A stretch of DNA of 64,000 nt, taken from NCBI GenBank assembly GCA_036660635.1, contig JAVXAF010000001.1, positions 17,857 through 81,856 of the forward strand. The letters run 5' to 3'. The DNA is from Clostridia bacterium (GTDB taxonomy: Bacteria > Bacillota > Clostridia > TANB77 > CAG-465). Numbering within the stretch: the first letter of the stretch is position 1; the number at the start of each line of letters is the position of its first letter. This document shows positions 1 to 64,000 of the stretch, one piece after another. Made by a program: the position numbers and the translations under genes. The notes under the pieces are model-generated. The model did no database searches, was not told the DNA's origin, and saw nothing but the letters and a program-made list of their open reading frames with translations.

Positions 1-965
1 ATCATAAAGATAATGTTTTCTCTTATTTACCATGTATACCTGAGTGGGTAAAGCATCTTAATAATCTTAGTGTTGTTCAAGAAGCAACTTATGGTGCAAC
101 TCTATCAAAGCATATACAGCATTGTTTTAGTGTAGATATACCCTATCATATTTCTTGTAAGCATTCACTTTTTATTCCGGTAATTGCACTAGAGAGAACC
201 TCATTAATTCTTTTAAACTTAAAAAAGTTACAAGATGATGGTAAACTTAACAAAGCTATTCCAATTTATCTAGATGGAAATTTAGCAATAACTTATTTTA
301 ATAAGTTTAAAAAGTATACAAGCGTAGATTTTATACCTGAAAATTTAATTATAGTTAATAAAGATATTAGAAAAGATGTTATCTTAGACAAACGGCAAAA
401 AATTATACTTTCTACATCAGGTATGGCAGATCATGGACCAGCACAAATATATTTAAAAGAGTTTATTGGAAGAAAAGACTTTTCAATATATTTTACTAGC
501 TATACAGCTGAGGGTACTCTTGGTAGAGAATTAATGTACTCTAACATTGATGATGAGGTGAAAATTGACAATATAAAATTCATCAGGAAATGTACTATAT
601 CAGCAACCCAAGAGTTTTCTTCACATGCAAAAGCTGATGAGCTAAAAGATTTTTTAACTCAATTTGAAAATATCTCTTGTCTACTAATAAATCATGGTGA
701 AATTTGGCAAAAGCAAATCTATTCTAAATATATTGCAAATAGCTTAAAAATAAAAAGCATTAAAATATTAGATAGAAGTACTTTTGTTAGAATTGATAGT
801 TATGGGTTTGTAAAATCATTTCCATCAAAATTTATTAGTGTCCAAGAGCAGCAAAAATTATCAGAAAGTATGAAAAAGCATTCTACAGTGCATAAAACAA
901 AAAAAGAAAAATTAAAACAACAAAAAACAAAAAAAAGATTTCCAGTTCATGCTTATAACTACTAA
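1..965 (+). CDS. 3' part (5'-truncated by window edge) of a beta-CASP family metallo-beta-lactamase-fold nuclease (RNase J / CPSF-like, RMMBL C-terminal region)
   Basis: Frame 3 is open from position 3 with no stop and joins the listed ORF at 423..965. Beta-CASP motifs are present: STSGMADHG, YTAEGTLGRELM, SSHAKADEL (motif B) and LINHGE (motif C). Confidence 0.6.
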   Translation, partial: HKDNVFSYLPCIPEWVKHLNNLSVVQEATYGATLSKHIQHCFSVDIPYHISCKHSLFIPVIALERTSLILLNLKKLQDDGKLNKAIPIYLDGNLAITYFNKFKKYTSVDFIPENLIIVNKDIRKDVILDKRQKIILSTSGMADHGPAQIYLKEFIGRKDFSIYFTSYTAEGTLGRELMYSNIDDEVKIDNIKFIRKCTISATQEFSSHAKADELKDFLTQFENISCLLINHGEIWQKQIYSKYIANSLKIKSIKILDRSTFVRIDSYGFVKSFPSKFISVQEQQKLSESMKKHSTVHKTKKEKLKQQKTKKRFPVHAYNY

Positions 966-974
966 CAAACTATC

Positions 975-1020
975 AAAGCCAAGAGTTAATTCTCTTGGCT
1001 TTGATTTATTGTTTTTTGTT
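975..1020 (+). terminator. Rho-independent terminator of the beta-CASP nuclease gene
   Basis: Perfect hairpin aaagccaagag-ttaatt-ctcttggcttt followed by a T-rich run (gatttattgttttttg). Confidence 0.6.
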
Positions 1021-1051
1021 TAATTCATAATTATAGCATCATTTTACTTTA

Positions 1052-2062
1052 TTAAAACGGTGTATTATCTGGTGAAAATCCTTTATCATCTAAATAATAA
1101 AACTCTGTATTTTCATAGTCAAATAAATACATGTTACTTAATAATAATCCCGTTTTTCCATCATTATGTTGTACACCATATGCATCAGTATAACTATTAT
1201 TGAAACACCAAGCAATTTCTCCTTCTTTTATTTTATGATCTGGATCTGCTAATATATTAATATTATCGCCTTGTTTTCCTTTAACTATTCCTATTTCTAT
1301 TTTTTGATTTCTTCCTGAGTTTACAAAATAGTAGAGCGTAGTCAAATCTATAAGAGGAGTTATTACAGTTGGAACAGTTATTCTTTGTCCTTTAAACATA
1401 TCCTTAAATCCACAAATTTTTTCACCTGTATACTGATCAACACGTCCATAAATATCCTCTTCGCCAAATATATAATATTTATTTCCTTTTTGATCAACAA
1501 GATACGGATTATTATGCGGATCCTCTACAATATATTTTTTAAAAGATGCAGAGAAATATAGTTGATCTAGTTTCTCCATATATATTTTTAACTCTGCTTT
1601 AGACATTACATACTCATCAGGCAAAATCAAAGCCAAGTCAAAATCGACAGCATTAGAATATCCATATGCTTCTAGTACATCATTAAATATTTTATATGTT
1701 GTTTCTATATCAAGTTCATTTAGAGCATTTTTTCCATATATATCTTTAGCTATTTTATCTGCTAAGTTAATAAAGTTAAAATTTGAAATCATACCTTCAT
1801 TATTTGTAACTTTTTTTAACGTATTTCCTGTATCTTCTTTAAACCAAGTTGCAATTTTACTTTCTTTTTCAAGTTTCCAGTTTATCTCTAATAATTGTTC
1901 TTGTTCTTTTTCAGTAGCCGTGTTCCATTTTTTTACTGCATCATTTGCCTTTGATATTGGATTATTTTTTAAAAATGTAACTATTACAGCAGTGGCTAAA
2001 ACAATAATAACAATTATCGTTATTACTAAAACTATTAAAGATATTCCTCTTTTGTTTTTCAT
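1052..2062 (-). CDS. Pilin-like surface protein, paralog A (337 aa). N-terminus MKNKRG|ISLIVLVITIIVIIVLATAV is a class-III-signal-like anchor without Glu5.
   Basis: Long ORF. The internal ATG at 2062 is preceded by aaggag with 7-nt spacing, so the listed 28-aa N-terminal extension is rejected. The N-terminus is shared with the pilA-position gene at 19341..19742. It is a near-duplicate of 3900..4925. Confidence 0.7.
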   Translation of the reverse strand: MKNKRGISLIVLVITIIVIIVLATAVIVTFLKNNPISKANDAVKKWNTATEKEQEQLLEINWKLEKESKIATWFKEDTGNTLKKVTNNEGMISNFNFINLADKIAKDIYGKNALNELDIETTYKIFNDVLEAYGYSNAVDFDLALILPDEYVMSKAELKIYMEKLDQLYFSASFKKYIVEDPHNNPYLVDQKGNKYYIFGEEDIYGRVDQYTGEKICGFKDMFKGQRITVPTVITPLIDLTTLYYFVNSGRNQKIEIGIVKGKQGDNINILADPDHKIKEGEIAWCFNNSYTDAYGVQHNDGKTGLLLSNMYLFDYENTEFYYLDDKGFSPDNTPF

Positions 2063-2092
2063 ATATTTTCTCCTTACATATGTTATACAAAC

Positions 2093-2149
2093 TAGTTGCA
2101 TAAGTTTCACTTTATATAGTTTAATATATATATGAAAATTATGCAACTA
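2093..2149. promoter_or_regulatory. 11-bp perfect inverted repeat (tagttgcataa ... 35 nt ... ttatgcaacta) bracketing the predicted promoter of pilin-like paralog A
   Basis: Seen directly. On the minus strand one half-site overlaps a TTGCAT -35-like hexamer and the other lies in the 5' UTR. It is duplicated identically at 4957..5012. Confidence 0.5.
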
Positions 2150-2328
2150 TTTTTTTGTTAAAAATACTATATAGTTTTTAATTATCTTTTTATAGATTTT
2201 TAAATATTGTTAAAATAACTAACCAATCTAATTGTGGGGCAAGTGACAAAGCAATAATTACATTTACAACTATAATGTTAGTATTACTCTTATAAAATAA
2301 CAAGTTACATGTAGCATATTTTATAAAA

Positions 2329-2339
2329 TGTGATATAAT
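2329..2339 (+). promoter_or_regulatory. Extended -10 promoter (TGaTATAAT) for the PHP-domain gene
   Basis: tgtgatataat lies about 55 nt upstream of an RBS (gaaggag) and the ATG at 2393. Confidence 0.45.
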
Positions 2340-2392
2340 ATACATAATTTCAAAAAAATAATTTATATAATTAGTGAAGGAGAATAAAAATA

Positions 2393-3151
2393 ATGAAAAT
2401 CGATTTTCATACACATGGAAAATTATCAAGTAAGTTTCCTTTTGATAGAGAAGAGTTTATGAATAAAATAAATGAAGCCAAGAATGAAGGAATTGATAGT
2501 TTAGCATTAACAGAACATTGTCATGCAATTAATTTTATTGAAATATATAATTTTTTAGCAGATAATTATAAATATATTAATGATTATTATGATGTAGATG
2601 GCTTTAAAGTTTTTACAGGTACAGAAGTAACTACAAATGAGAAACTAGATATTCTCCTTATAGGAAACAGAGAATATATAGTAGAACTAAGTAAGAAAGT
2701 AGAAACTACAAAAGGAAACCAAAAATTTATAGATATAATCGATTTATTTAATATTTTAGATTGTACTAAATTAATAATAATACTTGCTCATCCACTTAGA
2801 AGACATACACTATTTCCTGATATTGATAAAAACATAATAAAAAAAATTGATGCTATAGAATTTAATGCTACAGATTTATATAATAATGGTGTAAGTAATA
2901 TGAAAAATAAAATTGTTGAATTAGGAAAATTATTAAATATTCCAATTACTGGTGGAAGTGATTCACACTACTTTACACAAATTGGTAGTATAAAAAATTG
3001 TTTTAATGTAGAATGTAATACTATTTGTGAGATAAAAGAACAAATTAAAAAGAAAAATTTTATAGTTGAAATATCAGATAATTTGGAGATTAGAGTTAAA
3101 AGTTCAATAATTATAAAAAAACTTATAAAATCATTAGAAATTAATAGTTAA
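2393..3151 (+). CDS. PHP-domain metal-dependent phosphoesterase (histidinol-phosphatase/CpsB-YwqE-like fold)
   Basis: N-terminal IDFHTHGKLS followed by LALTEHCH, with further AHP and GGSDSH motifs typical of PHP domains. Strong RBS gaaggag. Confidence 0.6.
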   Translation: MKIDFHTHGKLSSKFPFDREEFMNKINEAKNEGIDSLALTEHCHAINFIEIYNFLADNYKYINDYYDVDGFKVFTGTEVTTNEKLDILLIGNREYIVELSKKVETTKGNQKFIDIIDLFNILDCTKLIIILAHPLRRHTLFPDIDKNIIKKIDAIEFNATDLYNNGVSNMKNKIVELGKLLNIPITGGSDSHYFTQIGSIKNCFNVECNTICEIKEQIKKKNFIVEISDNLEIRVKSSIIIKKLIKSLEINS

Positions 3152-3225
3152 ATGTAGTATAAGTTACTTAATTTATTACGAAATAAAATTAATATAATTC
3201 GTGTTTTGCCAAAAAACTAAAAAAT

Positions 3226-3313
3226 AAACTAACAAAAAACAAAAGAGATTTATCAGCTCCTGTATATAACTACTACCAAGATATTAAAGCAAAGAGTTGA
3301 TTTTCTTGGCTTT
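3226..3313 (+). pseudogene. Decayed remnant of the 3' end of the beta-CASP gene plus a degenerate copy of its terminator (duplication scar)
   Basis: aacaaaaaacaaaagagatttatcagctcctgtatataactacta ... aaagcaaagagttgattttcttggctttt is about 75% identical to 917..1003. The hairpin arms now mismatch. Confidence 0.45.
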
Positions 3314-3329
3314 TGCTCATTAAAAAAGT

Positions 3330-3362
3330 AAAGCAACTCCAAATTAATGAAGTTGCTTTGAT
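3330..3362 (-). terminator. Terminator for the 135-aa membrane protein gene
   Basis: Hairpin aaagcaactccaaattaatgaagttgcttt, with a T-run following on the minus strand. Confidence 0.5.
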
Positions 3363-3363
3363 T

Positions 3364-3771
3364 TTATTTTTTTCTCTTTTGCTTTTGCTTTTTAATTACT
3401 TTAATATTATTTGTAAAAATAATTAAAAACATTACTGTTGCAATAGAAGATACTATTACAACTATAGCGCTTCCTAACCCTAATAATACCTGAGTGGAAT
3501 CATTAGCATTAGTTATGTATCTTTCAATAGCGTTTCCACTATTAATAAGATCATTTCGCTGTTTTTTAGCTTTTAAGAAAGCTTCTGAAACAGCTTTTTC
3601 GCCTTCTGGAGAATTTGCTACAAGTTCTCTTGTAGTATTAACATTAGCAGAAATGTGCCAAAGTTCATTTGCAGAACTGGCAATTTCCAAAGAAAAAATA
3701 ACGCTCGTAATACTTAAAACAATAAGCATTACATTAATAACCATTTTAATTTTGATTTTTACTGAAGTCAT
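3364..3771 (-). CDS. Hypothetical small membrane protein with N- and C-terminal TM helices (135 aa); present only in copy B of the duplicated module
   Basis: ORF with SD aagga 7 nt upstream of the ATG. Two hydrophobic helices flank a polar middle, and the C-terminus is K/R-rich. Confidence 0.45.
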   Translation of the reverse strand: MTSVKIKIKMVINVMLIVLSITSVIFSLEIASSANELWHISANVNTTRELVANSPEGEKAVSEAFLKAKKQRNDLINSGNAIERYITNANDSTQVLLGLGSAIVVIVSSIATVMFLIIFTNNIKVIKKQKQKRKK

Positions 3772-3847
3772 TATTAAAACATCCTTCTTAATTTATTTTA
3801 TAATAATTATACCACTTTTTCTATGTTATGTCAAGTCAGTTGAAAAA

Positions 3848-3890
3848 TCCTTTTAAAAAAAGAGCTTATAAAAGCTCTTTTTAATTTTTT
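3848..3890 (-). terminator. Hairpin terminator downstream of pilin-like paralog B
   Basis: aaagagcttataaaagctcttt flanked by A/T runs on both strands. Confidence 0.5.
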
Positions 3891-3899
3891 TTTACTTTA

Positions 3900-4925
3900 T
3901 TAAAATGGTGTATTATCTGGTGAAAAGCCTTTGTCATCTAAATAATAAAATTCTGTATTTTCATAGTCAAATAAATACATATTACCTAAAAAGAATCCCT
4001 TTTTCCCCTCATTATGTTCTACGCCATATTCATCAGTATAAATGTCATTAAAACACCAAACAATTTCTCCTTCTTGTATTTTATGCTCTGGATTTGCTAT
4101 TATATTAATATTATCACCTTTTTTTCCTTTAACTATTCCTATTTCTTTTTTTTGATCTCTTGCTGCTTTTACAAAAGCATTGAAAAAAGTCATATCTCCA
4201 AGAGGCTCTATTACAGTTGGCTTAGTTATTCTTTGTCCTTGAAATATATCCTTAAATCCAGAAGTTATTTGACCTGTATACTTATCAACACTTCCATAAA
4301 CATCATTTATACCACATATATAATATTTATTTCCTTTTTGATCAACAAGATAGTCAATAAGTGGATCTGTAGCAATCTCTCGACAAAAGAATACAGAACC
4401 CTCTAGTTGATATTGCCTATCCTCATATTCTTTCAAATCTTTTTCAGGTATAGTATTACCAGGGGTATACTTATTAGGTAACTCCATATCAGCCCACAAC
4501 TCGTCAACATTAGAATATCCATATGCTTCTACTACATTATTAAGTATTTTATATGTTGTTTTTATATCAAGTTCATTTAGAGCTTTTTTTTCATATATAT
4601 CTGTAGCTATTTTAGTTGCTAAGTTAGTAAAGTTAAAATCTGAAATTTTATTATTATTACTATTTATAACTTTTTTTAACGTATCCCCTATAACTGGATC
4701 TTCAAACCAAGTTGCAATTTTACTTTCTTTTTCAAATTTCCAGTTTATTTCTAATAATTGTTCTTGTTCTTTTTCAGTAGCCGTGTTCCATTTTTTTACT
4801 GCCTCATTTGCCTTTGATATTGGATTATTTTTTAAAAATGTAACTATTACAGCAGTGGCTAAAACAATAATAACAATTATCGTTATTACTAAAACTATTA
4901 AAGATATTCCTCTTTTGTTTTTCAT
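3900..4925 (-). CDS. Pilin-like surface protein, paralog B (342 aa)
   Basis: The first ~100 aa and last ~26 aa are identical to paralog A, while the central region is about 60% identical. The upstream ~110 bp promoter/UTR is identical. Confidence 0.7.
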   Translation of the reverse strand: MKNKRGISLIVLVITIIVIIVLATAVIVTFLKNNPISKANEAVKKWNTATEKEQEQLLEINWKFEKESKIATWFEDPVIGDTLKKVINSNNNKISDFNFTNLATKIATDIYEKKALNELDIKTTYKILNNVVEAYGYSNVDELWADMELPNKYTPGNTIPEKDLKEYEDRQYQLEGSVFFCREIATDPLIDYLVDQKGNKYYICGINDVYGSVDKYTGQITSGFKDIFQGQRITKPTVIEPLGDMTFFNAFVKAARDQKKEIGIVKGKKGDNINIIANPEHKIQEGEIVWCFNDIYTDEYGVEHNEGKKGFFLGNMYLFDYENTEFYYLDDKGFSPDNTPF

Positions 4926-4956
4926 ATATTTTCTCCTTACATATGTTATACAAACT

Positions 4957-5012
4957 AGTTGCATAAGTTTCACTTTATATAGTTTAATATATATATGAAA
5001 ATTATGCAACTA
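4957..5012. promoter_or_regulatory. Second copy of the 11-bp inverted repeat bracketing the pilin-like promoter
   Basis: tagttgcataa ... ttatgcaacta, identical to 2093..2149. Confidence 0.5.
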
Positions 5013-5029
5013 TTTTTTTGTTAAAAAAG

Positions 5030-5054
5030 AAAAAACACGTAAATACGTGTTTTA
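5030..5054 (-). terminator. rpmA terminator
   Basis: Hairpin aaaacacgtaaatacgtgtttt followed by a T-run on the minus strand. Confidence 0.6.
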
Positions 5055-5060
5055 AAAATG

Positions 5061-5324
5061 TTATTTTTCTTCTACTGGATAAACGCTAACTTTTTTATCG
5101 CTTTTACCCTTTCTTTCAAATTTTACAATACCATGAACTAAAGAAAATAAAGTATCATCTTTTCCAATACCTACATTAGTGCCTGGATGTATTTTTGTTC
5201 CTCTTTGTCTATATAATATATTTCCTGCTAAAACAAACTGACCATCAGCTCTTTTAGCTCCTAATCTTTTTGATTCACTGTCTCTACCATTTCTAGTAGA
5301 ACCCATACCTTTTTTATGTGCCAC
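5061..5324 (-). CDS. rpmA: 50S ribosomal protein L27 (GTG start, N-terminus MAHKKG with no Prp-cleaved propeptide)
   Basis: [30 protein letters not shown]...FERKGK is canonical L27. SD aaaggagtg lies 7 nt before the GTG, and a TAA stop sits immediately upstream in frame. Confidence 0.95.
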
Positions 5325-5369
5325 TTAAATTCACTCCTTTTTAATCAATTTTATTTAGAAAACTTTATC

Positions 5370-5729
5370 TTAAGCTTCTTCTATTTTTTCTGTTTCAACT
5401 TTTTTAGCTTTTGTTGCTGTAGATATTTTTTCAATTTGTATTTTTGTATATGGCTGTCTATGTCCTCTTGTTTTTCTTTCATTTTTTTTAGCTTTGTATT
5501 TATATACAATAACTTTTTTTTCTTTTCCGTGTCCAATTATAGTAGCACTTATTTTAGCACCTTTAATAGTATCTTCACCAATAGTAACTTTTTTACCATC
5601 AGATATGAATAATACTTGATCAAAAGTAATTGTTTTTCCTTCTTGTGCTTCTTCAATTCTGTCTACAAAAACAATGTCTCCTTCTTGTACTTTATACTGT
5701 TTTCCACTAATTTCAACTATTGCGTACAT
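5370..5729 (-). CDS. rplU: 50S ribosomal protein L21
   Basis: MYAIVEISGKQYKVQEGDIV... Confidence 0.9.
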   Translation of the reverse strand: MYAIVEISGKQYKVQEGDIVFVDRIEEAQEGKTITFDQVLFISDGKKVTIGEDTIKGAKISATIIGHGKEKKVIVYKYKAKKNERKTRGHRQPYTKIQIEKISTATKAKKVETEKIEEA

Positions 5730-5836
5730 CTTTTTTCCTCCTTAAATTCTAACTTTTTCTCGCCATTAAGGTAGTAATAATACATTTTAAAACCTGTTTT
5801 GTGCGGAATACATTTCTTATTTTAGCACTTTTACTA

Positions 5837-6367
5837 CTATTTGTCAAGAAACTCTAACAATTTTTGCTCACAATCTGCAAATATGTGTTCTAGTTCATTT
5901 AATTCTGGTTTAGAAAATCTATCCAAAACAAAATCTAATATTTCTTGATTTTCGTGTTTTAGTCCTCCAAGTCCTATTCTTAGTCTTGGAATTTCAGTAG
6001 TCGATAGCATTTGTATAATATTTTTCATACCATTATGTGTACCACCACTCCCATTTTCTCTTATTCTAACTTTTCCAAATTCTATATCAACATCGTCAAA
6101 AACTATAAGTATATCTTTATTTTCAACTTTGTACCATTTTTTTAGTTTTTGTACTGCATTACCACTTAGATTCATATATGTAAGAGGTTTTGCAAATACA
6201 ACTTTTTCTCCATTTATATCAATTTCACATATTAGACTATCATGTTTTTTTCTATCTATTACAAAACCATACTTGCCTTCCATATATTCCAAAAATAGCC
6301 ATCCAGTATTATGTCTTGTTTTTTCGTATTTTTCGCCTGGGTTTCCAAGTCCAACTACTATTTTCAT
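5837..6367 (-). CDS. pth: Peptidyl-tRNA hydrolase
   Basis: MKIVVGLGNPGEKYEKTRHNTGW. The second ATG is chosen as the start because it is preceded by ggaagaagg. Confidence 0.9.
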   Translation of the reverse strand: MKIVVGLGNPGEKYEKTRHNTGWLFLEYMEGKYGFVIDRKKHDSLICEIDINGEKVVFAKPLTYMNLSGNAVQKLKKWYKVENKDILIVFDDVDIEFGKVRIRENGSGGTHNGMKNIIQMLSTTEIPRLRIGLGGLKHENQEILDFVLDRFSKPELNELEHIFADCEQKLLEFLDK

Positions 6368-6537
6368 TTTTTTACCTTCTTCCATTAATAGTGTATATTT
6401 ATTTTATCAGCTTTTTATATTACTACTTTGCTAAAAAAGCTTGAATTTTTCTTTTAATTATAGTATCATTATATATGAAAATTGGTAATATGTCAAACGA
6501 AAAACGTTTGTTATTTACTTGAAAGCGGTGATATTTT

Positions 6538-9036
6538 TTGATAGAAAATTTATTTAATAAATTACATATAAAGACTAAGCCAGATAAAATACTTACTTAT
6601 ATACTATATACCACACTTGCAATAGTTTGCTTTTTTGCAGTTAGTAAAATACTTATATTTATACTTGGAGATTCAAGGCTTACTAAAGCAGTTTCACCAT
6701 ATATAATTTCATTGCTATTTTTAATACCTTATTTGGCTTATTCGTTTTTTGTGAATTCAGGAATTCCAAAAAATGATATGGATAGATTAAAAATGTATAT
6801 TTTTTCATATACAGGCTTAATAATTATACTTTATTATTTGATTTGTAATTGGACAAGTACTGCTGCGTGGTTATTAATAGAAAAAATACCAAATTATACT
6901 GCTGTAATAAAAATGTATCCTCAGTTATTTGCACCAGCTATAAAATCTATTGGAATATTATTTCCTTTTATACTTACATTCCAAGTAGCTGATTATTTTC
7001 TATTTATATTAAGAGATGATGATTATTCTAAAGCAATTGCTGGTTATACAGGACTATCTCTTGTAAAATCTACTAAAGATAAAGGTCCTTTTTCTTGTGA
7101 AACTGTAATTTGTACAGAAAAAGGAACATCTCTTCCTGTTATTGTTCCAGAGAGTAAGCGTTACGAAGCCACTCTTGTTCAAGGTGCTACTGGTACTGGT
7201 AAAACTGCAACTGTTCTTTTACCAATGAGTGCTCTAGATTTGGAGAGAAAATTTTTCTTTAGAGAATTTTCTAAAAAAATCGGATATTCAATGCTAAAAA
7301 AAGGAATCGCATATATGACTGGTCCTTTTAATAATGAATATGTAAATAAAACTTTCACTCTAAACTATTTAAAACCTAGACGTGGAATGGAAGAGCAATT
7401 TTTAAATTGCGTTAAGCCTATGGTTCAATATATTGATAATTCTAGTGGTAAAATAACATATAGAGATATTGGTATAACAGTAATTGAAAATGATGGTGAC
7501 TTTATTTCTAAGTTTATTGGTGTTGCTAATAATTTTGGTATTGATATTTTATCTATTGATCCTGCCGCACCAGAGACTACCCTTAGTATAAATCCATTTG
7601 CAATTCCAGATCCAGCAAAAGTTGCTTCAATTGTTGCCGATGTTTTAAATGCAATGTATGAGAGCACAGGTGGTGGAAAAGCTGGCGATCCATTCTTTAC
7701 TCAAGTAACAATAGATGCGTTCCAAAACTTATCTATACTTCTTAAAGAAATGTTTCCATTGTTGCATAATGGTGAGATTGCTAGTTTAGAAGATATGTTA
7801 GAACTACTTTACAATTTTGATGCTGTTGAAGAAATGACAGAAGAAATGAAGAAAGTTCCAGAATTAGAACAAAAATATAAACTATTAATTAGATACTTTG
7901 AGAAAAATTTCTATAAACCTTCTTTAAATATTAACGGATATGAAATCCCTGGTACTCGTGGTAGTGGTAGAAAAGATACTGAAAAATTTTTATATGGTGC
8001 TATTACTCAACTTAATAACCTAGTTAGACACCCAGGTCTAAAAGCTGCTCTTTGTGGTAAAACTAACATAATCGATTTTGATAAAGCTCTTGATAATGGA
8101 AATATTATTACTGCTTGTTCTAGAAAAGGTGAACTTGGTATTATTCAATCTAAAGCATTTGGTATGTTTTTCATATTGCAATTCCAAGATGCAGTACTTA
8201 GAAGAAAAGGTAATGAAAATTCTAGAACTCCTCATTTTCTATATATTGATGAATTTCCAGAATATATAACAAAAGATATGGAAGTTTTATTTACACTATT
8301 TAGAAAGTATAGATGTGGTGTTACAATAGCAATACAAAACTTATCTCAACTTGAAAAAAGTGGAAAAGATTATTATAGACAAGTTGTACTTGCAAATACA
8401 AAAACACAAATTGTATTTGGTGATACCGTACCAGAAGATAGTGAATACTGGGAAAAAGCTTTTGGAAAAGAGAAAAAGCCAGATGAAACTAATACTTTTG
8501 ATTTAACTGATGGTCAAATGACTAAAAAAACAACTATTAAGATGGAGAAAAAATTAAGAGCAGAATGGTTTAAAGTAGCTGAACAAGGATTTGGAGCTGT
8601 CTTTTTCAAAACGAAAAATTCCTATGGTAAAACTATATTTGGTCAAGGTAAAACATCTTTCTTAGATGGTAAATATATGGAAAAATCTGATTTGTTAATG
8701 TTTAACTTTGAAAAATATATGATGAGCAAACCAGATGAACCTACAATAACAATTAATGATAGTGACAAAGATAGTGACTCTGATAAACTATTTGGCGTAA
8801 ATACTTCTAGCAGATTAAATGAAGAATTAAATAACATTTCTTCAAAAAAAGAACCACCTGTGGCAAATGACGAAACATTTGTAAACACAGTACCAACTAA
8901 TACAATGCCAGATACAAATATAGATGACTTTGAAATTATATTCGATGATGAGCCAAACTTAGAAGATGCAAATGTAGATGGCGGTGCAATTACAGAAACA
9001 TATGAAACCTCAGCAATTAAAAGAAATAAAAAATAA
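6538..9036 (+). CDS. Membrane-anchored P-loop ATPase of the VirD4/TraG/TraD (type IV coupling protein-like) family; 4 predicted N-terminal TM helices, acidic C-terminal tail
   Basis: Walker A TLVQGATGTGKTATVLLPM, Walker B-like FLYIDEFPEY, and a hydrophobic N-terminal ~170 aa. TTG start. No relaxase, VirB4 or other T4SS genes nearby. Confidence 0.6.
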   Translation: MIENLFNKLHIKTKPDKILTYILYTTLAIVCFFAVSKILIFILGDSRLTKAVSPYIISLLFLIPYLAYSFFVNSGIPKNDMDRLKMYIFSYTGLIIILYYLICNWTSTAAWLLIEKIPNYTAVIKMYPQLFAPAIKSIGILFPFILTFQVADYFLFILRDDDYSKAIAGYTGLSLVKSTKDKGPFSCETVICTEKGTSLPVIVPESKRYEATLVQGATGTGKTATVLLPMSALDLERKFFFREFSKKIGYSMLKKGIAYMTGPFNNEYVNKTFTLNYLKPRRGMEEQFLNCVKPMVQYIDNSSGKITYRDIGITVIENDGDFISKFIGVANNFGIDILSIDPAAPETTLSINPFAIPDPAKVASIVADVLNAMYESTGGGKAGDPFFTQVTIDAFQNLSILLKEMFPLLHNGEIASLEDMLELLYNFDAVEEMTEEMKKVPELEQKYKLLIRYFEKNFYKPSLNINGYEIPGTRGSGRKDTEKFLYGAITQLNNLVRHPGLKAALCGKTNIIDFDKALDNGNIITACSRKGELGIIQSKAFGMFFILQFQDAVLRRKGNENSRTPHFLYIDEFPEYITKDMEVLFTLFRKYRCGVTIAIQNLSQLEKSGKDYYRQVVLANTKTQIVFGDTVPEDSEYWEKAFGKEKKPDETNTFDLTDGQMTKKTTIKMEKKLRAEWFKVAEQGFGAVFFKTKNSYGKTIFGQGKTSFLDGKYMEKSDLLMFNFEKYMMSKPDEPTITINDSDKDSDSDKLFGVNTSSRLNEELNNISSKKEPPVANDETFVNTVPTNTMPDTNIDDFEIIFDDEPNLEDANVDGGAITETYETSAIKRNKK

Positions 9037-9083
9037 ATATTAAATTATTATTACAATTTATTTTATACGGATAATCAGTACCA

Positions 9084-9120
9084 AAAAGACATATAGATCT
9101 AATCTATATGTCTTTTTTTG
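9084..9120 (+). terminator. Terminator of the VirD4-like gene
   Basis: aaagacatatagat-ctaat-ctatatgtcttt followed by tttttt. Confidence 0.6.
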
Positions 9121-9269
9121 TTCTATAATAAATGTTGAGGTGTAAAGTTAAATAACTTTGCACTTCAGCATCATTAAATTATTAGGAATTCAAGAGAAAT
9201 TAGTAAAAAATATTCAAAAAGATGAAAATTATATCAATCATTACATCATCTCCTTCACTTTGATTTACG

Positions 9270-9306
9270 TATAAAAATAGAGTATACCTATATGATACAC
9301 TCTATT
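9270..9306 (-). terminator. secA terminator
   Basis: Imperfect hairpin aatagagtatacc / ggtatactctatt (read on the minus strand) followed by a T-run. Confidence 0.45.
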
Positions 9307-9408
9307 CATTTTTGGTTTTATCATCAATTTTATTACTTATTACTTTTAAAGTTTCTAAATATTCTTTTTCTACAGGACTTATTGTTTTAACTTTTCCCTT
9401 ATTTTTTG

Positions 9409-12153
9409 CTACTTTCCACAGCATTGTTTATATTTTTTTCCCGAACCACATGGGCAAGGTTCATTTCTTCCAACTTTTTTTGCGACCTTAATAGGTTCTT
9501 TTTTACCTTCATTGGACCCAGATTCGTTTGTAGTGACATTTCTTATTGTAGTTGTTACATTACCTGTATTTTGTTCATCTTTCTTTCTAACTGCAAATAC
9601 GGCTTTAGTAGCATCTGCTTGAATTGAAGAGATTAGTTCTTCAAACATTTCAAAGCTCTCTATTTTATATGCTTCAATTGGATTAGTTTGACCATATGCT
9701 CTAAGTCCTATTCCATCTTTTAGTTGAGATATTGCATCTATATGATCCATCCATTTTTCATTTACTATATTTAATATTAAATGTCTTTCGATCATATTTA
9801 AAACATCTTCTTTTTTAAGATTTCTAAACTCTTCATGCCTCTTGTTATACACATTTTCAACTTTTTTTATTAATATTTCTTCAATTTCTTCACTATCAAC
9901 TACTTCAATTTCTTCTTTTCTTAGCATTTCTTCTTGTGAAAATAGATTTAAAAGTAAAGCATTTATAGTTGTAAAATCTACATCTTCAATTATTTCAGCT
10001 TTTGAAAAATACTCATCTACAATTTTTCGTATGCATGCATTTGAAAGATTAAATACAATCTTAGAAATATCTTGTGTATTTAAAACTTCTCTTCTTTGAC
10101 CATATATTAATTCTCTTTGCTTATTTATAACATCATCATATTCTAAAACTGATTTTCTTATTGAAAAATTTCGTCCTTCTACTTTACTTTGTGCACTTGA
10201 AATTGCATTACTAAGCATACCTTGTTCTATTGGAACATCTTCTGGTAAACCTAATCTTGCAACCATACTTGCCATTCTATCTGTTCCAAATAGTTTCATC
10301 AAGTCATCATCTAGTGCAATATAAAATCTTGTAGAGCCAGGGTCTCCTTGACGCCCAGCACGTCCTTTTAACTGATTATCTATTCTTCTTGATTCATGAC
10401 GTTCACTACCAATTATTCTCAGCCCACCAGCTTCAACAACTTTTTTTCTATCTTCTTCTAATACACTTTTAAATTTCTTTTCTATTTCTACAATATCTTG
10501 TTTTGCTTTTTTTACTTCTTCATTATTATAGTTTATTGGAGTAATAGCCATTTCAATAACTTCAGGTGTATATCCTTTTTTTGATAATTCTTCTTTTATA
10601 ATATACTCTAAGTTTCCACCTAGCATAATATCCGTTCCACGTCCTGCCATATTAGTTGCTATTGTTATAGCTTTATACTTTCCTGCTTGTGCAATTATTT
10701 CAGCTTCTTTTTCATGGAATTTAGCATTAAGCACCTTATGTGGTATATTCTCTTTTTTTAATAAAGCACTTATTATTTCTGATTTATCAATTGATACTGT
10801 ACCTACTAAAACTGGTTGACCTTTTGCATAACACTCTTTTACATCTTCAACTATTGCGATATATTTTGCTTTTTGAGTTTGATATACAACATCATTGAAA
10901 TCTGTTCTTTGAACATCTTTATTTGTTGGTATTTCCACAACATCAAGTTTATATATTCCTTTAAATTCATCTTCTTCTGTTTTGGCAGTACCTGTCATAC
11001 CCGCAAGTTTAGAATATAGTCTAAAATAGTTTTGAAAAGTAATTGTAGCAAGTGTCTGACTCTCAGATGCAATTTTTACATTTTCCTTTGCTTCTATTGC
11101 TTGATGAAGTCCATCACTATATCTTCTGCCTTGCATAACACGTCCTGTAAACTCGTCAACAATTAAAACTTCTCCATCTTTTACTATATAATCTTTATCT
11201 TTTGCCATTAGCCCATATGCTCTTAAAGCTTGATTAATATGGTGTGACATTGCTAAATTGTCTACATCTGAGAGTGAAGTTATTTCGAATTTTTCTTCTA
11301 CTTTTTTTGTTCCATTCTCAGTAAGTGCAACAGTATGAGCTTTTAGATCTACTATATAATCAAAATTTTCATCTGTCTCATCTACTTCTTTATCATTAGC
11401 CTCAACTATAACCTTTGCTTTTAAAGTTTTTGCTATCTTATTTGCTTTTTCATATAAATCAGTTTGCTTATCAATCATACCTGATATAATAAGAGGAGTA
11501 CGCGCCTCATCAATTAAAATAGAGTCTATTTCATCTACTATAGCATAATTTAGATCTCTTTGAGTCATAGAGTCTTTGCTCATAGCCATATTATCTCTTA
11601 AATAGTCAAAACCAAATTCATTGTTTGTACCGTATGTTATATCGGCAGCATATGCTTCTTTTTTTTGCTCAGGAGACATTCCTGATATTACAAGACCTAC
11701 ACTAAGTCCTAAAAATCTGTATAGCTTACCCATCCAAATACTATCTCTTTTAGCAAGATAATCATTTACTGTTACAACATGTACGCCTTTTCCTGATAGT
11801 GCATTTAGATATACAGGCAAAGTTGCAACTAGAGTTTTTCCTTCACCTGTTTTCATTTCAGCTATTCTACCTTGATGAAGAATAATTCCTCCAATCAATT
11901 GAACTCTAAAATGCTTCATAGATAGTACTCTACTACTTGCTTCAGCTACAACTGCATATGCTTCTGGCAAAATATCATCTAGAGTTTCTCCTGCTTCTAA
12001 TCTTTTTTTAAATTCATTTGTTTTATTTTTTAATTCCTCATCACTAAGGCATTTTATTTTTTCTTCAATTTGTTCTATTTTATCCACTACAGGTATAATT
12101 CTTTTTATTTCTCTTTTGCTATATGATCCAAATATTTTTTCTATAACACTCAT
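9409..12153 (-). CDS. secA: Preprotein translocase ATPase SecA
   Basis: 914 aa with the DEAD-like motor and a C-terminal zinc-binding tail CPCGSGKKYKQCCG. Confidence 0.97.
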   Translation of the reverse strand: MSVIEKIFGSYSKREIKRIIPVVDKIEQIEEKIKCLSDEELKNKTNEFKKRLEAGETLDDILPEAYAVVAEASSRVLSMKHFRVQLIGGIILHQGRIAEMKTGEGKTLVATLPVYLNALSGKGVHVVTVNDYLAKRDSIWMGKLYRFLGLSVGLVISGMSPEQKKEAYAADITYGTNNEFGFDYLRDNMAMSKDSMTQRDLNYAIVDEIDSILIDEARTPLIISGMIDKQTDLYEKANKIAKTLKAKVIVEANDKEVDETDENFDYIVDLKAHTVALTENGTKKVEEKFEITSLSDVDNLAMSHHINQALRAYGLMAKDKDYIVKDGEVLIVDEFTGRVMQGRRYSDGLHQAIEAKENVKIASESQTLATITFQNYFRLYSKLAGMTGTAKTEEDEFKGIYKLDVVEIPTNKDVQRTDFNDVVYQTQKAKYIAIVEDVKECYAKGQPVLVGTVSIDKSEIISALLKKENIPHKVLNAKFHEKEAEIIAQAGKYKAITIATNMAGRGTDIMLGGNLEYIIKEELSKKGYTPEVIEMAITPINYNNEEVKKAKQDIVEIEKKFKSVLEEDRKKVVEAGGLRIIGSERHESRRIDNQLKGRAGRQGDPGSTRFYIALDDDLMKLFGTDRMASMVARLGLPEDVPIEQGMLSNAISSAQSKVEGRNFSIRKSVLEYDDVINKQRELIYGQRREVLNTQDISKIVFNLSNACIRKIVDEYFSKAEIIEDVDFTTINALLLNLFSQEEMLRKEEIEVVDSEEIEEILIKKVENVYNKRHEEFRNLKKEDVLNMIERHLILNIVNEKWMDHIDAISQLKDGIGLRAYGQTNPIEAYKIESFEMFEELISSIQADATKAVFAVRKKDEQNTGNVTTTIRNVTTNESGSNEGKKEPIKVAKKVGRNEPCPCGSGKKYKQCCGK

Positions 12154-12412
12154 AACCTTACCTCATTTCAATTTTTTTGTTATTAACTTGTGGTATTATA
12201 TCACATATATCTAGAAAATAAAATAGTATAGTTGATTATTCGCAGTAAAAACGCATAAAATACATCTTTAAAATACTATTTGTTTTATTTTTAATATTAA
12301 TCTTAAATAAAGATTAATATTTACTAAACTATATTATATTTTCAGGCAAACTATTTTCATAATTTTATATTTATTGAATATACTCTACTAGATATAAGGT
12401 TAGGTGGATTAT

Positions 12413-12904
12413 ATGTTTGTTGTTAACTTTAAGTTAAATGTCAAAAAAATATTAATTGTTTGTGTACTTATTGCCTTGCTTGCAGCGGCAATTATTGAAA
12501 GTGGATCAATTAAAACAAGTAGTGTAAATACGAAAAATTCCGATAACTATGACTATGTTATGAATGATGAAAATTTTACAAAAGTATTAAAAGATATTCA
12601 TGAAAATATTGATATGAACTTAGGTAAAACAATCAAAATATCCGGTTTTATCTTTAAAATGCCAGATTTTAAAGATAGTTATTTTGTTTGTGGTAGAAAT
12701 ACCATTGTAAATAATGAAGATACTGTGGCGGGCTTTTTGTGTCAAAGTACTGAGTTAAATAAATTTAAAGAAAATGAATGGATAGAGCTTTCAGGTGTAA
12801 TTATTAAAGGTGAATATAATGGTAATATGCCAATCATAAAAGTTGGAAATATAAAAAAAATAAATACACCCTCAAATACTTTTATTAAAAATATAAATGA
12901 ATAG
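12413..12904 (+). CDS. Hypothetical membrane-anchored protein (signal-anchor N-terminus)
   Basis: The ATG at 12413 is preferred over the listed GTG at 12404 because AGGTGG lies 5 nt upstream. N-terminal TM helix ILIVCVLIALLAAAII. Confidence 0.5.
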   Translation: MFVVNFKLNVKKILIVCVLIALLAAAIIESGSIKTSSVNTKNSDNYDYVMNDENFTKVLKDIHENIDMNLGKTIKISGFIFKMPDFKDSYFVCGRNTIVNNEDTVAGFLCQSTELNKFKENEWIELSGVIIKGEYNGNMPIIKVGNIKKINTPSNTFIKNINE

Positions 12905-12959
12905 TTTTTTAAATCATACATTTTATATTATGCATAAGCAATTTAATTTACATAACAGG

Positions 12960-12988
12960 TTGACATCTATTTTGTTTCGTGCTATAAT
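12960..12988 (+). promoter_or_regulatory. Consensus sigma-A promoter TTGACA-17-TATAAT (orphan transcription unit 1)
   Basis: ttgaca tctattttgtttcgtgc tataat. Confidence 0.6.
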
Positions 12989-12995
12989 ATTTTCA

Positions 12996-13232
12996 AAGCA
13001 TTATATAAGCTTTGAAAAATTTTAAGGCTATGTAAAAATTTTATTAAAGCTTTAATGCAAAAAAATAAAGGAGGCATTGTATTTTTAGGATTTTTACCTA
13101 CTAAGCAAAGTCTAAAAATATCCTTATTCCGTAACATAAGGATACACATTTAGTTGGTTAAACGCTTGTGACAAAGTAAGTTTATCAAAAAGAAGCAGTA
13201 TGAAAATATTCATACTGCTTCTTTTTATACAT
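12996..13232 (+). ncRNA. Candidate small RNA / micro-ORF transcript 1 (~235 nt), promoter to terminator, no annotated gene
   Basis: Bounded by a perfect promoter and the terminator gaagcagtatgaaaatattcatactgcttc+ttttt. Contains internal hairpins (caaagc..gctttg; atcctta..taaggat), an aaggagg motif, and a possible 32-codon ORF MQKNKGGIVFLGFLPTKQSLKISLFRNIRIHI that lacks a good SD. Confidence 0.4.
13195..13232 (+). terminator. Terminator of unit 1
   Basis: gcagtatgaaaatattcatactgc stem followed by ttctttttat. Confidence 0.65.
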
Positions 13233-13306
13233 ATCAATTAATTTGTTTCAATTATTTATAAATTAACATATATGAATGATTTTAAAGTAATATTTTACAT
13301 AATATA

Positions 13307-13335
13307 TTGACTTTTATCAATTATTATTGTATAAT
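13307..13335 (+). promoter_or_regulatory. Consensus sigma-A promoter TTGACT-17-TATAAT (orphan unit 2)
   Basis: ttgact tttatcaattattattg tataat. Confidence 0.6.
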
Positions 13336-13341
13336 ATGCAC

Positions 13342-13536
13342 ATAGGATTTATTAAAACCCAAAATAATTTTTTGGCTATGCCTTAAATTTTTTGAGTTTC
13401 TTAAACCTAAATAAAATGGAGGTAATATTTTAACATGTTTCGGCACTATTTTACTATATATTATATATTAAAATAGTTTATAAAATTCTTATCCCATAAA
13501 GCAGTATGAATCTATTCATACTGCTTTTTGGCATCT
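13342..13536 (+). ncRNA. Candidate small RNA / micro-peptide transcript 2 (~190 nt) carrying a 13-codon ORF MFRHYFTIYYILK (13435..13476) with a GGAGG SD
   Basis: Promoter, then ggagg 12 nt upstream of the ATG, then a terminator aagcagtatgaatctattcatactgcttttt that is nearly identical to the unit-1 terminator. Confidence 0.4.
13500..13536 (+). terminator. Terminator of unit 2 (may also act bidirectionally for pilC)
   Basis: gcagtatgaatctattcatactgc followed by tttttgg. Confidence 0.6.
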
Positions 13537-13539
13537 TTT

Positions 13540-14871
13540 TTAAGGAATTTGTATAAATGATCCCATATATACATTGATAAGTGGTACCATTACAGTAATC
13601 ATAAAGAATATAAGTGCAATACCAACAAAAATATATGTTATATCTGGAAGCCACTTAACAAATTTAGCAATAGACTCATCTATTTCCATTACAATATATT
13701 CATTTACTTTTTCCATCATCTCGGCAAGATCTGTTTTCATTCCTATATCAATCATTTCTGTAACCATTGGTTTAAATAGCTTTTTTTCTTCAAATGGTAT
13801 CATCCAAGATCCACCTGATAAAGCGTTAACTTTACCTGCTTCAATTACAGATAAGAAATAGTAATTTTTAGTTACATTTTTTGAAATATCTAAACTTTCT
13901 TGTATTCTCATACCATTTTTTAAATTAAGCAACATAGCTTGAAAAAATTTACTAATTGTTATATTAATATTTAATGGTCCTATAACCGGTATTTTCATAA
14001 TAAGTCTATCAAAATTATATTTTCCTTTTGGTGTATTAATATATGCAAAAAATCCTAAAACTAATAAACCTATTGCTGCTACAACAAAATACCAATTTGC
14101 TACAAACCACTTTGCAATATTTAGACCAATCATAGTTGCAGCTGGTATTTTTTCATTAGAGTCAAACATATCATATACTGATTGTAAAAGTGGAACACCA
14201 ATAATAAGCGCTGCAAACATTGCGATTATAATTCCAAAAAATTGTAACAGTCTTGGAATTACTGCAGATGTAATTTTTTTTCTTAATTTTGTAGATGATT
14301 CTACATAATCTCTTGCGTAAAGTAATGCTGTATCTAGAGTTCCAGACTCTTCACCAACTTTTACGAAGTTTATATACATAGTTGGAAATACTCTGGGATA
14401 ATTTTCCATTACAGCGTACATTCTCTCACCTGATTGAACACCAATTAGTATATCCTCAATTACATTTTTAAAATATTTGTTTTCAGTACCATCATGCACA
14501 GCTTCTAAGGCTTGAATATTATTAAATTTAGCTTTTTTCAATATATATATATTATTTGAAAATATTATTAAATCTTTTGCGCTTACATAATTTATAAATG
14601 TAATCCCATTTTTTGCTAAATCTTTAAATTTCAGATTTTTAAAATTAATTTTACCACTTTCTTTAACTCTTTGCTTTTTGTCTTCTTTTATTAATTTTTC
14701 ATAATCTAGTCTTTTATATTTCTTTTTATTATCTTTCATTTTTTCTACAAAAATTGGTTGAGTGCCATCTTTTTTTAAACTATCAATGGCTAGTGACTTA
14801 TTTAATGCCATGATTCTTCCTCTACCTAATTTTCCATCTTGATATATAACTCTATATTTGTAACTTGGCAA
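13540..14871 (-). CDS. pilC: Type IV pilus assembly platform protein PilC (GspF family, two GspF repeats)
   Basis: 443-aa polytopic protein with the architecture and location typical of PilC/GspF. Confidence 0.85.
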   Translation of the reverse strand: MPSYKYRVIYQDGKLGRGRIMALNKSLAIDSLKKDGTQPIFVEKMKDNKKKYKRLDYEKLIKEDKKQRVKESGKINFKNLKFKDLAKNGITFINYVSAKDLIIFSNNIYILKKAKFNNIQALEAVHDGTENKYFKNVIEDILIGVQSGERMYAVMENYPRVFPTMYINFVKVGEESGTLDTALLYARDYVESSTKLRKKITSAVIPRLLQFFGIIIAMFAALIIGVPLLQSVYDMFDSNEKIPAATMIGLNIAKWFVANWYFVVAAIGLLVLGFFAYINTPKGKYNFDRLIMKIPVIGPLNINITISKFFQAMLLNLKNGMRIQESLDISKNVTKNYYFLSVIEAGKVNALSGGSWMIPFEEKKLFKPMVTEMIDIGMKTDLAEMMEKVNEYIVMEIDESIAKFVKWLPDITYIFVGIALIFFMITVMVPLINVYMGSFIQIP

Positions 14872-14891
14872 TTAAATCGCACCTCCTTTTA

Positions 14892-15992
14892 CTAGTCTGA
14901 TAAAGATCCACCCTCGCCTATTATAATACTTTTAATTATTTGAAATCTATCCGGATCTACATTAGCTTTTACTGTAGCTATATCTATAAGTCCTTTTAAA
15001 TATAAATCTGCAAATGAGTTTTCAAAGCTTAAACATCCCTTTTCTCTTTGACTATGAATAGTATCTTCTATATCTGAGACGTTAAACTTTTCTTGTCTCA
15101 TTTGAGCAGCTATTGTATTATTTACTAACATAACTTCTGGAACCATTAAAAGTTCACCTTTTGTGCTAACAACTAATTTTTGTGAAACTACCATTTTTAA
15201 CACTGAAGACACTGCATTTTTTATAGTTTGTTGATCTGAAGGAGAATACATACTTATTATTCTTTCTACTGTCTCACCACAAGAACGTGTATGTAATGTT
15301 CCAATAACAAGGCCACCTGACTCTGCAAGATCAATAGCAACATCCATAGTTTCTTTGTCTCTTATCTCTCCTAAAACAGCTATATCTGCGTCTTCTCTTA
15401 GTAGATTTATTAATCCATCATGGAAACTTACAACATCAGACTCAGCACCAATTTCTTTTTGTATAATTATTGATTTATCTGATACATGCTCATACTCAAC
15501 TGGATCTTCCAAAGTTACTATTTTTTTATTACTTTCTCTGTTTACCTCTTGAACAAATCCATTCATAGTTGTTGATTTACCAGAGTTTACTTTACCAGTA
15601 ACAAGTATAAGGCCATTTGAAATACTTTTCATTCTTTCAATTATTTGTCTAAGTCCCATACTATTTACATCAATATCTCCATTAGGTATTACCCTCATTG
15701 AAAATGTAGGTAGACCCTTAGTAAGTGATATGTTTATTCTAAATCTATGCTCAGAATATGTATATGAAAAGTCAATTTGTTTTTTTATTTTAAAGTTAGA
15801 ACTTAAGGCTGGAAACCTCTTATAGAAAAAGTTTAATATTTCTTCTAGTGAGATATCTGAGAGTGCAAGTCTAGTCTGATCAAAAAACAACTTTTTTTTC
15901 ACTCTAAAAACTGGAGTTTGTCCTGGTGCCAAATGAATATCTGTAGCTCCTAAACTTATTCCTTTATCAAGTATTGAATGTAATAGTTCCAT
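14892..15992 (-). CDS. pilT: Type IV pilus retraction ATPase PilT
   Basis: LVTGKVNSGKSTTM Walker A, GEIRD, and a ~366-aa PilT-size secretion ATPase. Confidence 0.85.
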   Translation of the reverse strand: MELLHSILDKGISLGATDIHLAPGQTPVFRVKKKLFFDQTRLALSDISLEEILNFFYKRFPALSSNFKIKKQIDFSYTYSEHRFRINISLTKGLPTFSMRVIPNGDIDVNSMGLRQIIERMKSISNGLILVTGKVNSGKSTTMNGFVQEVNRESNKKIVTLEDPVEYEHVSDKSIIIQKEIGAESDVVSFHDGLINLLREDADIAVLGEIRDKETMDVAIDLAESGGLVIGTLHTRSCGETVERIISMYSPSDQQTIKNAVSSVLKMVVSQKLVVSTKGELLMVPEVMLVNNTIAAQMRQEKFNVSDIEDTIHSQREKGCLSFENSFADLYLKGLIDIATVKANVDPDRFQIIKSIIIGEGGSLSD

Positions 15993-16033
15993 ATTTTTTC
16001 CCCTTATTTTAATTATATATTATTTTTATCATA

Positions 16034-17671
16034 TTATATTGTTATTTTTCTTTTTAATTCTGGTATTGTAGTAACACCACTTAATACTTTTTTTACACCA
16101 TCTACTACAAGTGGTTTGTATTCTGTATTTTTAATTGCATATTCTTTTAGCTCCAAATTAGGTTTTCCATCTGCTATCATATCTTTCATATAGTCATCTA
16201 TACAAAGTATCTCAAACACGCCTATTCTCTCGTAATATCCTATATCATTGCAATATTTACATCCAACTGGTTCAAATGGATGAGAATTTTTAATGTCAAA
16301 CTCAGTTCCTGTAAGCTTAGTTACTTTATCAATATACTTTAGTTCTTCTTCTGTAAAATCATGAGGTTTTTTACATTTGTCACATAATCTTCTTACAAGC
16401 CTTTGTGATATTGTAGTAACAACACTAGACGATACATCGTAGCTTGATACTCCCATTTTTCTCATTCTTGTTATTGCTTCAATTGCATCAATTGTATGTA
16501 GAGTAGATAATACTAAGTGACCAGTTTGACCTGCTTCTACAGCTGTTTTTGCTGTTTCTTCGTCTCTTATCTCACCTACTAGTATAATATCTGGATCTTG
16601 TCTTAGAACTGTTCTAAGAGCTGATGCAAATGTTATATTAGGGCCTATTTCAACTTGGTTAATACCTGGTATTCTACGTTCAACTGGATTCTCAATTGAA
16701 ATAATATTTATTGATGGCTTGTCTAAGTACTCAAGCACGCTATACAAAGTTGTAGTTTTACCCTCACCTGTTGGAGCACATACTATAATCATACTGTTTC
16801 TTTTATCAAATGCTCTTTCAACAAGCTCGGAATCTTTTTCAAAACCAAGTTCAAATAAATCTCTTGCTTCTGCATTTTTTCTTAAAAGTCTTAATACAAA
16901 TTTTTCTCCAAAAACATTTTTTTGAGTAGATACACGAATACTAAAATTATCATATGTATCAATACTTCCATCTTGATCATATGCAATTTCTTGATGCATA
17001 TTTGATATTGATTTTAACCTTCCTGTTATGATTTCTTGTCTATTTTTAGGAAGTTCAGTTATTGGTATTAGTTCTCCATCAATTCTATATCTTATCCTTA
17101 TTTTTGTATCCATTGGTTCTACATGTATATCTGATGCTCTTTTATCAATTGCGGTCATTATTATATTATCAATAAGCTTAGAAATATCTTTTTCTTCTTT
17201 ATTTACAAATCCTGATTCAACAGTTTTAATACTAGAAATTTGTTTCATTATAGAAGTATATAGAGTTGCATATATTTCCATATTAAATCCTTGATTCATA
17301 AGTAAAAGTTCTATTTCTTTTACTTTACTTGCATTTTGTGGATCTGCAAATGCAACTTTTAGCGTATTTCCATCTAGAGCAAAAGGGAAAGCTTTATAGT
17401 TTATTATTATATCTCTTGGAAGATATTGAACTGGATTTATTTCAACATCATCTTGTAAAAGTGTTGAATTAATTTGTATTTTAAATGAAAGTACTTCAAG
17501 TAACTGCTCTTTATCACACATATCTAATATATCAACAATTTCACCAAACTTCAAATCTTTGTGCTCTTTTTGATATTCAAGAACTCTATCTACTTGACTT
17601 TCACTTAAAAGTCCCCTTTTTATAAACTCAATGCCAATTGGTGTTTTTCTAGATTTAACATTTTCAAACAT
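16034..17671 (-). CDS. pilB: Type IV pilus assembly ATPase PilB (GspE family)
   Basis: VCAPTGEGKTTTLYS, VGEIRDEETA, and the CxxC...CxxC zinc motif of GspE-type ATPases. Confidence 0.9.
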   Translation of the reverse strand: MFENVKSRKTPIGIEFIKRGLLSESQVDRVLEYQKEHKDLKFGEIVDILDMCDKEQLLEVLSFKIQINSTLLQDDVEINPVQYLPRDIIINYKAFPFALDGNTLKVAFADPQNASKVKEIELLLMNQGFNMEIYATLYTSIMKQISSIKTVESGFVNKEEKDISKLIDNIIMTAIDKRASDIHVEPMDTKIRIRYRIDGELIPITELPKNRQEIITGRLKSISNMHQEIAYDQDGSIDTYDNFSIRVSTQKNVFGEKFVLRLLRKNAEARDLFELGFEKDSELVERAFDKRNSMIIVCAPTGEGKTTTLYSVLEYLDKPSINIISIENPVERRIPGINQVEIGPNITFASALRTVLRQDPDIILVGEIRDEETAKTAVEAGQTGHLVLSTLHTIDAIEAITRMRKMGVSSYDVSSSVVTTISQRLVRRLCDKCKKPHDFTEEELKYIDKVTKLTGTEFDIKNSHPFEPVGCKYCNDIGYYERIGVFEILCIDDYMKDMIADGKPNLELKEYAIKNTEYKPLVVDGVKKVLSGVTTIPELKRKITI

Positions 17672-17683
17672 ATAACTTCCTCC

Positions 17684-17905
17684 TTACCTATTTTCATTTA
17701 TTTTAATTATTGTTTTTTCATAAAATCCATTTATATCTTCTACTGATTTACTATATTTTTCTACTATGTTTTTTTCATATTTATTAGTTAGTATGTCAAA
17801 ATGTTCTTGCTCAGAAAAAGTTGACATTGCATATATGGAAAAAGTAACAGAAGTTAAAATAACCAATAATACTCCTGAGCCTTTTAATCTATTTTTTTTA
17901 CTCAT
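17684..17905 (-). CDS. Small pilin-like protein (73 aa; KGSG|VLLVI N-terminus)
   Basis: Short ORF overlapping the upstream gene by 8 nt. Basic residues, then Gly, then a hydrophobic helix. Confidence 0.4.
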   Translation of the reverse strand: MSKKNRLKGSGVLLVILTSVTFSIYAMSTFSEQEHFDILTNKYEKNIVEKYSKSVEDINGFYEKTIIKINENR

Positions 17906-18377
17906 TTAATTCATCTCCTAGTGCAAAGAAAAACTCACAACTTTTTTCTTCCTTATATTTTAAAAACTTGATTTTTGTTGCAAAACTCTTAGATGCACTA
18001 TCTATTTTTGCTAAAGTTTCAGCATTAATTGAAGTAAGATTAGAAGGTAAAATATCAAATTTACACTCTTCTACTGACTTTACTAATACGCCACCATTTT
18101 TAAAAATAGTTTTTTTTGTACTATCATATGTATATATATCATTATTTGAAAAAGTGATTTTATCTGCTGTTGTCTCTACCCACTGACTTGACTTTGCACT
18201 ACTTAATAGATTTACTTGTAGTTTATCTCTTTGCTCATTAATGTATATATTTCCCTTCTCAGTCATAATTTTATAATTCATATTAGCACTCATTGCAACT
18301 GCAAAAGTAGTAAACAAAAAGAATAACACAACATACAAAACTATTGAAACCATTGTAAGACCAGAAGCTTTTTTCAT
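17898..18377 (-). CDS. Minor pilin-like protein (159 aa; KKASG|LTMVS)
   Basis: Class-III-like N-terminus without Glu5, located in the pilus operon. Confidence 0.5.
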   Translation of the reverse strand: MKKASGLTMVSIVLYVVLFFLFTTFAVAMSANMNYKIMTEKGNIYINEQRDKLQVNLLSSAKSSQWVETTADKITFSNNDIYTYDSTKKTIFKNGGVLVKSVEECKFDILPSNLTSINAETLAKIDSASKSFATKIKFLKYKEEKSCEFFFALGDELNE

Positions 18378-18380
18378 ATG

Positions 18381-19178
18381 TTACACCTTCCCTTTTAAAG
18401 TATCTAAACTAAATTCTTTTGGTTTACCATCTACCATATACTCTACCTTAACATTTACTTTTTTTACAATATCTTCTTTTGACAAATCCTCATCACAATA
18501 TTTTGAAACACTAGTGCTTACCATATAAGTTATATTATCCATTTTTTCTGATGTGGTAGACGAATCCAGTAAATCATACTTTGTTGCAAGTGACACTTCA
18601 ATATTTTTTGTAGCTATCGCAATAGCATTGCTCTTAGCAATGTTTATTATAGACTTCTTTTGATAATTTAAACTCATAATATATGAAGATACTAAAAAAA
18701 GTGTAAACATTATCATAGCTACAACAAGCTCAGATAAAAATACTCCGCTCTTTTTACTTAGTTTTTTTTTATTTAGTTCTACTTTTTCTTCTTCACTCAT
18801 TTTAGATTTCATAATTAAAGATCCTGCTATAGTAAATATAACAGCATATACAAGGCATACAACAAGCAAAGTAAAAGTATAACCAAATATAAAATATAGC
18901 AAAACAAATACTATACCATTAGAAAGCTCTAAAAGTATATATCTAGGACTTATTTGAGAACCACAATACTTGCATTTTCCTCCTCTTATAACAAAACTTA
19001 AAATTGGAATTAAATCGAAAAATCCAAGTCTATGTTTACAACTTGTACAATATGATCTCGTAGCCACTATGTCCTGATGTCTTGGAAGTCTATAGGTAGC
19101 AAGTGAGAAGAAACTTCCAAATAAAGTACCAATTACAAATATACAAAATACAACAAATATATTTAAAAATACTAACAC
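18381..19178 (-). CDS. Fusion ORF: PilD N-terminal domain (TM1, 4-Cys loop, TM2-3; no A24 peptidase catalytic domain) fused in frame to a canonical pilin domain (KKSG|VFLSE)
   Basis: The first ~120 aa match the prepilin peptidase N-terminus (CTSCKHRL...GGKCKYCGSQISPRYILLEL). Then come MKSKMSEEEK...KKSGVFLSELVVAMIMFTLF and a soluble pilin-like C-terminus. No other ORF of 60 aa or more in this interval could supply the peptidase domain. Confidence 0.6.
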   Translation of the reverse strand: MLVFLNIFVVFCIFVIGTLFGSFFSLATYRLPRHQDIVATRSYCTSCKHRLGFFDLIPILSFVIRGGKCKYCGSQISPRYILLELSNGIVFVLLYFIFGYTFTLLVVCLVYAVIFTIAGSLIMKSKMSEEEKVELNKKKLSKKSGVFLSELVVAMIMFTLFLVSSYIMSLNYQKKSIINIAKSNAIAIATKNIEVSLATKYDLLDSSTTSEKMDNITYMVSTSVSKYCDEDLSKEDIVKKVNVKVEYMVDGKPKEFSLDTLKGKV

Positions 19179-19189
19179 TAGCTCACCTC

Positions 19190-19260
19190 CATGAATAATA
19201 TTTACATTTTACAATATACTTAAGTATACTCTAAAATATATATATAGTGGTTAGACCATA
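19190..19260 (-). terminator. Possible attenuator/terminator hairpin downstream of the major pilin gene
   Basis: gaccatatacacagcagagtatatatggcc stem, flanked by A/T-rich sequence. Confidence 0.3.
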
Positions 19261-19340
19261 TACACAGCAGAGTATATATGGCCTTTCCATTTAATCGTAT
19301 TTTAAAATTTTAATTTATTTAATTACTACACTCTAGTAGT

Positions 19341-19742
19341 TTATTTTGTGATTGTAAGTGAACCATCTACTACTGTATATGTGGCTACTTTTCCTTTCAT
19401 TTCAGGTAATCCAATCTCTGACCATTCTACTCTTAATACTACTATACCACTTGCAATCAAGTCCGCAGGTAATGCATCTGTTTTTTTATCTGATATATAA
19501 ACATGAGTCTTACCCTCTAGTAGTGACTTATAGTCTGCAGCCTCTGCTTGTTTAGATGCTAAATATAATGATAATGCAGACTTAACTTCAGCCTTATCGT
19601 TAGCTGTTACTGCATCTCCTGCTTTTGCAATTGGATTGTTTCCATTATTAAATGATAGAATAACTGCTGCTGCTAAAATGATTATAACGATTATTGTTAT
19701 AACTAATACGATTAAAGAAATACCTTTTTTGTTTGCTTTCAT
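19341..19742 (-). CDS. Major pilin candidate (133 aa), N-terminus MKANKKG|ISLIVLVITIIVIIILAAAV without Glu5
   Basis: Sits at the pilA position in the locus. Shares its N-terminal 40 aa with the two 340-aa paralogs at the left end of the window. Confidence 0.65.
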   Translation of the reverse strand: MKANKKGISLIVLVITIIVIIILAAAVILSFNNGNNPIAKAGDAVTANDKAEVKSALSLYLASKQAEAADYKSLLEGKTHVYISDKKTDALPADLIASGIVVLRVEWSEIGLPEMKGKVATYTVVDGSLTITK

Positions 19743-19818
19743 AAAAGCTCCTCCTTATAAAAATATATTTATCAAAACAATTATCTTATTTTAATTGACA
19801 AATTGTTTTAACCTAAAG

Positions 19819-20325
19819 TTATTTGCCTATTTTAAGGCAATCTAAATCAGATGTCCACCAAGATGGAGATCCTTCCACTCTAAGATATTGACCATCTTGA
19901 ATATACCATGTGATACCTTCATATTCTGGTAAAGTTACCTTGAGTATTTTTGAAAAATTCTTTGGTAATGCTTCATAGCATACTTTTGAATTTTCTTCTT
20001 TTTTCTTTTCTTTATTTGCTAGAGGAGTAATTTCTTCTTTGCTATTTTCCTCTTTTGTTATTTTTGTTTCTTTTTTGTTTTCATTTGTATTTTCTTTTTT
20101 AGGTGTAACACCTAGTATTATTTCATCTTTGTTGTATATTCCAAAAGTTTCAGAATATGTATTTCCTACATAATATGAAAGCTTTGCTTGAATATCTATT
20201 ACATTTTTTAAGAACTCTGCTTTTGTATGTTCATCTTTACTTCCTACTTTTGTCATTATTAATAGTGTAGCAAGAATAACTAGTATAATAACAAGAATTG
20301 TTATTATTATAGAGTTTTTTTTCAT
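19819..20325 (-). CDS. Pilus-associated membrane-anchored protein with a C-terminal Cys pair (168 aa)
   Basis: N-terminal hydrophobic anchor without Gly. A C...C pair near the C-terminus resembles a pilin D-region. Confidence 0.4.
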   Translation of the reverse strand: MKKNSIIITILVIILVILATLLIMTKVGSKDEHTKAEFLKNVIDIQAKLSYYVGNTYSETFGIYNKDEIILGVTPKKENTNENKKETKITKEENSKEEITPLANKEKKKEENSKVCYEALPKNFSKILKVTLPEYEGITWYIQDGQYLRVEGSPSWWTSDLDCLKIGK

Positions 20326-20337
20326 ATGTCTTCCCCC

Positions 20338-20745
20338 TTATTTATTTGTTGAAGGTGGATTTGGTGTTCCACCATTACTATTTGTTGTTTTATCAGTTGT
20401 TGAAGTAGAGCCTCCGCCGTTTGTGTTGTTATTAGTATTACCACTATTATCATTTCCAGTTTGACTAGAAGCAAACGGATCTGAGTTTCCAGCTTTATAT
20501 TGATTAGTTTTTTTGAAGTTTGTTATATCTTCACTAGTTATTATATATTCATGAATAAGAGCATCAGTTGATATATCTTTTGTACTTACAAATTGGTAAT
20601 CTGATTTTTTTATATTTTCATAGTCTTCTACGTTAGTTTTTGCTATATGTGCTTTTTGAGGCAACATTAACATAAAAGCTATTATTGCAACTGAAAAAAG
20701 TACTAAAACACTCATACTAAACGTTATTGCAAATGTTTTTTTCAT
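20338..20745 (-). CDS. Pilus-assembly-associated membrane protein with a low-complexity N/G/S/T-rich tail (135 aa)
   Basis: TM helix followed by a low-complexity tail; located in the operon. Confidence 0.4.
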   Translation of the reverse strand: MKKTFAITFSMSVLVLFSVAIIAFMLMLPQKAHIAKTNVEDYENIKKSDYQFVSTKDISTDALIHEYIITSEDITNFKKTNQYKAGNSDPFASSQTGNDNSGNTNNNTNGGGSTSTTDKTTNSNGGTPNPPSTNK

Positions 20746-20772
20746 ATTTCAACTTCATCTCCTTTTTATATA

Positions 20773-21507
20773 TTATTTGTTTATTGTTAGATTTTTAACA
20801 TTAAAGGTAGCTTTTATTGTTGTTCCTTCAACATATTCCATAACAATATTATCAAGTTTAAATCTTAATTCTTTATCATTTTCTACTTCAAATACAAAAC
20901 TTGAAACATCTATATAGCTTCCTGATACTTGTATTTTAAATATTGTATCTTCTATATTGTTACCACTTCCAATATTTGGAAACTCTAGACTTGGTAGCTT
21001 TGGTGCTGTCTCTTTTTGAGATGTCTCTTGAGTTGTAGTAGTTGTAGTAGTTGTAGTATCAGAAGTGGCAGCTTTAGTTTCATCTTTTTTATCTATAACA
21101 GTATTTTCTTTTCCACCTGGCTCAACAACTATTATTGATAAATTGTTTACCCTAGCGTAGTTTCCAAGTCTTATCCACATATATTCAATGCTATATTTTT
21201 CTTTTGTAGTTGCATCTTTTATTATATCTATAGTTTCATTGCTTATTGCTTCATATTTTTGTTTTTCTTTTGAGTAATTTAATTTTTCATCTTCTAAACT
21301 TTTTTTTGTAGTTTTATATGAATCTTCTGCCTTTATTAATGTTTCTTCTGCTTGGCTTACTATACTATGATTATCTATTAAAGATTTAATCGAAGAAAAT
21401 TTAATTATTCCTAAATTTACATCTACAAGGCAAAAAAGTATAAATAAACCTAAAGCTACAATACTTATTATTATGAATATTATCAACTTTTTTTTATTAT
21501 TTAACAT
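20773..21507 (-). CDS. pilO: PilO-like pilus assembly protein (TM + coiled coil)
   Basis: Topology and its position after pilMN. Confidence 0.55.
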   Translation of the reverse strand: MLNNKKKLIIFIIISIVALGLFILFCLVDVNLGIIKFSSIKSLIDNHSIVSQAEETLIKAEDSYKTTKKSLEDEKLNYSKEKQKYEAISNETIDIIKDATTKEKYSIEYMWIRLGNYARVNNLSIIVVEPGGKENTVIDKKDETKAATSDTTTTTTTTTQETSQKETAPKLPSLEFPNIGSGNNIEDTIFKIQVSGSYIDVSSFVFEVENDKELRFKLDNIVMEYVEGTTIKATFNVKNLTINK

Positions 21508-23141
21508 TATGGCAATTCACCGCCAATCTCCACAATAGTAGTAGTTGCATTTTTAACATTATTTATTTTAACATTATTTAATACGCCATCTATTTTTAAT
21601 TGTGCTACAAAATATCCAAGATCAGCATAACTTGCAGATTGTGCTACTATTTTAATATGTTTGTTATCATCTGAGCTTATAGTCTTTAGTTGAATATTTT
21701 TTGGTATTACTTTTATAATATTTTGTAAAAATGATGCCACATTATATGTTGTATATTTTTTTATTTGATTATTTTCAATTTGTGAAGCTATTTTTGATAC
21801 TTCGTCATTTATTTCTTTATATTTTTTTGTATTAGAGTTTATATAATTAAAATCGTTTTCTATTTCTTTAGTTTTTAATTCTGTATCTTCTTTTTCACGA
21901 TTTAAGTCTTTTTTCATTGATTCCACTTTTGAAGTATATAGTCCAGTAAATCCTAGATACGTAATTAAAATCAAAGAAATTACAATTGCAGATGATCCAA
22001 ATAAATTAACTACTTTTTCAGATGTAAAATCCGTTGTAATGCTTTTATTTTTTAATCTACTCTCTTTTTCGTCTCCTCTTTGTTCTGTATTTCCACTTTT
22101 TTGTCTGCTTTCAAATAAGCTACTTAAAGTTTTTTTAATTTTTGAAGTTGAAGTAAGAAACTCAAGATTTCTATTTTCGTGTGTCAATCCCTCATAAGCT
22201 AGTGTAATAGCAGCGGTAGTTTCTAATATTTCCGCAATATTTCTAACATTACTTGTATCAGTTACAAACTTTGGCTTTAGTATTTCGCATTTTATTTCTA
22301 AATATTCTCGAAATAAAATATCAATATTTGTAAATACAACTCCAGTTCCAGTAAGTATTACTTTGGAAACGTCTTTTCTATGCTTTGTTACTTGCATAGA
22401 AACATATTTTAAAACCTCTTGTAAAATGGGTTCTGTTATTCCTTCTAGTGCTTTATCATTTATAGATTCACCCTCGGTAAATACATTCATTTGTTTACAA
22501 GCTTCGTACGCTTTTTGATAACTTCCAAGTCTTACCGTAAAATCAGCTAAAATAGATTTCATTCCAACATTATATGATCTAAACTCAGCAAGTTTGCCAT
22601 CTATTACTACAGTTATAGTTAGATCGTCATCCAAATTTACAAGTATATAATTTGTTTCGTCTAAGCTAACTAAGTTTTCTAAAAGAAGAGGAGATGGGTA
22701 AATATTTGATATTTTTACGCCATTTATTGTACTATATTCCTCTATTGTAGATTTTTCAGCTATATTAATTACAGCATCTTTTTTATTTTCACTATTTTTT
22801 AAATCCGATACTCTATATACATATGAATATTTATCTGGTGATTTTGCATTTTTTTCGCACCACGCTTCAAACTCCATTTTCATTACATCAGCTGCGTAGT
22901 TTTTTGTTTGAGCCTGATCATACATTTGGGCAGTTATATATTTATCATCTTGAGAGTTAAGTACAATAGCACAGTCTTTGGAATTGGTATGTTCTATTAT
23001 TTCAGAAATTAAAGCTTTTTTATTTGTACTTGCAAATCTAACGCCATATTGTTCAAGCTTTATATTAGCGTTATTATCGCTAGATACTTTAGCATATTTT
23101 ACAATATTGTCATTTAGATATATTCCTAAACAATTTGCCAT
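21507..23141 (-). CDS. pilMN: PilM-PilN fusion (actin-like ATPase domain + TM + coiled-coil periplasmic domain)
   Basis: 544 aa. The N-terminal ~370 aa are PilM-like, with a TM helix near residue 385 and a PilN-like tail. The same fusion is known in clostridial type IV pilus loci. Confidence 0.7.
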   Translation of the reverse strand: MANCLGIYLNDNIVKYAKVSSDNNANIKLEQYGVRFASTNKKALISEIIEHTNSKDCAIVLNSQDDKYITAQMYDQAQTKNYAADVMKMEFEAWCEKNAKSPDKYSYVYRVSDLKNSENKKDAVINIAEKSTIEEYSTINGVKISNIYPSPLLLENLVSLDETNYILVNLDDDLTITVVIDGKLAEFRSYNVGMKSILADFTVRLGSYQKAYEACKQMNVFTEGESINDKALEGITEPILQEVLKYVSMQVTKHRKDVSKVILTGTGVVFTNIDILFREYLEIKCEILKPKFVTDTSNVRNIAEILETTAAITLAYEGLTHENRNLEFLTSTSKIKKTLSSLFESRQKSGNTEQRGDEKESRLKNKSITTDFTSEKVVNLFGSSAIVISLILITYLGFTGLYTSKVESMKKDLNREKEDTELKTKEIENDFNYINSNTKKYKEINDEVSKIASQIENNQIKKYTTYNVASFLQNIIKVIPKNIQLKTISSDDNKHIKIVAQSASYADLGYFVAQLKIDGVLNNVKINNVKNATTTIVEIGGELP

Positions 23142-23453
23142 GTTTCTCTCCTTTTTTGTTTATTTCGTGATGATTTTTAAAAAATCAATCTATTGCCATT
23201 CTTATCTTTTGTAATTTTTTTATAATTATTTAACAATTACAGCAATATTACATACGTAGGTATTGTAAATACAATTTATCATATTTTGCTCCATTATTCA
23301 ACAATTCATCACAGTGTAATTTTATTTTAATTAATATGTAATATTTTTGTAACAAAGCCTTACGTTCCTTATAACAGCTGAAACAGACAGGTTTTAACAT
23401 ATGATTAAAACCTGTCTGTTTTTGTCGAATTTTTCTTTAATACGTACTTATTG

Positions 23454-24056
23454 TTACTTTTTTACAGTTATACTAAGTTTTTCTGCTTTTGCACCAAGTT
23501 GATCTACTAATATTTGTTGTATTTGTGCAATTTGTTCTTTTTTTAATTCTTCACGTGAGCTTACAACAACATTAATATTATAATTATCTGTAGGTATTAT
23601 CACTATATCTTTGATTCCTTTTGACTTAATAACATTTTCTACCATATTAATTAAATTTTTTTGTTTAATTAGTTCATTTAGCTTTACTTGATATTCGGTT
23701 ATTTTTTCTTGAGATGTTTTTTCATTTTTAATTATATTTGAATAATTTTCACTTAACTCTGAGAACATATTATCTCTATCATATTTAAATACTGCTATTG
23801 AATTTTGTTCTATAGTACTATTCACACCTTTTGTACTATTTTTATCATCAGAAGTGTGTTTTTTCTGATTTTCTTTTTCCTCTTCCTCGTATATGCTGAC
23901 GTCTTGGTATGTAAAACTGTCTTTTCCATTAACATACATTGTCTGTCCTAGATTTTTTTCTCTTTCAGGATTATATTTGTAATTTATATATCCTGCAACT
24001 ACTGCCATTAAACTAATCGATAAAATAGCAATCTGTCCTCTTTTTATTACTGTCAT
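23454..24056 (-). CDS. spoIIIAH: Stage III sporulation protein AH
   Basis: Last gene of the spoIIIA operon. Signal anchor followed by a YscJ/FliF-like domain. Confidence 0.75.
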   Translation of the reverse strand: MTVIKRGQIAILSISLMAVVAGYINYKYNPEREKNLGQTMYVNGKDSFTYQDVSIYEEEEKENQKKHTSDDKNSTKGVNSTIEQNSIAVFKYDRDNMFSELSENYSNIIKNEKTSQEKITEYQVKLNELIKQKNLINMVENVIKSKGIKDIVIIPTDNYNINVVVSSREELKKEQIAQIQQILVDQLGAKAEKLSITVKK

Positions 24057-24064
24057 TTTTTCAC

Positions 24065-24637
24065 CTACCCTTGTTTTTCAAAAACTTGTACTTTATATAT
24101 AGGAACACTTGTAATTGACGATACAGCTGAAGCAATCTTTGATCTGGTATCAACTGAGTTTGCGCCTTTGGCTACGATTATAACACCTTCTATTTTAGGC
24201 ATTTCAATTGTTTCAATTATAGCTTTTTTACCGCTTCCTTCTTCATTGTATGCTACTGTTTTTTCTGTTGTTTTTTCACTATTTTTCTCTAGCTCTTTAG
24301 TATTATATATAGGAGTTTTTTTACTATCTTGGCTATATGTAATCAATGCCGAAACTTCACTTATGCCAGATATTTGAGAAAGTATATTTGATAACTTATT
24401 TTCTAAGTTAGAATTTATATTAGCTGTATTTGTATCAACATTGCCCTTACTATTACTATTTATATTCTTATCCTTGCTTGTACTATTACTAGTCTCACCT
24501 TTTTTTGTGGTATCAGTCTTGAAAATATAGTTTCCTGCTATAAGTAAAATAACGATAAGTACTAAAAGCAGCACTAAGTTTTGAGTTCTTTTTTCTTTAT
24601 TTTTGGTCATATCTTTTATCACTGTTAAATAATTCAT
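24065..24637 (-). CDS. spoIIIAG: Stage III sporulation protein AG
   Basis: Operon position, and a conserved C-terminal ring-forming domain (VIIVAKGANSVDTRSKIASAVSS). Confidence 0.8.
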   Translation of the reverse strand: MNYLTVIKDMTKNKEKRTQNLVLLLVLIVILLIAGNYIFKTDTTKKGETSNSTSKDKNINSNSKGNVDTNTANINSNLENKLSNILSQISGISEVSALITYSQDSKKTPIYNTKELEKNSEKTTEKTVAYNEEGSGKKAIIETIEMPKIEGVIIVAKGANSVDTRSKIASAVSSITSVPIYKVQVFEKQG

Positions 24638-25164
24638 TTTTTTGCCTCCTCTGTCACGGATATTTTTGAGTATTTTATTCCATATTCTTTATTTATATAA
24701 TTTATAACACTATTTACATTTATTATATTTGTATTTTTTTTGTTTATATTTTCTATATTTATATCAATGTTTTCCACATTATAGTTTTCATCAAGTGCAA
24801 TATCAATATTATTTACATTTACTTTTTGTTCTTCTAACTTTGTTTTTATATCTTCTTTCATACTAAGTATCATATTTTGTTCTATTGTTTCTTTAGTTGC
24901 CTCTTTATATTTTGTGCTTTCATTTTGGTTTATATGGTTTTCTTCAATAGATATGTTTGCTATTACTTCTTTTATCCCATCTTCAATGCTATTTTCTTTA
25001 AGTAGCTTTATAACTGGCGATACAATAGTAAGGATTGTAACTATTCCAATTAAAGAATAAATGTATTTTTTTAAATTTGTTTTAGGTATTATAAGCTGTA
25101 CAAAAGTTATAAATATTCCAATACAGAGCATAGAGCTTATCCATATTTTAAAAACTTCTACCAT
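24634..25164 (-). CDS. spoIIIAF: Stage III sporulation protein AF
   Basis: Operon position; two N-terminal TM helices. Confidence 0.7.
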   Translation of the reverse strand: MVEVFKIWISSMLCIGIFITFVQLIIPKTNLKKYIYSLIGIVTILTIVSPVIKLLKENSIEDGIKEVIANISIEENHINQNESTKYKEATKETIEQNMILSMKEDIKTKLEEQKVNVNNIDIALDENYNVENIDINIENINKKNTNIINVNSVINYINKEYGIKYSKISVTEEAKK

Positions 25165-25174
25165 ATTTCCTCCT

Positions 25175-26350
25175 TTATTTTACGACTGCATTTGTTAAAT
25201 TTAAGATTATTCCAGTTGATATTATAAAAATAATATCAACTCCTATTAAGATTCCAAATATTGTTTTATATGTGTTTAAAAAGCCATTAATAAACTTATT
25301 AATATTATCATCTTTAATTATAGGTTCAATTACAATGCTAAGTAAAAAATATATTATTACAACACTTCCTATTTTAATTATAGGTAGTATGCTAACTAAA
25401 ATTATACCAATTATTCCAATTGTCCCTCCAACATTGCTGACCACTTTGCTAGCCCCTACTACCGCTTCAAAGCTATCAGAGAAGAACTTTCCTACTACTG
25501 GTACAAAGTTAGACACAGCTGCTTGTGTTGTCTTTACAGCAAGTGAATCTACTGAACTTGTAAGAGATGTTTCAAGCGATAAAACCCCTAAAAAAATCGT
25601 CAAGCTAACTCCTATTATCCACATTGCAGCTAAGTTAAAAGCTTTTGCAGCTTTACTTAGCCTTATATTTTCTGATACTGAACATATAACGTTAATTGCA
25701 ACCGATATGCTAAGAAATGGTATTACTACATAGTTAATCAAAAGTCCAATAAAACTAGCTAAAAACAATAGCATTGGTTGTATTATGCCTATGCTTGTTA
25801 TTGCTCCTGTTGCAACTAACATTCCCATCATAAAAGGTGATATTACTTGCATTAATGTTGTAAGTGACAATACTACATTTTTAAATACATTTACCACCTC
25901 TACAAAACTAGTTATTGTTATAGTGGAGAGTACTAAAAAGCATGCTAAATTGGCTATTTTTGTAATATCGCTATTTTTTTCTATTTCAAAGCTTGAGATA
26001 AGAGCCATTATAACAAAAATCAAAAATATTGTTATTGCACCTCTTGCTGCTACTACCACTTCCTTAAAAAATAAAGCAATAAACTTCGAAAATATATTGC
26101 CACAGTCTAATTTGTTTTGACTAAATAATCCTTTAGAAATATCTACTATATCTATATCTTTTATTCCTTGCTTTTTTACATACTCATCTATTTTACTTAT
26201 ATATTCATTTATTTCATAGTCTTGTCCTACTTTTTTTGTTGTATTTTCTAAAAGTGCGTTTGAATCGTTATTTACGTCCTCATTTGCTTTAACTGTTTGC
26301 ATACAAAGCAAAATAATTATTAACAAAAAAGATATGATTTTTTTCTTCAT
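25175..26350 (-). CDS. spoIIIAE: Stage III sporulation protein AE
   Basis: 391-aa polytopic membrane protein at the expected operon position. Confidence 0.8.
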   Translation of the reverse strand: MKKKIISFLLIIILLCMQTVKANEDVNNDSNALLENTTKKVGQDYEINEYISKIDEYVKKQGIKDIDIVDISKGLFSQNKLDCGNIFSKFIALFFKEVVVAARGAITIFLIFVIMALISSFEIEKNSDITKIANLACFLVLSTITITSFVEVVNVFKNVVLSLTTLMQVISPFMMGMLVATGAITSIGIIQPMLLFLASFIGLLINYVVIPFLSISVAINVICSVSENIRLSKAAKAFNLAAMWIIGVSLTIFLGVLSLETSLTSSVDSLAVKTTQAAVSNFVPVVGKFFSDSFEAVVGASKVVSNVGGTIGIIGIILVSILPIIKIGSVVIIYFLLSIVIEPIIKDDNINKFINGFLNTYKTIFGILIGVDIIFIISTGIILNLTNAVVK

Positions 26351-26353
26351 ATT

Positions 26354-26746
26354 TTATACCAGTCCCGTCAATACATTTACAAGTGCACTAATAAGAGGAA
26401 TAGAAAGACTTACTATTAAAACTTTACCAGTCATTTCTAGTTTTGTTGCTATTGCACTTTGCCCTGAGTCTATGCAGATATTTTTCCCAAATTCAACTAT
26501 ATAAGCTATAGCAGTTACTTTTAAAATTATATTTAAAAACTCTTTATTCATTCCGGATTTTTCAACTAGCTCATTTAACATGTCTATAATAGGTAGCATT
26601 TTTGAAAGAGCAAATATCATTATTCCAAGACAAGCAAAAATAGTAAGAATAAGTGCCATTTCTTTTTTTTGTTCATTTAAAATAATTATTAATACAACTG
26701 ATATTATAGCAAATCCTACTACTTTTAATATTTCCATTTTTTTCAC
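26354..26746 (-). CDS. spoIIIAD: Stage III sporulation protein AD
   Basis: 130-aa, 4-TM protein at the expected operon position. Confidence 0.8.
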   Translation of the reverse strand: MKKMEILKVVGFAIISVVLIIILNEQKKEMALILTIFACLGIMIFALSKMLPIIDMLNELVEKSGMNKEFLNIILKVTAIAYIVEFGKNICIDSGQSAIATKLEMTGKVLIVSLSIPLISALVNVLTGLV

Positions 26747-26941
26747 CTACAACTTAAATACTGTTCTAACAGTTTCAAATAAATCACTTATCTTAGTTAT
26801 TACAAGCATCAGTACAATAATTAAACCTGTAAGAGTCGTCATCATAGCTTGGTCTTCCCTACCTGCTTTTGTAAGTACTTGTGATAAAACTGCAACTAAA
26901 ATTCCAATTCCAGCTATTTTAAATAACAAATCAATATCCAT
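26747..26941 (-). CDS. spoIIIAC: Stage III sporulation protein AC
   Basis: 64-aa, 2-TM protein. Confidence 0.8.
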   Translation of the reverse strand: MDIDLLFKIAGIGILVAVLSQVLTKAGREDQAMMTTLTGLIIVLMLVITKISDLFETVRTVFKL

Positions 26942-26953
26942 GTTTTTCCTCCA

Positions 26954-27493
26954 TTATATAAATACAACAACTATCATAAGACCAGTTATCATTCCAACCG
27001 TCTTATATACTTTAGAGCTTTTAAGTTTGATCTCATTTGCTTCGGCTATTTGATTTTCTATTATAGTTATAGTGTTTTCTATAATATTTATTTGCCCATC
27101 CACATCACTTCTGCCTAGGTTTTTAAGTGTAGCTGAAAATATATTTTTGTCATAATTGCTAAGGCTGTCGATACTATAAACATTATTTACAATGCTTGTT
27201 TCTATAAAATTTAATGAGTTTTCATATTTTAACATATCAATTACAATATTAGATATTTTTAAATTAAGTTCACTGCTTAATTTATGTCTGGCTGACTCAT
27301 AAGCATTGGGTAAGATTGCTCTCATATACAAAATTTCATTTTTAACAAGTTTTAAAAAACTTACCATATCCCTTAAAATATATTCTCTATTTTTAAGTTT
27401 TTCTGCCTTCATATTTCCAATATATGTAGTTATAGCAATTATTCCAACTGATAGTACTATTTTATATATTAACACTAAACCGCCTCCAAACAT
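26954..27493 (-). CDS. spoIIIAB: Stage III sporulation protein AB
   Basis: Operon position; GspF-like fold protein. Confidence 0.75.
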   Translation of the reverse strand: MFGGGLVLIYKIVLSVGIIAITTYIGNMKAEKLKNREYILRDMVSFLKLVKNEILYMRAILPNAYESARHKLSSELNLKISNIVIDMLKYENSLNFIETSIVNNVYSIDSLSNYDKNIFSATLKNLGRSDVDGQINIIENTITIIENQIAEANEIKLKSSKVYKTVGMITGLMIVVVFI

Positions 27494-28386
27494 TTATTAG
27501 TTATTCTATGAATTTTTTCAATTGTTCCGGGACCATTTTTATTTGATAATATTACAACAACGTCAAAAAGACCTTCACTAAATAATTCTTTTATACCATC
27601 TTTTTTAATTACATCTTCTAAATTTCTTCCATGCATTGTAAATATAAGTCCTACCCCACTAAGGCTTGCATATTTTATAGCTTCAAGATCATTTTTAGAT
27701 CCTATCTCATCAGTTGCAATAACGTTAATTCCCATACTTCTAACTAACATTTCCATACCAATATATTTAGGACAATTCGAGATTACATCTGTTCTTACCC
27801 CAACATCTAAATTTATCCTTCCATTATTAACACAAGCAAGTTCTCCTCTTTCGTCTACTAAACCAATATTCATGCCATCGAATTCAAGTCTTTTAACACC
27901 AGAGCTTATTTGCCTTATTGTGTCTCTTAGCATAGTGGTTTTTCCACATCCCGGAGGAGATACAATAAGAGTATTTAAAACCTTTCCTTCATTTATTATA
28001 TTATTAACTAAAATATCAGCACATCCAATAAGCTGTCTTGCCACTCTTATATTCATACTATTTATATTTTTAATATTTTTTACTTTCTCATCTTGTAAAA
28101 TAACTTCTCCGCAAATACCAATTCTATGTCCTCCGTTTATAACAACAAATCCATTATTTATATCATTTTGTATGGCATATATAGAATTTCTAGAAACTTT
28201 TACTAAAATCTCAAGTAAATCTTTAAGTTCTATAATATACTCTAAAAAAATCTCAATATTAGCAGTAAGCACAACTGTACGTCTTCCTACTCTTAATCTA
28301 ATTTCTGTTATATAGTCTGTTGTACCAATATTATTTACCTGATATGCAAGCTTTTCTGGTAAAACTTTTAAAATTTCATTTAACAT
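27475..28386 (-). CDS. spoIIIAA: Stage III sporulation protein AA (secretion-ATPase-like)
   Basis: Walker A SPPGCGKTTMLRD; first gene of the operon. Confidence 0.85.
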   Translation of the reverse strand: MLNEILKVLPEKLAYQVNNIGTTDYITEIRLRVGRRTVVLTANIEIFLEYIIELKDLLEILVKVSRNSIYAIQNDINNGFVVINGGHRIGICGEVILQDEKVKNIKNINSMNIRVARQLIGCADILVNNIINEGKVLNTLIVSPPGCGKTTMLRDTIRQISSGVKRLEFDGMNIGLVDERGELACVNNGRINLDVGVRTDVISNCPKYIGMEMLVRSMGINVIATDEIGSKNDLEAIKYASLSGVGLIFTMHGRNLEDVIKKDGIKELFSEGLFDVVVILSNKNGPGTIEKIHRITNKCLEAV

Positions 28387-28580
28387 ATTATCACCTTTTA
28401 TTTATATATACTTTATATAATATTTTACTTACAATAATTGTAGAAATATGCATAGCTATTTTAAAAATATTATCTAGTTTTAGCAAAAAATGTTTTTTGA
28501 TTTTAGACACCAAAAAAGTGGCTTTTTGCAAAGCCACTTTTAAATTTACTTTTTCATATTCTTTTTTATTTTAATTAGTT

Positions 28581-31500
28581 TTACATTTCAAACAAATCCA
28601 TTATTTCTTCTTTACTCATTTTATTAATAAAAGTTTCACCTTCTTGTATAATAGAATTTGTTAGATCCATTTTCTTTTCTTGAATTGACTGTATCTTTTC
28701 TTCTATACTATTTTGTACAATAAGTTTAAATACTTGTACATTACTCCTTTGACCTATTCTATACGCTCTATCAGTTGCTTGATTTTGTACAGATAAATTC
28801 CACCAAGGATCATAATGTATTACTATATCTGCCCCAGTCAAGTTAAGGCCTGTTCCACCTGCTTTTAATGATATTAAAAATACAGATATTTCTTTATTTT
28901 TATTGAATTCATCTACAATTGCACTTCTTGTATCTGCTTTAGTTTGCCCAGTAAGCACAGAAAAAATAATATCTCTTTTCTCAAATTCTTCAATTATAAT
29001 ATTTAGCATTGAAGTAAATTGTGAAAACAACAATATTTTATGACCTGATTTTATAGCCTCTTCAACAAGTTCTATACACTGATTTAATTTAGACGATTCC
29101 AAATCATAGTCATCTAAAAAAAGTGATGGATGACAACATATTTGTCTAAGTCTTGTGATAAGTGAAAGAATTTTCATTTGACTTTTCTCAAAACCATTTA
29201 TTTCAATTTCTTGTTTCATTTCTTCTTTTGCTTTAGCCAAGAATACCTTATACAATTTTTCTTGTGCCTCACCCATTTTACTGTATAAAACAGTTTCTGT
29301 CTTTTCTGGAAGCTCTTTTAAAACTTCTTTTTTTATTCTTCTTAAAATAAATGGAGCAACCAACTTTTGAAGTCTTTGCATTGCACTTGAATCATTTTCT
29401 TTTATTATTAACGTTTCAAATTCATCTTTAAACTTTTTATAGCTAAATAAATATCCTGGCATTATATAATCAAATATAGACCAAAGTTCAGATAGAGAAT
29501 TTTCAATTGGGGTTCCTGTAAGTGCAAATCTATTTTTTCCTTTAATTTTCTTTAAAGCTTTAGCATTTTTTGTATTGTTATTTTTTATATACTGAGCTTC
29601 GTCAGCAATAACATACTTAAATGTAATATCTTTATATTCTTCTATATCTCTTTTTAATAAATCATACGACGTAATTACAATATCACATGATTTACATTTT
29701 TTAATCAGATCAGCTCTTTGAGATGTAGTGCCCGATACTACAAGTATATCAAGTTGTGGTGCAAATCTATTTATTTCTTTTTGCCAATTTATGTATAGTG
29801 AACTTGGGCATACAACAATTGAACTTTGACCAGATTGTTTTTTTTCATCTAGTAAAAGTGCTATAACTTGAATTGTTTTTCCAAGTCCCATATCATCGGC
29901 AAGTATGCCTCCAAGACCAAATGAACTTAAAGTTTTAAGCCAGTTGTAGCCTGTTTTTTGATATCCTCTAAGTACATTTTCAAGAGACTTAGGTACATCA
30001 AAATTAGTTTCAAAAACGTTATTTATACTATCAACTAATTCATTAAACTCATCATCTTTTTTTATTTCGATTTTTTCTTTATTAATTATATTGTCAAAAT
30101 ATACGGCTCTATATTTTGGTACACTTATTTTACCATCTATTATATCTTTTTCACTAAGATCTAAATTATCAGCTATAGACACTAATGTATCAACAACAGG
30201 AGAGTCTAAATTTATAAAATCTCCAGATTTTAATCTATAATATTTTTTCTTTAGCTTGTACTTTTTAAATATTTCTTTTAAATCATTTTCTTCAAATCTT
30301 AGCTCGCCTAAATCCACATCTAATAAATCATTTTCTATTCTTACACCCATATTAAGCATTCTAGGATTAAGTATTTTTCTATTTCTTAATTTATCAGTAA
30401 CTAAAACTTCAAAATTTTCAGTAAACTCCGTTACGCCTTCTTTTAAAAAATTGTATATATCTTCTTCATTACTTATATATATAATATTTTTAGTAAAATT
30501 AATCATAAATTTATATTTTTTAAATAAATTTTTAGCCTTTGCCTCTTTTAATTTATTTCTATTGCACTTTATAATAGCTACTTTATCAAATGGATTAAAC
30601 TCAAAGTCTCCATATATAAAGTTTACTTGAGAAATAATATCAGCCTTTGAATTTGTATCTAAATATACTTTTACTCTGAGATTTTCAGCTTTGAACTTAT
30701 CTAGTAGTTCATCTTTTACAGAAAGTCTTGTATATTTTCTAAGATTAGGAACAATATACTCACAAAAGCTAGTAGCATTATTGTTAGAAATTTTTAATAT
30801 TTCTTCTTTTTTTGTAATAAACTCCCTAAGGACAGGAATTACTTTTTCTAAATAATCGTTACTGCATCTATGTAGTTTATCTTTATATAATATGTATGAG
30901 TAATCTTGACCATCAAATATATAATACTCTTGAATATCTCTTATAATTTTAATTCCATCCTCATCAGAATCCATCTCAATTTCTATACTTGGATTTTCAT
31001 TAATAAGAGTTACAGCACCATAACTTTTTTCATAGTCATAACCAAATATTTGTATCTTTGTATTTAGCATTATATCAAAAAACTCATCTAATGCTCCATA
31101 TTTTATTTTAAGATAACTTTTATATCTTTTTGGTGTAGTTAACTGAGTAGTAGAAAGTTTAGTAAACTCCATATATTCTGAAATTTTCTTTGTTATATAT
31201 TTTGCAATATTTTTAGAGTCTTCCTCAAAAGCATCAATAGAATGTATAAATTCCAAATTTTTGCCATACTTTACTTTTTCGCCTTGTCTCATAGCTTGCG
31301 CAAATTTATATATATCATGTAAAATATACATCTTATCTGTACCTATTTTAAAAGATATTTCTAAATCTTTATCCATATTTGAAAGTTCAATCATTGGTTC
31401 AATCTTAACTCTTTTATCTTTTAAATTACTACTCATTTCTAAGTTTTCATAATAGGCCACTAAACCATCATTTTCGATTTTTTCATTTTTAATATCTTTA

Positions 31501-31868
31501 TATGATTTACTTTGCATAACTTCATCATCAAATTTACCATACTTGCTATTTTTTGAATAATTAATATAATCATCTTGATTTATATACATATTAAAAGCTA
31601 CAGCAATTACATGTTTACAAGGTGTAAGCTTTTTGCAAGCTCCTGGGCACTCACATTTATATGATAGAATTCCTTTTTGCTTTTTAAACTCAATTTCATA
31701 TATATATGTTCCCTCGACATATGACTTTGCAATGTAGTTATCATCAGATATATAATTAAAATATGCAATTTTAACTCTCGACTGCTCAAAATATTTTTTA
31801 CCTCTATTAGTTACGTCATTTCCAGCATTATTTATTAGTTTATTTATCTCTTCTGCAGTTATTAACAT
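28581..31868 (-). CDS. SNF2-family helicase with an N-terminal SWIM zinc finger
   Basis: CECPGACKKLTPCKHVIAV (SWIM), then LADDMGLGKTIQ and the helicase C motifs. Confidence 0.85.
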   Translation of the reverse strand: MLITAEEINKLINNAGNDVTNRGKKYFEQSRVKIAYFNYISDDNYIAKSYVEGTYIYEIEFKKQKGILSYKCECPGACKKLTPCKHVIAVAFNMYINQDDYINYSKNSKYGKFDDEVMQSKSYKDIKNEKIENDGLVAYYENLEMSSNLKDKRVKIEPMIELSNMDKDLEISFKIGTDKMYILHDIYKFAQAMRQGEKVKYGKNLEFIHSIDAFEEDSKNIAKYITKKISEYMEFTKLSTTQLTTPKRYKSYLKIKYGALDEFFDIMLNTKIQIFGYDYEKSYGAVTLINENPSIEIEMDSDEDGIKIIRDIQEYYIFDGQDYSYILYKDKLHRCSNDYLEKVIPVLREFITKKEEILKISNNNATSFCEYIVPNLRKYTRLSVKDELLDKFKAENLRVKVYLDTNSKADIISQVNFIYGDFEFNPFDKVAIIKCNRNKLKEAKAKNLFKKYKFMINFTKNIIYISNEEDIYNFLKEGVTEFTENFEVLVTDKLRNRKILNPRMLNMGVRIENDLLDVDLGELRFEENDLKEIFKKYKLKKKYYRLKSGDFINLDSPVVDTLVSIADNLDLSEKDIIDGKISVPKYRAVYFDNIINKEKIEIKKDDEFNELVDSINNVFETNFDVPKSLENVLRGYQKTGYNWLKTLSSFGLGGILADDMGLGKTIQVIALLLDEKKQSGQSSIVVCPSSLYINWQKEINRFAPQLDILVVSGTTSQRADLIKKCKSCDIVITSYDLLKRDIEEYKDITFKYVIADEAQYIKNNNTKNAKALKKIKGKNRFALTGTPIENSLSELWSIFDYIMPGYLFSYKKFKDEFETLIIKENDSSAMQRLQKLVAPFILRRIKKEVLKELPEKTETVLYSKMGEAQEKLYKVFLAKAKEEMKQEIEINGFEKSQMKILSLITRLRQICCHPSLFLDDYDLESSKLNQCIELVEEAIKSGHKILLFSQFTSMLNIIIEEFEKRDIIFSVLTGQTKADTRSAIVDEFNKNKEISVFLISLKAGGTGLNLTGADIVIHYDPWWNLSVQNQATDRAYRIGQRSNVQVFKLIVQNSIEEKIQSIQEKKMDLTNSIIQEGETFINKMSKEEIMDLFEM

Positions 31869-31883
31869 TTTTTTCTCCTAATC

Positions 31884-33524
31884 TTATTTTAAATTTGCTT
31901 TTATTACATCCCATATATCATTTGTCTCAAAACCTTTTCTCCAACCAGTTATTCCAGCAAGATTATATTTATTTACAGTTTCAACCCTTTTTTTAACAGA
32001 GTTTGAATCTTCTATCCAAAGTTTATATTTTAAATTTCCTTTTGTAGTCTCAACATAATTTTGACCTGCATCTTCATCCCATACCGGAGTTACATTATAT
32101 TTGTCAATAAACTCTAGACAATTTTTCATAGTATATATATTGGTAGATAATGAGCCATCATCTATTTTTTCGCTCCATAATCTAGTATAAAATGGTATTC
32201 CCAAAATTATTTGTTTAGGATTAATACCTGAGTCTTTTATAAGAGAATCTATATTTGATTCAACCCAAGATACCTCGGCTATTGATCCTGCCTCAGATGA
32301 CCAAGCACCTCTATGATCATATCCCATTAATACTATATAGTCTGTTGCCTGTCCTATATTTTTTCTATCTATGTAAGCAACAAAATACATATCAACAGAA
32401 ACTTTAACTCCCTGAGTCCTTAACATAGGTGCAAGCTCTTTTATAAACTGAGTATAAATATCTCTATCTTCTGTTTTCATTGCTTCAAAGTCAATATTAA
32501 TTCCTTCAAACTTATTTTCTTTTGCTATAGCCACAAGATTTTTGATAAATTGCTCTCTATTATATTCACTATTTAACATTGCTGATGTATCATCAGATGA
32601 ATATGTAGTAGAATCAATGCCATTTGTTATTATAGGCCAAATTTGATATCCCATTTCTTTAGCATGAGATGCATAATCTTTACTATACTTAGAAGATATG
32701 TCACCTTTTGAATTTTTAAGCTCATACCATGTAGGTGATACCACATCTACCCCTTCAATTTTTTTTGCTCCTAAAGTATCCAAATCGCTTCCATATTGCC
32801 AAAACATTGTAATTTTCTCATCTTGTTTTAAATCTTTTTTACTATCAGATTTTTCATCCTCTTTTGCCAGTAAATTTCCATCTATATTATTTTTAGCTAT
32901 ATATCCAATAACGCCTGAATCTGTTTTTATTTTATACCATCTATTATGTTTAAAGCTTTGTGTATATACTGTTACTTTATTATTTTTGTTAATTGTTTGT
33001 AGTACTGGAGATTTTGTATTATAGTCTTTATATACATTCACCATATTATATAATATATTAATATCACCTGCAGAAATCTTATCAATAGATACTGTATTAG
33101 TTTCTTCATTATATGAAATTTTTATATTATATATATCTTTTAAAAGATTAATATCAACATATGGTTGTCCATTTTTCAACTTTGCTGGAGTATTAATATC
33201 TGAGTACTCAAAGTTTTTAGACATCTTATTTTCATTTATTTTAAACTTAACAACATCAGTTTTGGTAGTTACTATTACTTTAGTTGCAATTTTATCATAA
33301 AAGATTTCTTCATCTATTACCTTTGAAATTGTATCAACTCCAATATATATTCCACCATTTTCAATAAATGGATTATACTCTGTTAGTATATTATCTCCAA
33401 AAACGACAAGATTTGATGCTTCTTTCACACTTGATTTTCCATCTATTTTTATACACAAAAATATAATTAAAATAAGTATTAATAACACACCTGCATATTT
33501 TAATCTTTTTAAATTTTCTACCAT
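31884..33524 (-). CDS. Membrane-anchored glycoside hydrolase family 18 protein (possible spore peptidoglycan hydrolase)
   Basis: GH18 catalytic motif FEGINIDFEAM; N-terminal signal anchor. Confidence 0.6.
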   Translation of the reverse strand: MVENLKRLKYAGVLLILILIIFLCIKIDGKSSVKEASNLVVFGDNILTEYNPFIENGGIYIGVDTISKVIDEEIFYDKIATKVIVTTKTDVVKFKINENKMSKNFEYSDINTPAKLKNGQPYVDINLLKDIYNIKISYNEETNTVSIDKISAGDINILYNMVNVYKDYNTKSPVLQTINKNNKVTVYTQSFKHNRWYKIKTDSGVIGYIAKNNIDGNLLAKEDEKSDSKKDLKQDEKITMFWQYGSDLDTLGAKKIEGVDVVSPTWYELKNSKGDISSKYSKDYASHAKEMGYQIWPIITNGIDSTTYSSDDTSAMLNSEYNREQFIKNLVAIAKENKFEGINIDFEAMKTEDRDIYTQFIKELAPMLRTQGVKVSVDMYFVAYIDRKNIGQATDYIVLMGYDHRGAWSSEAGSIAEVSWVESNIDSLIKDSGINPKQIILGIPFYTRLWSEKIDDGSLSTNIYTMKNCLEFIDKYNVTPVWDEDAGQNYVETTKGNLKYKLWIEDSNSVKKRVETVNKYNLAGITGWRKGFETNDIWDVIKANLK

Positions 33525-33735
33525 ATATCCACCTATACTTTCTTATACATTAATCAACTTTTATTATACACTATTTTTCATGATTTGTGAACAGCTTTGA
33601 GCAAATTTTGCATATAATTTAAGAATCTGTTTTCAACTACTTAAAAATCAATCTGTACTATAATTATAAATTATAGAAAGCATTTTAAAGGTTATATTTA
33701 TTAAACCTTCAAAATGCTTTGTTTTTTACTTTATA

Positions 33736-34770
33736 TTATAATTCATTTTCTATCAATTGAGATATAATTTTACTATACGATAATCCACTATTTACTAACA
33801 TCATAGGATACATACTACTATTTGTAAATCCTGGCATTGTATTTACTTCATTAAAATATATATTTTCTCCTTGTACAAAAAAGTCTATTCTTGATAGTGA
33901 AGAAAGATTTAATATTTCAAATATTTTTTTTGAGTACTCCCTTATTTTTTCCACTTGCTCATTAGATATATTAGCCAATATATCTACATGCGATTTTCCA
34001 TTATTATACTTCGCATTAAAGTCATAAAGTTCATTTGCAGAAGTTATTTCACCTGGAAGTGAAACAAAAATAGTGTCATTTTTAATATCTTGTAAAACGG
34101 CACACTCAACCTCTTTTCTATCATCTATATACTTTTCAATTAATATGCTATTATCAAAATTTAGTGAATAGCTAATTGCCTCTTTAAGTTTTGAAACTTC
34201 ATTCACTTTTACAAGTCCATAGGAAGATCCTTCTTTATTTGGCTTTACTATTAATGGGAAATTCAACTTTTTTTCTACACTAGATGCAAAGTCTTTATAT
34301 TCTTGTTTATTCAATTTACTAAACTTTGCTTTACTAATTTGAATATAATTGACTACTTTTATACCTGTATTTTCAACAAGTTTTTTTGTCAAAGTTTTAT
34401 CAATGGCTATTGCACTTCCTAAGACTTTGCATCCAACATAATTTATTTTAGCAAGTTCAAATAATCCTTGTATAGTACCATCTTCGCCATATTTTCCATG
34501 AAGTACAGGAAAAGCAACTCTATATTTTTTTAAATGTGTTAATATATCATTGATTTTTATTTTATTTTTAACATCACTCATCCATTTATTTTCTTTTATA
34601 TTTAATAAATCACCTGTATATACATACCAAATTCCATCTTTATCTATCCCAATTTTATCAACATTATATTTTTCCATATCAATATTTTGTAGTATGCTTG
34701 CTGCTGAAATACAAGACACTTCATGCTCTGAGGACATAGAACCGAAAATTATTGCAATATCTATTTTCAT
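33736..34770 (-). CDS. ddl: D-alanine--D-alanine ligase
   Basis: MKIDIAIIFGSMSSEHEVSCISA, with an ATP-grasp C-terminal half. Confidence 0.9.
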   Translation of the reverse strand: MKIDIAIIFGSMSSEHEVSCISAASILQNIDMEKYNVDKIGIDKDGIWYVYTGDLLNIKENKWMSDVKNKIKINDILTHLKKYRVAFPVLHGKYGEDGTIQGLFELAKINYVGCKVLGSAIAIDKTLTKKLVENTGIKVVNYIQISKAKFSKLNKQEYKDFASSVEKKLNFPLIVKPNKEGSSYGLVKVNEVSKLKEAISYSLNFDNSILIEKYIDDRKEVECAVLQDIKNDTIFVSLPGEITSANELYDFNAKYNNGKSHVDILANISNEQVEKIREYSKKIFEILNLSSLSRIDFFVQGENIYFNEVNTMPGFTNSSMYPMMLVNSGLSYSKIISQLIENEL

Positions 34771-34793
34771 TTATATATCTCCTTTTTAATAAA

Positions 34794-37088
34794 TTATATG
34801 ATATCAAGAGGCGTATAATTTGCCATAAGTCTTTTAAACCCAGCATTTTCAAAGGTGATTTCTAATTTATAATCATCGCCTTCTTCTTCTATTTTATTAA
34901 TTATGCCAATGCCAAATTTTTTATGCTTAACCTTCATACCAACTTTATAACTAGAAGCTTTTTCTTTGTTTTCACTTTTTATAACATTACTTTGTCCTGT
35001 TACATTTTTTAAGAAACTATCTACACTAAGTCCAAACGAAGACTTAGTTGCTATTTTTTTATCAATGCTGCCAAATTTACCACCTGTTTTTGCAATAAAT
35101 CCTTCAACTTTTGTATATTCCTTGTCAAGATATGTTAAAGATGATTTTGATTTAATATTTTCTTTTGGATCTTTTTCGAAAAGTTCTACTGGAACTTCAT
35201 CCACAAATCTAGATGGCATAGTATACGTAGTAGAGCCATACATAGTTCTCTTAGAAGCATTTGTTATATACAGCTCCTCTTTTGCACGAGTTATACCAAC
35301 ATAGCAAAGTCTTCTTTCTTCTTCAACCGATTCATCTTCATCCATTGCTCTTTTTGATGGGAAAAGTCCTTCTTCCATACCTACTAAAAATACAATGTTA
35401 AATTCTAAACCTTTAGCACTATGCATTGTCATTAAAGTTACAGCCTCATCATTTTCTTCTAATTTATCAACATCAGATACTAATGCTATACTATCTAAAA
35501 AATCGGCCAAATCATTATCAGCATTTTCTTTTTCAAACTCCATTGCAACACCAATAAATTCCAATAAATTTTCAAATCTCATTTCGTTTTCTTTTGTTTG
35601 CTCATCATTTAACATAGCCTCATATCCAGATTCTTTAAGTATTAACTTCATAAGCTCAGATACAGATATCTTATCTTTTTTCTCGATTAATTTAATTATC
35701 ATTTCCCTAAAAATTAATATATTCCCTGCACTTCTTATACCTGTTAAGTTGTTGCTATCTTTCATTGCTTCAAACATTGATATGTTTTTTTTACTTGCCA
35801 CATCATCTAATTTCTCTAATGCGCTATCTCCTATCCCTCTTTTAGGTTCATTAATAATTCTTTTTAACGATATATTATCATTTGTGTTTTGAATAAACTT
35901 CATATAGCTTGTTAAATCTTTTATTTCTTTTCTAGAATAAAATTTTAGTCCTCCAATTAGTCTATATGGCGTGCCTGATCTCATAAAAACTTCTTCCAAT
36001 ACACGTGCTTGTGCATTTGTTCTAAACAGCACAGCAAAATCAGAATATGTTTTTCTTTTACTTTTACATATTTGATCTATCTTATCTACTATGTATTCAA
36101 CCTCTTCATATTCATTATTTAGCGTTGCATACTCAATTAATTTTCCATCACTTTTCCCTGTCCATAGATTCTTATCAATCTTTGATTTGTTATTTTTAAT
36201 AACTTCATTTGCTGCTTTTAAAATATTCCCCGTACTTCTATAATTTTCTTCAAGTTTTACAATTTTAGCATTTGGAAATTCTTTTTCAAAATTTAATATA
36301 TTAGCAATATCTGCTCCTCTAAATCCATAAATGCTTTGTGATTCATCACCTACAACGCATATTTTCCCATGTGAAGCTGAAAGTAGACTAATAAGTAAAA
36401 ATTGAATTTTATTTGTATCTTGATACTCATCTACAAGTATATATTTGAATTTATTTTGGTAATATGCCAATCTATCTGGATTTTCTAAAAGCATCTTTAC
36501 AGTTAGCATTATTATATCATCAAAATCTATAGCATTGTTTTTTTTCAACGTTTGTTGATACATACTATAAATTTTAGCCACCTGTTCTTTTCTAAAGTCA
36601 CCCATTGAATCTATAGCATATTTGTTATACTCAATCATTGAATCTTTTGCTTTACTTATTTCATATTTTACATATGAAACAGGATATTTTTTATCATCAA
36701 CTTCAAGTTTTTTCATAACTTCTTTTATAACTTTTTCTTTATCTAGTTCATCGAATATATTAAAATCTCTAGTATACCCAATAAGTTCTATATCCCTTTT
36801 TAAAATTCTAACACATACTGAGTGAAAAGTTCCAAGCCAAATATCACTTGCATTTTCTTTAACTAAGTTTTCAACTCTAGATTTCATTTCTTTTGCCGCT
36901 TTATTTGTAAAAGTAATGGATAAAATTTCCCATGGTTTTACAATATTTTTCTCAAGTAAATATGCTATTTTATATGTAAGTACTCGTGTTTTACCACTTC
37001 CTGCTCCAGCTAGAATTAAAAGAGGTCCCTCTATATATGCTGCGGCCTCTTTTTGTTTATCATTTAGCTCATCTAATAAATTGTTCAT
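34794..37088 (-). CDS. pcrA: ATP-dependent DNA helicase PcrA/UvrD
   Basis: ILAGAGSGKTRVLT, UvrD motifs and length. Confidence 0.9.
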   Translation of the reverse strand: MNNLLDELNDKQKEAAAYIEGPLLILAGAGSGKTRVLTYKIAYLLEKNIVKPWEILSITFTNKAAKEMKSRVENLVKENASDIWLGTFHSVCVRILKRDIELIGYTRDFNIFDELDKEKVIKEVMKKLEVDDKKYPVSYVKYEISKAKDSMIEYNKYAIDSMGDFRKEQVAKIYSMYQQTLKKNNAIDFDDIIMLTVKMLLENPDRLAYYQNKFKYILVDEYQDTNKIQFLLISLLSASHGKICVVGDESQSIYGFRGADIANILNFEKEFPNAKIVKLEENYRSTGNILKAANEVIKNNKSKIDKNLWTGKSDGKLIEYATLNNEYEEVEYIVDKIDQICKSKRKTYSDFAVLFRTNAQARVLEEVFMRSGTPYRLIGGLKFYSRKEIKDLTSYMKFIQNTNDNISLKRIINEPKRGIGDSALEKLDDVASKKNISMFEAMKDSNNLTGIRSAGNILIFREMIIKLIEKKDKISVSELMKLILKESGYEAMLNDEQTKENEMRFENLLEFIGVAMEFEKENADNDLADFLDSIALVSDVDKLEENDEAVTLMTMHSAKGLEFNIVFLVGMEEGLFPSKRAMDEDESVEEERRLCYVGITRAKEELYITNASKRTMYGSTTYTMPSRFVDEVPVELFEKDPKENIKSKSSLTYLDKEYTKVEGFIAKTGGKFGSIDKKIATKSSFGLSVDSFLKNVTGQSNVIKSENKEKASSYKVGMKVKHKKFGIGIINKIEEEGDDYKLEITFENAGFKRLMANYTPLDII

Positions 37089-37092
37089 ATTT

Positions 37093-37812
37093 TTACCCCT
37101 CTAACTCTAACATGCCACCATAATCAATAACATCTAATCCTTTAAAATCAATTATGTGCAATCCTTTTTTTTCAATATATTCTCTTATTTTATCATTTTT
37201 GTCTATCTTTTTCAAATCTCCACTAATAAAAATATTATTGCCTATTTTAGAAATTGCTCCACCTATAAATCCATTCATGTTAGAATAAGAGCCACTTTTA
37301 TCTAGTAATTTAATATCCATTTTTTCAGAAATACAAAGTACATCAATACAGCTTTTTTGTAATGCTTCAGCTATTTTTTTATCACACACAATACAACTGT
37401 TTGCCTCAACAACTGCAATACTGCATTTACTATATCCTTGATTTATATTTATTTTATTCATATTATTTTCTTGTATAATCTCAAGTATTCTTTCATCTGT
37501 ATATTTAAAATTATGTACTACATTTTCGCCTATGTTGCATACATTATATGCTATATCTTCTGGATATGAAAAGCCAACGCTTTTTACGCCTTTTAAAATG
37601 TTTCTACTATTTGTACTATTTATTATATTTTCATATTCTATAGGATCAATAATCAACTTATTTTTTATTTTCGTACAAAATATATCAACATGTGATGCTA
37701 TTTCAAAATATAATTTTTCTCTAGCCTTAATCTCTACTATTTTATAGCCTAAATTTTCCAACGTTTGTTTTTCAATTTTTCTCATCTTCTCGTCAATAAT
37801 TAGATACTTCAA
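37093..37812 (-). CDS. Hypothetical protein (239 aa) occupying the position upstream of pcrA
   Basis: ORF with no recognisable motif. It is not PcrB-like by sequence. Confidence 0.45.
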   Translation of the reverse strand: MKYLIIDEKMRKIEKQTLENLGYKIVEIKAREKLYFEIASHVDIFCTKIKNKLIIDPIEYENIINSTNSRNILKGVKSVGFSYPEDIAYNVCNIGENVVHNFKYTDERILEIIQENNMNKININQGYSKCSIAVVEANSCIVCDKKIAEALQKSCIDVLCISEKMDIKLLDKSGSYSNMNGFIGGAISKIGNNIFISGDLKKIDKNDKIREYIEKKGLHIIDFKGLDVIDYGGMLELEG

Positions 37813-38183
37813 CTAATACCTCAATTCTAATCATATATTTAGTTCATATGTATTCTCTTTAATTTATAACTAGATTTATTATACTATATATATGTAGTAT
37901 TTTTCAAGTAAATCCTTATAATTCATGCTATCTCCAAATAACTGATTCAAAAAATCTTTCTTGAAATTCAGTTAATGCTTTTTTCTCTTTATTTTGAATA
38001 TAGCTTGTCTTCTATACTTTGCTACCAATACTATATCGTACTTGTAATTATATCTTGTATGTTAAACTATTTACATCAAGTTGTACCTTAATTACTTCCA
38101 TTATAATTTTTAGCTATTGTCGAATTTCGATTTTATTTTATAATAAAGAATATTCTTTGTATAGCTGTAAGCTTTTTTAAAAT

Positions 38184-39104
38184 TTATTGTACTGATATAT
38201 TTATACCTTTAGCTATTATTTTGGCAACTATTGAAACAACTTCATCTATTTCTTTTGGTGTAACTATATAGTTTTGTGTATCAAGTATATTTGCAATAGT
38301 TTCATATCTATTTGATTCTTCTTCTTGAGTTAATTCTACTTTTTTATCTTTTAAAATTTTATTTATAGCTTCATTTGTAATTGTTGCCATATCCACAACA
38401 GTTGGAACTCCAATTGCTATTACAGGTATTCCTAAAGTTTCTTTATTTATCCCTTCTCTTTTATTTCTAACACCAGCGCCAGGGGTTATTCCTGTATTAC
38501 TAAGTTGTACAGTGTTTCCTATTCTACTGATACTTTGAGAAGCAAGAGCGTCTATTACTATGACCATACTAGCATTAATTTTTTTGACAATAGAAAATAC
38601 TATTTCTGAGGTTTCTATTCCAGTAGTACCAAGTACACCTGGTGAAATAGCACTGATTTCTCTTGTATCTGGAGTAGCCAACTCTTTTGCAAAATTTAAT
38701 ATATGTCTTGTTATTTCTATATTTTGTGCAACTTTAGGTCCAAGCGAATCTGGTGTAACTTGTTCATTTCCAAGACCTACTACAAGTATTGACTTTTCCT
38801 TTTCGTCTCCAATTAACTCTTTTAAGACTTTTGATAGAGCACTACTTATTTTTTCTTCTTCTTCTACTTCTAAACAATCAATATCATCTATTTGTATGGT
38901 AATATATTTTCCAATTTGTTTAGATACAGCTTTTTGTCCATTCTCATTTAAAACCTCAACAATAGTTGTAGATATTTTTTCATCAGAAAATGTACTTATC
39001 TTTACGCCATCAATTTCTGTCAAGTTGTGATATTTCTTATACGTATCTACTCTTTCGTCCGCCATGTCGGTTCTAAAATTTAGTTCTTTTATTTTTTGAC
39101 TCAT
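38184..39104 (-). CDS. gpr: Germination protease GPR
   Basis: NFRTDMADERVD near the N-terminus, and a size and sequence typical of spore endopeptidase GPR. Confidence 0.8.
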   Translation of the reverse strand: MSQKIKELNFRTDMADERVDTYKKYHNLTEIDGVKISTFSDEKISTTIVEVLNENGQKAVSKQIGKYITIQIDDIDCLEVEEEEKISSALSKVLKELIGDEKEKSILVVGLGNEQVTPDSLGPKVAQNIEITRHILNFAKELATPDTREISAISPGVLGTTGIETSEIVFSIVKKINASMVIVIDALASQSISRIGNTVQLSNTGITPGAGVRNKREGINKETLGIPVIAIGVPTVVDMATITNEAINKILKDKKVELTQEEESNRYETIANILDTQNYIVTPKEIDEVVSIVAKIIAKGINISVQ

Positions 39105-39191
39105 ATTAATACCTCATAATTTCTATATCTATATTATTAACCATATTTTTGATTTTAATCAAAATTAAATTATGAGATATTAATATTTTTT

Positions 39192-40109
39192 CTACATTGT
39201 TGCTATTATTTTTTTTAGTCCCACTTCAAAATCCATTTCACCATTTTTTGTTTTTTCATCATATAAATCAAATTCATAAATTATATTTTTTAGTTTTTCT
39301 AAAGTATATTTATTAGCCGAAATATTTAGGTTTTTAAATACAAATGGATGTATTTTAAGTTCTTGAGCAATATTTGGAACATTTTTTGAATTTAAGTATT
39401 TTATCATATAAATTTGCTTTACTTGCTTGTATAGCATTATATATATTTTTATTATAGATTCTTTTTGTTCTAAAAGTTCATCTAGCATCAAAATAGCGCT
39501 TTCTTTTTGTTTATTTACTATTTTACTAAGTAGATCAAATATTTTTGCATTTAAAGTTTTAGAGCATACTTTGTCTATTATTTCTTTTGTTACTTTTTTT
39601 TCGCCATCTTCTCCATCTAAATATATTACTAATTTTTGTAGTTCGTTTATATTATTAGATTTATCATTACCACAAACATTTTGAAAATACTCAGCGTCCT
39701 CACTTGTTATATCTACTTTATACCTTCTTAGCATATTAATGATATATGATGCCATTTGTTTATCATCTAAATGTTTGAATTCTCTACACTCAGCTATTTT
39801 TGATATTGTTTTATACTCACTAGTTCTTTTATCTATATTATCTTCTAATATTATAACCTTAATATCCTGATCTAAATTAGATATATATGATATGTTGAAC
39901 TTTAATTTTGTGTCTTTTATTATCACAAGTTTTTCTGATCCAAAAAATGTGACACCTTGAGTAATACTTTCTAGCTCATCAATACTTTCTTTACTTACAT
40001 AAAAAAGATTTACGCCTATTTCAAGATTTGAAAATTCTTTTTTGATTTTTTCAACTTGCATATTGATATCATATTTTTCTTCACCATAAAATAAATAAAT
40101 ATTTGACAT
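39192..40109 (-). CDS. holA: DNA polymerase III delta subunit
   Basis: IYLFYGEE start region. The internal ATG at 40109 is chosen because AGAAGG lies 8 nt upstream. Confidence 0.8.
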   Translation of the reverse strand: MSNIYLFYGEEKYDINMQVEKIKKEFSNLEIGVNLFYVSKESIDELESITQGVTFFGSEKLVIIKDTKLKFNISYISNLDQDIKVIILEDNIDKRTSEYKTISKIAECREFKHLDDKQMASYIINMLRRYKVDITSEDAEYFQNVCGNDKSNNINELQKLVIYLDGEDGEKKVTKEIIDKVCSKTLNAKIFDLLSKIVNKQKESAILMLDELLEQKESIIKIYIMLYKQVKQIYMIKYLNSKNVPNIAQELKIHPFVFKNLNISANKYTLEKLKNIIYEFDLYDEKTKNGEMDFEVGLKKIIATM

Positions 40110-40129
40110 TTTAGTGCCTTCTTTCAAAA

Positions 40130-41458
40130 TTAAATACTATTTTGTTTTTTAAACTCTTTAATACTGTTTATTGCAATATCAGCTAGTAATGTATATTTTT
40201 CTTTTTTATCTTTAATTCTTTTTTCTAATGGTTTTAATATACCAAAATTTGCATTCATAGGTTGATAATTTTTATTAATTGTCGATACATACTTTGACAG
40301 ACTTCCAAGCATAGTTTCTTCTGGAAACGTAAGAATTTTATCATTTAGTCTTGCAATGATATTATACGCTACAATTAATCCTGAAGCTGCAGACTCAACA
40401 TATCCTTCTACTCCCGAGACTTGTCCTGCAAAATATATATTACCATTTTGCTTTAAAGAAAAATCACTATTTAGCAATTTACCTCCATTAATATATGTGT
40501 TTTTATGCATTACACCATATCGTACAAAATTTGCTTCTTTAAGACCTGGTATCATACTAAATACTCTTTTTTGTTCTTTAAAGTTAAGGCTGGTTTGAAA
40601 TCCAACTAAATTATATAATGTTTTTTCTTTGTTTTCTGCTCTTAATTGAACTACTGCATACATTTTTTCACCCGTTTTAGGATTATCCAAACCAACTGGT
40701 TTTAAAGGCCCAAAAGTAAGCGTTTTTTCTCCTCTTTTAGCCATTTGTTCAATTGGCATACATCCTTCAAAAAGTACTAATTTATCGAATTCATGTCTAG
40801 TAGCCTCTTTAGCATTAATTAACTCGTTATAAAAATCAAAATATTCTTTTTTATTCATCGGTAAATTTATATAATCACCTTTTTTTTCTGTCGAATATCT
40901 ATCCATTACATAGGCAATACTCATATCAATACTCTCAGCTTCAACAATTGGTGCTGCAGCATCGTAAAAATACATCCCTTCATCTCCAACCAATTTTTGT
41001 ATGTTTTGAAAAAGTTTTTCTGATGTAAGCGGTCCTGTTGCAATTACCGTGATCCCTTCTAACTCATTTATATCTATTATTTCTTTATTTATAACATGTA
41101 TGTTTTTTTCTTGCATTATAGTTTTTGTTATATAATTTGAAAACTCATCTCTATCTACTGCTAAAGCTTGACCGGCAGGAACCTTTGACATATATGCAGA
41201 TTCAACAAATAAGCTGCCAAGTAATCTCATTTCCTCTTTTAAAAGTCCACATGCATTAGTAAGCGACTCAGACTTTAAAGAATTGCTACACACAAGTTCT
41301 GCCATATTATCACTAGTATGAGCAGGAGACTTTTTAATAGGTTTCATATCATATAGATTTACTTCCACTCCATTTTTTGCAAGTATAAAAGCGCATTCTG
41401 TCCCCGCAAGGCCTGCACCTATTATATTAATTTTTTCTGTTTTTTTTATACTAATCAC
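40130..41458 (-). CDS. trmFO: Methylenetetrahydrofolate--tRNA-(uracil-5-)-methyltransferase TrmFO
   Basis: INIIGAGLAGTECAF FAD-binding N-terminus and overall similarity. Confidence 0.9.
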   Translation of the reverse strand: MISIKKTEKINIIGAGLAGTECAFILAKNGVEVNLYDMKPIKKSPAHTSDNMAELVCSNSLKSESLTNACGLLKEEMRLLGSLFVESAYMSKVPAGQALAVDRDEFSNYITKTIMQEKNIHVINKEIIDINELEGITVIATGPLTSEKLFQNIQKLVGDEGMYFYDAAAPIVEAESIDMSIAYVMDRYSTEKKGDYINLPMNKKEYFDFYNELINAKEATRHEFDKLVLFEGCMPIEQMAKRGEKTLTFGPLKPVGLDNPKTGEKMYAVVQLRAENKEKTLYNLVGFQTSLNFKEQKRVFSMIPGLKEANFVRYGVMHKNTYINGGKLLNSDFSLKQNGNIYFAGQVSGVEGYVESAASGLIVAYNIIARLNDKILTFPEETMLGSLSKYVSTINKNYQPMNANFGILKPLEKRIKDKKEKYTLLADIAINSIKEFKKQNSI

Positions 41459-41623
41459 TCCATTACAAAAATATACAAAATTAGTGTATATTCTTGCAAA
41501 AGCTTTACAAGAATATACATTTTTCTTACCTATATTATATTATAATATATTTGTATTTACAATACATTATCCCAAATTCCTTTATTTTAAAATATAATAT
41601 ATTTAACTTAAATAAAAAGCAAG

Positions 41624-41656
41624 AAATTAAATTCTTGCTTTTTATTTTAATAGGCA
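41624..41656 (-). terminator. topA terminator (palindromic, likely bidirectional)
   Basis: aaagcaagaaattaaattcttgcttt flanked by A/T runs. Confidence 0.55.
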
Positions 41657-41669
41657 TCTAACTTGCAAT

Positions 41670-43673
41670 TTAGCCTTGCTCGCCTGTTTCTTTATTATCA
41701 TTTTTTTCTTCTTGCTTTGGCTTATTCCATGAAATATAATCACATTTACTATCTTCTTTGTTAGTATTGTTTTCACATACGTAAAATATTTTCTTAGCTT
41801 TAGTTTTTCTTATTACTACTTTCCCACCACATTTTGGGCAAGGAATATCAATTGCTTGAACTATTGCTTTAGTATTTTTACACTCAGGGTATCCTGGACA
41901 TGCCAAGAACTTTCCAAATCTTCCTTGCTTTATAACCATGTTTTTTCCACACAATTCACATTTTTGATCTGTAACTTCTTCTGGAATTTTGACCCTTTCA
42001 ATTTTATCTTCAACTTCATTAAATTTTTGTATAAAAGGATCATAAAAGTCATGTAACATAGCAATATAATTTTCTTTATTTTCTGCTACTTTATCCAATT
42101 TACTCTCCATATTTGCTGTAAACTTAACATCAACAATATTTTGAAAATTATCTTCCATTAAAGTATTTACAATATCTCCTAAATCTGTTGGAAGTATATA
42201 TTTTTTTTCTTTTTCAATATATACTCTGTCTTCTAATGTTGATATTGTGGGAGCATATGTACTAGGTCTACCTATTCCTTTTTCTTCCATAACTTTAACT
42301 AAACTTGCCTCTGTATATCTAGCAGGCGGTTCTGTAAATTTTTGCTCTTTGATTAATTTCACTTGTTTTAATATATCTCCTACTTTTATATCAGGTAACA
42401 TTGAGTTTTGATCATCATCTTCTGTTTTATTTTTTTCATCTTTTCCTTCGATATATAGTTTCATAAAACCGTCAAACTTCATAATACTTCCATTAATATT
42501 AAATACATATTCTTCAACTTCTACTCTTATTTTTGTAGTATCATAAATAGCTATAGCCATCTGGCTTGCTAAAAATCTATTAAGTATTAAAGTATATAAT
42601 TTTTGTTCATCTTTTGAAATACTCTCTAAAATTTTATTTATATTTAAAAGATTACTTGGCCTTATAGCTTCATGGGCATCTTGAGCTGTATCTTTTGTTT
42701 TATAGAACCTATTTGAATAATATTCTTTTCCATATTTTTCTTCAATATACTCTTTTGCCATATTTCTTGCATCTTCTGAAATTCTAGTCGAGTCAGTTCT
42801 CATATATGTTATATATCCAGCCTCATACAGTCTTTGTGCAACCATCATTGTCTTTTTAACGGAAAATCCAATTTTTCTTGAAGCTTCTTGTTGAAGTGAA
42901 GATGTTGTAAAAGGTGGTGCTGGATTTTTCTTTCTCTCACTTTTTTTTACATCTGTTACAATATATTGTTTATTGTCTATTTTATCTACAATCTCTTTAA
43001 CTTGCTCTTGGTTTGTAAGTTCTATTTTGTGAGATTTATCACCGTAAAACTTTGCAACCACATTACTTTTTCCACTTTTTAAAAGAGCACTAAGAATCCA
43101 ATATTCTTTTGATACAAAACTTTTAATTTCACGTTCCTTATCTATAATTATTTTAAGTGTAACAGACTGTACTCTTCCAGCACTTAATCCTTTTTTTATT
43201 TTTTTCCAAAGTAGCGGGCTTAAAGTATATCCTACTAATCTATCTAGAATTCTTCTAGCTTGCTGTGCGTCAACTAAATTTTGATCAACTGTTCTAGCAT
43301 TCTTAACAGCTTTTTTTATTGCAGTTTCTGTTATTTCATTAAATTCTATTCTACATTTTTGATTATCTTTTATTTTTAAAACATTTTTTATATGCCACGC
43401 AATAGCTTCTCCCTCACGATCTGGATCGGTAGCAAGATATACAATATCTTTATCTTTTGCGTTATCTTTTATTAGTTTAACTATTTTTGCTTTGCCCTTC
43501 ATTGTTTTATACTCAGGTTTAAAATCATTTTGTGTATCAACCCCTAGTTTACTACTAGGTAAATCTATTATATGACCTTGCGAAGCAATTACTTCGTAAT
43601 CTTTTCCTAAATATTTTTTAATTGTTTTTGCCTTCGATGGTGACTCTACTATTACTAATTTCACAAATATCAA
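41670..43673 (-). CDS. topA: DNA topoisomerase I
   Basis: VIVESPSKAKTI Toprim start and C-terminal Zn ribbons. Confidence 0.95.
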   Translation of the reverse strand: MIFVKLVIVESPSKAKTIKKYLGKDYEVIASQGHIIDLPSSKLGVDTQNDFKPEYKTMKGKAKIVKLIKDNAKDKDIVYLATDPDREGEAIAWHIKNVLKIKDNQKCRIEFNEITETAIKKAVKNARTVDQNLVDAQQARRILDRLVGYTLSPLLWKKIKKGLSAGRVQSVTLKIIIDKEREIKSFVSKEYWILSALLKSGKSNVVAKFYGDKSHKIELTNQEQVKEIVDKIDNKQYIVTDVKKSERKKNPAPPFTTSSLQQEASRKIGFSVKKTMMVAQRLYEAGYITYMRTDSTRISEDARNMAKEYIEEKYGKEYYSNRFYKTKDTAQDAHEAIRPSNLLNINKILESISKDEQKLYTLILNRFLASQMAIAIYDTTKIRVEVEEYVFNINGSIMKFDGFMKLYIEGKDEKNKTEDDDQNSMLPDIKVGDILKQVKLIKEQKFTEPPARYTEASLVKVMEEKGIGRPSTYAPTISTLEDRVYIEKEKKYILPTDLGDIVNTLMEDNFQNIVDVKFTANMESKLDKVAENKENYIAMLHDFYDPFIQKFNEVEDKIERVKIPEEVTDQKCELCGKNMVIKQGRFGKFLACPGYPECKNTKAIVQAIDIPCPKCGGKVVIRKTKAKKIFYVCENNTNKEDSKCDYISWNKPKQEEKNDNKETGEQG

Positions 43674-43718
43674 CCTTCCATTCTGATTTTGTATTATATC
43701 ATATAGTTTTTGTTATAG

Positions 43719-44879
43719 TCAATCTTTATATATGATATTTAGCAAATTAGTAAGGCATCTTGTAGCAAGTTTAGCCTCATCTATTGTGTTTCCTGTTGCT
43801 CCTACTTCCACTAAAAGTGAATATTTATTCAAATCTTGATTATATACTGAGTTTCTTATTATCATTGATCTAAATAATCCAGGATAAATTTTATTTGCTA
43901 AATGTTGAATTTTAATAGCTAGTGCTAAATTATCCTCATAATACATATTTTTTGTAGTATCGCTCCCTACACCCATTACAAACATCAATTGTGCAACTTG
44001 TACTCCATTTATTGTTACAATAGGTCTAAAATCTAAATTAGATGATGCATCTCTGTGTACATCTATTGATATTCCAGCTCCACCTAAGCTATGTAAAGCC
44101 TCTTTTACAGTAATTCTAGACTTAGAATACGCGCTTGTATAAGTTCCATAATCATGTGGAGTTGTATTTTGAATAGGAGAAATTCCTTTATCTAAAAGAT
44201 TATTATTTAACTCTTTTGCAATACATAACATATTATAGTTTGCATCTGTTGTCCTTGAAGTACCTGTATATTCAAATTTATATTTTTCACTATTTGCATA
44301 GGTCTCTGAAGTATGGGTATTATATATTAAAACCTTATCACTTTTTTTTGCAAGATTTATATTTTTAGAAAGTAATCCATTAAAATCAATTTCTCTTTTT
44401 GTTGAATAATTTAATATTTTCATATTATTTATACTTATTCTTTGAATTTTCTTTGAATTTTCTGTTATATCAATAGTTGGAGCAAATTTCAAAAATACTT
44501 CCTCTATGTTTTCTTTATTTGCTAATGCGTCTATTTTTTCATAATTTGTTTTATTATCCATCTTAGTATTTTTTGTATCTATATCTTTAAAATTTTCTTT
44601 ACTTTTTTCCATCACATAATTTTTTTCGTTAAATATATTATATACAGCAACCAAATTTTTAGCTTCAAATTTTTCATCTTCTGCTTGTCTAAAATTGGTT
44701 GCAAAATTTAAAATTTTAGCATTAATTTTCACTTTTGTTAAAACAAAAATAGCTACTAAAAAAATGCAAATAATAGCTAAAAAATATGATATATTAAAAT
44801 TATAACTTTCACTACTTCTTTTATGTATTTTTGTTCTTTTATTATTTTTATCCATTAAAAAAACGGTCGTAATTTTCAT
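43719..44879 (-). CDS. spoIIP: Stage II sporulation protein P
   Basis: IYNTHTSETY...DVHRDAS motifs of SpoIIP. Confidence 0.8.
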   Translation of the reverse strand: MKITTVFLMDKNNKRTKIHKRSSESYNFNISYFLAIICIFLVAIFVLTKVKINAKILNFATNFRQAEDEKFEAKNLVAVYNIFNEKNYVMEKSKENFKDIDTKNTKMDNKTNYEKIDALANKENIEEVFLKFAPTIDITENSKKIQRISINNMKILNYSTKREIDFNGLLSKNINLAKKSDKVLIYNTHTSETYANSEKYKFEYTGTSRTTDANYNMLCIAKELNNNLLDKGISPIQNTTPHDYGTYTSAYSKSRITVKEALHSLGGAGISIDVHRDASSNLDFRPIVTINGVQVAQLMFVMGVGSDTTKNMYYEDNLALAIKIQHLANKIYPGLFRSMIIRNSVYNQDLNKYSLLVEVGATGNTIDEAKLATRCLTNLLNIIYKD

Positions 44880-44927
44880 AAACGTTCTCCTTCGTTTAAT
44901 TTTATTACGACCTAATAAAATATATTC

Positions 44928-45347
44928 CTAATCTAGTAGTGTATTCATCTCTTCGCTATATTTATCTAACAACCTTATTGCTTTTTCTTTAAGATCAATC
45001 ACTTCTTTTTTCATATCAAGTAGTTTTTCTTTTTCCATTTCTATTAAATGCTCTATTCTATCTTTTTCTTGCATAGCTTCATTTCTTGAATTTTCTATTA
45101 TTTTTTTAGCTTGATCTTCTGCTGTAATAAGCGCATTAGCAACTTTTTCTTGTCTTAATACATAATCTGTTTCATATCTTTCAAGTTTTTTCTTAACTAT
45201 TGTAAGTTCATTAGCTACTCTATTTGCATCAGAACGTTCTGCTTGAAGTTTACTTTCATACTCAGCTTTCATAGCTTTTACATAGTCTTCAACTTCTTTT
45301 TTATCATAACCGAACATTTCACTTCCAAACTTCTTTTCATTCTCCAT
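44928..45347 (-). CDS. DivIVA-domain protein (GpsB/DivIVA-like)
   Basis: FGYDKKEVEDYV N-terminal DivIVA motif followed by a coiled coil. Confidence 0.75.
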   Translation of the reverse strand: MENEKKFGSEMFGYDKKEVEDYVKAMKAEYESKLQAERSDANRVANELTIVKKKLERYETDYVLRQEKVANALITAEDQAKKIIENSRNEAMQEKDRIEHLIEMEKEKLLDMKKEVIDLKEKAIRLLDKYSEEMNTLLD

Positions 45348-45563
45348 TTAAACTACCTCCATTACTGCGTTTTTTTATGACATGCCTATTATATCAAATT
45401 TTTCTCTACTTTTCAACTTTTTTTAATAAAAGTAGTTATTTTGGTTAAAAGTTAACAATATTAAAATATAATTAAAAAAATTAATATTGTTTAGCCTATA
45501 ACTTTGTTTGACTTTTTATTATATTTTTAAAAAATATGCTAATACTAACTTTAGGTGATAATA

Positions 45564-46022
45564 ATGAGTTCAAATATTTCTATGTCAAATCAAGAATATT
45601 CAGATTATGTAGATTCTAAAGCAAAAAATAGTCCGGTTTTAAAAGATATATTACTTGCTTTTTTAGTTGGAGGATTAATCTGTACTATAGGTCAACTAAT
45701 AACAAATGGTTTTTTAGCAATGGGATACCAAAAAGAAATCGCGAGTACTATTACAACGATCATTTTGATATTTCTTGGCGCATTTTTAACTGCAATAAAT
45801 TTATATTCCAAAATAGGTAAATTTGCAGGTGCCGGTTCTATCGTTCCAATAACTGGATTTTCAAACTCCATTGTAGCTCCAGCTATTGAATTTAAGACAG
45901 AAGGCTATATACTCGGTCTAGGTGCAAATATGTTTAAAATAGCAGGTCCAGTATTAGTATATGGTATTACCTCTTCAGTAATTGTTGGATTTGTCTATTG
46001 GATAATTAAATTATTTATTTAA
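45564..46022 (+). CDS. spoVAC: Stage V sporulation protein AC
   Basis: The ATG at 45564 has an aggtga SD; the protein is polytopic SpoVAC-like. Confidence 0.85.
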   Translation: MSSNISMSNQEYSDYVDSKAKNSPVLKDILLAFLVGGLICTIGQLITNGFLAMGYQKEIASTITTIILIFLGAFLTAINLYSKIGKFAGAGSIVPITGFSNSIVAPAIEFKTEGYILGLGANMFKIAGPVLVYGITSSVIVGFVYWIIKLFI

Positions 46023-46034
46023 CGGAGGTATAAA

Positions 46035-47051
46035 ATGAAGATAGGAAAACAAACTATACAACTTAAAAATACGCCAAAAATCCTTACTACTTCTAGTATT
46101 GTAGGTCCAAAAGAAATGCAAGGCCCCCTTAGCATATACTTTAGTATGCACACTGATGATCCATACTTTGGCGAAAAAACTTTTGAAAAGGCTGAGAGTA
46201 GTATGCTAAAAAAGTGCATTGAAAATTTAATTTCTTCAGTTCCTACAGATAACGAAAGTATTGATTACATATTTGCAGGTGATTTACTAAATCAATGCAT
46301 TTCTTCTGGATATTGTATAAGAGATCTTGGAATTCCTTTTATTGGGCTTTATGGTGCATGCTCCACTTTTTGTGAATCACTAATGCTTGCTTCTTTATTT
46401 ATAGACACAAATAATGCATCCAAAACTATAGCAGCAACATCCTCTCATTTTTGCAGTGCAGAAAAACAGTTTAGGATGCCTTTAGAGCATGGAAATCAAA
46501 AAAGTCCAACTGCTCAATGTACTGTGACAGGAAGTGGAGCTGCAATTGTAGTCCAAAAAGATATTGGCTTAAAAGGTCCCTATATAACATATATAACACC
46601 AGGGAAAATTATAGATCTTGGAATAAGTGATATAACAAATATGGGAGCTGCAATGATGCCTGCTGCTTTTAATACTATAATGACACATTTAAAAGATACA
46701 GGCAGAAAAGCAAATTATTATGATGCAATTGTAACAGGAGATTTAGGGGTTTTAGGATCTGAGCTTTTAGTGGAACAATTTAAAAAAGAGGGCGTTAATA
46801 TTCAAGGTATACACGCAGATTGCGGAGCTTTGATTTATGATCCTAAAACACAAGACACTCATTGCGGTGGAAGTGGATGTGGATGCATGGCTAGTGTATT
46901 TAGTGGATATTTTTTCGAAATGTTAAAAACTAAAAAAATGAATAAAATTTTAATTGTTGCAACAGGTGCATTAATGAGTCCAATATCTTCTATGCAAGGT
47001 GAAACTATACCTGGTATTGCACACGCTGTTGCAATAGAAAACGAGGTATAA
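46035..47051 (+). CDS. spoVAD: Stage V sporulation protein AD
   Basis: 338-aa thiolase-like fold protein at the operon position. Confidence 0.85.
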   Translation: MKIGKQTIQLKNTPKILTTSSIVGPKEMQGPLSIYFSMHTDDPYFGEKTFEKAESSMLKKCIENLISSVPTDNESIDYIFAGDLLNQCISSGYCIRDLGIPFIGLYGACSTFCESLMLASLFIDTNNASKTIAATSSHFCSAEKQFRMPLEHGNQKSPTAQCTVTGSGAAIVVQKDIGLKGPYITYITPGKIIDLGISDITNMGAAMMPAAFNTIMTHLKDTGRKANYYDAIVTGDLGVLGSELLVEQFKKEGVNIQGIHADCGALIYDPKTQDTHCGGSGCGCMASVFSGYFFEMLKTKKMNKILIVATGALMSPISSMQGETIPGIAHAVAIENEV

Positions 47052-47052
47052 T

Positions 47053-47418
47053 ATGAATATGTTTGTCGAACTTTTAAAAGTATTTTTCACAGGTGGAATT
47101 ATATGTATGATTGCACAAATATTAATTGATAAGACAAAAATGACTCCTGCAAGAATACTAGTACTTTTTGTAACACTAGGCGTTATATTAACAGCAATAG
47201 GTATATATGAACCATTAGTACAATTCGGAGCAGCAGGTGCTACAGTTCCAATATCTGGATTTGGATATTCACTTTCTAAAGGTGTAATAAACGAAATTGA
47301 TAAAATAGGATTTTTAGGTATATTTACAGGTGGAGTTAAAGCCACCTCTGCTGGAATAGCAGCAGCTGTTGTATTTGGATACATGTCATCTTTAATAGCA
47401 AAACCTACAATAAAATAA
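47053..47418 (+). CDS. spoVAEB: Stage V sporulation protein AEb
   Basis: 121 aa, paralogous to SpoVAC (GFLAMGY/GAAGATVPISGFG). Confidence 0.8.
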   Translation: MNMFVELLKVFFTGGIICMIAQILIDKTKMTPARILVLFVTLGVILTAIGIYEPLVQFGAAGATVPISGFGYSLSKGVINEIDKIGFLGIFTGGVKATSAGIAAAVVFGYMSSLIAKPTIK

Positions 47419-47479
47419 AAAAAAGGTATAAACTTATATATTTTACACAGAATAATTTTATATGATTTAAGGAGGTTAT

Positions 47480-47662
47480 ATGGATAGTTTAAATCAAATA
47501 GAGTTGCAAAATATTAGACATATATGTTCGCATAGTACAAATTTTTGCAATAAAATAAATTATTATAAAACGTTAACAAACGATAAAAATGCAACGGAGG
47601 TTTTAGATGAAATTTGTACACAGTGTACTAATATTAAGCAAGACCTATCAAACATGATTTAG
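47480..47662 (+). CDS. Small Cys-rich sporulation-associated protein (60 aa)
   Basis: Has an SD (aaggagg). Contains 4 Cys, which may form a zinc ribbon. Confidence 0.4.
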   Translation: MDSLNQIELQNIRHICSHSTNFCNKINYYKTLTNDKNATEVLDEICTQCTNIKQDLSNMI

Positions 47663-47673
47663 GAGGTATTAAA

Positions 47674-47916
47674 ATGACAGAAAAAGCAGGATTAGATGAT
47701 GTTTTATCTACACTTAATTCAACAATAACTTTAATTAATTATTCAATTGAGCAATCTAACAATAAAATCTTTAGAGATACTTTAATCTCATCTAGAGATG
47801 AGTTAGAAAACTCTCAGTGGCAATTATACTTAATTGCAAAAGAAAAAGGATATTATGTTCCAGCCGCGCCAGCAGGTAAAGCGGATATTGAACAAGTAAA
47901 AAAATCAATTTGTTAA
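47674..47916 (+). CDS. Small spore-coat-F-like protein (80 aa)
   Basis: SD aggagg; a weak Coat-F-like pattern (QWQLYLIAKEKGYY). Confidence 0.4.
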   Translation: MTEKAGLDDVLSTLNSTITLINYSIEQSNNKIFRDTLISSRDELENSQWQLYLIAKEKGYYVPAAPAGKADIEQVKKSIC

Positions 47917-47979
47917 CAAAATAAATTCCTACAATATATTTTTATACTGTAGGAATTTATTTTATATCTTTTTTATTTT

Positions 47980-49005
47980 TTATTGTTCTTGTTTATACAC
48001 AAAATTAACTTTATTATTTTCTGGAACAATTTGAACATATGTTATACCATCGTTTAAAACAATTTCTTCACCTTTTTGGTTTAACCATATAGTTTTAGAT
48101 TTAATACTATCTTTTTTCCAAGTTATATCAATACATTTTCCATTTGTAAGATAATAACCCATTCCTGTTGCTACATTATCTAATTCTTGTCTTCCTTTAT
48201 TTTCGCTATCAATTAACGCATAATTTTTCACATACATAATGACAATATTTTTAGCAAAATACTGTTCTTTTGTTTCTCTATCTATATCTTTTATACTTCT
48301 CATACTTCTTAAGAAAACTTTTTTTGTTTCATCATAATCATATGATGTATTATGGAGATTAGAATATGTAATATTTAAACTTTCAACGTTTTTTTCGCTT
48401 TCAAGATTAACCTCATTAACGCTATATTTATACTTTGGCTCACTACTGCCAATAGTCAAATATCCTTTTTTATTAGCCATATTAGTTATATTTTTTATAC
48501 TTGAAAAAGCATTATGATATCCCCCACCAACTCTCCAAAAATAATCATCATATATACCATTTATATTATTTGCACCCATTGACTTTATTGTACTTTCTGC
48601 TTTAGGGCTCCAACCAAAATGTGTATAAATTGCTCCTTGCTCTAATGCATAATGTACAAAATAATGTCTTGCACTTCTTATCGGACCAATTTTTGCCGTA
48701 TCTTTATTCTTAAATAAAGCCATCATTCTTGATTCTCCACCCTCAATCAAAATTTCATATATCATATATGCATCTGATAGCCCCGAATGTGGCCAAGCTG
48801 GTTTTTCATTATCTATCATGACTGCAATTGGTCTGTCTTCTCCAGAATATATTTGTAATTTTTTCTTTTCAACTGGTTTGACTTCTTCAGTTTTATTTAA
48901 ATTAGGATTTTTTATTTGTTTATTATTAAAATAATAAATCGATGCAAGCGTTAAAAGTGCAATAATTAAAATAGTTAATATAGTAATAAAAATTCTTTTT
49001 TTCAT
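47980..49005 (-). CDS. DUF3048-family (YerB-like) membrane-anchored protein
   Basis: Signal anchor, then DRPIAVMIDNEKPAWPHSGLSDAYMIYE. Confidence 0.65.
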   Translation of the reverse strand: MKKRIFITILTILIIALLTLASIYYFNNKQIKNPNLNKTEEVKPVEKKKLQIYSGEDRPIAVMIDNEKPAWPHSGLSDAYMIYEILIEGGESRMMALFKNKDTAKIGPIRSARHYFVHYALEQGAIYTHFGWSPKAESTIKSMGANNINGIYDDYFWRVGGGYHNAFSSIKNITNMANKKGYLTIGSSEPKYKYSVNEVNLESEKNVESLNITYSNLHNTSYDYDETKKVFLRSMRSIKDIDRETKEQYFAKNIVIMYVKNYALIDSENKGRQELDNVATGMGYYLTNGKCIDITWKKDSIKSKTIWLNQKGEEIVLNDGITYVQIVPENNKVNFVYKQEQ

Positions 49006-49007
49006 GT

Positions 49008-49478
49008 TTACCTCATCAAATCATTATCTTTTTTCTTTACAGTTTTAGTTACTTTTTTTTCAATATTTTCTTTTTTGACAACTTCTTTTTCTTTCTTGTT
49101 CTTTTTTAATATATTTTTAGAAATTGTCTTAACCATACCATGAATTTCTTTTTGCTTTAAAATCGGATTTAATTGATATTTAATAAAATATTCAATATAT
49201 AGATCTCTTGCTTCTGACTTCTTTTTCTTCTTTTTCTTCTTCTTTTTATCTATAGTATCTTCAATAAAAAACTCACCATTTTCGTATATAAGTTCTTCAT
49301 TTCCATCCACAAATATAACATATTTATCCATTTTAAGATTTATTTCATCTATTTTTTTATTAAAATCTAATCTTTCATTAATTTCTATTATAATTTTATT
49401 TATTTCATCTTTACTTAATGGTTTGGCTTTATTAATATTTTTAAGCATATCTTTTAAGTTTCCATCTATATCTGACAT
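49008..49478 (-). CDS. Lys-rich hypothetical protein with a K11 run
   Basis: ORF of unknown function containing a K11 run. Confidence 0.45.
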   Translation of the reverse strand: MSDIDGNLKDMLKNINKAKPLSKDEINKIIIEINERLDFNKKIDEINLKMDKYVIFVDGNEELIYENGEFFIEDTIDKKKKKKKKKKSEARDLYIEYFIKYQLNPILKQKEIHGMVKTISKNILKKNKKEKEVVKKENIEKKVTKTVKKKDNDLMR

Positions 49479-49482
49479 AATG

Positions 49483-49887
49483 TTAAACCTCCTTATTAAA
49501 ACTTTCTATACAAATTTTTACTATTTCATCTAACCTTTGATTTTCTCCATTTAAGTATAAATATCCAAGTAAAGCTTCAAATCCTGTTGCTTTTTTATAG
49601 CTTATAACATCAACATTTTTCGATACTGTTACAATATTGGTATTTCTTCCTCTTTTATATATATTTTTTTCTTGTTCTGTTAAATCTTCAAATATTTTAT
49701 CTATGGTGTCTGATTGCCCTCTTGCGCTTACATATTTAATTGACTCAACATGTAGTTTTCCAGTTTTTTTATCACTTATAGACGCCAAGTATGTTCTTAT
49801 ATATACATTATATATTGCATCTCCTATAAAGGCTAAAGTTTGCATTGATATTTTTGATAAATCAATGTTTTTTATATATTCTTCCAT
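49483..49887 (-). CDS. mrnC: Mini-ribonuclease III
   Basis: LAFIGDAIYNVYIR RNase III-like signature; ~134 aa. Confidence 0.85.
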   Translation of the reverse strand: MEEYIKNIDLSKISMQTLAFIGDAIYNVYIRTYLASISDKKTGKLHVESIKYVSARGQSDTIDKIFEDLTEQEKNIYKRGRNTNIVTVSKNVDVISYKKATGFEALLGYLYLNGENQRLDEIVKICIESFNKEV

Positions 49888-50010
49888 TTTATCCCCTTTT
49901 TTTATAATTATATCTCATTTTCATGTGTTTTGCAATAACTAATATATATTATTTTAAAATGCAAAAACCTTATATATGATATAAATCGATATATAAGGTT
50001 AATTACTAAT

Positions 50011-50262
50011 TTAGTGATTATAAAACTCTTCATACTTTGATAAGTTCCAATCTATGGTACCCCAAGCATTTTTAAGCATCAATTCAAGTTTATGAACTCT
50101 AATTCCCGTATCACAAAATTTAGAGCATAAACTTCGGTCAAGTATCATATTAATTTTTTCGTAATCTTTCAGGCATTTTATACATTTTTTGTTTTCCTCA
50201 TCCATTAATTTTACGATATTTTCTTGCTGTTTTTCTAACTTTTTCATAAATACCACTCCCAT
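50011..50262 (-). CDS. Hypothetical small Cys-containing protein
   Basis: ORF with an aggagg-type context. Its function cannot be recognised. Confidence 0.35.
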   Translation of the reverse strand: MGVVFMKKLEKQQENIVKLMDEENKKCIKCLKDYEKINMILDRSLCSKFCDTGIRVHKLELMLKNAWGTIDWNLSKYEEFYNH

Positions 50263-50394
50263 TTAAATTATTATTTGGAATAAAATAAATGATATTATTA
50301 TATCATTTTTTTTGCTAATTTCAAGTGTTTACTAAATTATATGTTGTATTACTCATATATATGTAATATAATCAAAATATATAGGAGGCTTTAA

Positions 50395-50670
50395 ATGGAA
50401 AAAGTTTTAAATGAAAAATCAAACAAACCTTATTCATCTACCAAGGCAATTGTATCATTTGTTTTAGGTTTAATTGGCCTTATTGCTTGGTTTATACCAA
50501 TATTTTCTTATGTAGCATGTATTCCTGGTCTTATCTTTGGATTACAATCAAAAAAAATTAAACATTCCTGGCAATCAACTGCTGGAATAACTTTAAATAT
50601 AATTTCAATATGCTTAGCCGTAATAAATTCAATAATTGGAGTAATAATTAATTTAAATAGCATATTTTAA
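50395..50670 (+). CDS. DUF4190-like small membrane protein
   Basis: SD (aggagg); two TM helices. Confidence 0.5.
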   Translation: MEKVLNEKSNKPYSSTKAIVSFVLGLIGLIAWFIPIFSYVACIPGLIFGLQSKKIKHSWQSTAGITLNIISICLAVINSIIGVIINLNSIF

Positions 50671-50720
50671 TTAATATTTTTCAAAAAACATTGCACTCTA
50701 TCATTAAAGTGCAATGTTTT

Positions 50721-51539
50721 TTAATCCAATATACCAGATAAATCAATATTCCCGTTTTTATTTTCATTTTTATATACATTAATATCTGAAAATAAATAAT
50801 CTTGATTTACAGATACTTCTTTTAACTTACTTAACTCTAAAACCCCAAGAAATGCTGTAACAACTTCTATATTATCACATGAGTTTATATTAAACATATT
50901 ATTAAATACCATTTGATCATTTGTTTTTAAATAACTTACTATTTGTTTTACTTTATCTTTAACCGTATATTTTTCATACATAGCAAGTTTTTCTATTTGT
51001 GCTGATTTTTTATTTATTTTATTTTCATTTCTTTGTAATATATTAATATATATGTCATATATCTGGGACGGAATAATTGCTTGTCCAGAATATTCACTCT
51101 TTTTATTATATTTAATCTTTTCAAATGGTTTTGAAAAACTTCCAAAGTTTTGTTTATATTTTTCATTAATTAATAAAGATATTTCCTTATATTTTTTATA
51201 TGCTATAATTTTTTCTATAATATCTCTTTCGGTAAGAATCTCTTCTTCATCTTCTTTTTGTTCTATTTCAGGAAGCAATTTTCTTGCTTTTATATCTAGC
51301 AATGTTGCAGCCATTAATATAAATTCACTTGCCAAATCAATATTTTTTTCTGTAAGCACATTTATATATTTTATATATTCATCGGTTAATTCACTAATAG
51401 AAATATCAAATATATTCATCTTATTTTTTCCAATTAAATATAATAACAAATCAAGTGGCCCTTCAAAATTTTCTAATGTAAAAGTGAATTTTGACCTGTT
51501 GTTTAAAATAGTATCTTGCATCTTTTTTACCTCTAACAT
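50721..51539 (-). CDS. scpA: Segregation and condensation protein A
   Basis: FEGPLDLLLYLI kleisin motif. Confidence 0.85.
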   Translation of the reverse strand: MLEVKKMQDTILNNRSKFTFTLENFEGPLDLLLYLIGKNKMNIFDISISELTDEYIKYINVLTEKNIDLASEFILMAATLLDIKARKLLPEIEQKEDEEEILTERDIIEKIIAYKKYKEISLLINEKYKQNFGSFSKPFEKIKYNKKSEYSGQAIIPSQIYDIYINILQRNENKINKKSAQIEKLAMYEKYTVKDKVKQIVSYLKTNDQMVFNNMFNINSCDNIEVVTAFLGVLELSKLKEVSVNQDYLFSDINVYKNENKNGNIDLSGILD

Positions 51540-52270
51540 TTTATTGCCAACTCTAAAGCTAGCTTTATCATTTTATCAAATCCAATCTGTCTTTCTGAAA
51601 TAGAAATCGCCTTATTTAATATTGGATTGTCTGAAACAGTAAATATTGCTATAGCATTCTTTTTTGCTATAGCTGCATTAGTATATAGCGATAAAGTTTC
51701 CATTTCAACTCCAATTATATCTTTTTTTGACATTTCTATAAGATCTTCTTTATCCATATAAAACAGATCTGAAGTATATATTTTACCAGCCTTAATAGCT
51801 AAATTCAATTGCTTTGAAATTTCAAACAATTTGCTTAATAAACCTTCTGATACATCAGGGCTAATAATTTTATCTTTTTTTATAATATTTAAATAATTTG
51901 AATCAGTATCCACAGTTTTTGCTACTAATATATCTCTTAGTTTAATTTCATTTGCCTCTTTACTAGCTACAGTATTAGCTAGTGATCCCGCACTTCCTAT
52001 TCTTATAATATTTTCAACATTATAAAAATTAAAAAGTTCATATGAATAAATACCCATTGAAGGGACTCCCATTCCACTACCTTGTATTGATATTTTAATA
52101 CCTTTGTAATATCCAGTAAAGCCAAGCATTCCTCTAACTGTGCTATAACAAGTATAATCTTCTAGAAAATTTTCTGCGATATATTTTGCCCTTAGTGGAT
52201 CTCCCGGCATTAAAACAGTTTTTGCAATTTCTCCTAATTTTGCTGCATTATGAGGTGTTGGTGTATTCAT
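51533..52270 (-). CDS. deoD: Purine nucleoside phosphorylase (DeoD type)
   Basis: TPHNAAKLGEIAKTVLMPGDPLRAKYIAE. Confidence 0.85.
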   Translation of the reverse strand: MNTPTPHNAAKLGEIAKTVLMPGDPLRAKYIAENFLEDYTCYSTVRGMLGFTGYYKGIKISIQGSGMGVPSMGIYSYELFNFYNVENIIRIGSAGSLANTVASKEANEIKLRDILVAKTVDTDSNYLNIIKKDKIISPDVSEGLLSKLFEISKQLNLAIKAGKIYTSDLFYMDKEDLIEMSKKDIIGVEMETLSLYTNAAIAKKNAIAIFTVSDNPILNKAISISERQIGFDKMIKLALELAIKC

Positions 52271-52686
52271 ATATCCTCCCTATTTACAATGTATATACCT
52301 CTTCGATATATATATTGCTTTTTCTTTAATTCATCCATATTTTTACATTTTCCATTAATTAATTTTTTAACTAAATCAGATTCATATCCGTTATTTTTTA
52401 AAATTTCTAACTTTTTTTCAATTATACACTTTTTAATACCCTTTTGCAATAGCTTTTGTTTTATTTCATATATTGAATAATTTAGTAGACGCATACATTG
52501 TCTAATATATGCGTCTACATAGTCCTCATCATCAATATATTTAATTTTCTTTAAATATTCTAATACCTCTTCTATTATCTTTTCTTCAAACCCTGATTTT
52601 AGAAGCTTTTTCCTTACTTCAAATTCTGTTTTTTTAGCTACTACTAAATATTTTACTGCTTTTTCTTTGGCTAATTCAAAACTCAT
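52267..52686 (-). CDS. recX: RecA regulator RecX
   Basis: Follows recA, and is of matching size and helical-repeat composition. Confidence 0.7.
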   Translation of the reverse strand: MSFELAKEKAVKYLVVAKKTEFEVRKKLLKSGFEEKIIEEVLEYLKKIKYIDDEDYVDAYIRQCMRLLNYSIYEIKQKLLQKGIKKCIIEKKLEILKNNGYESDLVKKLINGKCKNMDELKKKQYIYRRGIYIVNREDI

Positions 52687-52707
52687 AAATATATCTCCTA
52701 TATACTA

Positions 52708-53757
52708 TTATTCTTCTACTATGTCTTCATCATCCAAACCAGAAATATCGCCCATACTTTTTTCAAATGCTACACTAAAGTTATCTTTTACTTTAGTTTC
52801 TATTTCTTTCATAATAGTAGGATTATCTTTCAAATATTGCTTTGCATTTTCCCTTCCTTGTCCAATTTTTTGTCCTTCATATGCAAACCAAGCTCCACTT
52901 TTATTAATTATATCTAAATCACTGGCTATGTCTAAAACACATCCTTCATTTGATATACCTTTACCATATTCAATATCAAAAATTGCTTCTCTAAATGGTG
53001 GTGCTACTTTATTTTTAACAACTTTAACTTTTGTTTTAGTCCCTGTTACTTCACCATTAGTTTTAATTGCTTCTTGTTTTCTAACATCTAATCTTACTGA
53101 TGAATAAAACTTAAGAGCCCTACCACCAGGAGTAACTTCTGGATTTCCAAACATAACTCCAACTTTTTCTCTTAATTGATTTATAAAAATAGCAACTGTT
53201 CTAGATTTACTAAGCACTCCTGCTAATTTTCTTAAAGCTTGAGACATAAGTCTAGCTTGCAAACCAATATGACTATCTCCCATTTCTCCATCTATTTCTG
53301 CTTTTGGAACTAAAGCAGCAACAGAATCAATTGTTATTATATCTACAGCTCCGCTTCTTATTAATTGCTCCGCAATTTCCAAAGCTTGCTCCCCTGTATC
53401 TGGTTGAGATACTATTAAATTGTCTATATCCACTCCTAGATTTCTAGCATATACTGGGTCTAATGCATGTTCAGCATCAATAAATGCAGCAATTCCTCCT
53501 AGTTTTTGTGCTTCTGCAATTGCATGTAGTGCAACAGTAGTTTTTCCAGATGACTCTGGTCCAAAAACTTCAATTATTCTTCCTCTTGGAAAACCTCCTA
53601 TACCAAGAGCAATATCTAAACTTAATGCTCCACTTGGTATTGCATCAACACTTACATTTCCAACTTCACCTAATTTCATAACTGCACCCTTACCAAAGTT
53701 TTTTTCTATTTGTGCCATAGCTATGTCTAATGCTTTTTTTCTTTCTTCTGATATCAT
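52708..53757 (-). CDS. recA: Recombinase RecA
   Basis: [12 protein letters not shown] and an unmistakable RecA sequence. Confidence 0.97.
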
Positions 53758-53776
53758 AATCCATCCTCCTACACTT

Positions 53777-53791
53777 CAAACATTTGTTCGA
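53777..53791 (-). promoter_or_regulatory. Cheo/LexA box (CGAACAAATGTTTG) overlapping the recA transcription start
   Basis: Matches the Gram-positive SOS box CGAACRNRYGTTCG with 2 mismatches. It lies immediately downstream of the -10. Confidence 0.6.
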
Positions 53792-53795
53792 GACA

Positions 53796-53824
53796 ATTGT
53801 ACTACAATATTATTGAGTTGTCAA
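53796..53824 (-). promoter_or_regulatory. recA sigma-A promoter TTGACA-17-TACAAT
   Basis: Read on the minus strand: ttgaca actcaataatattgtag tacaat. Confidence 0.6.
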
Positions 53825-53848
53825 TACTTTTTTACTTTTTTTTAATTT

Positions 53849-55471
53849 TTATAATATCATATCATCCCCACTACTCTCTACTAGCGATGGAATAGTAGTA
53901 TTAATCTCATTTATACCAATATATGGCTTACCAAAATAATATCCTTGCATATATCTAATTCCTATTTTTTTTAGAACATTCATTGTTTCTCTATCTTCTA
54001 CTCCAACAACTATTATTATAATTTCTTTAGATAAAGCATATGTTACTAAATTAGCTAAATAATTTTGTTTTTCATCACTTTTTTTAATATCTTTTATTAA
54101 AGATATATCGGGAATTATATAATCAATATCTAATAAATTTACATCTTCTATTTCTAATGTTCCAACACCAAAATTATCAATTGCAATCTTACCTCTATTT
54201 TTATGAATGGTTGAAAACATCTCTTGAATATGCGAAATATCATTTTTATCGTAATTTTGAAATTCGATTACTACTCTACTTTTATCTAACATGTCATAAA
54301 TTCTTGGCTTATTTATATATTTATCATAACTATGTATATCTGAGTTTACAAACATAAGATCTGCTTCTTTTTTTCGTATATTTTGGAAGGTTTCAATTCC
54401 ACTTATTAACATTGTTTGTTGTATATTATCATATCTACCCATATCTTTTGCATGATTTATAATATCTAGAATATTAACTTTTTTTGCATAATCAACAGCC
54501 GTAAACACTTCATATCCATAAACAGCTTTTTCTTTTACGTCAATAATTGGTTGAAATTTAAATCTTATATTTTTCTTATCTAAAATCCCCTCTACAATTG
54601 AAGTCATCTCTGAGGATGTGATTTCAGTATCATTAATCTGATTTGCCTCATCTATATCTGTATAATCTTTATTTTTTATTCCTGCTAAGATTTCTTGATT
54701 ATCAGTAAAATTAAAATATGTATTAACAAATTCCAAATATTTGGTTTTTACTAATTTATATTTATTATATACCTCCATGCTCTTAGATTTTGAGTCTGCA
54801 TCTTTTACATCTATTAATAAACAAAAGAGCTCTTTACTGTTTTCCAACTCATTTGCGAGAAATTTTAAATTATCATATGTAATTTCGCCTTCATTTATAT
54901 ATTTATCATGATATTTAATTAAAGTAAGTATTATTTTCTTTTCTTCATCAGAAAAATAAAATCTATTTAATATTTCTTTAGATAATTCTACAGACTTATC
55001 ATCATGTCCAGCAAAACTTTCTATTTCATTTTCAGATATAGTTTTAACAAAAGGTTTTCCTAAATCATGTAAAAACATAGTCCATTTTAATAATTTTTTT
55101 TGCCAATCACCTATTGGCATCTGTGGATTTCCAACAGCCTCAATTGTTGTAAGAATATGTTTAAACACACCATATTTATGATATGATGAGTTTTGCTGAC
55201 AATTGATTACGTTTTCTCCATATTCATTTTTAATATAAAATTCTGGAAACAATCTGCAAAAAATCTGATTTTGACTTATTCTTGTTAAAAGATAGGCTAC
55301 ATTCTCATCAAAAAAAATAGCTGTCATAATTTCTGTTAATTCTTTAGGATTGTTTTCATAAAGCTGCAAATTTGAAATAATTGTTTTTAATTTTGCCGCT
55401 TCTTTTAAATCCATTAGATCTGTTTCGATACTCACAGTCTCTAAATCAAAAATACTTTCTTTTAAATCCAT
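53849..55471 (-). CDS. HD-domain + EAL-domain protein (putative c-di-GMP phosphodiesterase)
   Basis: FLHDLGKPF (HD) in the N-terminal half. EAL-like C-terminal half (QPIIDVKEKAVYGYEVF ... IDNFGVG ... YMQGYYFGKP). Confidence 0.65.
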   Translation of the reverse strand: MDLKESIFDLETVSIETDLMDLKEAAKLKTIISNLQLYENNPKELTEIMTAIFFDENVAYLLTRISQNQIFCRLFPEFYIKNEYGENVINCQQNSSYHKYGVFKHILTTIEAVGNPQMPIGDWQKKLLKWTMFLHDLGKPFVKTISENEIESFAGHDDKSVELSKEILNRFYFSDEEKKIILTLIKYHDKYINEGEITYDNLKFLANELENSKELFCLLIDVKDADSKSKSMEVYNKYKLVKTKYLEFVNTYFNFTDNQEILAGIKNKDYTDIDEANQINDTEITSSEMTSIVEGILDKKNIRFKFQPIIDVKEKAVYGYEVFTAVDYAKKVNILDIINHAKDMGRYDNIQQTMLISGIETFQNIRKKEADLMFVNSDIHSYDKYINKPRIYDMLDKSRVVIEFQNYDKNDISHIQEMFSTIHKNRGKIAIDNFGVGTLEIEDVNLLDIDYIIPDISLIKDIKKSDEKQNYLANLVTYALSKEIIIIVVGVEDRETMNVLKKIGIRYMQGYYFGKPYIGINEINTTIPSLVESSGDDMIL

Positions 55472-55632
55472 ATTTTAACCCCTTAAAGATAACTTCTTAT
55501 CTTATAACATCTTACTATAAAAATAATAAAAATTCAAGCTTTATTATTTTAAATTGATATTTGTACAATAACTTTTTCCACTTTGTATCAAAAACTACTT
55601 ATCAAGTATTTTTACTTTTTTATGTATATTTA

Positions 55633-55661
55633 TTGACTTTTGCTTTGTTTAAAGGTATAAT
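55633..55661 (+). promoter_or_regulatory. rplM-rpsI promoter TTGACT-17-TATAAT followed by an ~80-nt leader (possible L13 leader)
   Basis: ttgact tttgctttgtttaaagg tataat. Confidence 0.55.
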
Positions 55662-55743
55662 GTATAAGTATCATATAATGGCGATAAAATATGACCCGGA
55701 AATATTTTTATTGCTAATTTAAATTCAGGAGGAAAAATTAGTT

Positions 55744-56178
55744 ATGAACAATACTACACATAGCGTAAAAGCTAAAGAAATAGAAAGAAAATGGTACATA
55801 ATCGATGCTAATGGAAAGCCTTTAGGAAGAGTTGCTACAGAAGTAGCTAAACTTTTAAAAGGGAAACATAAAACAACTTATTCTACGCATTTAGATTGTG
55901 GTGATCATGTAATAGTTATCAATTCAGATAATATAATTTTAACAGGTGATAAATTAAATCAGAAATTATATAGACATCATTCAGGTTATATTGGTGGAAT
56001 GAAAGAAATGGCATATAGTGATTTAATGAAAAAGGCTTCAGACAAAGCAGTTATGCTTGCAGTTAAAGGTATGCTACCAAAAAATGCTCTAGGAAGACAA
56101 ATGATTGCAAAATTAAAAATATGTAAGGGTGCTGAGCACAGTCATGAAGCTCAAAAACCTGAACTATGGAATTTTTAG
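55744..56178 (+). CDS. rplM: 50S ribosomal protein L13
   Basis: KWYIIDANGKPLGRVATEVAKLLKGKHK. Confidence 0.95.
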   Translation: MNNTTHSVKAKEIERKWYIIDANGKPLGRVATEVAKLLKGKHKTTYSTHLDCGDHVIVINSDNIILTGDKLNQKLYRHHSGYIGGMKEMAYSDLMKKASDKAVMLAVKGMLPKNALGRQMIAKLKICKGAEHSHEAQKPELWNF

Positions 56179-56191
56179 GGGGAATTAAGAT

Positions 56192-56587
56192 ATGGCAAAA
56201 AAAGAATATATTTACGCAACAGGAAAAAGAAAATCTTCTATAGCAAGAGTTAATATTATTCCTGGAACTGGTAAAATAACAATCAACAAAAAAGACATGA
56301 ATGAATTATATAGCTTAGATACATTGAAAGCTATCGTTTTAAAACCATTCAATGTAGCAAACTTGATGGAAAAATATGATGTTGTTGCTACAGTACATGG
56401 TGGTGGATTTTCTGGTCAAGCTGGTGCAATAGCACATGGTATAGCAAAAGCTTTATCTACAACTGATCTAGAGATTCGTACTATATTAAAAAGAAATGGT
56501 CTTTTAACTAGAGATTCTAGAACAAAAGAAAGACACAAATACGGTCTTAAAAAAGCTAGAAAAGCTCCTCAATTTTCAAAGAGATAA
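56192..56587 (+). CDS. rpsI: 30S ribosomal protein S9
   Basis: C-terminal RKAPQFSKR. Confidence 0.95.
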   Translation: MAKKEYIYATGKRKSSIARVNIIPGTGKITINKKDMNELYSLDTLKAIVLKPFNVANLMEKYDVVATVHGGGFSGQAGAIAHGIAKALSTTDLEIRTILKRNGLLTRDSRTKERHKYGLKKARKAPQFSKR

Positions 56588-56615
56588 TAACAGAGCTAAA
56601 TTTAAAAATATTAAC

Positions 56616-56660
56616 AAAACCAGTAATAGAGCTACAAAGCTTAGTATTACTGGTTTTTTA
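56616..56660 (+). terminator. rpsI terminator 1
   Basis: aaaccagtaata...tattactggttt followed by ttt. Confidence 0.6.
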
Positions 56661-56742
56661 ATATATTACTAAAATTAAATTAGACTAAATACGTAATACA
56701 CATAAATACTTATAATCACTGATAAATATGCATCTATAATTT

Positions 56743-56779
56743 ACAACTCCATAGTACTTAGTACTATGGAGTTGTTTTA
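56743..56779 (+). terminator. Second tandem hairpin terminator
   Basis: caactccatagtac-ttag-tactatggagttg followed by tttt. Confidence 0.5.
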
Positions 56780-56819
56780 TATTTTATTAATATTTTAATT
56801 TAAACTATTTATTATTTTT

Positions 56820-57509
56820 CTAATTTGTCATATTTAGTAAATCTTTTTGGGTTAAATCTTCTATACCTCTTATATTATAATAAGTAGAAGGTGGCTTTCC
56901 TATTATTACTGTTTCTGCTACAGTTAAATAGTTTATATACTCTTCTGCTTTAGAAAAAATTGGTGAAATAGTCTTTACATTCGTTATAATTTCTGCGACT
57001 ATTCTGTGTCTTGTTTGATTTACCCCTGCCTCATCAAAATACGATTTGAATTTTACTTTAATTCCTCCAGTAGATATTGTTTTTACTTTAATTTTTGGTC
57101 CATATCCACCAAACATTTTTGCTCCGACAAAGCTTCCAAATGGAATTGTTATATTTCCAAAAGATTTTTTTTCAATTTCTAATTGAATATTTTTAGCTAT
57201 ATCAGAAGCAAGACTATTCATCTGTATAACGTTAGCACTAATAGATTGTATAGTCCCATCGGATGTTTTATCAATACTTACTAAATCTTTATAATTTATT
57301 TTTTTTATATATTCGTTAACAACTGTTTCTGTAGAATTTAGAGCTATAGCTCTTGCGTTAGAACTGCATAAAGATTCTAATGTTGGCTTTAAATTTTTAT
57401 ACATAACGCTAAGAAATATTGTTAGTAATACTAAGCTTGTAGCTAAAAAGACAAATGTCTTTTTAAAATTCATTTGCCTTAATGTAAGCATATAATACTT
57501 AAGTCTCAT
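56820..57509 (-). CDS. yunB: Sporulation protein YunB
   Basis: Signal anchor and YunB-like sequence. Confidence 0.65.
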   Translation of the reverse strand: MRLKYYMLTLRQMNFKKTFVFLATSLVLLTIFLSVMYKNLKPTLESLCSSNARAIALNSTETVVNEYIKKINYKDLVSIDKTSDGTIQSISANVIQMNSLASDIAKNIQLEIEKKSFGNITIPFGSFVGAKMFGGYGPKIKVKTISTGGIKVKFKSYFDEAGVNQTRHRIVAEIITNVKTISPIFSKAEEYINYLTVAETVIIGKPPSTYYNIRGIEDLTQKDLLNMTN

Positions 57510-57512
57510 ATC

Positions 57513-59045
57513 TTACCTTATTATTAATATCTTTTGCCCAACAGATATGACATCAGGATTTTGTATATCGTTAGTTTTAACTATCTTTTCAACACTTGTT
57601 TTATATTTTCTTGCAATATTCCATAAAGTGTCACCTGCTTTAACTATATATATATTAATACTATCAATGGAAGATCCATCAATTGGAGTTTCTTCAATTT
57701 CTTCTACTATATTTAATTTTGATATATCTTCAATATGATTATTAATTTTTAAAACAATTTTAACTTCAATATCTGTTCCATTTTGAGTAACAATTGCTCG
57801 TTCATCAATTATATCTATATTTACCACAGCATTATTATATATTTTGTCTACCTCAAAATTTTCATTTATTAATATTTCTATAACCTTTGTATCTATTTCC
57901 ATTGTTTCTACATTTTGTAAAATTAACGTAATTTTTGCATTTCCTTCCAAGTTAACATTGTTATTTGTAACTTTAGGAATTATATAATTTGTATCTAAAA
58001 AATATTCTACTACTTTTGTATTTTGAGGTAATATATTAGTAATATTTTCCTTAATATCTATCGCTTTTTCAAAAATAATGTCTTTTTTAACTAAATCTAC
58101 TTTTCGATTAGTATATTCTAATTCTTTGTTTTGGCTATAGAAATCTTCAACATAATTTTCTTCTAGTTCTTCATACATAGTTATGTCAGCTTCTATTTGA
58201 TAATCTATATTCATTGTTTTTGATGTGGTATCAGGGTTTACACTTAAATTTAGATCTCTTGTCATATAATTCATATTAAATTTTGATATATCTTTTATAT
58301 TTTCAAAATCAACCATAGCAGAAAAAGGAATTAAAACATTAAACTTCTTTACGCTTTCTCCTTCTTCATCTGATAAATAAACAACATTGATATCTATATC
58401 TCCTTTTAACATTATTTTGTTATAACTTTCTTTAAATTCAGTATTTTTGATCTTGTTAGTTACATTTAGTATTTCGTAAATATCATCTGCTTCTTTTGGT
58501 ATCATAACATTTTCTTTTGATGCAATTATACTTTTTTTATTTTCAATTATATTGTCAAATTTATCTGTACACATTTTCTTTTCAATATTAACATCTTCAT
58601 CAAATCCTGTTATTATATTTACTTCTTTTGAATTTCTAGCTTTAACTTTAAACATGATTTCAGCTTTAATAGCCATTTTTCTCTCATTTGGTAAAGAATG
58701 TATAATATTTTTAGTTATCGGATTAATTATTACAAATGAATCTTTATCTGCACCTTTAACATCTAAAATTTCTGTAAAAGGGTAAGATACACTAAGTCCC
58801 CTAGTTGTAAACTTTTCATCATTAACTTTGTAAATTATAAAATAATTTAGTTTTCCCATAACTTTGATTTTAGAATCTAGGGGTTCAGTATCCGTTACAT
58901 ATGGGTTGACAGTTACATTTATAATTTTTATAGCATCAGGCTTTGTATCTGGTACAATTATATCTTGTTCAATCCATTTACTTATATTTTCATTTATGCA
59001 TGACATATTTAGTTTTATTTTTTTTCTTTCCGTATTTACGCTCAT
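57513..59045 (-). CDS. DUF3794 (SPOCS) domain protein with a C-terminal LysM (sporulation/coat-assembly-associated)
   Basis: IVPDTKPDAIKI near the N-terminus; LysM YIVKAGDTLWNIARKY...GQKILI at the C-terminus. Confidence 0.65.
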   Translation of the reverse strand: MSVNTERKKIKLNMSCINENISKWIEQDIIVPDTKPDAIKIINVTVNPYVTDTEPLDSKIKVMGKLNYFIIYKVNDEKFTTRGLSVSYPFTEILDVKGADKDSFVIINPITKNIIHSLPNERKMAIKAEIMFKVKARNSKEVNIITGFDEDVNIEKKMCTDKFDNIIENKKSIIASKENVMIPKEADDIYEILNVTNKIKNTEFKESYNKIMLKGDIDINVVYLSDEEGESVKKFNVLIPFSAMVDFENIKDISKFNMNYMTRDLNLSVNPDTTSKTMNIDYQIEADITMYEELEENYVEDFYSQNKELEYTNRKVDLVKKDIIFEKAIDIKENITNILPQNTKVVEYFLDTNYIIPKVTNNNVNLEGNAKITLILQNVETMEIDTKVIEILINENFEVDKIYNNAVVNIDIIDERAIVTQNGTDIEVKIVLKINNHIEDISKLNIVEEIEETPIDGSSIDSINIYIVKAGDTLWNIARKYKTSVEKIVKTNDIQNPDVISVGQKILIIR

Positions 59046-59321
59046 GACTTTTCCTCCTTAATATTTTCTATTACAATATATGTAATAATAAAAAAAGTAT
59101 GAATAATTTTACTTTTTTGTAACTTGTTTTTTACTTATTCATAATATATATTAGTTAAGCTTAAATTATAGCTTAGCATAGATTATTTATCTAAATAACT
59201 AATATTTTTATTATAATTAATACTATATAATCTCCTTAAAAAAAGAGATATTCATTTTTTGAATATCTCTTTTTAATATATAAAAGCAGGTGTTAAACAC
59301 CTGCTACCTCTTATAACCACC

Positions 59322-59609
59322 TTATAGTCTTGTATATTTTGGCGTTGAAAAATCATAATTTGTAAGCATCTCACCAGTCGGTAAACTAAGTTGTAAATTA
59401 TTAGTAACTAAATCAGTATAACTATATGATAATTTATTATCAGTGTCACTTTCTTTAAATACAAATAAATTAGGATATGTACTATCGATAACACCTTTTC
59501 TAAAAATGCATTTATTTCTTCCGATGTTTGCTTTAACACAAATCTCTTGTCCAACGTAACTTTCTACGTCTTGTTTTATCTTTAGTAGCGAATCTTTTGA
59601 AACCATCAT
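59322..59609 (-). CDS. veg: Veg protein
   Basis: VKANIGRNKCIFRKGVIDSTYPNLFVF...SYSYTDLVT matches Veg. The ATG after the aggtga SD is chosen as the start. Confidence 0.75.
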   Translation of the reverse strand: MMVSKDSLLKIKQDVESYVGQEICVKANIGRNKCIFRKGVIDSTYPNLFVFKESDTDNKLSYSYTDLVTNNLQLSLPTGEMLTNYDFSTPKYTRL

Positions 59610-59788
59610 TATCACCTATCCATAAGCCTCTCTACATGTCAAATTATAGCATTTTATAGCTTAAAAGTCAAAGTACTTTAATTATAGTATGTGCTTTTAT
59701 TTCAAAAATATGTAAACTTTACTTGGAAAGTATATACATTATTAAAGTGTTGTATAGTTTGATATTACAATTATATAATATTTGTGTT

Positions 59789-61027
59789 TCATTTATTTTG
59801 TGACATTATATATTCAATCGCTTTTTGCAATTGTGTATCTTTAGACTTTTCTATTACCACTTCATTTTTAAGTTCTTCAGGCAGATCTACAGCAATATTG
59901 GGTTCAATCCCATTTTTATGTATTTCAATTCCACTAGGTGTATAATACTTTGATGTAGTAATAGAAAGAGCCCCGTATCCTCCAAGACCTTCAATACTTT
60001 GTACAATTCCTTTTCCATATGTAGTATTTCCAACTACAACACCTTTTTTAGAATCCTTAATCGCGCTAGCTAATATCTCTGATGCACTAGCACTTCTAGA
60101 ATTTGTTACAACAGCAAGTGGAATATTTATTTCATTTTTTCCATCACATTTATATATTTTTTGATTTCCAGTTTTATTTACGAGTTTTAATATATCGCAT
60201 TTCGGTAACATTAAATTTAAAATGTTGACAGTATCTTTAACTAATCCGCCCGGATTATTCCTTACATCAATAATTAGTCCTTTAATATTTTTAGAGATTA
60301 ATATATCATATTGTTCTTTAAATTGTTTATATATATCGTTGTCAAAAGACCATATTTTAACATATCCAATATTATTTTCTAAAATTTCAGATTCAATATT
60401 ATTAGGTGTAATAGCTTCTCTTTTAACTGATTTTTCTATAATTTCACCTTTTCTTTTAATTAAGATCTTTGCTTCGGTTTCTGCTTTTCCTTTTAATTTA
60501 TCTATAGCCTCATAATAGTTTTCATAAGTTACAACCATCTCATCAACTTGAACAATAACATCTCCAGCTTTAATTTCTGCTTTCATCGCTGGAGAATTTG
60601 GCATAAGTCCAAGGACTAGTATACCAGACTCATCCTTGTCATATGTAATATGAACTCCTATTCCATTGTATACTTCTGTACCAGAGTTTAACATTTCTTT
60701 ATATTCTTCTTCTGATATATACCTAGTATATCTATCTCCTGTTGCATTTGCTATTCCAGATATTGCTCCTTCAACTAGTTTTTCCATTTCAACATCATCT
60801 ATATAGGTATTTGAAACTTTTGATAAAGCATCTTGAATTCTTTCTAAATATTTAGCCATTTCCGGAGATGCTTTAACATTAGAGGCCTCATTTTTCATCA
60901 TTGGTATAATAACTATTGATAACGCAACAATTATAGTCAAACTAACTATAATTGTTATAGTTGCAGTAATTGTATTTGCTATTATTTTAGATTTATCTAT
61001 TTTAATTTTTTCTTTTTTTTCTTCCAT
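59789..61027 (-). CDS. Carboxy-terminal processing protease (S41 family, PDZ-containing; CtpA/CtpB-like)
   Basis: Signal anchor, a PDZ region, and the S41 catalytic core. Confidence 0.8.
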   Translation of the reverse strand: MEEKKEKIKIDKSKIIANTITATITIIVSLTIIVALSIVIIPMMKNEASNVKASPEMAKYLERIQDALSKVSNTYIDDVEMEKLVEGAISGIANATGDRYTRYISEEEYKEMLNSGTEVYNGIGVHITYDKDESGILVLGLMPNSPAMKAEIKAGDVIVQVDEMVVTYENYYEAIDKLKGKAETEAKILIKRKGEIIEKSVKREAITPNNIESEILENNIGYVKIWSFDNDIYKQFKEQYDILISKNIKGLIIDVRNNPGGLVKDTVNILNLMLPKCDILKLVNKTGNQKIYKCDGKNEINIPLAVVTNSRSASASEILASAIKDSKKGVVVGNTTYGKGIVQSIEGLGGYGALSITTSKYYTPSGIEIHKNGIEPNIAVDLPEELKNEVVIEKSKDTQLQKAIEYIMSQNK

Positions 61028-61175
61028 TTTACCACCTTAATTCACTTTATTATACTCATATAATTATATATTAATTACATACTTTAGTCAATATATTGTT
61101 ATTTAATTTTCAAAGCTTTTGTATCTACATTTTTTTACTTTATACCTTATTTTTCAGTTTTTTAAAGGCTTAAGC

Positions 61176-61204
61176 TTGACTTATTAGTCAATTCATTGTA
61201 TAAT
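61176..61204 (+). promoter_or_regulatory. rpsU promoter TTGACT-17-TATAAT
   Basis: ttgact tattagtcaattcattg tataat. Confidence 0.55.
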
Positions 61205-61282
61205 TTAATAGTAAATTTAGAAATACTTATTTTTAACATATAGAGTAAAAGTATTTCCCACTGGAAGGGGGGAAACAATAAA

Positions 61283-61456
61283 ATGCCAGAGATAAAAATT
61301 AAAGATAATGAAAGTTTAGATAACGCACTTGCCAGATTTAAAAAGCAATGTGCAAGATATGGTGTGCTTGCTGAAATTAGAAAAAGAGAACATTATGAAA
61401 AACCAAGTGTGAAGAGGAAGAAAAAATCTGAAGCAGCAAGAAAAAGAAAACATTAA
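61283..61456 (+). CDS. rpsU: 30S ribosomal protein S21 (57 aa; absent from the ORF track because it is shorter than 60 aa)
   Basis: Manual translation: [59 protein letters not shown] ggggggaaac. Confidence 0.9.
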
Positions 61457-61473
61457 ATTATCATATATATATA

Positions 61474-61497
61474 AAGCAACTGTAAAGTTGCTTTTTA
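61474..61497 (+). terminator. rpsU terminator
   Basis: gcaactgtaaagttgc followed by ttttt. Confidence 0.55.
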
Positions 61498-62220
61498 TTT
61501 ATTTATATTCTTATTTCTTTTAATTGAATCTAATTCTTTTTTGCTTAAAAATTTATATTTTCCTACTTCAAGTGTTCCAAGTGCTAATTCGCCAACTTTT
61601 ACTCTTTTTAAGTTTCTCAAATTAATTTCAACTGTTTCACACATCTTTCTTATTTGCCTATTTTTGCCCTCACTAATAGTCATCTCAAAAGATGTACTAT
61701 TTAGTCTTTTAACTTTAGCAGGTTTTGTAGTATACTCTCCTATATCAACTCCATTTTTCAAACTTTCTATTTGTTCTTTACTAAGCTGGCCTGCATATGT
61801 TACAATATATACTTTTTCCACATTATTTTTTGGATGCATTAATTCATTTGCAAATTTGCCATCATTTGTAAGTATAAGCAGCCCCTCTGTATCCATATCT
61901 AGCCTACCAACTGGGAATACTCTTACTTTTTCATGTATTAAATCTAATGTACATTTTCTTCCAAATTGTTCATCATTTGTAGTAATATATCCAATTGGCT
62001 TATTTAACATTATATATACTTTCTTTTCATTTATCAAAATCTTTTTTTCATCTATTTTTACAATATCTTTGTGATTTACAAGTGTTGCCAAATCTGTCAC
62101 TATATTTCCATTAATACTAACCTTTGAAGATTTTACAAGTTCATCTGCTTTCCTTCTTGAACAAACTCCAGCGCTTGCAATATATTTATTTATTCTAATC
62201 ATTTTATTCCTTTCATACAC
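61495..62220 (-). CDS. rluB: rRNA pseudouridine synthase (RsuA/RluB family, S4 domain)
   Basis: IRINKYIASAGVCSRRKADELV S4 domain plus the catalytic core. Confidence 0.85.
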   Translation of the reverse strand: MYERNKMIRINKYIASAGVCSRRKADELVKSSKVSINGNIVTDLATLVNHKDIVKIDEKKILINEKKVYIMLNKPIGYITTNDEQFGRKCTLDLIHEKVRVFPVGRLDMDTEGLLILTNDGKFANELMHPKNNVEKVYIVTYAGQLSKEQIESLKNGVDIGEYTTKPAKVKRLNSTSFEMTISEGKNRQIRKMCETVEINLRNLKRVKVGELALGTLEVGKYKFLSKKELDSIKRNKNINK

Positions 62221-62300
62221 ATTAAATATCTATTATACATATTATATATTATCATAAGCTTATGTTAATATATATTTTCTCTTTACCTAGCAATAAATTG

Positions 62301-63227
62301 CTAGGTATTATTTTCTTTTGCTTTTAATTTTTTAATAATGTCTTCAAACTCTTGTGGAATTTCTTTTACAAATTCCATATATTTTCCAGTTGAAGGATGT
62401 ATAATTCCTAGTACTTTTGCATGTAATAATTGTCCCTCAATTTTAAATTTAGGATCTTTTTTACCATAAACAAGATCTCCTACAAGTGGATGGCCTATAT
62501 ATGCCATATGAACTCTAATTTGATGTGTTCTACCGGTTTTTAACTCAGCCTCTACTAATGTAGTGTTTGAAGAGTAAAATCTTTCTAGTACCTCAATATG
62601 TGTCATTGCATCCTTAGAATTCTTATCAGTTACCGCCATTTTTTTCCTGTCTTTAGGGTTTCTTCCTATTGGTTTTTGTATATCAGTTTTATCTTCTTTA
62701 ATAATTCCTTTTACTAAAGCTATATATTTTCTAGTTATACTGTGTACTTTAAACTGTTCAGATAGACTTTTGTGAGCAATATCATTTTTAGCCACAACTA
62801 ATATGCCTGTTGTATCTTTATCTATTCTATGTACTATTCCAGGTCTTATAACACCATTTATACTTGAGAGTTTAGTTGCATGTGAATACATTAAAGAATT
62901 AACTAAAGTACCTGTATAATTTCCGTTTGCAGGATGAACTACCATACCTTTTTTCTTGTTTACTATTATAATATCTTTGTCTTCATAAATAATATCTAAA
63001 TCTATATCTTCAGCCTTGATATCAGGCATTTTATCTTCAATTTTAGCTATACTTACTATATCATTTTCTTTTAAGCTGTACCCTGCCTTTTTAACATTTC
63101 CATTAACTAATATTTTGCCTTCATCATTTAAAGTTTTAATATAGCTTCTAGTATATTGTTCATTTATTTTACTAAGATAAATATCAAGTCTATTTCCTAT
63201 ATTTTCTTTATCTACAATATATTCCAT
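62301..63227 (-). CDS. rluD: RluA-family pseudouridine synthase (RluD-like)
   Basis: HRIDKDTTGILVVAKN; N-terminal S4-like region. Confidence 0.85.
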   Translation of the reverse strand: MEYIVDKENIGNRLDIYLSKINEQYTRSYIKTLNDEGKILVNGNVKKAGYSLKENDIVSIAKIEDKMPDIKAEDIDLDIIYEDKDIIIVNKKKGMVVHPANGNYTGTLVNSLMYSHATKLSSINGVIRPGIVHRIDKDTTGILVVAKNDIAHKSLSEQFKVHSITRKYIALVKGIIKEDKTDIQKPIGRNPKDRKKMAVTDKNSKDAMTHIEVLERFYSSNTTLVEAELKTGRTHQIRVHMAYIGHPLVGDLVYGKKDPKFKIEGQLLHAKVLGIIHPSTGKYMEFVKEIPQEFEDIIKKLKAKENNT

Positions 63228-63318
63228 TTTTTCACCTACCTTTATATTTTAACAGAATTTGTTCATATTTTCAACTTGTTCCCATATATATTTATGAAAT
63301 TATGTATAATAACAAGAA

Positions 63319-63360
63319 AGTCTAATAGTTTTATTTAACTATTAGACTTTTTCTTTCTTA
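63319..63360. terminator. Palindromic hairpin overlapping the spoIIAB stop codon (agtctaatagtt-ttattt-aactattagact), T-rich on the plus side and A-rich on the minus side
   Basis: Perfect 12-bp stem, followed on the plus strand by ttttctttcttattttttttt. It lies upstream of the rluD promoter (TTGAAA-17-TAAAAT on the minus strand). Confidence 0.5.
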
Positions 63361-63790
63361 TTTTTTTTATAAGGGTAACATGGGTACCTTCATTTTTATT
63401 TGAATCTATTATTATTTCATCCATAAATGTCTCCATAATTGTAAATCCCATACCAGCATGTTCTAGCTCTGGCTTTGATGTATATGTTGGTGTAGTTGCA
63501 ATTTCAATATCTTCTATTCCTATGCCACTGTCTATAACTTCAATTCTCACAATACTGTTTTCATCTTTATTAATAATTTTTGCTTTTACTTGTACAATAC
63601 TTTCTTCTGTTAATATATTTTCGTATCCGTGTTCTATAGAGTTAGTAACTGCCTCAGATACTGATGTCTTTATATCCATAAGTTCATCTATTGTAATATC
63701 TAAATTAGATACAAATGAAGAAATAGCTACTCTAACTGTAGATACATTTTCAAGTGTAGCTTTTATATATATTTCAAAAAAATTCTCCAT
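63335..63790 (-). CDS. spoIIAB: Anti-sigma F factor (GHKL serine kinase)
   Basis: DELMDIKTSVSEAVTNSIEHGY and PELEHAGMGFTIMETFMDE match SpoIIAB. Confidence 0.85.
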   Translation of the reverse strand: MENFFEIYIKATLENVSTVRVAISSFVSNLDITIDELMDIKTSVSEAVTNSIEHGYENILTEESIVQVKAKIINKDENSIVRIEVIDSGIGIEDIEIATTPTYTSKPELEHAGMGFTIMETFMDEIIIDSNKNEGTHVTLIKKIRKKKSNS

Positions 63791-63791
63791 A

Positions 63792-64000
63792 TTAACTACA
63801 CCTCATTATAATATCTTTAGAAATATTAGAAAGTTCTAATACTCTTTTTATACTATCCGTAGGATTTTGTAAAATCATATTTGAATCTAAAAGTTTTACA
63901 AGGTTATATCTTCCAATAATAAGACCAATCCCACTGCTATCCATAAAGTTCACATCACTTAAATCAAGTATAAATTCTTTCGGCTGATATCTCATAATAT
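63792..64000 (-). CDS. spoIIAA: Anti-sigma F factor antagonist (STAS domain), N-terminus beyond the window edge
   Basis: DLSDVNFMDSSGIGLIIGRY STAS motif. The frame stays open to the window end. Confidence 0.75.
   Translation of the reverse strand, partial: IMRYQPKEFILDLSDVNFMDSSGIGLIIGRYNLVKLLDSNMILQNPTDSIKRVLELSNISKDIIMRCS

Follow-up and report, generated by a model that had tools for sequence, protein, structure and literature searches.

The SR1/SR1P system of Bacillus subtilis is a dual-function small RNA (sRNA) that also encodes a small peptide. Other sRNAs are known as sibling pairs; OmrA and OmrB have nearly identical 5′ and 3′ ends and a divergent middle, PrrF1/PrrF2 and AbcR1/AbcR2 are likewise arranged in tandem, and local duplication is the accepted model for their origin (PMC4211561). 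A further element of interest is the STAB-SD, a Shine-Dalgarno (SD)-like GGAGG without a translation start that stabilises RNA by binding the 30S subunit; in the cry3A mRNA of Bacillus thuringiensis the bound 30S subunit blocks RNase J1 (PMC4113751). Here we describe a gap that separates two convergent genes in an AT-rich lineage of uncultured Clostridia, and we favour, with a probability of roughly 55%, the reading that it carries two candidate sibling sRNA genes (predicted products of ~232 and ~190 nt), each with its own sigma-A promoter and intrinsic terminator. Orphan promoter-terminator pairs are a standard class of sRNA prediction, and on present evidence the pair is a candidate and not a discovery.

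The locus, its promoters and its terminators

The window, by which we mean the whole 64-kb stretch of DNA that was analysed, contains a gap of exactly 635 bp (12905-13539) between the stop codons of a DUF1980_C gene (+ strand, 12904) and of pilC (- strand, 13540). The immediate neighbours with recorded domains are secA, the DUF1980_C gene and the pil genes, and the module directly adjoins the type IV pilus operon pilB-pilT-pilC, which is convergent to it. Two independent Logan assemblies and the contig of the NCBI MAG agree over this region at 100% identity, which excludes an assembly artefact. The organism is present in the sequencing runs SRR25820353 and SRR25820370, and its complete MAG is GCA_036657795.1. 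Gene callers placed no gene in the gap in any of the three assemblies, and the small ORFs of both strands had no match in Pfam or NCBIfam. The sequence features listed in the first-pass annotation were all recovered in place, and they are collected in Table 1 together with those found since.

Table 1. Features of the two units, in order of position in the window
Feature	Position	Strand	Remarks
TTTACATAA, conserved 9-mer, unit 1	12947-12955	+	4 nt upstream of -35; candidate UP-like element or operator
Promoter P1	12960-12988	+	TTGACA-17-TATAAT, 12/12 match; extended -10 TG at 12980-81
Unit 1, predicted transcript	12995-13229	+	~232 nt; ends predicted from promoter and terminator
Unit 1 SL1 (5′ hairpin, 23 bp)	12998-13058	+	GGCUAUG (13026-13032) in 11-nt apical loop
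Unit 1 32-codon ORF	13055-13153	+	No SD in front; GGAGG lies within the ORF
Unit 1 GGAGG	13070-13074	+	After A-rich linker; no canonical start codon within 5-13 nt
Unit 1 SL2 (internal hairpin, 9 bp)	13119-13145	+	-8.2 kcal/mol, z = -5.0
Terminator T1	13187-13226	both	18-bp perfect arms, A5/T5 flanks; likely bidirectional
TTTACATAA, upstream element, unit 2	13294-13302	+	Identical 9-mer, same offset as in unit 1
Promoter P2	13307-13335	+	TTGACT-17-TATAAT, 11/12 match
Unit 2, predicted transcript	13342-13531	+	~190 nt; predicted ends
Unit 2 SL1 (5′ hairpin, 25 bp)	13343-13409	+	GGCUAUG (13374-13380) at apex
Unit 2 GGAGG (SD-like)	13418-13422	+	37 nt after GGCTATG
Unit 2 13-codon ORF MFRHYFTIYYILK plus stop	13435-13476	+	Overlaps AT palindrome/SL2; translation putative
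Unit 2 SL2 / 16-bp AT palindrome	13445-13477	+	z = -4.2
Terminator T2	13498-13529	both	Core 13498-13527 plus U5; 12+12-nt stem as in T1

Both promoters had been described as perfect; this holds for P1, while P2 deviates at one of the 12 hexamer positions. They rank among the best sigma-A promoters in the window, where three 12/12 sites occur (0.23 in dinucleotide shuffles) and 19 sites match at 11/12 or better (6.6 in shuffles). The two remaining 12/12 sites are 3834(-) and 6496(-), each a short way in front of a same-strand ORF (3364-3771 and 5837-6385), and perfect sites therefore appear to serve as promoters in this window. At the looser cutoff of 9/12 or better, the gap region has no excess of promoter-like sites over shuffles. 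The only minus-strand site of at least 10/12 in the gap is a 10/12 site (13320 to 13292) that faces T1 at about 60 nt. Each promoter is preceded by the 9-mer TTTACATAA, which has exact matches at these two places only in the window. A scan of IMG/VR for TTTACATAA plus a promoter returned 16 unrelated AT-rich phage promoters, so that the 9-mer is no marker of the family.

A strong intrinsic terminator, claimed for each unit at about 190-235 nt from its promoter, is present in both. T1 reaches -23.7 kcal/mol on the + strand and -25.5 on the - strand, T2 -20.6 and -22.6 kcal/mol respectively, with a U-tract and fold z-scores of -7.7 to -9.5. The stems, noted earlier as almost the same, are in fact identical over 12+12 nt, a pattern found at these two places only in the window where 0.01 would be expected. 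An automated terminator scan reported 0 sites; our reading is that it extended the stem into the A/T flanks and thereby lost the T-tail. Because of its A5/T5 flanks and perfect arms T1 could work in both directions, and it is likely to end unit 1 and the DUF1980_C mRNA on the + strand and any pil read-through on the - strand. For pilC on the - strand, T2 comes 12 nt after the stop codon, and its U-tract in that direction is weak. Since no hairpin precedes T1 downstream of the DUF1980_C gene, the predicted unit 1 must also lie within the 3′ UTR of that gene.

Paralogy, predicted folds and lineage restriction

The two units are, by alignment, paralogs along their whole length and represent diverged copies (nhmmer, unit 2 to unit 1 at full length, E = 0.006). 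This bears out the suspected duplication of a small-RNA module, which had been based on the terminators; promoter elements, 9-mer, two internal motifs with their spacing, 5′ hairpin and stem are all common to both. In each unit the conserved islands follow the order TTTACATAA, N4, TTGAC, N18, TATAATAT, N35-36, GGCTATG, N37, GGAGG and then the 12+12-nt stem, which places GGCTATG 37-38 nt after the -35/-10 elements and GGAGG 37 nt after GGCTATG in both copies. Between the islands, each segment resembles its counterpart only as much as shuffled sequence would (z of about 1 apiece, and -0.2 for the promoter spacer); the promoters retain 11/12 hexamer positions with randomised spacers, and the chance of finding GGCTATG or TTTACATAA at the exact offset is estimated at ~1e-5 to 1e-4 each. 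Islands kept amid random-level identity point to selection on the islands, which appear to have been held while the rest drifted, as far as two paralogs can tell. All 24 stem bases are identical between T1 and T2 but 2/4 loop bases and both flanks differ, a pattern that favours constraint over recent gene conversion.

The minimum free energy (MFE) folds of both units are a string of separate hairpins closed by the terminator. Unit 1 has z = -6.3 as a whole and -2.5 without its terminator, and unit 2 has -4.7 and -1.4, so that the unit bodies are mildly more structured than shuffles. Unit 1 was said to contain internal hairpins, and SL2 is one of them. Both 5′ regions fold around GGCUAUG despite their diverged arms; SL1 of unit 1 has z = -3.1 (0.6% of shuffles equal it) with pair offsets symmetrical about the motif, and SL1 of unit 2 has z = -2.45 (1% equal). 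The two 5′ hairpins are alike in architecture with an offset of ~1 nt and without clean column-wise covariation, and RNAalifold on a MAFFT alignment of the units gave the terminator as the only clear shared helix. A match to 6S RNA was considered and discarded, there being no Rfam 6S match and no ~180-200 nt rod with central bubble and paired ends among the folds.

Searches for relatives were carried out at several scales. Rfam 15 gave 0 matches over the whole window at the gathering threshold, so the region is not assigned by this check to the 3′ UTR or leader of a neighbouring gene; at E up to 10, the interval 12000-14500 gave terminator-shaped noise (SpF01 at 29 bits vs 55, mir-268 at 26.5 vs 47). 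BLAST of 636 bp against phage and plasmid records found nothing. A terminator-stem scan of 185,579 species genomes, a collection evidently without the source organism as neither window copy was returned, gave four matches, all unrelated terminators (Ruminococcus, Methylophilaceae, Lachnospiraceae). The spaced pattern of promoter, N37, GGCTATG, N37 and GGAGG found only coding genes when run against IMG/VR and against JGI metagenomes (a family of phage genes and the apparent start of greA), and the motifs alone had 0 matches in IMG/VR. With nhmmer, neither single units nor a two-sequence profile found a third copy in the window, in ~350 kb of fetched loci or in 10 kb beyond the window. Integron attC or Xer/dif-type palindrome duplication was dropped as no R-box or dif-like arms were seen by eye, and MITE/IS termini were dropped for want of convincing terminal inverted repeats.

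Six lineages related to this one (PilC 66-79% or DUF1980_C 75-81% identical) have a corresponding gap of 44-69 bp with a single hairpin; the module is absent from all six, and no relative has a gene at the site. In two relatives the contig breaks off precisely at this point. The short single-hairpin gaps indicate that the module was gained in this species, to which it is most likely restricted. Gain probably took place beside the ancestral DUF1980_C/pilC terminator and was followed by tandem duplication, for which we propose a period of ~348 bp that covers the terminator together with a few bases from the 3′ end of pilC. As for targets, RNAduplex against 59 translation-initiation regions in the window scored shuffled sRNAs equally well or better, and CATAGCC, the complement of GGCTATG, is not enriched. 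A CsrA-sponge reading of the GGA motifs was set aside because their enrichment is modest by count.

Weighing of the alternative readings

Among the functional options raised in the first-pass annotation (regulatory sRNAs, a type I toxin-antitoxin-like pair and small signalling peptides) regulatory sRNAs are the favoured candidate. A separate promoter and terminator, far better than chance would give, bracket each copy without a long ORF in between, in a window where other perfect promoter sites precede ORFs; the paralogous islands are collinear at identical spacing within otherwise random sequence, and the fold around GGCUAUG is common to both. No ORF has a Pfam or NCBIfam match and no gene is called; the layout is that of known tandem sibling sRNAs, the STAB-SD is an established element, and the three assemblies agree. 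Weighing against a pair of sRNAs are the lack of conservation in related species, the mildly structured bodies with a terminator-only RNAalifold consensus, and a target prediction that equals shuffles.

It is conceivable, though rather unlikely, that the units are micro-peptide genes, in which GGAGG would be a true SD, unit 2 would make a 13-residue aromatic peptide MFRHYFTIYYILK and unit 1 would be a decayed or non-canonically initiated copy. Both the GGAGG and the 13-codon ORF reported for unit 2 are there, the position of GGAGG is kept in both units, and GGAGG with an ATG and 13 sense codons would fit a coding role in unit 2, if a weakly supported one. In unit 1 an ATT at 13081, 6 nt past GGAGG, reads -FRIFTY and a stop, and its ATT-TTT-AGG-ATT-TTT-ACC-TAC-TAA resembles ATG-TTT-CGG...TTT-ACT of unit 2, the Arg and Thr codons being different. 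However, the spacing from SD to ATG in unit 2 is 12 nt and the optimum in Firmicutes is 7-9 nt, and unit 1 offers neither ATG nor GTG nor TTG at a workable spacing. Aligning the two peptides takes indels of 6 and 3 nt and does no better than ungapped DNA (54-58% vs 46%). Codons 4-13 and the stop coincide with the arms of the 16-bp AT palindrome, which alone account for the open frame, and an ATG with 13 open codons near GGAGG would arise by chance in ~4% of cases at this composition (a rough estimate). No maturation, export or receptor gene is found among the immediate neighbours with recorded domains, and the case for small signalling peptides is thus weak at best. A pilin-like reading of MQKNKGGIVFLGFLP was also dropped as it has neither Glu5 nor an SD.

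The small ORFs could also be read as a type I toxin-antitoxin locus or as the relic of a leader-peptide attenuator, a reading with very little probability left and one that is largely refuted. A bidirectional terminator does lie between transcription units, and the order of SD, short ORF and terminator in unit 2 is like that of ribosome-dependent attenuators. As for an antiterminator pairing, the MFE and centroid folds and inspection by eye showed no helix in competition with the terminator. But no ORF has a hydrophobic segment of transmembrane length: the 32-codon ORF of unit 1 exists as described, yet it has no SD, and its supposed hydrophobic core GGIVFLGFLP offers a run of only ~9 hydrophobic residues (IVFLGFLP), the longest present, while a 13-residue peptide is too short. 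The best antisense promoter, the 10/12 site, runs straight into T1 and overlaps neither ORF, which leaves no credible antisense RNA promoter for a toxin-antitoxin pair. An attenuator would need a + strand gene after a terminator, whereas T1 is followed by P2 and T2 by the convergent 3′ end of pilC, and the empty site in the relatives speaks against both.

Two further readings were weighed. The whole module may have no function and be the by-product of a recent insertion that slippage at the terminator then duplicated, with promoter-like and SD-like matches that are incidental in DNA of 21% GC and with any transcripts being noise. Its absence from every relative, the random-level identity and weak structure of the bodies, and the ordinary number of promoter-like sites of at least 9/12 fit this; the rarity of 12/12 and 11/12 sites, the promoter hexamers kept amid randomised spacers, GGCTATG and TTTACATAA at exact offsets in both copies, and identical stem bases beside differing loops and flanks do not, and we consider it improbable to much the same degree as micro-peptide genes. 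Still less probable is an action in cis, by which the promoters fire towards pilC, read-through of T1 and T2 sets up antisense RNA or collision on pilB-pilT-pilC, and pil transcripts that read through T2 would be antisense to unit 2. The end of unit 2 and the pilC stop are 12 nt apart; T2 is followed on the - strand only by UUUAUGGG, so pil transcripts may reach T1 and overlap unit 2, and tandem sRNA read-through products such as PrrH are known (PMC4211561). Against this, the + strand terminators are strong (-21 to -24 kcal/mol, followed by U5), no upstream sequence that might compete with the 5′ arm of T2 was seen by eye, and the conservation of GGCUAUG and GGAGG would be left unexplained.

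A candidate model and its place among known systems

If the units are sibling sRNAs, each RNA would begin with a ~70-nt 5′ hairpin presenting GGCUAUG at its tip, continue as an A-rich single-stranded linker ending in GGAGG, and close with a short second hairpin and the terminator hairpin. The exposed conserved motifs would be the working parts and the rest of the RNA scaffold: GGCUAUG may act as a loop seed for base-pairing or as a protein-binding site, and GGAGG may bind the 30S subunit, whether to shield the RNA from 5′ exonuclease in the manner of a STAB-SD or, in unit 2, as the SD of the micro-ORF. The module would have been gained beside the terminator common to DUF1980_C and pilC before its tandem duplication. 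A bolder version, speculative and with the odds well against it, is a recent birth of sRNA genes, in which the module arose or landed by the terminator, captured it as its 3′ end and duplicated, and only ~60 nt of islands (upstream 9-mer, -35/-10, GGCUAUG loop, GGAGG and stem) were kept; the RNAs would then act on 30S subunits or C-rich regulatory RNAs as decoys or sponges, and not as SD-targeting repressors. If expressed, the pair would constitute an sRNA family that is new to Rfam, from a spore-forming, uncultured and poorly known lineage of Clostridia. With its motif islands and spacing perfectly kept in randomised sequence, and with no counterpart in any sampled relative, it is a compact example of how the birth of sRNA genes at terminators, their duplication and their later evolution may proceed.

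Compared with SR1/SR1P, unit 2 is likewise a predicted independent RNA of ~200 nt with an SD and a short ORF, but this ORF has only 13 codons, the sibling does not keep it, a hairpin occupies the same stretch, and no homology was detected. The GGAGG of unit 1 resembles the STAB-SD of cry3A in that it follows A residues (AAAGGAGG), lies in the 5′ part of the RNA and has no usable start codon. It differs in that the cry3A element protects a long downstream mRNA and no downstream gene exists here, and the GGAGG of unit 2 does have an ATG at 12 nt. The closest likeness is to OmrA/OmrB of E. coli, PrrF1/PrrF2 of P. aeruginosa and AbcR1/AbcR2 of Agrobacterium and Sinorhizobium, which are also head-to-tail paralogous units with their own promoter and Rho-independent terminator. 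These pairs are kept across genera, whereas the present pair, predicted from sequence, occurs in one species, an uncultured AT-rich host; there is no sequence relationship, the RNAs predicted here are 2-3 times longer (~190-230 nt vs 80-110 nt), and the candidate seed is a G-rich loop motif and not the 5′ end. What the locus shares with OmrA/OmrB is the pattern of divergence itself, in which short stretches, in this case the motifs and the terminator at the 3′ end, stay near-identical around a divergent middle.

Promoters and terminators of the gap

The source of the window is an uncultured 'Clostridia bacterium' MAG, and the locus is 100% identical in contig JAVXFS010000004.1 of GCA_036657795.1 and in two Logan (independent) assemblies. 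By coordinate arithmetic, this contig (69,402 bp) spans the window from ~4586 onward only, with 1-4585 outside it, and no exact product is recorded for the window ORF 423-965; the window thus seems to derive from some longer assembly of this organism, for example a 106-kb Logan contig. The spore genes SpoIIM, SipL and YunB are found near the locus, and pilT, pilB and a prepilin peptidase gene lie upstream of pilC. The gap between the DUF1980_C gene and pilC (635 bp, 21% GC), in which gene callers called no gene in three assemblies, is most economically read as a pair of candidate sibling small RNAs, unit 1 (~12995-13229, +) and unit 2 (~13342-13531, +). All the features described by the first-pass annotation, namely promoters (P1, P2), terminators (T1, T2) and ORFs, were found in the sequence.

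Features of the locus and of units 1 and 2
Feature	Position	Strand	Details
secA	9409-12153	-	on DUF1980_C side
DUF1980_C gene	12413-12904	+	163 aa; one border of gap
P1	12960-12988	+	TTGACA-17-TATAAT, extended -10 TG
Unit 1 5' hairpin (predicted)	12998-13058	+	23 bp, GGCUAUG in 11-nt loop; z = -3.1; 0.6% of shuffles as good
Unit 1 second hairpin (predicted)	13119-13145	+	short; z = -5.0
T1	13187-13226	+/-	perfect 18-bp stem, A5/T5 flanks included; -23.7 kcal/mol on +, -25.5 on -
P2	13307-13335	+	TTGACT-17-TATAAT
Unit 2 5' hairpin (predicted)	13343-13409	+	25 bp, GGCUAUG at apex; z = -2.45; 1% of shuffles as good
Unit 2 second hairpin (predicted)	13445-13477	+	short; z = -4.2
T2	core 13498-13527, then U5	+/-	-20.6 on +, -22.6 on -
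pilC/T2SSF	13540-14871	-	other border of gap; last gene of type IV pilus cluster

Weak promoter-like matches are not enriched in the region (25 versus 23 in shuffles); over the whole 64 kb, 12/12 sites number 3 against 0.23 expected, and sites of at least 11/12 number 19 against 6.6. The remaining perfect TTGACA-17-TATAAT sites are only those at 3834 (-), also with an extended -10 TG, and 6496 (-); they lie just upstream of the same-strand ORFs 3364-3771 (-) and 5837-6385 (-), which are for this reason probably highly expressed genes. None of 200 shuffles folded as well as the T1 hairpin, nor as well as T2, and the 12+12-nt stem common to both occurs at no other place in the window (0.01 matches expected). 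An automated terminator scan of the region listed no sites, and we attribute this miss of T1 and T2 to stem extension that swallows the T-tract. As no hairpin precedes T1, unit 1 is predicted to be part of the DUF1980_C 3' UTR; on the - strand the U-tract of T2 is weak, so that pil transcription may continue as far as T1 and thereby overlap unit 2. The DUF1980_C coding sequence itself contains a near-perfect hairpin of 12 bp (GGTTTTATCTTTAAAATG...TTTTAAAGATAGTTA) at 12644-12681 (+), which surfaced as a sub-threshold Rfam noise match (AMV_RNA1_SL, E = 0.11).

Paralogy and conserved islands

By sequence, units 1 and 2 are paralogs throughout their length. Both carry TTTACATAA 4 nt upstream of the -35, with no further exact match in the window, and then TTGAC, N18 and TATAATAT in the same order. 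GGCTATG follows the -10 after 37 nt in unit 1 and 38 nt in unit 2, the distance from GGCTATG to GGAGG is exactly 37 nt in both, and the terminator comes last. As far as GGAGG the units repeat with a period of 347-348 bp, at the terminator with one of 306 bp, and nhmmer gives a full-length alignment of unit 2 with unit 1 (E = 0.006). Past T1 there is weak similarity to the pilC 3' end after T2 (21/35 positions by our own count), which fits a tandem duplication that extended through the terminator into a short part of pilC. The 11-mer GTAATATTTTA is directly repeated without mismatch, once just upstream of the P2 -35 (13287-13297) and once directly after the unit 2 GGAGG (13422-13432); we estimate that ~4 such repeats are expected by chance in 750 bp of DNA this AT-rich.

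The units were also aligned segment by segment, each against shuffles (upstream, promoter spacer, TSS-GGCTATG, GGCTATG-GGAGG, GGAGG-terminator and post-terminator). No segment was significantly more identical than shuffles (z = 0.9-1.3 for five, -0.2 for the spacer), so the copies are old enough for background similarity to be gone. Unchanged between them are 11/12 promoter hexamer positions, the 9-mer, the 7-mer, the 5-mer and 24/24 stem bases. Recent gene conversion of the terminators would also have homogenised the loop, yet T1 and T2 differ at 2/4 loop bases and in both flanks, with no change in the arms; the identity of the arms is therefore read as constraint, which for two sequences is an argument and not a statistical test. 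This constraint may simply be selection against destabilising single changes in the stem.

Whole-unit folds have z = -6.3 (unit 1) and -4.7 (unit 2), mostly from the terminators, and without these -2.5 and -1.4. The sole internal element standing out in both copies is the predicted 5' hairpin, whose pairs are symmetric about GGCUAUG out to ~28-31 nt on each side, and such symmetry would account for the conserved TSS-motif and motif-GGAGG distances despite the diverged arms. RNAalifold on the alignment of the two units missed this helix, as the two hairpins are shifted by ~1 nt relative to each other, and clean column-wise covariation is thus absent.

Relatives and origin of the pair

Related loci (L numbers) were reached via PilC and DUF1980_C homologs, with identities given against the window protein. 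The gap between the convergent genes is 44 bp in L004/L005 and L037-L039 (PilC 79%, DUF1980_C 75%), 46 bp in L015/L016 (78%, 81%), 47 bp in L041/L042 (DUF1980_C 76%) and 69 bp in L007/L008 (PilC 66%), and the gap sequences of L004, L007 and L015 hold one ordinary hairpin each. In L017 (PilC 66%) pilC has a different neighbour and no convergent DUF1980_C gene, hence synteny at the junction is not fixed in the clade; at L017:4206-4541 pilC is followed by a ~260-bp AT-rich spacer and a same-strand gene starting MKTKERKKGISLIVLIITIVVIIILA, a sequence resembling the N-terminus of a pilin or a signal anchor. The L015 hairpin, AAAAAGCAGAGTCAAAACTGACTCTGCTTT, has the same base as T1 and T2 (AAAGCAG...CTGCTTT), and its upper stem departs from theirs through paired changes; from this T1 and T2 probably descend from an ancestral shared terminator. 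A promoter-plus-body of ~280 bp would have been added in front of that terminator in this lineage and duplicated afterwards. Two contigs end at the equivalent site: L006 (PilC 77%; 5330-5374) 45 bp beyond the stop of pilC, a stretch that holds no hairpin, and L040 (DUF1980_C 71%; 3272-3276) 4 bp beyond the gene. These lineages may carry their own repeat or insertion there.

Further members were not found. Rfam, a check proposed in the first-pass annotation, assigned the region to no family and gave no relative of the units, nor did BLAST against phage and plasmid records. The terminator pattern had four matches in 185,579 species genomes, all unrelated terminators, and as neither window copy was returned, the host genome is evidently absent from that collection. 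In IMG/VR and JGI metagenomes the spaced-motif pattern matched only coding genes; a motif-only pattern scan of IMG/VR gave 0 matches, and a profile nhmmer search over the window, the compared loci and 10 kb beyond the window gave no third copy. The upstream 9-mer plus promoter pattern had 16 matches, all unrelated phage promoters: TTTACATAA-N4-TTGAC-N18-TATAAT precedes unrelated genes in 16 AT-rich IMG/VR phage contigs (L021-L036). Rather than a specific operator, TTTACATAA may be an UP-like enhancer that strong promoters share in general.

Possible functions and known systems

The duplicated small-RNA module proposed from the sequence agrees with our results, and its two rival proposals fare less well. 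A type I toxin-antitoxin pair lacks here both the hydrophobic toxin ORF and an antisense promoter, and an attenuator lacks a downstream gene. Signalling peptides are a weak reading. Unit 2 does contain the 13-codon ORF (13435-13476); against it count the 12-nt spacing from GGAGG to ATG, the 16-bp palindrome whose two arms make up codons 4-13 plus stop, and the lack in unit 1 of any ATG, GTG or TTG at usable distance from GGAGG. In unit 1, ATT-TTT-AGG-ATT-TTT-ACC-TAC-TAA begins 6 nt after GGAGG and loosely echoes ATG-TTT-CGG...TTT-ACT of unit 2 with synonymous-type differences, which is no more than suggestive. The 32-codon ORF of unit 1 is without an SD and contains GGAGG internally, and small ORFs of both strands have no match in Pfam or NCBIfam. 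The units may also be 'incidental junk', as their lack of cross-species conservation would allow, but it would then have to be explained why motifs and spacing have been kept exactly.

In candidate sibling small RNAs, the part most likely to act as a base-pairing seed or to bind a protein would be the conserved, exposed GGCUAUG loop; a crude duplex scan for targets gave no usable prediction. The conserved GGAGG after an A-rich linker could serve as the SD for a micro-ORF, of which only unit 2 has an intact copy, or as a stabiliser possibly like STAB-SD, which binds 30S (PMC4113751). The pair itself is new and restricted to one species, and the kind of element is well known: OmrA/OmrB, PrrF1/PrrF2 and AbcR1/AbcR2, thought to stem from local duplication (PMC4211561), have an arrangement of the same kind, and OmrA/OmrB resemble units 1 and 2 in their nearly identical ends and divergent middle.

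What the first reader, a model, noticed from the sequence alone, without database searches (positions are those of the whole stretch)
18381..19178. In-frame fusion of a PilD N-terminal fragment (no A24 catalytic domain) to a canonical E5 pilin domain
Residues 1-120 reproduce the prepilin peptidase N-terminus: TM1, then the tetracysteine loop CTSC...CKYC with RYILLEL, then two further TM helices. The sequence then switches abruptly to MKSKMSEEEK..KKSG|VFLSELVVAMIMF and a soluble pilin-like domain. The aspartyl-protease (A24) domain carrying the two catalytic Asp residues is absent. No other ORF of 60 aa or more in this interval could encode it. Three explanations are possible. It could be a decayed pilD whose remnant now forms the leader of a minor pilin. 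It could be a genuine methyltransferase-domain/pilin fusion. Or the pilin may be translated from the internal Met-rich site.
Basis: partly seen in the sequence, partly recalled or inferred. Interest (0 to 1): 0.7.

Follow-up and report, generated by a model that had tools for sequence, protein, structure and literature searches.

The report
Peptidase-less PilD methylase module fused to pilin
In a clade of uncultured gut Clostridia, the type IV pilus enzyme PilD has lost its protease half, and its surviving zinc-binding "methylase" half is made as one protein with the minor pilin encoded next to it; the arrangement is conserved and under selection, and it naturally separates pilin N-methylation from leader cleavage.

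Summary
ORF 18381-19178 (minus strand, 265 aa) has three parts: a PilD N-terminal module (Pfam A24_N_bact, E=4.5e-28; four invariant Cys; three TM helices), a K/E-rich linker, and a complete prepilin site (G145|V146...E150) leading a GspI-like minor pilin. It has no A24 protease domain.

It is neither an artefact nor a decaying remnant.
- At least 120 protein clusters, and 42 GTDB species-representative genomes, share the full architecture.
- The N-module evolves about as slowly as PilB and PilC.

Synteny shows how it arose. More distant relatives have a canonical pilD followed by this pilin as a separate gene. A sister clade has a PilD-like gene with a degenerate protease half (no GxGD motif). 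The fusion clade, which has a single origin, deleted that half right after the first catalytic Asp. One lineage later split the fusion again.

An internal start for the pilin is not supported.

Best explanation: the pilin is released by a prepilin peptidase encoded elsewhere, and the N-module persists as a stand-alone methylase or docking factor. That peptidase was not found in the window or within +-10 kb of the fusion in 47 related loci. Whole genomes could not be searched.

Novelty: new variant of a known kind. Interest: about 0.6.

The parts
18381..19178 (-). Fusion ORF, 265 aa plus stop: PilD N-module, linker and GspI-like prepilin. NCBI annotates it 'prepilin peptidase', which is a misnomer.
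19186..19190 (-). Shine-Dalgarno GGAGG, 7 nt upstream of the GTG start at 19178
   Evidence: read from the sequence; homologues start at the same aligned position
18813..19178 (-). PilD N-terminal 'methylase' module, residues 1-122: TM1, cytoplasmic zinc-ribbon loop, TM2, TM3. It ends where the first catalytic Asp of PilD would be (GSLIM here; GIDKE in PilD).
   Evidence: Pfam A24_N_bact residues 15-97, E=4.5e-28; helices 2-30, 78-98 and 102-125 in the model; junction comparison
18963..19049 (-). Tetracysteine motif C44-x2-C47 ... C69-x2-C72, with G67-K68 next to the third Cys
   Evidence: All four Cys present in all 120 homologues and invariant in the alignments, where K68 is >=90% conserved. 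Role in Zn binding and methylation taken from PMC3584216.
18744..18812 (-). Cytoplasmic K/E-rich linker, residues 123-145 (MKSKMSEEEKVELNKKKLSKKSG). Its length varies among homologues, and it ends in the prepilin leader terminus K-x-G.
   Evidence: (G-1 lies at positions 134-178 in homologues)
18729..18746 (-). Prepilin peptidase recognition site G145|V146-F-L-S-E150. G-1 and E5 are invariant.
18384..18743 (-). Predicted mature GspI-like minor pilin, residues 146-265: alpha-1 helix followed by a 4-stranded beta-sheet
   Evidence: AF2 model; Foldseek matches to XcpV and EpsI; weak TIGR01707 gspI hit, E=0.1
19341..19742 (-). g133: probable major pilin (MKANKKG|ISLIV, no E5). Tandemly amplified in some relatives.
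17898..18377 (-). g159: pilin-like protein (MKKASG|LTMVS), directly downstream of the fusion
17684..17905 (-). g73: small pilin-like protein (…LKGSG|VLLVIL)
16034..17671 (-). PilB-type assembly ATPase (T2SSE plus MshEN)
14892..15992 (-). PilT-type retraction ATPase (T2SSE)
13540..14871 (-). PilC platform protein (T2SSF)
21507..23141 (-). PilM-PilN-like fusion protein (PilN domain at the C-terminus)
20773..21507 (-). PilO-position membrane protein. The name comes from gene order only; no family hit.
19819..20745 (-). Two single-TM cluster proteins, g135 and g168, of unknown role. Both are conserved in the cluster.

Best explanation
The gene is a conserved 'Rosetta-stone' fusion made by deleting the protease half of an in-cluster pilD.

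The surviving N-terminal module has three TM helices and a cytoplasmic four-Cys zinc ribbon. In PilD this part is the domain required for S-adenosylmethionine-dependent N-methylation of pilins. Here it is translated as a 145-residue membrane-embedded 'leader' of the GspI-like minor pilin that used to be the next gene.

The predicted topology is N-out, zinc loop in the cytoplasm, TM2 and TM3, linker in the cytoplasm, pilin helix running in to out, and pilin head outside. This places the invariant G145|V146 site at the cytoplasmic face, as in any prepilin.

Inferred mechanism:
1. A prepilin peptidase encoded elsewhere in the genome cuts at G145|V146.
2. This frees a 120-residue minor pilin, the only pilin of the cluster with an acidic +5 residue, to prime or enter the pilus.
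3. It leaves the N-module in the membrane as a stand-alone methylase or pilin-docking factor. Its first and nearest substrate is the N-terminus just created.

Shown: the architecture, its conservation, its single evolutionary origin by deletion, the constraint on both halves, and the lack of an internal start.

Inferred: cleavage in trans, methylase activity of the orphan module, and action in cis.
For: Architecture.

Conservation: 448 hits, of which the best 120 are all full-length with PF06750 only. All 120 keep the four Cys and G-x4-E, with a mature part of 120-131 aa. Invariant residues include C44, C47, C69, C72, K143, G145 and E150.

Distribution: 42 GTDB species genomes carry the fusion.

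Origin: in 38 sister species a PilD-like gene occupies the same slot of a syntenic cluster, and the fused pilin's homologue is a separate gene directly after it. The nearest canonical PilD (Pfam A24_N_bact plus Peptidase_A24) has the same arrangement, followed by an E5 pilin. The breakpoint lies right after the first catalytic Asp position, and early-branching fusions still read IGVD-IM. On a PilB tree the fusion clade forms one clade.

Constraint: N-module divergence relative to PilB is 1.27 in the fusion clade against 1.06 in the sister clade. Relative to PilC it is 0.87 against 0.94.

Module autonomy: one lineage re-split the gene, with an ATGA stop/start overlap and its own SD. The same split product is seen in 4 independent SRA assemblies and one GTDB genome.

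Cleavage is still expected: every pilin class in fusion-clade clusters keeps a basic leader ending in Gly. Only the fused pilin has E or D at +5 (42 of 43).

Function of the module: Zn bound by the four Cys is needed for methylation but not for cleavage, and a Gly plus a basic residue next to the third Cys contribute to methylation (PMC3584216; PMC10191384). The fusion has G67-K68-C69.
Against: No prepilin peptidase was found to do the cutting. There is none in the 64-kb window and none within +-10 kb of 47 fusion loci. Whole genomes could not be searched.

Methyltransferase activity has never been shown for an A24_N module on its own. The SAM-binding site of PilD is not mapped, so the domain may need the protease half for catalysis.

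The canonical N_methyl/TIGR02532 prepilin profiles do not hit the site. The +1 residue is Val, not Phe.

Met123 and Met127 are >=90% conserved without an obvious reason.
Confidence: 0.55

Rival explanations
1. Uncleaved anchor. The fusion is never processed. The GspI-like domain stays tethered to the membrane by the three-TM N-module and works as a fixed base, nucleation site or stopper of the pilus. The zinc ribbon contacts the cytoplasmic machinery (PilM, PilB or PilC).
For: No A24 catalytic domain in the window or near any of 47 fusion loci. The sister clade's in-cluster PilD-like protein already lacks the GxGD motif and is not recognised by Pfam Peptidase_A24, so the cluster may have lived without its own protease for a long time.
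Against: G-1 and the acidic +5 residue are invariant across the family, which is the signature of a cleaved, filament-incorporated pilin. The re-split lineage makes the pilin with an ordinary short leader, MNNNKKLSKNSG|V. All other pilins of the cluster keep leader-Gly sites.
Confidence: 0.15
2. The fusion is cleaved, but the N-module is not a methylase. It is kept for a non-catalytic job, such as acting as a chaperone or membrane-insertion pro-domain for the priming pilin, or recruiting it to the assembly platform.
For: The role of pilin methylation is unknown, and methylation is dispensable for assembly in Pseudomonas (PMC3584216; PMC10191384). The module's conservation shows function but not which function.
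Against: The residues linked to methylation in PilD are exactly those most conserved: the four Cys, and Gly plus Lys beside the third Cys. The module also persists as a separate protein in the re-split lineage, which argues against a role as a pure pro-domain.
Confidence: 0.2
3. Internal initiation. The pilin is translated on its own from Met123 or Met127, and the long ORF is incidental or a second product.
For: Met123 and Met127 are >=90% conserved in an otherwise variable linker. M123-G145 has the length and charge of a normal, longish prepilin leader, as in sister-clade pilins.
Against: Only 6 of 36 loci have a 4-nt SD-like motif upstream of Met123. Gly119 codon usage (GGA 12, GGT 17, GGC 4) is like control glycines. 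L025, L028, L031 and L040 have no Met in the linker. The re-split lineage needed a new ATG with its own AGAGG SD.
Confidence: 0.05
4. Decaying pseudogene remnant or assembly artefact. This would be a broken pilD that happens to read through into the next gene.
For: The protease half has clearly been lost, and NCBI still calls the product a prepilin peptidase.
Against: The same architecture is found at 100% coverage in at least 120 protein clusters, from many independent assemblies and 42 species genomes. The reading frame is kept despite linker length changes. The N-module evolves as slowly as core machine proteins. The exact window protein is found on 4 contigs from 3 samples.
Confidence: 0.02

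Closest known systems
Bifunctional prepilin peptidase/N-methyltransferase PilD (GspO, XcpA; MEROPS A24A)
   Same: The N-terminal 122 residues are a full A24_N_bact/IPR010627 module. They have TM1, a CxxC...CxxC zinc ribbon, G-K beside the third Cys, the DLIP and RY..LE motifs, and TM2 and TM3. The gene sits in the pilD slot of a T4P cluster.
   Different: The whole Peptidase_A24 domain (five TM helices and both catalytic Asp) is missing. The chain continues into a prepilin instead. It cannot be a peptidase, so the database name is wrong.
Peptidase-only A24 enzymes (TadV/CpaA, FppA, archaeal FlaK and PibD)
   Same: They show that the two PilD modules can exist apart.
   Different: They are the mirror image: protease without methylase. 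A methylase module without a protease, as here, is not mentioned in the T4F reviews I read (PMC10191384, PMC4471445) and did not turn up in my literature searches.
GspI / PilV-type core minor (pseudo)pilins (EpsI, XcpV)
   Same: Small size (120 aa mature), E5, and a long alpha-1 helix plus a small beta-sheet. These are the best structural matches. The gene sits among other minor-pilin-like genes just before pilB.
   Different: The sequence match to TIGR01707 is far below its cut-off (E=0.1). The +1 residue is Val. The leader is a 145-residue three-TM enzyme module, not 6-25 residues.
Modular type IV pilins (for example Streptococcus sanguinis PilB, PMC8179133)
   Same: A pilin module is covalently joined to a functional module.
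   Different: In modular pilins the extra module is grafted onto the C-terminal, extracellular end and travels with the pilus. Here it lies N-terminal to the cleavage site, in the membrane and cytoplasm, and should be left behind.
Sister-clade in-cluster PilD-like proteins (L048-L085)
   Same: Same cluster, same slot, and 45-65% identical N-module. They are followed by the homologous acidic-5 pilin.
   Different: They keep a five-TM C-terminal half that has the first catalytic Asp (34 of 38) but no GxGD. Pfam Peptidase_A24 does not recognise it. The pilin is a separate gene.

Membership tests
Prepilin peptidase (PilD/GspO, MEROPS A24A) | N-terminal methylase module (A24_N_bact/IPR010627) with four Cys | tested here: met
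   PF06750 E=4.5e-28, residues 15-97; four Cys invariant
Prepilin peptidase (PilD/GspO, MEROPS A24A) | Peptidase_A24 domain (PF01478/IPR000045) | tested here: not met
   No PF01478 hit at E<=1. Profiles of canonical PilDs align only to positions 2 to about 170, with nothing beyond the N-module and the hydrophobic pilin helix.
Prepilin peptidase (PilD/GspO, MEROPS A24A) | Two catalytic Asp residues (GxD... and GxGD) | tested here: not met
   The first-Asp position reads GSLIM in the window (GIDKE in relatives). There is no GxGD in any of the 120 homologues.
Type IV pilin / pseudopilin (class III signal peptide) | Leader ending in Gly, then a hydrophobic helix of about 20 residues with Glu at +5 | tested here: met
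   KKSG|VFLSELVVAMIMFTLFLV. G145 and E150 are invariant. Acidic +5 in 42 of 43 species loci.
Type IV pilin / pseudopilin (class III signal peptide) | Short hydrophilic leader (about 5-30 residues) at the very N-terminus | tested here: not met
   The leader is 145 residues with three TM helices. Only its last ~23 residues resemble a normal leader.
Type IV pilin / pseudopilin (class III signal peptide) | Match to N_methyl (PF07963) / TIGR02532 profiles | tested here: not met
   Neither was reported at E<=1 in Pfam or NCBIfam.
Type IV pilin / pseudopilin (class III signal peptide) | Lollipop fold: long alpha-1 helix packed on an antiparallel beta-sheet | tested here: met
   AF2 model: helix 145-198 plus 4 strands, pLDDT about 90
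Type IV pilin / pseudopilin (class III signal peptide) | Cleavage by a prepilin peptidase and incorporation into a filament | not testable with these tools
   Needs proteomics or biochemistry. No peptidase gene was located.
GspI/PilV-type core minor pilin | Sequence match to TIGR01707 (gspI) | tested here: inconclusive
   E=0.1, 13.1 bits against a cut-off of 44.35, residues 145-238
GspI/PilV-type core minor pilin | Structural similarity to EpsI/XcpV | tested here: met
   Top Foldseek PDB hits are 9a1f_R, 2ret, 3cfi, 5bw0 and 5vtm, with TMt 0.53-0.69 and prob 0.9-1.0, but E-values of only 0.04-0.8.
PilD-type pilin N-methyltransferase (activity) | Zn-dependent, SAM-dependent methylation of the pilin N-terminus | not testable with these tools
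   Only the residues implicated in PilD are conserved: four Cys, and G-K next to the third Cys.

The most novel reading that the evidence does not exclude
The orphan module is an autonomous pilin N-methyltransferase that acts in cis on the one pilin it is fused to. That pilin is the only acidic-5 subunit of the system and is probably the priming subunit. On this reading, what selection has preserved for the whole history of this clade is methylation of a single minor pilin, fully uncoupled from leader cleavage. This would be the first natural genetic separation of the two PilD activities. It would point to the function of N-methylation, which reviews still call a mystery (PMC10191384). A more extreme version is that these bacteria have no A24 peptidase at all and the fusion is processed, or used, by a new route.
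Probability: 0.3. Interest if true: 0.8.

Novelty: new variant of a known kind. Interest (0 to 1): 0.6.

Why it matters
PilD is described as a bifunctional enzyme. Its protease half is understood. The purpose of its methylase half, and of pilin N-methylation, has been open since the 1970s (PMC10191384).

This clade of gut Clostridia has discarded the protease half of its in-cluster PilD. It has kept the methylase half under purifying selection across at least 42 species, welded to one particular minor pilin, and in one lineage as a free-standing protein again. From this:

- The module has a selectable function of its own.
- The data nominate a specific substrate or partner: the GspI-like, acidic-5 pilin.
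- They provide small natural constructs (145-aa module, 120-aa pilin) for biochemical tests of methylation without cleavage.

It also corrects a systematic misannotation. These proteins are labelled 'prepilin peptidase' in NCBI and JGI records, which would lead genome surveys to credit these pilus clusters with a peptidase they do not encode.

Tried and rejected
1. Searching the large protein database with the pilin half alone returned nothing, not even the parent protein. This is a word-index failure and says nothing about absence. Unfused homologues were later found by synteny.

2. I first called the sister-clade proteins 'true full-length PilDs' on the strength of a home-made profile. That profile had been built partly from those same proteins. 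Pfam and a canonical-only profile showed that their C-half is degenerate, so I corrected this.

3. I cannot call the sister C-half dead either. D126, E128 and E206 are near-invariant.

4. Weak profile hits to 447-480-aa ORFs in L048 and L059 disappeared with the canonical profile. They were spurious hydrophobic matches.

5. Promoter and terminator scans around the gene were no better than shuffles.

6. Foldseek hits to class-I SAM methyltransferases (about 60 aligned columns, TMq 0.16-0.18) are tempting. The aligned region is not reported and the scores are low, so I did not use them.

8. The PDB sequence search found only spurious zinc-finger matches, so no relative has been solved.

9. The TANB77 pilin paper (PMC11680825) concerns a different, Tad-type cluster and does not mention a peptidase. 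I could not verify that this organism belongs to TANB77.

10. I ran no further search on the A24 half. The 120-row output would be filled by sister-clade proteins and could not be tied to particular genomes.

11. dN/dS was not attempted, because synonymous sites are saturated at 50-70% protein identity. I used rates relative to PilB and PilC instead.
Full report
THE OBSERVATION

A GGAGG Shine-Dalgarno lies 7 nt upstream. No other ORF of 40 aa or more overlaps the interval.

Pfam assigns residues 15-97 to A24_N_bact (PF06750, E=4.5e-28, 97.6 bits against a cut-off of 23). It finds no Peptidase_A24 at any threshold up to E=1. NCBIfam gives only a faint GspI pseudopilin signal for residues 145-238 (TIGR01707, E=0.1).

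An AlphaFold2 model built on 95 homologues (mean pLDDT 81.8) has these elements:
- TM1, residues 2-30
- a poorly ordered loop carrying the four Cys
- TM2, residues 78-98, and TM3, residues 102-125
- a short linker helix
- a 54-residue helix, residues 145-198
- four antiparallel strands, residues 207-263, at pLDDT about 90

The best PDB matches are GspI-type minor pseudopilins: XcpV in 9a1f, EpsI in 2ret and 3cfi, and XcpV in 5bw0 and 5vtm. Target-normalised TM is 0.53-0.69, but E-values are only 0.04-0.8.

So the C-terminal half is a small pilin and not a diverged protease.

NOT AN ARTEFACT AND NOT A DECAYING REMNANT

The exact protein is on four contigs from three samples, including NCBI MAG GCA_036657795.1, contig JAVXFS010000004.1, which is the source of the window.

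A search of 5.8 billion proteins gave 448 hits. The best 120 are all 255-299 aa, 49-69% identical, mostly at 100% coverage, and carry PF06750 as their only Pfam domain, with one exception. Where a source names them, it is 'prepilin peptidase', which they cannot be.

All 120 keep CxxC...CxxC and a G-x4-E site. The predicted mature pilin is 120-131 aa in every one. The position of the cleavage Gly ranges from 134 to 178, because the K/E-rich linker changes length without ever breaking the frame. Invariant residues include C44, C47, C69, C72, K143, G145 and E150. K68 is >=90% conserved.

A scan of one genome per GTDB species found the full-length fusion in 42 species (L006-L047). All are uncultured low-GC (25-31%) gut Clostridia, among them 'Clostridium sp.' CAG:465, CAG:921 and CAG:1219.

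ORIGIN

The same scan returned 38 species (L048-L085) that match only the N-module. I compared gene order in all loci using the window's own proteins as queries.

Both groups have the same cluster:
PilM/N fusion - PilO-position protein - g135 - (g168) - one or more copies of pilin g133 - [this gene] - g159 - (g73) - PilB - PilT - PilC.

In the 38 species the slot holds a seven-TM PilD-like protein of about 270 aa. In at least 13 of them, the ORF that starts within a few bases of its stop codon is a recognisable homologue of the fused pilin. It has an ordinary short leader and an acidic +5 residue, for example MKLKSEKG|FTGID.

The nearest PilD that Pfam recognises as complete (A24_N_bact plus Peptidase_A24, motifs GIDKENYIIPD and GYGDIKY) lies in the same arrangement in a more distant MAG (GCA_002308995.1). 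It is likewise followed by an overlapping gene for an E5 pilin...SESG|YSLIE.

At the junction, PilD-like proteins read ...IAGIDKEK... and the fusions read ...IGSLIMKSKM.... The fusions that branch nearest the sister clade read ...IGVDIMKSKM..., and they also still use D rather than E at +5.

The event was therefore a deletion. It ran from just after the first catalytic Asp of pilD to about the start codon of the next gene. On a PilB tree the fusion-bearing and PilD-like-bearing loci fall into two clean clades (43 and 34 tips), so it happened once.

A CORRECTION MADE ALONG THE WAY

The sister-clade proteins are not canonical peptidases. Pfam sees only A24_N_bact in the six I tested, even at E<=0.1.

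I aligned them to a profile of 36 canonical PilDs. The first catalytic Asp column is D in 34 of 38. The second is D in only 13 of 38, and never in a GxGD context. Their C-half is less conserved than their N-half (44% against 66% mean pairwise identity), but it keeps near-invariant D126, E128 and E206.

So the protease half was at least highly unorthodox, and possibly dead, before it was deleted. I cannot tell which.

The series is: canonical PilD plus separate pilin; then degenerate protease half; then protease half deleted and the pilin fused.

There is a fourth state. In L043 the frame shifts in an A-run, so that the N-module ends ...KRLKK-stop and its TGA overlaps an ATG (ATGA). That ATG is preceded by AGAGG and starts a separate pilin, MNNNKKLSKNSG|VFISE. 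The identical 183-aa product, with a 136-aa gene overlapping it by 4 nt, occurs in four independent SRA assemblies. This is therefore a real secondary fission, nested inside the fusion clade.

IS THE ORPHAN MODULE STILL DOING SOMETHING?

I used PilB and PilC from the same loci as clocks.
- N-module divergence relative to PilB: 1.27 in the fusion clade, 1.06 in the sister clade.
- N-module divergence relative to PilC: 0.87 in the fusion clade, 0.94 in the sister clade.

The module is as constrained as the core machine proteins, and about as constrained as when it is part of a PilD-like protein.

The most conserved positions are the ones the literature ties to methylation. In Pseudomonas PilD, the four Cys bind zinc, which is required for SAM-dependent N-methylation but not for cleavage. 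A Gly and a basic residue next to the third Cys also contribute to methylation (PMC3584216). Reviews call this region the methylase domain, IPR010627 (PMC10191384). The fusion has G67-K68-C69.

IS THE PILIN MADE SEPARATELY FROM AN INTERNAL START?

Met123 and Met127 are >=90% conserved, which is odd in a variable linker. Met123 may be the relic of the ancestral pilin start codon. Several results argue against initiation there:
- Only 6 of 36 loci have even a 4-nt SD-like motif at the right distance.
- The codon for the invariant Gly119, which would supply the SD, is used as at control glycines (GGA 12, GGT 17, GGC 4).
- L025, L028, L031 and L040 have no Met between TM3 and the cleavage site.
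- The re-split lineage uses a different, new ATG with its own SD.

I rate this reading at about 5%.

IS THE PILIN CLEAVED, AND BY WHAT?

The predicted topology puts G145|V146 at the cytoplasmic face, as in any prepilin. The argument follows from the model and the positive-inside rule. TM1 runs out to in. The zinc loop and the K/E-rich linker are cytoplasmic. The pilin helix runs in to out.

G-1 is invariant. The +5 residue is E or D in 42 of 43 species loci. It is the only pilin class of the cluster with an acidic +5: g133 has V (61 of 66 copies), and g159 has S (39 of 43). All the other pilin classes also keep basic leaders ending in Gly, in both clades. These are signatures of continued processing by a prepilin peptidase.

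I found no such peptidase. Profiles built from PilDs, run at maximum sensitivity over every ORF of 50 aa or more in six frames, hit nothing but the N-module. This covered the 64-kb window and +-10 kb around 47 fusion loci. The one other multi-TM candidate in the window is SpoVAC.

This is the main gap in the analysis.

MOST LIKELY MECHANISM (confidence about 0.55)

1. The protein is inserted as a four-TM polyprotein.
2. A peptidase encoded elsewhere cuts at G145|V146.
3. The 120-residue GspI-like pilin goes on to prime or join the pilus.
4. The 145-residue module stays in the membrane as a methylase or docking factor, with the freshly made N-terminus beside it.

The fusion joins an enzyme module to what is probably its preferred substrate. 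From my own recollection of Strom and Lory's work, not checked here, E5 is required for methylation in Pseudomonas. This pilin is the only E5/D5 subunit of the system.

The rivals are an uncleaved anchor (0.15), a cleaved fusion whose module has a non-catalytic role (0.2), internal initiation (0.05), and pseudogene or artefact (0.02).

COMPARISON WITH WHAT IS KNOWN

Peptidase-only A24 enzymes (TadV, FppA, FlaK) are textbook cases. The converse, a methylase module without a protease, is not mentioned in the reviews I read, and it did not turn up in four literature searches.

Modular pilins are known, but their extra modules sit at the extracellular C-terminus (PMC8179133, listed). A 145-residue, three-TM enzyme module standing in for the leader peptide is, as far as I can find, undescribed.

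No relative of the N-module has a solved structure.

The protein fails the membership test for prepilin peptidases: it has no A24 domain and no catalytic Asp. It passes most of the tests for a type IV minor pilin, apart from the leader length and the N_methyl profiles.

I rate it a new variant of a known kind, with interest about 0.6. It is a clear natural experiment bearing on an old open question, the purpose of pilin N-methylation. Set against that, the organisms are uncultured and the key biochemical steps are inferred.

Noticed in passing
window 19179-19340 (-): The 162-nt gap between the probable major pilin gene g133 and the fusion folds into two strong hairpins, one with a perfect 13-bp stem (GGCCAUAUAUACU...). 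MFE is -42.2 kcal/mol, z=-4.58, with 0 of 200 shuffles as stable. It may be an attenuator or an mRNA-stability element separating major-pilin expression from minor-pilin expression. The simple terminator scan did not call it.
   Followed up: partly
window 1052-2146 (-) and 3900-5009 (-): Two paralogous proteins of about 336 aa with g133-like prepilin N-termini (MKNKRG|ISLIVLVITIIV). Their first ~80 and last ~40 residues are identical or nearly so, and their middles are only 40-60% identical. They have no Pfam hits. They look like large modular pilins or adhesin variants, encoded about 10 kb from the pilus cluster.
   Followed up: partly
window 23454-28386 (-), and L001, L003, L006-L029, L040, L042, L043: The pilus cluster lies directly downstream of the complete spoIIIAA-AH sporulation operon, in the window and in many fusion-clade genomes. 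This is not seen in the early-branching fusion loci or in the sister clade.
   Followed up: partly
L007 (7637-9800), L009 (6665-9900): The g133 pilin gene is tandemly amplified in some relatives: four copies in L007 and six in L009.
   Followed up: no
L043 10330-10520; L086-L089: One lineage inside the fusion clade has re-split the gene into an N-module ORF and a pilin ORF, with an ATGA stop/start overlap and a new SD. The identical product is seen in four independent SRA assemblies.
   Followed up: yes
L048-L085, about 10000-10800 in each: The sister-clade in-cluster PilD-like proteins have an A24-like C-terminal half that lacks GxGD and is invisible to Pfam PF01478, yet it keeps near-invariant D126, E128 and E206. 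These are possibly pseudo-peptidases or non-canonical ones, and are probably misannotated as prepilin peptidases as well.
   Followed up: partly
window 18798-18812 (-) (Met123 to Met127): Two Met codons are >=90% conserved across the family in an otherwise variable linker, with no upstream SD. They may be relics of the ancestral pilin start. This remains unexplained.
   Followed up: partly
window 6538-9036 (+): An 832-aa protein with four N-terminal TM helices and TraG/VirD4-type coupling-protein domains (T4SS-DNA_transf, TraG-D_C). It sits next to secA and may be a remnant of a conjugative element.
   Followed up: no
window 21507-23141 (-): PilM and PilN appear to be fused into one 544-aa protein. 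Only the C-terminal PilN domain is detected by Pfam. The fusion is conserved in both clades.
   Followed up: no

What the first reader, a model, noticed from the sequence alone, without database searches (positions are those of the whole stretch)
63228..64000. spoIIAA-spoIIAB operon is not followed by sigF
Clear SpoIIAA (STAS) and SpoIIAB (PELEHAGMGFTIME anti-sigma kinase) genes are present. Directly downstream of spoIIAB lies a palindromic hairpin overlapping its stop codon, then the promoter and start of rluD. In essentially all characterised endospore formers sigF (spoIIAC) is the third gene of this operon. Either sigF has been relocated, which is a major rearrangement of a highly conserved developmental operon, or it lies immediately outside the window in an unexpected orientation. 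Other sporulation genes in the window (spoIIIA, spoIIP, spoVA, gpr, yunB) argue that the organism still sporulates.
Basis: partly seen in the sequence, partly recalled or inferred. Interest (0 to 1): 0.55.

Follow-up and report, generated by a model that had tools for sequence, protein, structure and literature searches.

The report
spoIIAA-spoIIAB operon lacking sigF
In a whole lineage of uncultured gut Clostridia, the two genes that restrain the first sporulation sigma factor stand alone, without the sigma gene that follows them in the other spore-former lineages examined and behind a different type of promoter; where that sigma gene now lies could not be found.

Summary
On the minus strand the window carries the 3' part of spoIIAA, a full spoIIAB that passes NCBI's SpoIIAB equivalog cut-off, a strong terminator hairpin over the stop codon, and then rluD with its own promoter. 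No sigma gene lies in the 64-kb window or in the 10 kb beyond its end.

This is not an assembly accident. All 45 related genomes recovered show it. They form one SpoIIAB clade that includes Clostridium sp. CAG:465 (GTDB order TANB77). In contrast, 55 SigF-type genes examined outside the clade directly follow spoIIAB.

The pair is under strong purifying selection and keeps its kinase motifs, Arg20 and the SpoIIAA phospho-serine. Two further clade-specific changes came to light:
- The sigmaH-type spoIIA promoter is replaced by a Spo0A-box plus -10 element with a fixed 21-nt spacer.
- Seven SpoIIAB positions that are conserved elsewhere carry fixed substitutions.

The most likely reading is that sigF is encoded elsewhere. 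I could not locate it, because no whole-genome search of these assemblies was possible. Loss of sigF therefore remains a minority possibility.

I rate this a new variant of a known system, of moderate interest.

The parts
63792..64000 (-). spoIIAA, the anti-sigma-F antagonist (STAS). Only the C-terminal 68 codons are present, cut by the window end; they include the phosphorylatable serine motif FMDSSGIG.
   Evidence: TIGR02886 and TIGR00377 hits and Pfam STAS. The full-length 101-aa gene is in L001 9694-9999. The motif is conserved at 90% or more in 45 clade genomes.
63335..63790 (-). spoIIAB, the anti-sigma F factor and serine kinase (GHKL), 151 aa. It starts 1 nt after the spoIIAA stop.
   Evidence: TIGR01925 scores 158 bits against a cut-off of 135. 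PDB SpoIIAB 1TIL/1L0O match at E about 1e-36. The N-box, G1 and G2 motifs and Arg20 are invariant in the clade. dN/dS is 0-0.19.
63317..63350 (-). Intrinsic-terminator-like hairpin overlapping the spoIIAB stop codon, which closes the two-gene operon.
   Evidence: 14-bp stem, 6-nt loop and tail CTTGTTATTA. MFE -18.4 kcal/mol, z = -6.15, 0 of 200 shuffles as stable. Similar hairpins occur in some clade loci but not all.
63246..63274 (-). SigmaA-type promoter-like site for rluD: TTGAAA, 17 nt, TAAAAT, with TG before the -10.
   Evidence: 10 of 12 consensus positions matched, extended -10.
62301..63227 (-). rluD (RluA-family 23S rRNA pseudouridine synthase), a housekeeping gene occupying the place where sigF normally sits.
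   Evidence: TIGR00005 294.6 bits and Pfam PseudoU_synth_2 + S4. It is also downstream of spoIIAB, directly or after hslO, in most clade loci.
61495..62220 (-). Second pseudouridine synthase (RsuA/RluB/RluF family), part of the conserved downstream block.
   Evidence: TIGR00093 148.8 bits; conserved after rluD in the clade.
45555..47418 (+). spoVAC-spoVAD-spoVAE. These genes follow sigF directly, or after one or a few intervening genes, in many other Clostridia. Here they are 16 kb away on the opposite strand and are preceded by a divIVA-like gene, not by a sigma gene.
   Evidence: Pfam SpoVAC_SpoVAEB and SpoVAD. The sigF-spoVAC link is seen in L149, L163, L191, L189 and L196.

Best explanation
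In this lineage the ancestral three-gene spoIIA operon (spoIIAA-spoIIAB-sigF) has been reduced to a two-gene unit. The lineage is a monophyletic clade of uncultured, low-GC gut Clostridia that includes Clostridium sp. CAG:465, i.e. GTDB order TANB77. SpoIIAA and SpoIIAB still work as the usual partner-switching pair. SpoIIAB would bind and inhibit a forespore sigma factor and phosphorylate SpoIIAA, and dephosphorylated SpoIIAA would release the sigma. The pair is now transcribed on its own, from a Spo0A-box-dependent promoter of the sigmaA type, and ends at its own terminator. The sigma factor it controls is most likely a SigF-type protein encoded at an unlinked locus. Shown: the gene content, the clade-wide fixation, the purifying selection and the promoter change. 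Inferred: that the module still controls a sigma factor, and that this sigma is a SigF encoded elsewhere.
For: (1) Identity. SpoIIAB passes the equivalog cut-off and is far from RsbW. (2) Not an artefact. The exact protein sits in the same context in an NCBI MAG contig and in two independent Logan assemblies. All 45 related genome loci lack any SigF/G/E-type sigma within up to 10 kb on each side, as far as each contig extends. (3) A single origin. In a SpoIIAB tree the 45 sigma-less loci form one clade, and every SpoIIAB outside it is followed by sigF. (4) Baseline. 55 SigF-type genes outside the clade are directly preceded by spoIIAB: 11 genome loci, 38 metagenome loci and 6 look-ups. (5) Function is retained. 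dN/dS is 0-0.19 in 16 pairs. The N-box E46/N50, G1 DxGxG, G2 GMGF and Arg20 are 100% conserved, and SpoIIAA FMDSSG is at least 90% conserved. (6) Still tied to sporulation. 36 of 45 clade loci have TT[C/A][G/T/A]ACA (a Spo0A-box; exact TTCGACA in 17) upstream of a TAnAnT -10 element, with a spacer of exactly 21 nt in 34. Many sporulation genes lie nearby. A conserved sigmaE/K-like promoter precedes sipL in 12 of 12 clade loci, so a mother-cell sigma programme exists. (7) Unlinked SigF-type genes do exist. P0347/L198 is an orphan SigF-type sigma with an exact Spo0A box upstream, from a low-GC organism. (8) Published surveys find sigF in every known spore-former (bioRxiv 10.1101/2022.02.25.481979; PMC3533761).
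Against: No sigF of this clade was actually found. Both ancestral links are broken, spoIIAB|sigF and sigF|spoVAC. A single inversion would not do this, and a deletion would. The clade's SpoIIAB carries fixed substitutions at seven positions that are 86-100% conserved in other lineages: S13L, E16V, A19V, P32I, R104H, S105A and V121I in window numbering. Three of these flank Arg20, which hints at an altered partner. The orphan sigma P0347 could not be tied to the clade: tetranucleotide comparison was inconclusive and no neighbouring genes were shared.
Confidence: 0.68

Rival explanations
1. sigF has been lost from the lineage. SpoIIAA/SpoIIAB now control a single forespore sigma factor, either SigG-like or a SigF/G intermediate, or some other sigma.
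For: Both flanks of the ancestral sigF position are separated and no remnant is detectable. SpoIIAB has fixed substitutions next to Arg20 and in the ATP-lid motif, ELERSGMGF changed to ELEHAGMGF. The promoter type has changed. In B. subtilis SpoIIAB can also bind SigG (my own knowledge, not tested here).
Against: Every characterised spore-former has sigF. The module is under strong purifying selection with all motifs known for SigF control intact. Absence was shown only for about 74 kb of this genome and for up to 10 kb on each side of spoIIAB (as far as each contig extends) in the other clade genomes.
Confidence: 0.12
2. The pair is a diverged paralogue, and a complete spoIIAA-spoIIAB-sigF operon exists elsewhere in the same genomes.
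For: SpoIIAA scores below the equivalog cut-off (81 against 115 bits). The clade SpoIIAB has unusual fixed substitutions. Partner-switching modules are often duplicated in Firmicutes (my own knowledge).
Against: SpoIIAB passes the SpoIIAB equivalog cut-off and is about 24 orders of magnitude closer to SpoIIAB than to RsbW structures. The genome scan returned one SpoIIAB locus per clade genome and never a second, canonical one. This evidence is weak, because the scan used exact peptide words from the query. The Spo0A-box promoter and the sporulation-gene neighbourhood fit the primary module.
Confidence: 0.07
3. The lineage no longer sporulates, and the pair is a relic or has been put to another use.
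For: The organisms are uncultured and no spores have been observed. Genome-reduced gut Firmicutes often lose sporulation. The asporogenous Eubacterium rectale is recorded as lacking sigF (PMC3533761).
Against: dN/dS of 0-0.19 rules out a decaying relic. The window and its flank carry intact spoIIIA, spoIIP, spoIIM, spoVAC/D/E, gpr, yunB, sipL and ctpB. Sporulation-type promoter motifs are conserved.
Confidence: 0.05
4. Assembly or binning artefact: sigF was dropped or the contig is chimeric.
For: All the sequences are metagenome-assembled.
Against: The same junction occurs in 45 independently assembled species-level genomes from rabbit, sheep, buffalo, mouse, chicken and human samples, and in three assemblies of this very sequence. 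The junction carries a terminator and a promoter.
Confidence: 0.01

Closest known systems
Canonical spoIIA operon (spoIIAA-spoIIAB-sigF) of Bacillus and Clostridium
   Same: It has orthologous SpoIIAA and SpoIIAB with the phospho-serine, the GHKL kinase motifs and Arg20, tight coupling of the first two genes, a link to Spo0A, and a sporulation-gene neighbourhood.
   Different: The third gene, sigF, is missing from the operon and from the surrounding 10 kb or more. The operon ends at its own terminator and is followed by rluD or hslO-rluD. The promoter lacks the sigmaH-type AAGG..GAAT seen in related canonical lineages. SpoIIAB carries seven clade-fixed substitutions at otherwise conserved positions.
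B. subtilis spoIIG-type promoter: sigmaA-dependent, activated by Spo0A~P, with an over-long spacer (my own knowledge)
   Same: A Spo0A-box (TTCGACA or a one-mismatch variant) sits where a -35 element would be. It is followed at a fixed, over-long distance (21 nt) by a good -10 element, often preceded by TG.
   Different: Here it drives spoIIAA-spoIIAB, which in B. subtilis and in the canonical relatives sampled has a sigmaH-type promoter. Binding by Spo0A and use by sigmaA are inferred from sequence only.
RsbV-RsbW-SigB partner-switching module
   Same: It has the same architecture of a STAS antagonist plus a GHKL anti-sigma kinase.
   Different: RsbW models score 60-73 bits against cut-offs of 145-155, and the RsbW structure matches at only 2e-12. 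There is no sigB and no Rsb phosphatase genes nearby.
Orphan SigF-type sigma P0347
   Same: It shows that a SigF-family gene with a Spo0A box upstream can stand alone, away from spoIIAB, in a low-GC organism. This is the arrangement predicted for the missing partner.
   Different: Its source organism is unknown and could not be linked to this clade.

Membership tests
SpoIIAB, anti-sigma F factor (NCBIfam TIGR01925 equivalog) | Whole-protein score above the curated cut-off | tested here: met
   158 bits against a cut-off of 135.
SpoIIAB, anti-sigma F factor (NCBIfam TIGR01925 equivalog) | GHKL ATP-binding motifs (N-box E/N, G1 DxGxG, G2 GxGxT) and Arg20 | tested here: met
   All are present in the window protein and 100% conserved in 45 clade sequences. 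However, ELERSG is replaced by ELEHAG in the lid.
SpoIIAB, anti-sigma F factor (NCBIfam TIGR01925 equivalog) | Closer to solved SpoIIAB than to RsbW | tested here: met
   1TIL/1L0O at E about 1e-36 against 6M36 at 2e-12.
SpoIIAB, anti-sigma F factor (NCBIfam TIGR01925 equivalog) | Binds and inhibits SigF and phosphorylates SpoIIAA | not testable with these tools
   Needs biochemistry, and the partner sigma is not identified.
SpoIIAA, anti-sigma F factor antagonist (TIGR02886) | Score above the equivalog cut-off | tested here: not met
   The full-length protein from L001 scores 81.4 bits against a cut-off of 114.75. It does pass the superfamily model TIGR00377 (67.1 against 53.45).
SpoIIAA, anti-sigma F factor antagonist (TIGR02886) | Phosphorylatable serine in a DSSG motif, with the gene immediately upstream of spoIIAB | tested here: met
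   FMDSSGIG is present and at least 90% conserved in the clade. The gap to spoIIAB is 1 nt.
Canonical tricistronic spoIIA operon | sigF (spoIIAC) directly downstream of spoIIAB | tested here: not met
   A terminator and then rluD follow. No SigF/G/E-type sigma lies in the window, in L001 or in the 45 clade loci.
Canonical tricistronic spoIIA operon | SigmaH-type promoter (AAGG..GAAT) with Spo0A boxes | tested here: not met
   0 of 45 clade loci have the sigmaH-like pattern. Instead, 36 of 45 have a Spo0A-box, a spacer of 17-24 nt (21 nt in 34) and a -10 element. At least 5 of 23 canonical relatives have AAGG..GAAT and none has the clade motif.
RsbW, anti-sigma B factor | Score above the curated cut-off | tested here: not met
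   72.8 and 59.9 bits against cut-offs of 145 and 155.

The most novel reading that the evidence does not exclude
A whole order-level lineage of gut Clostridia (TANB77) runs endospore formation without a dedicated sigF. Its SpoIIAA/SpoIIAB switch is rewired to a Spo0A/sigmaA-type promoter and carries altered residues beside Arg20 (in the N-terminal region) and in the ATP lid. It would then govern a single forespore sigma factor, a state resembling the presumed ancestor before the SigF/SigG duplication.
Probability: 0.12. Interest if true: 0.85.

Novelty: new variant of a known kind. Interest (0 to 1): 0.5.

Why it matters
The spoIIAA-spoIIAB-sigF operon is one of the most constant gene arrangements in endospore formers, and 55 of the 59 SigF-type genes with context examined outside this clade were linked to spoIIAB. 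Work in B. subtilis (my own knowledge) suggests that the co-expression of the anti-sigma factor with its sigma, and the chromosomal position of spoIIAB, contribute to forespore-specific activation of sigmaF. This clade has uncoupled them, changed the promoter type, and moved the pair to about 7 kb downstream of the rpoA-rplQ ribosomal cluster. It is therefore a natural experiment on how much of that logic is dispensable. It also matters practically. Gene-order-based or operon-based annotation of sporulation capacity in gut MAGs will misjudge this abundant uncultured order. If sigF is truly absent, the accepted 'four sigma factors in every spore-former' rule would have an exception.

Tried and rejected
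1. A sigma gene just outside the window is rejected. L001 extends 10 kb beyond spoIIAA and holds none.

2. The 290-314-aa gene between spoIIAB and rluD in some relatives is Hsp33 (hslO), not a divergent sigma.

3. Weak HMM hits to ~180-aa ORFs upstream in several clade loci are ribosomal protein L17. L039 has a sporadic ECF sigma and L038 has two small region-4 proteins. None of these replaces SigF.

4. Three searches of the 5.8-billion-protein collection were made, with the SigF of L052, a low-GC SigG-like profile and a low-GC SigF profile. Each lists only the 120 best hits, and none belonged to the clade.

5. A metagenome scan used a SigF/G motif restricted to AT-rich codons. It gave 120 loci, all either canonical (spoIIAB-sigF or sigE-sigG), from another lineage, or phage-like.

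6. A group of 'orphan' low-GC SigG-like sigmas looked promising. Its context (sigG-ylmC-yunB-yutD-yutH) differs from the window's sipL-yunB, so it belongs to another lineage.

7. A search of 1.84 billion cluster representatives was followed by look-ups of the most AT-biased SigF representatives. Six were canonical, one was phage-like, and one was an orphan (P0347) that I could not tie to the clade.

9. The literature gave no description of the arrangement. Papers mentioning TANB77 and sporulation say nothing on it, and the supplementary gene table of PMC11536998 is truncated in the held copy.

10. Reading forespore-type promoters upstream of gpr and spoVAC by eye was inconclusive in this AT-rich DNA.

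Full report
WHAT IS THERE

The finding lies on the minus strand.
- spoIIAA enters from the window end at 63792..>64000. Only its last 68 codons lie in the window.
- spoIIAB occupies 63335-63790 and starts 1 nt after the spoIIAA stop.
- A 107-nt spacer follows.
- rluD is at 62301-63227, and a second pseudouridine synthase is at 61495-62220.

SpoIIAB scores 158 bits on the NCBIfam SpoIIAB equivalog, whose cut-off is 135. It scores only 60-73 bits on the RsbW models, whose cut-offs are 145-155. Its closest solved structures are the Geobacillus SpoIIAB entries 1TIL, 1L0O and 1TH8 at E about 1e-36, against 2e-12 for RsbW.

The spacer holds a hairpin at 63317-63350 that overlaps the stop codon. It has a 14-bp stem and a T-rich tail, folds at -18.4 kcal/mol and has z = -6.15 against shuffles. 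An extended -10 promoter-like site for rluD lies at 63246-63274.

No sigma-70-family ORF exists anywhere in the 64-kb window. This holds for tblastn with five SigF proteins, for maximum-sensitivity hmmsearch with SigF and SigG profiles, and for phmmer with a SigE protein.

BEYOND THE WINDOW

The exact SpoIIAB protein occurs in NCBI MAG GCA_036657795.1 (contig JAVXFS010000004.1, locus L001) and in two Logan assemblies, all with the same neighbours.

L001 supplies the full 101-aa spoIIAA and 10 kb upstream. That stretch holds a terminator, a 350-aa protein with no family match, a sortase, a 285-aa unknown, xerD, spoIIM, RNase H, rplQ, rpoA and rpsD/K/M. It contains no sigma gene. The idea that sigF sits just outside the window is therefore wrong.

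A CLADE-WIDE FEATURE

A scan of one genome per GTDB species with the SpoIIAB protein returned 55 loci.

In 45 of them SpoIIAB is 54-77% identical to the window's. These are uncultured Clostridia MAGs from rabbit, sheep, buffalo, mouse, chicken and human guts, and they include Clostridium sp. CAG:465 and CAG:921. In these loci spoIIAB is usually followed by rluD, or by hslO (Hsp33) and then rluD. A few have other genes there. None has a sigma gene.

In 11 more distant loci (39-50% identity) a 233-245-aa SigF follows spoIIAB directly: 10 of the 55 scan loci, plus L058, which the same call also listed.

None of the clade loci carries a SigF/G/E-type sigma within up to 10 kb on each side, as far as each contig extends. 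The only sigma-like hits were one ECF sigma in L039 and two small region-4 proteins in L038. The other weak hits were ribosomal protein L17.

In a neighbour-joining tree of 90 SpoIIAB sequences, the 45 sigma-less ones form a single clade. Every sequence outside it comes from a canonical operon.

The downstream block, (hslO)-rluD-rluB-...-ctpB-(sipL-yunB)/recA, is conserved in the clade, so the arrangement is old.

The genus CAG-465 is classified in GTDB as c__Clostridia; o__TANB77; f__CAG-465. I read that taxonomy string in a supplementary table of PMC11536998. Assigning the whole clade to TANB77 is an inference from this one member.

HOW UNUSUAL IT IS

I looked at as many SigF-type genes as the tools allowed. 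Outside the clade, 55 are directly preceded by spoIIAB:
- 11 genome loci;
- 38 metagenome loci;
- 6 look-ups of diverse low-GC cluster representatives.

There were four exceptions:
- two phage-like copies, L066 and L194;
- one STAS-sigma pair without spoIIAB, L169;
- one true orphan, P0347.

[quoted passage not shown] The papers I could search contain no description of a spoIIA operon without sigF.

THE MODULE IS ALIVE

Within the clade, spoIIAB shows dN/dS of 0-0.19 in 16 pairs. The GHKL N-box (E46, N50), G1 (DxGxG), G2 (GMGF) and Arg20 are invariant. SpoIIAA keeps FMDSSG, the motif that contains the phosphorylated serine, in at least 90% of members.

The neighbourhood is rich in sporulation genes:
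- spoIIM upstream;
- ctpB, sipL and yunB downstream;
- spoIIIAG/AH, gpr, spoIIP and spoVAC/D/E further on.

Upstream of sipL, 12 of 12 clade loci share a sigmaE/K-like promoter: (T/G)CATA, then a spacer, then CATATA(T/G)TGTA. A mother-cell sigma programme is evidently in use.

TWO FURTHER CLADE-SPECIFIC CHANGES

The first is the promoter. In 36 of 45 clade loci the region upstream of spoIIAA reads TT[C/A][G/T/A]ACA, then a spacer, then TAnAnT, followed by a GAGGTG ribosome-binding site.
- The 7-mer is the Spo0A-box consensus TTCGACA in 17 loci and a one-mismatch variant in most others.
- The spacer is exactly 21 nt in 34 loci.
- The -10 element is often preceded by TG.
- None of the 45 has a sigmaH-like AAGG-N13-21-GAAT.

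Among 23 canonical relatives with enough upstream sequence, none has the clade motif. At least five (L063, L079, L109, L131, L162) show the classical sigmaH pattern, and several more do by eye. The clade's layout resembles the Spo0A-dependent sigmaA promoter of B. subtilis spoIIG, which also has an over-long spacer. That comparison rests on my own knowledge, not on a test here.

The second is SpoIIAB itself. Seven positions that are 86-100% conserved in other lineages carry a different residue in the clade, fixed or nearly fixed: S13L, E16V, A19V, P32I, R104H, S105A and V121I in window numbering. Three of them flank Arg20, and two lie in the ATP lid (ELERSG changed to ELEHAG). This pattern, conserved but different, suggests an adjusted interface with SpoIIAA and/or the sigma partner. 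What it means is not known.

WHERE IS SIGF?

I could not answer this. I tried the following.
- Three protein-collection searches.
- A metagenome scan with a SigF/G motif written in AT-rich codons.
- A profile search of 1.84 billion cluster representatives.
- The remaining eleven of the twelve context look-ups, nine of them on candidate sigma proteins.

These showed how constant the canonical operon is, but they produced no sigma that could be assigned to the clade.

One look-up was instructive. P0347 (249 aa, locus L198) is a SigF-type sigma that scores 237 bits on the SigF model against 195 on SigG, below both cut-offs. It sits alone between a peroxiredoxin gene and a two-component system on a 136-kb contig of 32% GC.

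Upstream of it lies the Spo0A box TTCGACA. The extended string TTTCGACAATATAC there also occurs in the spoIIA promoters of clade members L031 and L034. Its GC content falls within the range of the GC-richer subclade, 0.30-0.34. Tetranucleotide similarity was inconclusive, and no neighbouring genes are shared. It proves only that unlinked, Spo0A-box-preceded sigF genes exist.

INTERPRETATION

The best-supported reading, at about 0.68, has three parts.
- The lineage split the spoIIA operon.
- It kept a functional SpoIIAA/SpoIIAB switch under a new, Spo0A-box-dependent promoter.
- It encodes its SigF-type partner elsewhere.

Four rivals remain.
- True loss of sigF, with SpoIIAB governing a single forespore sigma, at about 0.12. 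Both ancestral junctions are broken, spoIIAB|sigF and sigF|spoVAC. The spoVAC-D-E genes lie 16 kb away on the other strand behind a divIVA-like gene. The altered SpoIIAB residues also fit this reading.
- A diverged paralogue with a full operon elsewhere, at about 0.07.
- A non-sporulating lineage, at about 0.05.
- An artefact, at about 0.01.

The first three are each weakened by the family scores, the selection data and the sporulation-gene context. The artefact reading is ruled out by recurrence in 45 independent assemblies.

One further inference is unverified. The pair sits about 7 kb downstream of rpoA-rplQ, a region that is usually origin-proximal. In B. subtilis the spoIIA operon is origin-distal, and the position of spoIIAB has been proposed to matter for sigmaF activation (my own knowledge). 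If both points hold, this clade would also differ in that respect.

VERDICT

- The finding is a new variant of a known system, of moderate interest (0.5).
- The decisive step is a whole-genome sigma-factor census of a few clade assemblies. It is simple but was not available here.

Noticed in passing
L198 4001-4750 (protein P0347); upstream region 3900-4000: An orphan SigF-type sigma gene (249 aa) with no spoIIAA/spoIIAB next to it. It lies between a peroxiredoxin gene and a response-regulator/KdpD-like pair on a 136-kb ENA contig of 32% GC. An exact Spo0A box (TTTCGACAATATAC) lies about 95 nt upstream. It is a candidate for the unlinked sigF of the GC-richer subclade, but no link was established.
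   Followed up: partly
L001 9640-9693 and the equivalent regions of L004-L045, L051, L057 (just outside the window end): The spoIIA promoter in the clade is a Spo0A-box 7-mer, a fixed 21-nt spacer and a -10 hexamer often preceded by TG. There is no sigmaH-type AAGG..GAAT. Canonical relatives show the sigmaH pattern and never the clade motif.
   Followed up: yes
window 63335-63790 (SpoIIAB residues 13, 16, 19, 32, 104, 105, 121): Clade-fixed or nearly fixed substitutions occur at positions 86-100% conserved in other SpoIIABs: S13L, E16V, A19V, P32I, R104H, S105A and V121I. Three flank Arg20 and two lie in the ATP lid (ELERSG changed to ELEHAG).
   Followed up: partly
L169 3046-4060: A STAS (SpoIIAA-like, 114 aa) gene overlaps the start of a divergent SigF-like sigma (236 aa) with no spoIIAB between them. 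A pilin-like gene, spoVAC and spoVAD follow. This is the converse of the window's arrangement, in another low-GC lineage.
   Followed up: partly
L066 2324-3046; L194 5001-5744; proteins P0255, P0368, P0379: SigF-family sigma genes embedded among many small ORFs without family matches, or fused to long extra regions. They are probably phage- or mobile-element-encoded copies.
   Followed up: no
window 59046-59160 region upstream of sipL (57513-59045, -) and the equivalent in 11 clade loci: A conserved sigmaE/K-like promoter ((T/G)CATA ... CATATA(T/G)TGTA) lies upstream of sipL-yunB. In contrast, ctpB (59789-61027) has a near-perfect sigmaA promoter, TTGAC(T/G)-N17-TATAAT, in most clade loci.
   Followed up: partly
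L018, L019, L022, L025, L026, L028-L034: In a GC-richer subclade ctpB is followed directly by recA. The sipL-yunB pair that lies between them elsewhere in the clade is absent from this position. This subclade also has exact, sometimes doubled, TTCGACA boxes upstream of spoIIAA.
   Followed up: no
L181-L188 (protein P0121) and L072, L096, L104, L111, L130: A widespread low-GC lineage has sigG without sigE upstream, in the context rluX-DUF188-x-sigG-ylmC-yunB-yutD-DUF1292-x-yutH. Its SigG scores just below NCBI's SigG cut-offs.
   Followed up: partly
window 6538-9036 (+) and 13540-19178 (-): A TraG/VirD4-like coupling-protein homologue stands alone on the plus strand. A type IV pilus/T2SS-like cluster (T2SSF, two T2SSE ATPases, prepilin peptidase) lies just before the spoIIIA operon.
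   Followed up: no
L106 416-1018: A 200-aa ORF whose N-terminal 120 residues are SigF-like and whose C-terminus is thioredoxin-like, on a 1.1-kb contig. It is probably a chimeric assembly.
   Followed up: no
L039 2708-3304; L038 2088-2528 and 3098-3616: An ECF-type sigma gene lies directly after rplQ in one clade genome, and two small sigma-region-4-only proteins lie at the same place in another. They are sporadic and not conserved in the clade.
   Followed up: partly
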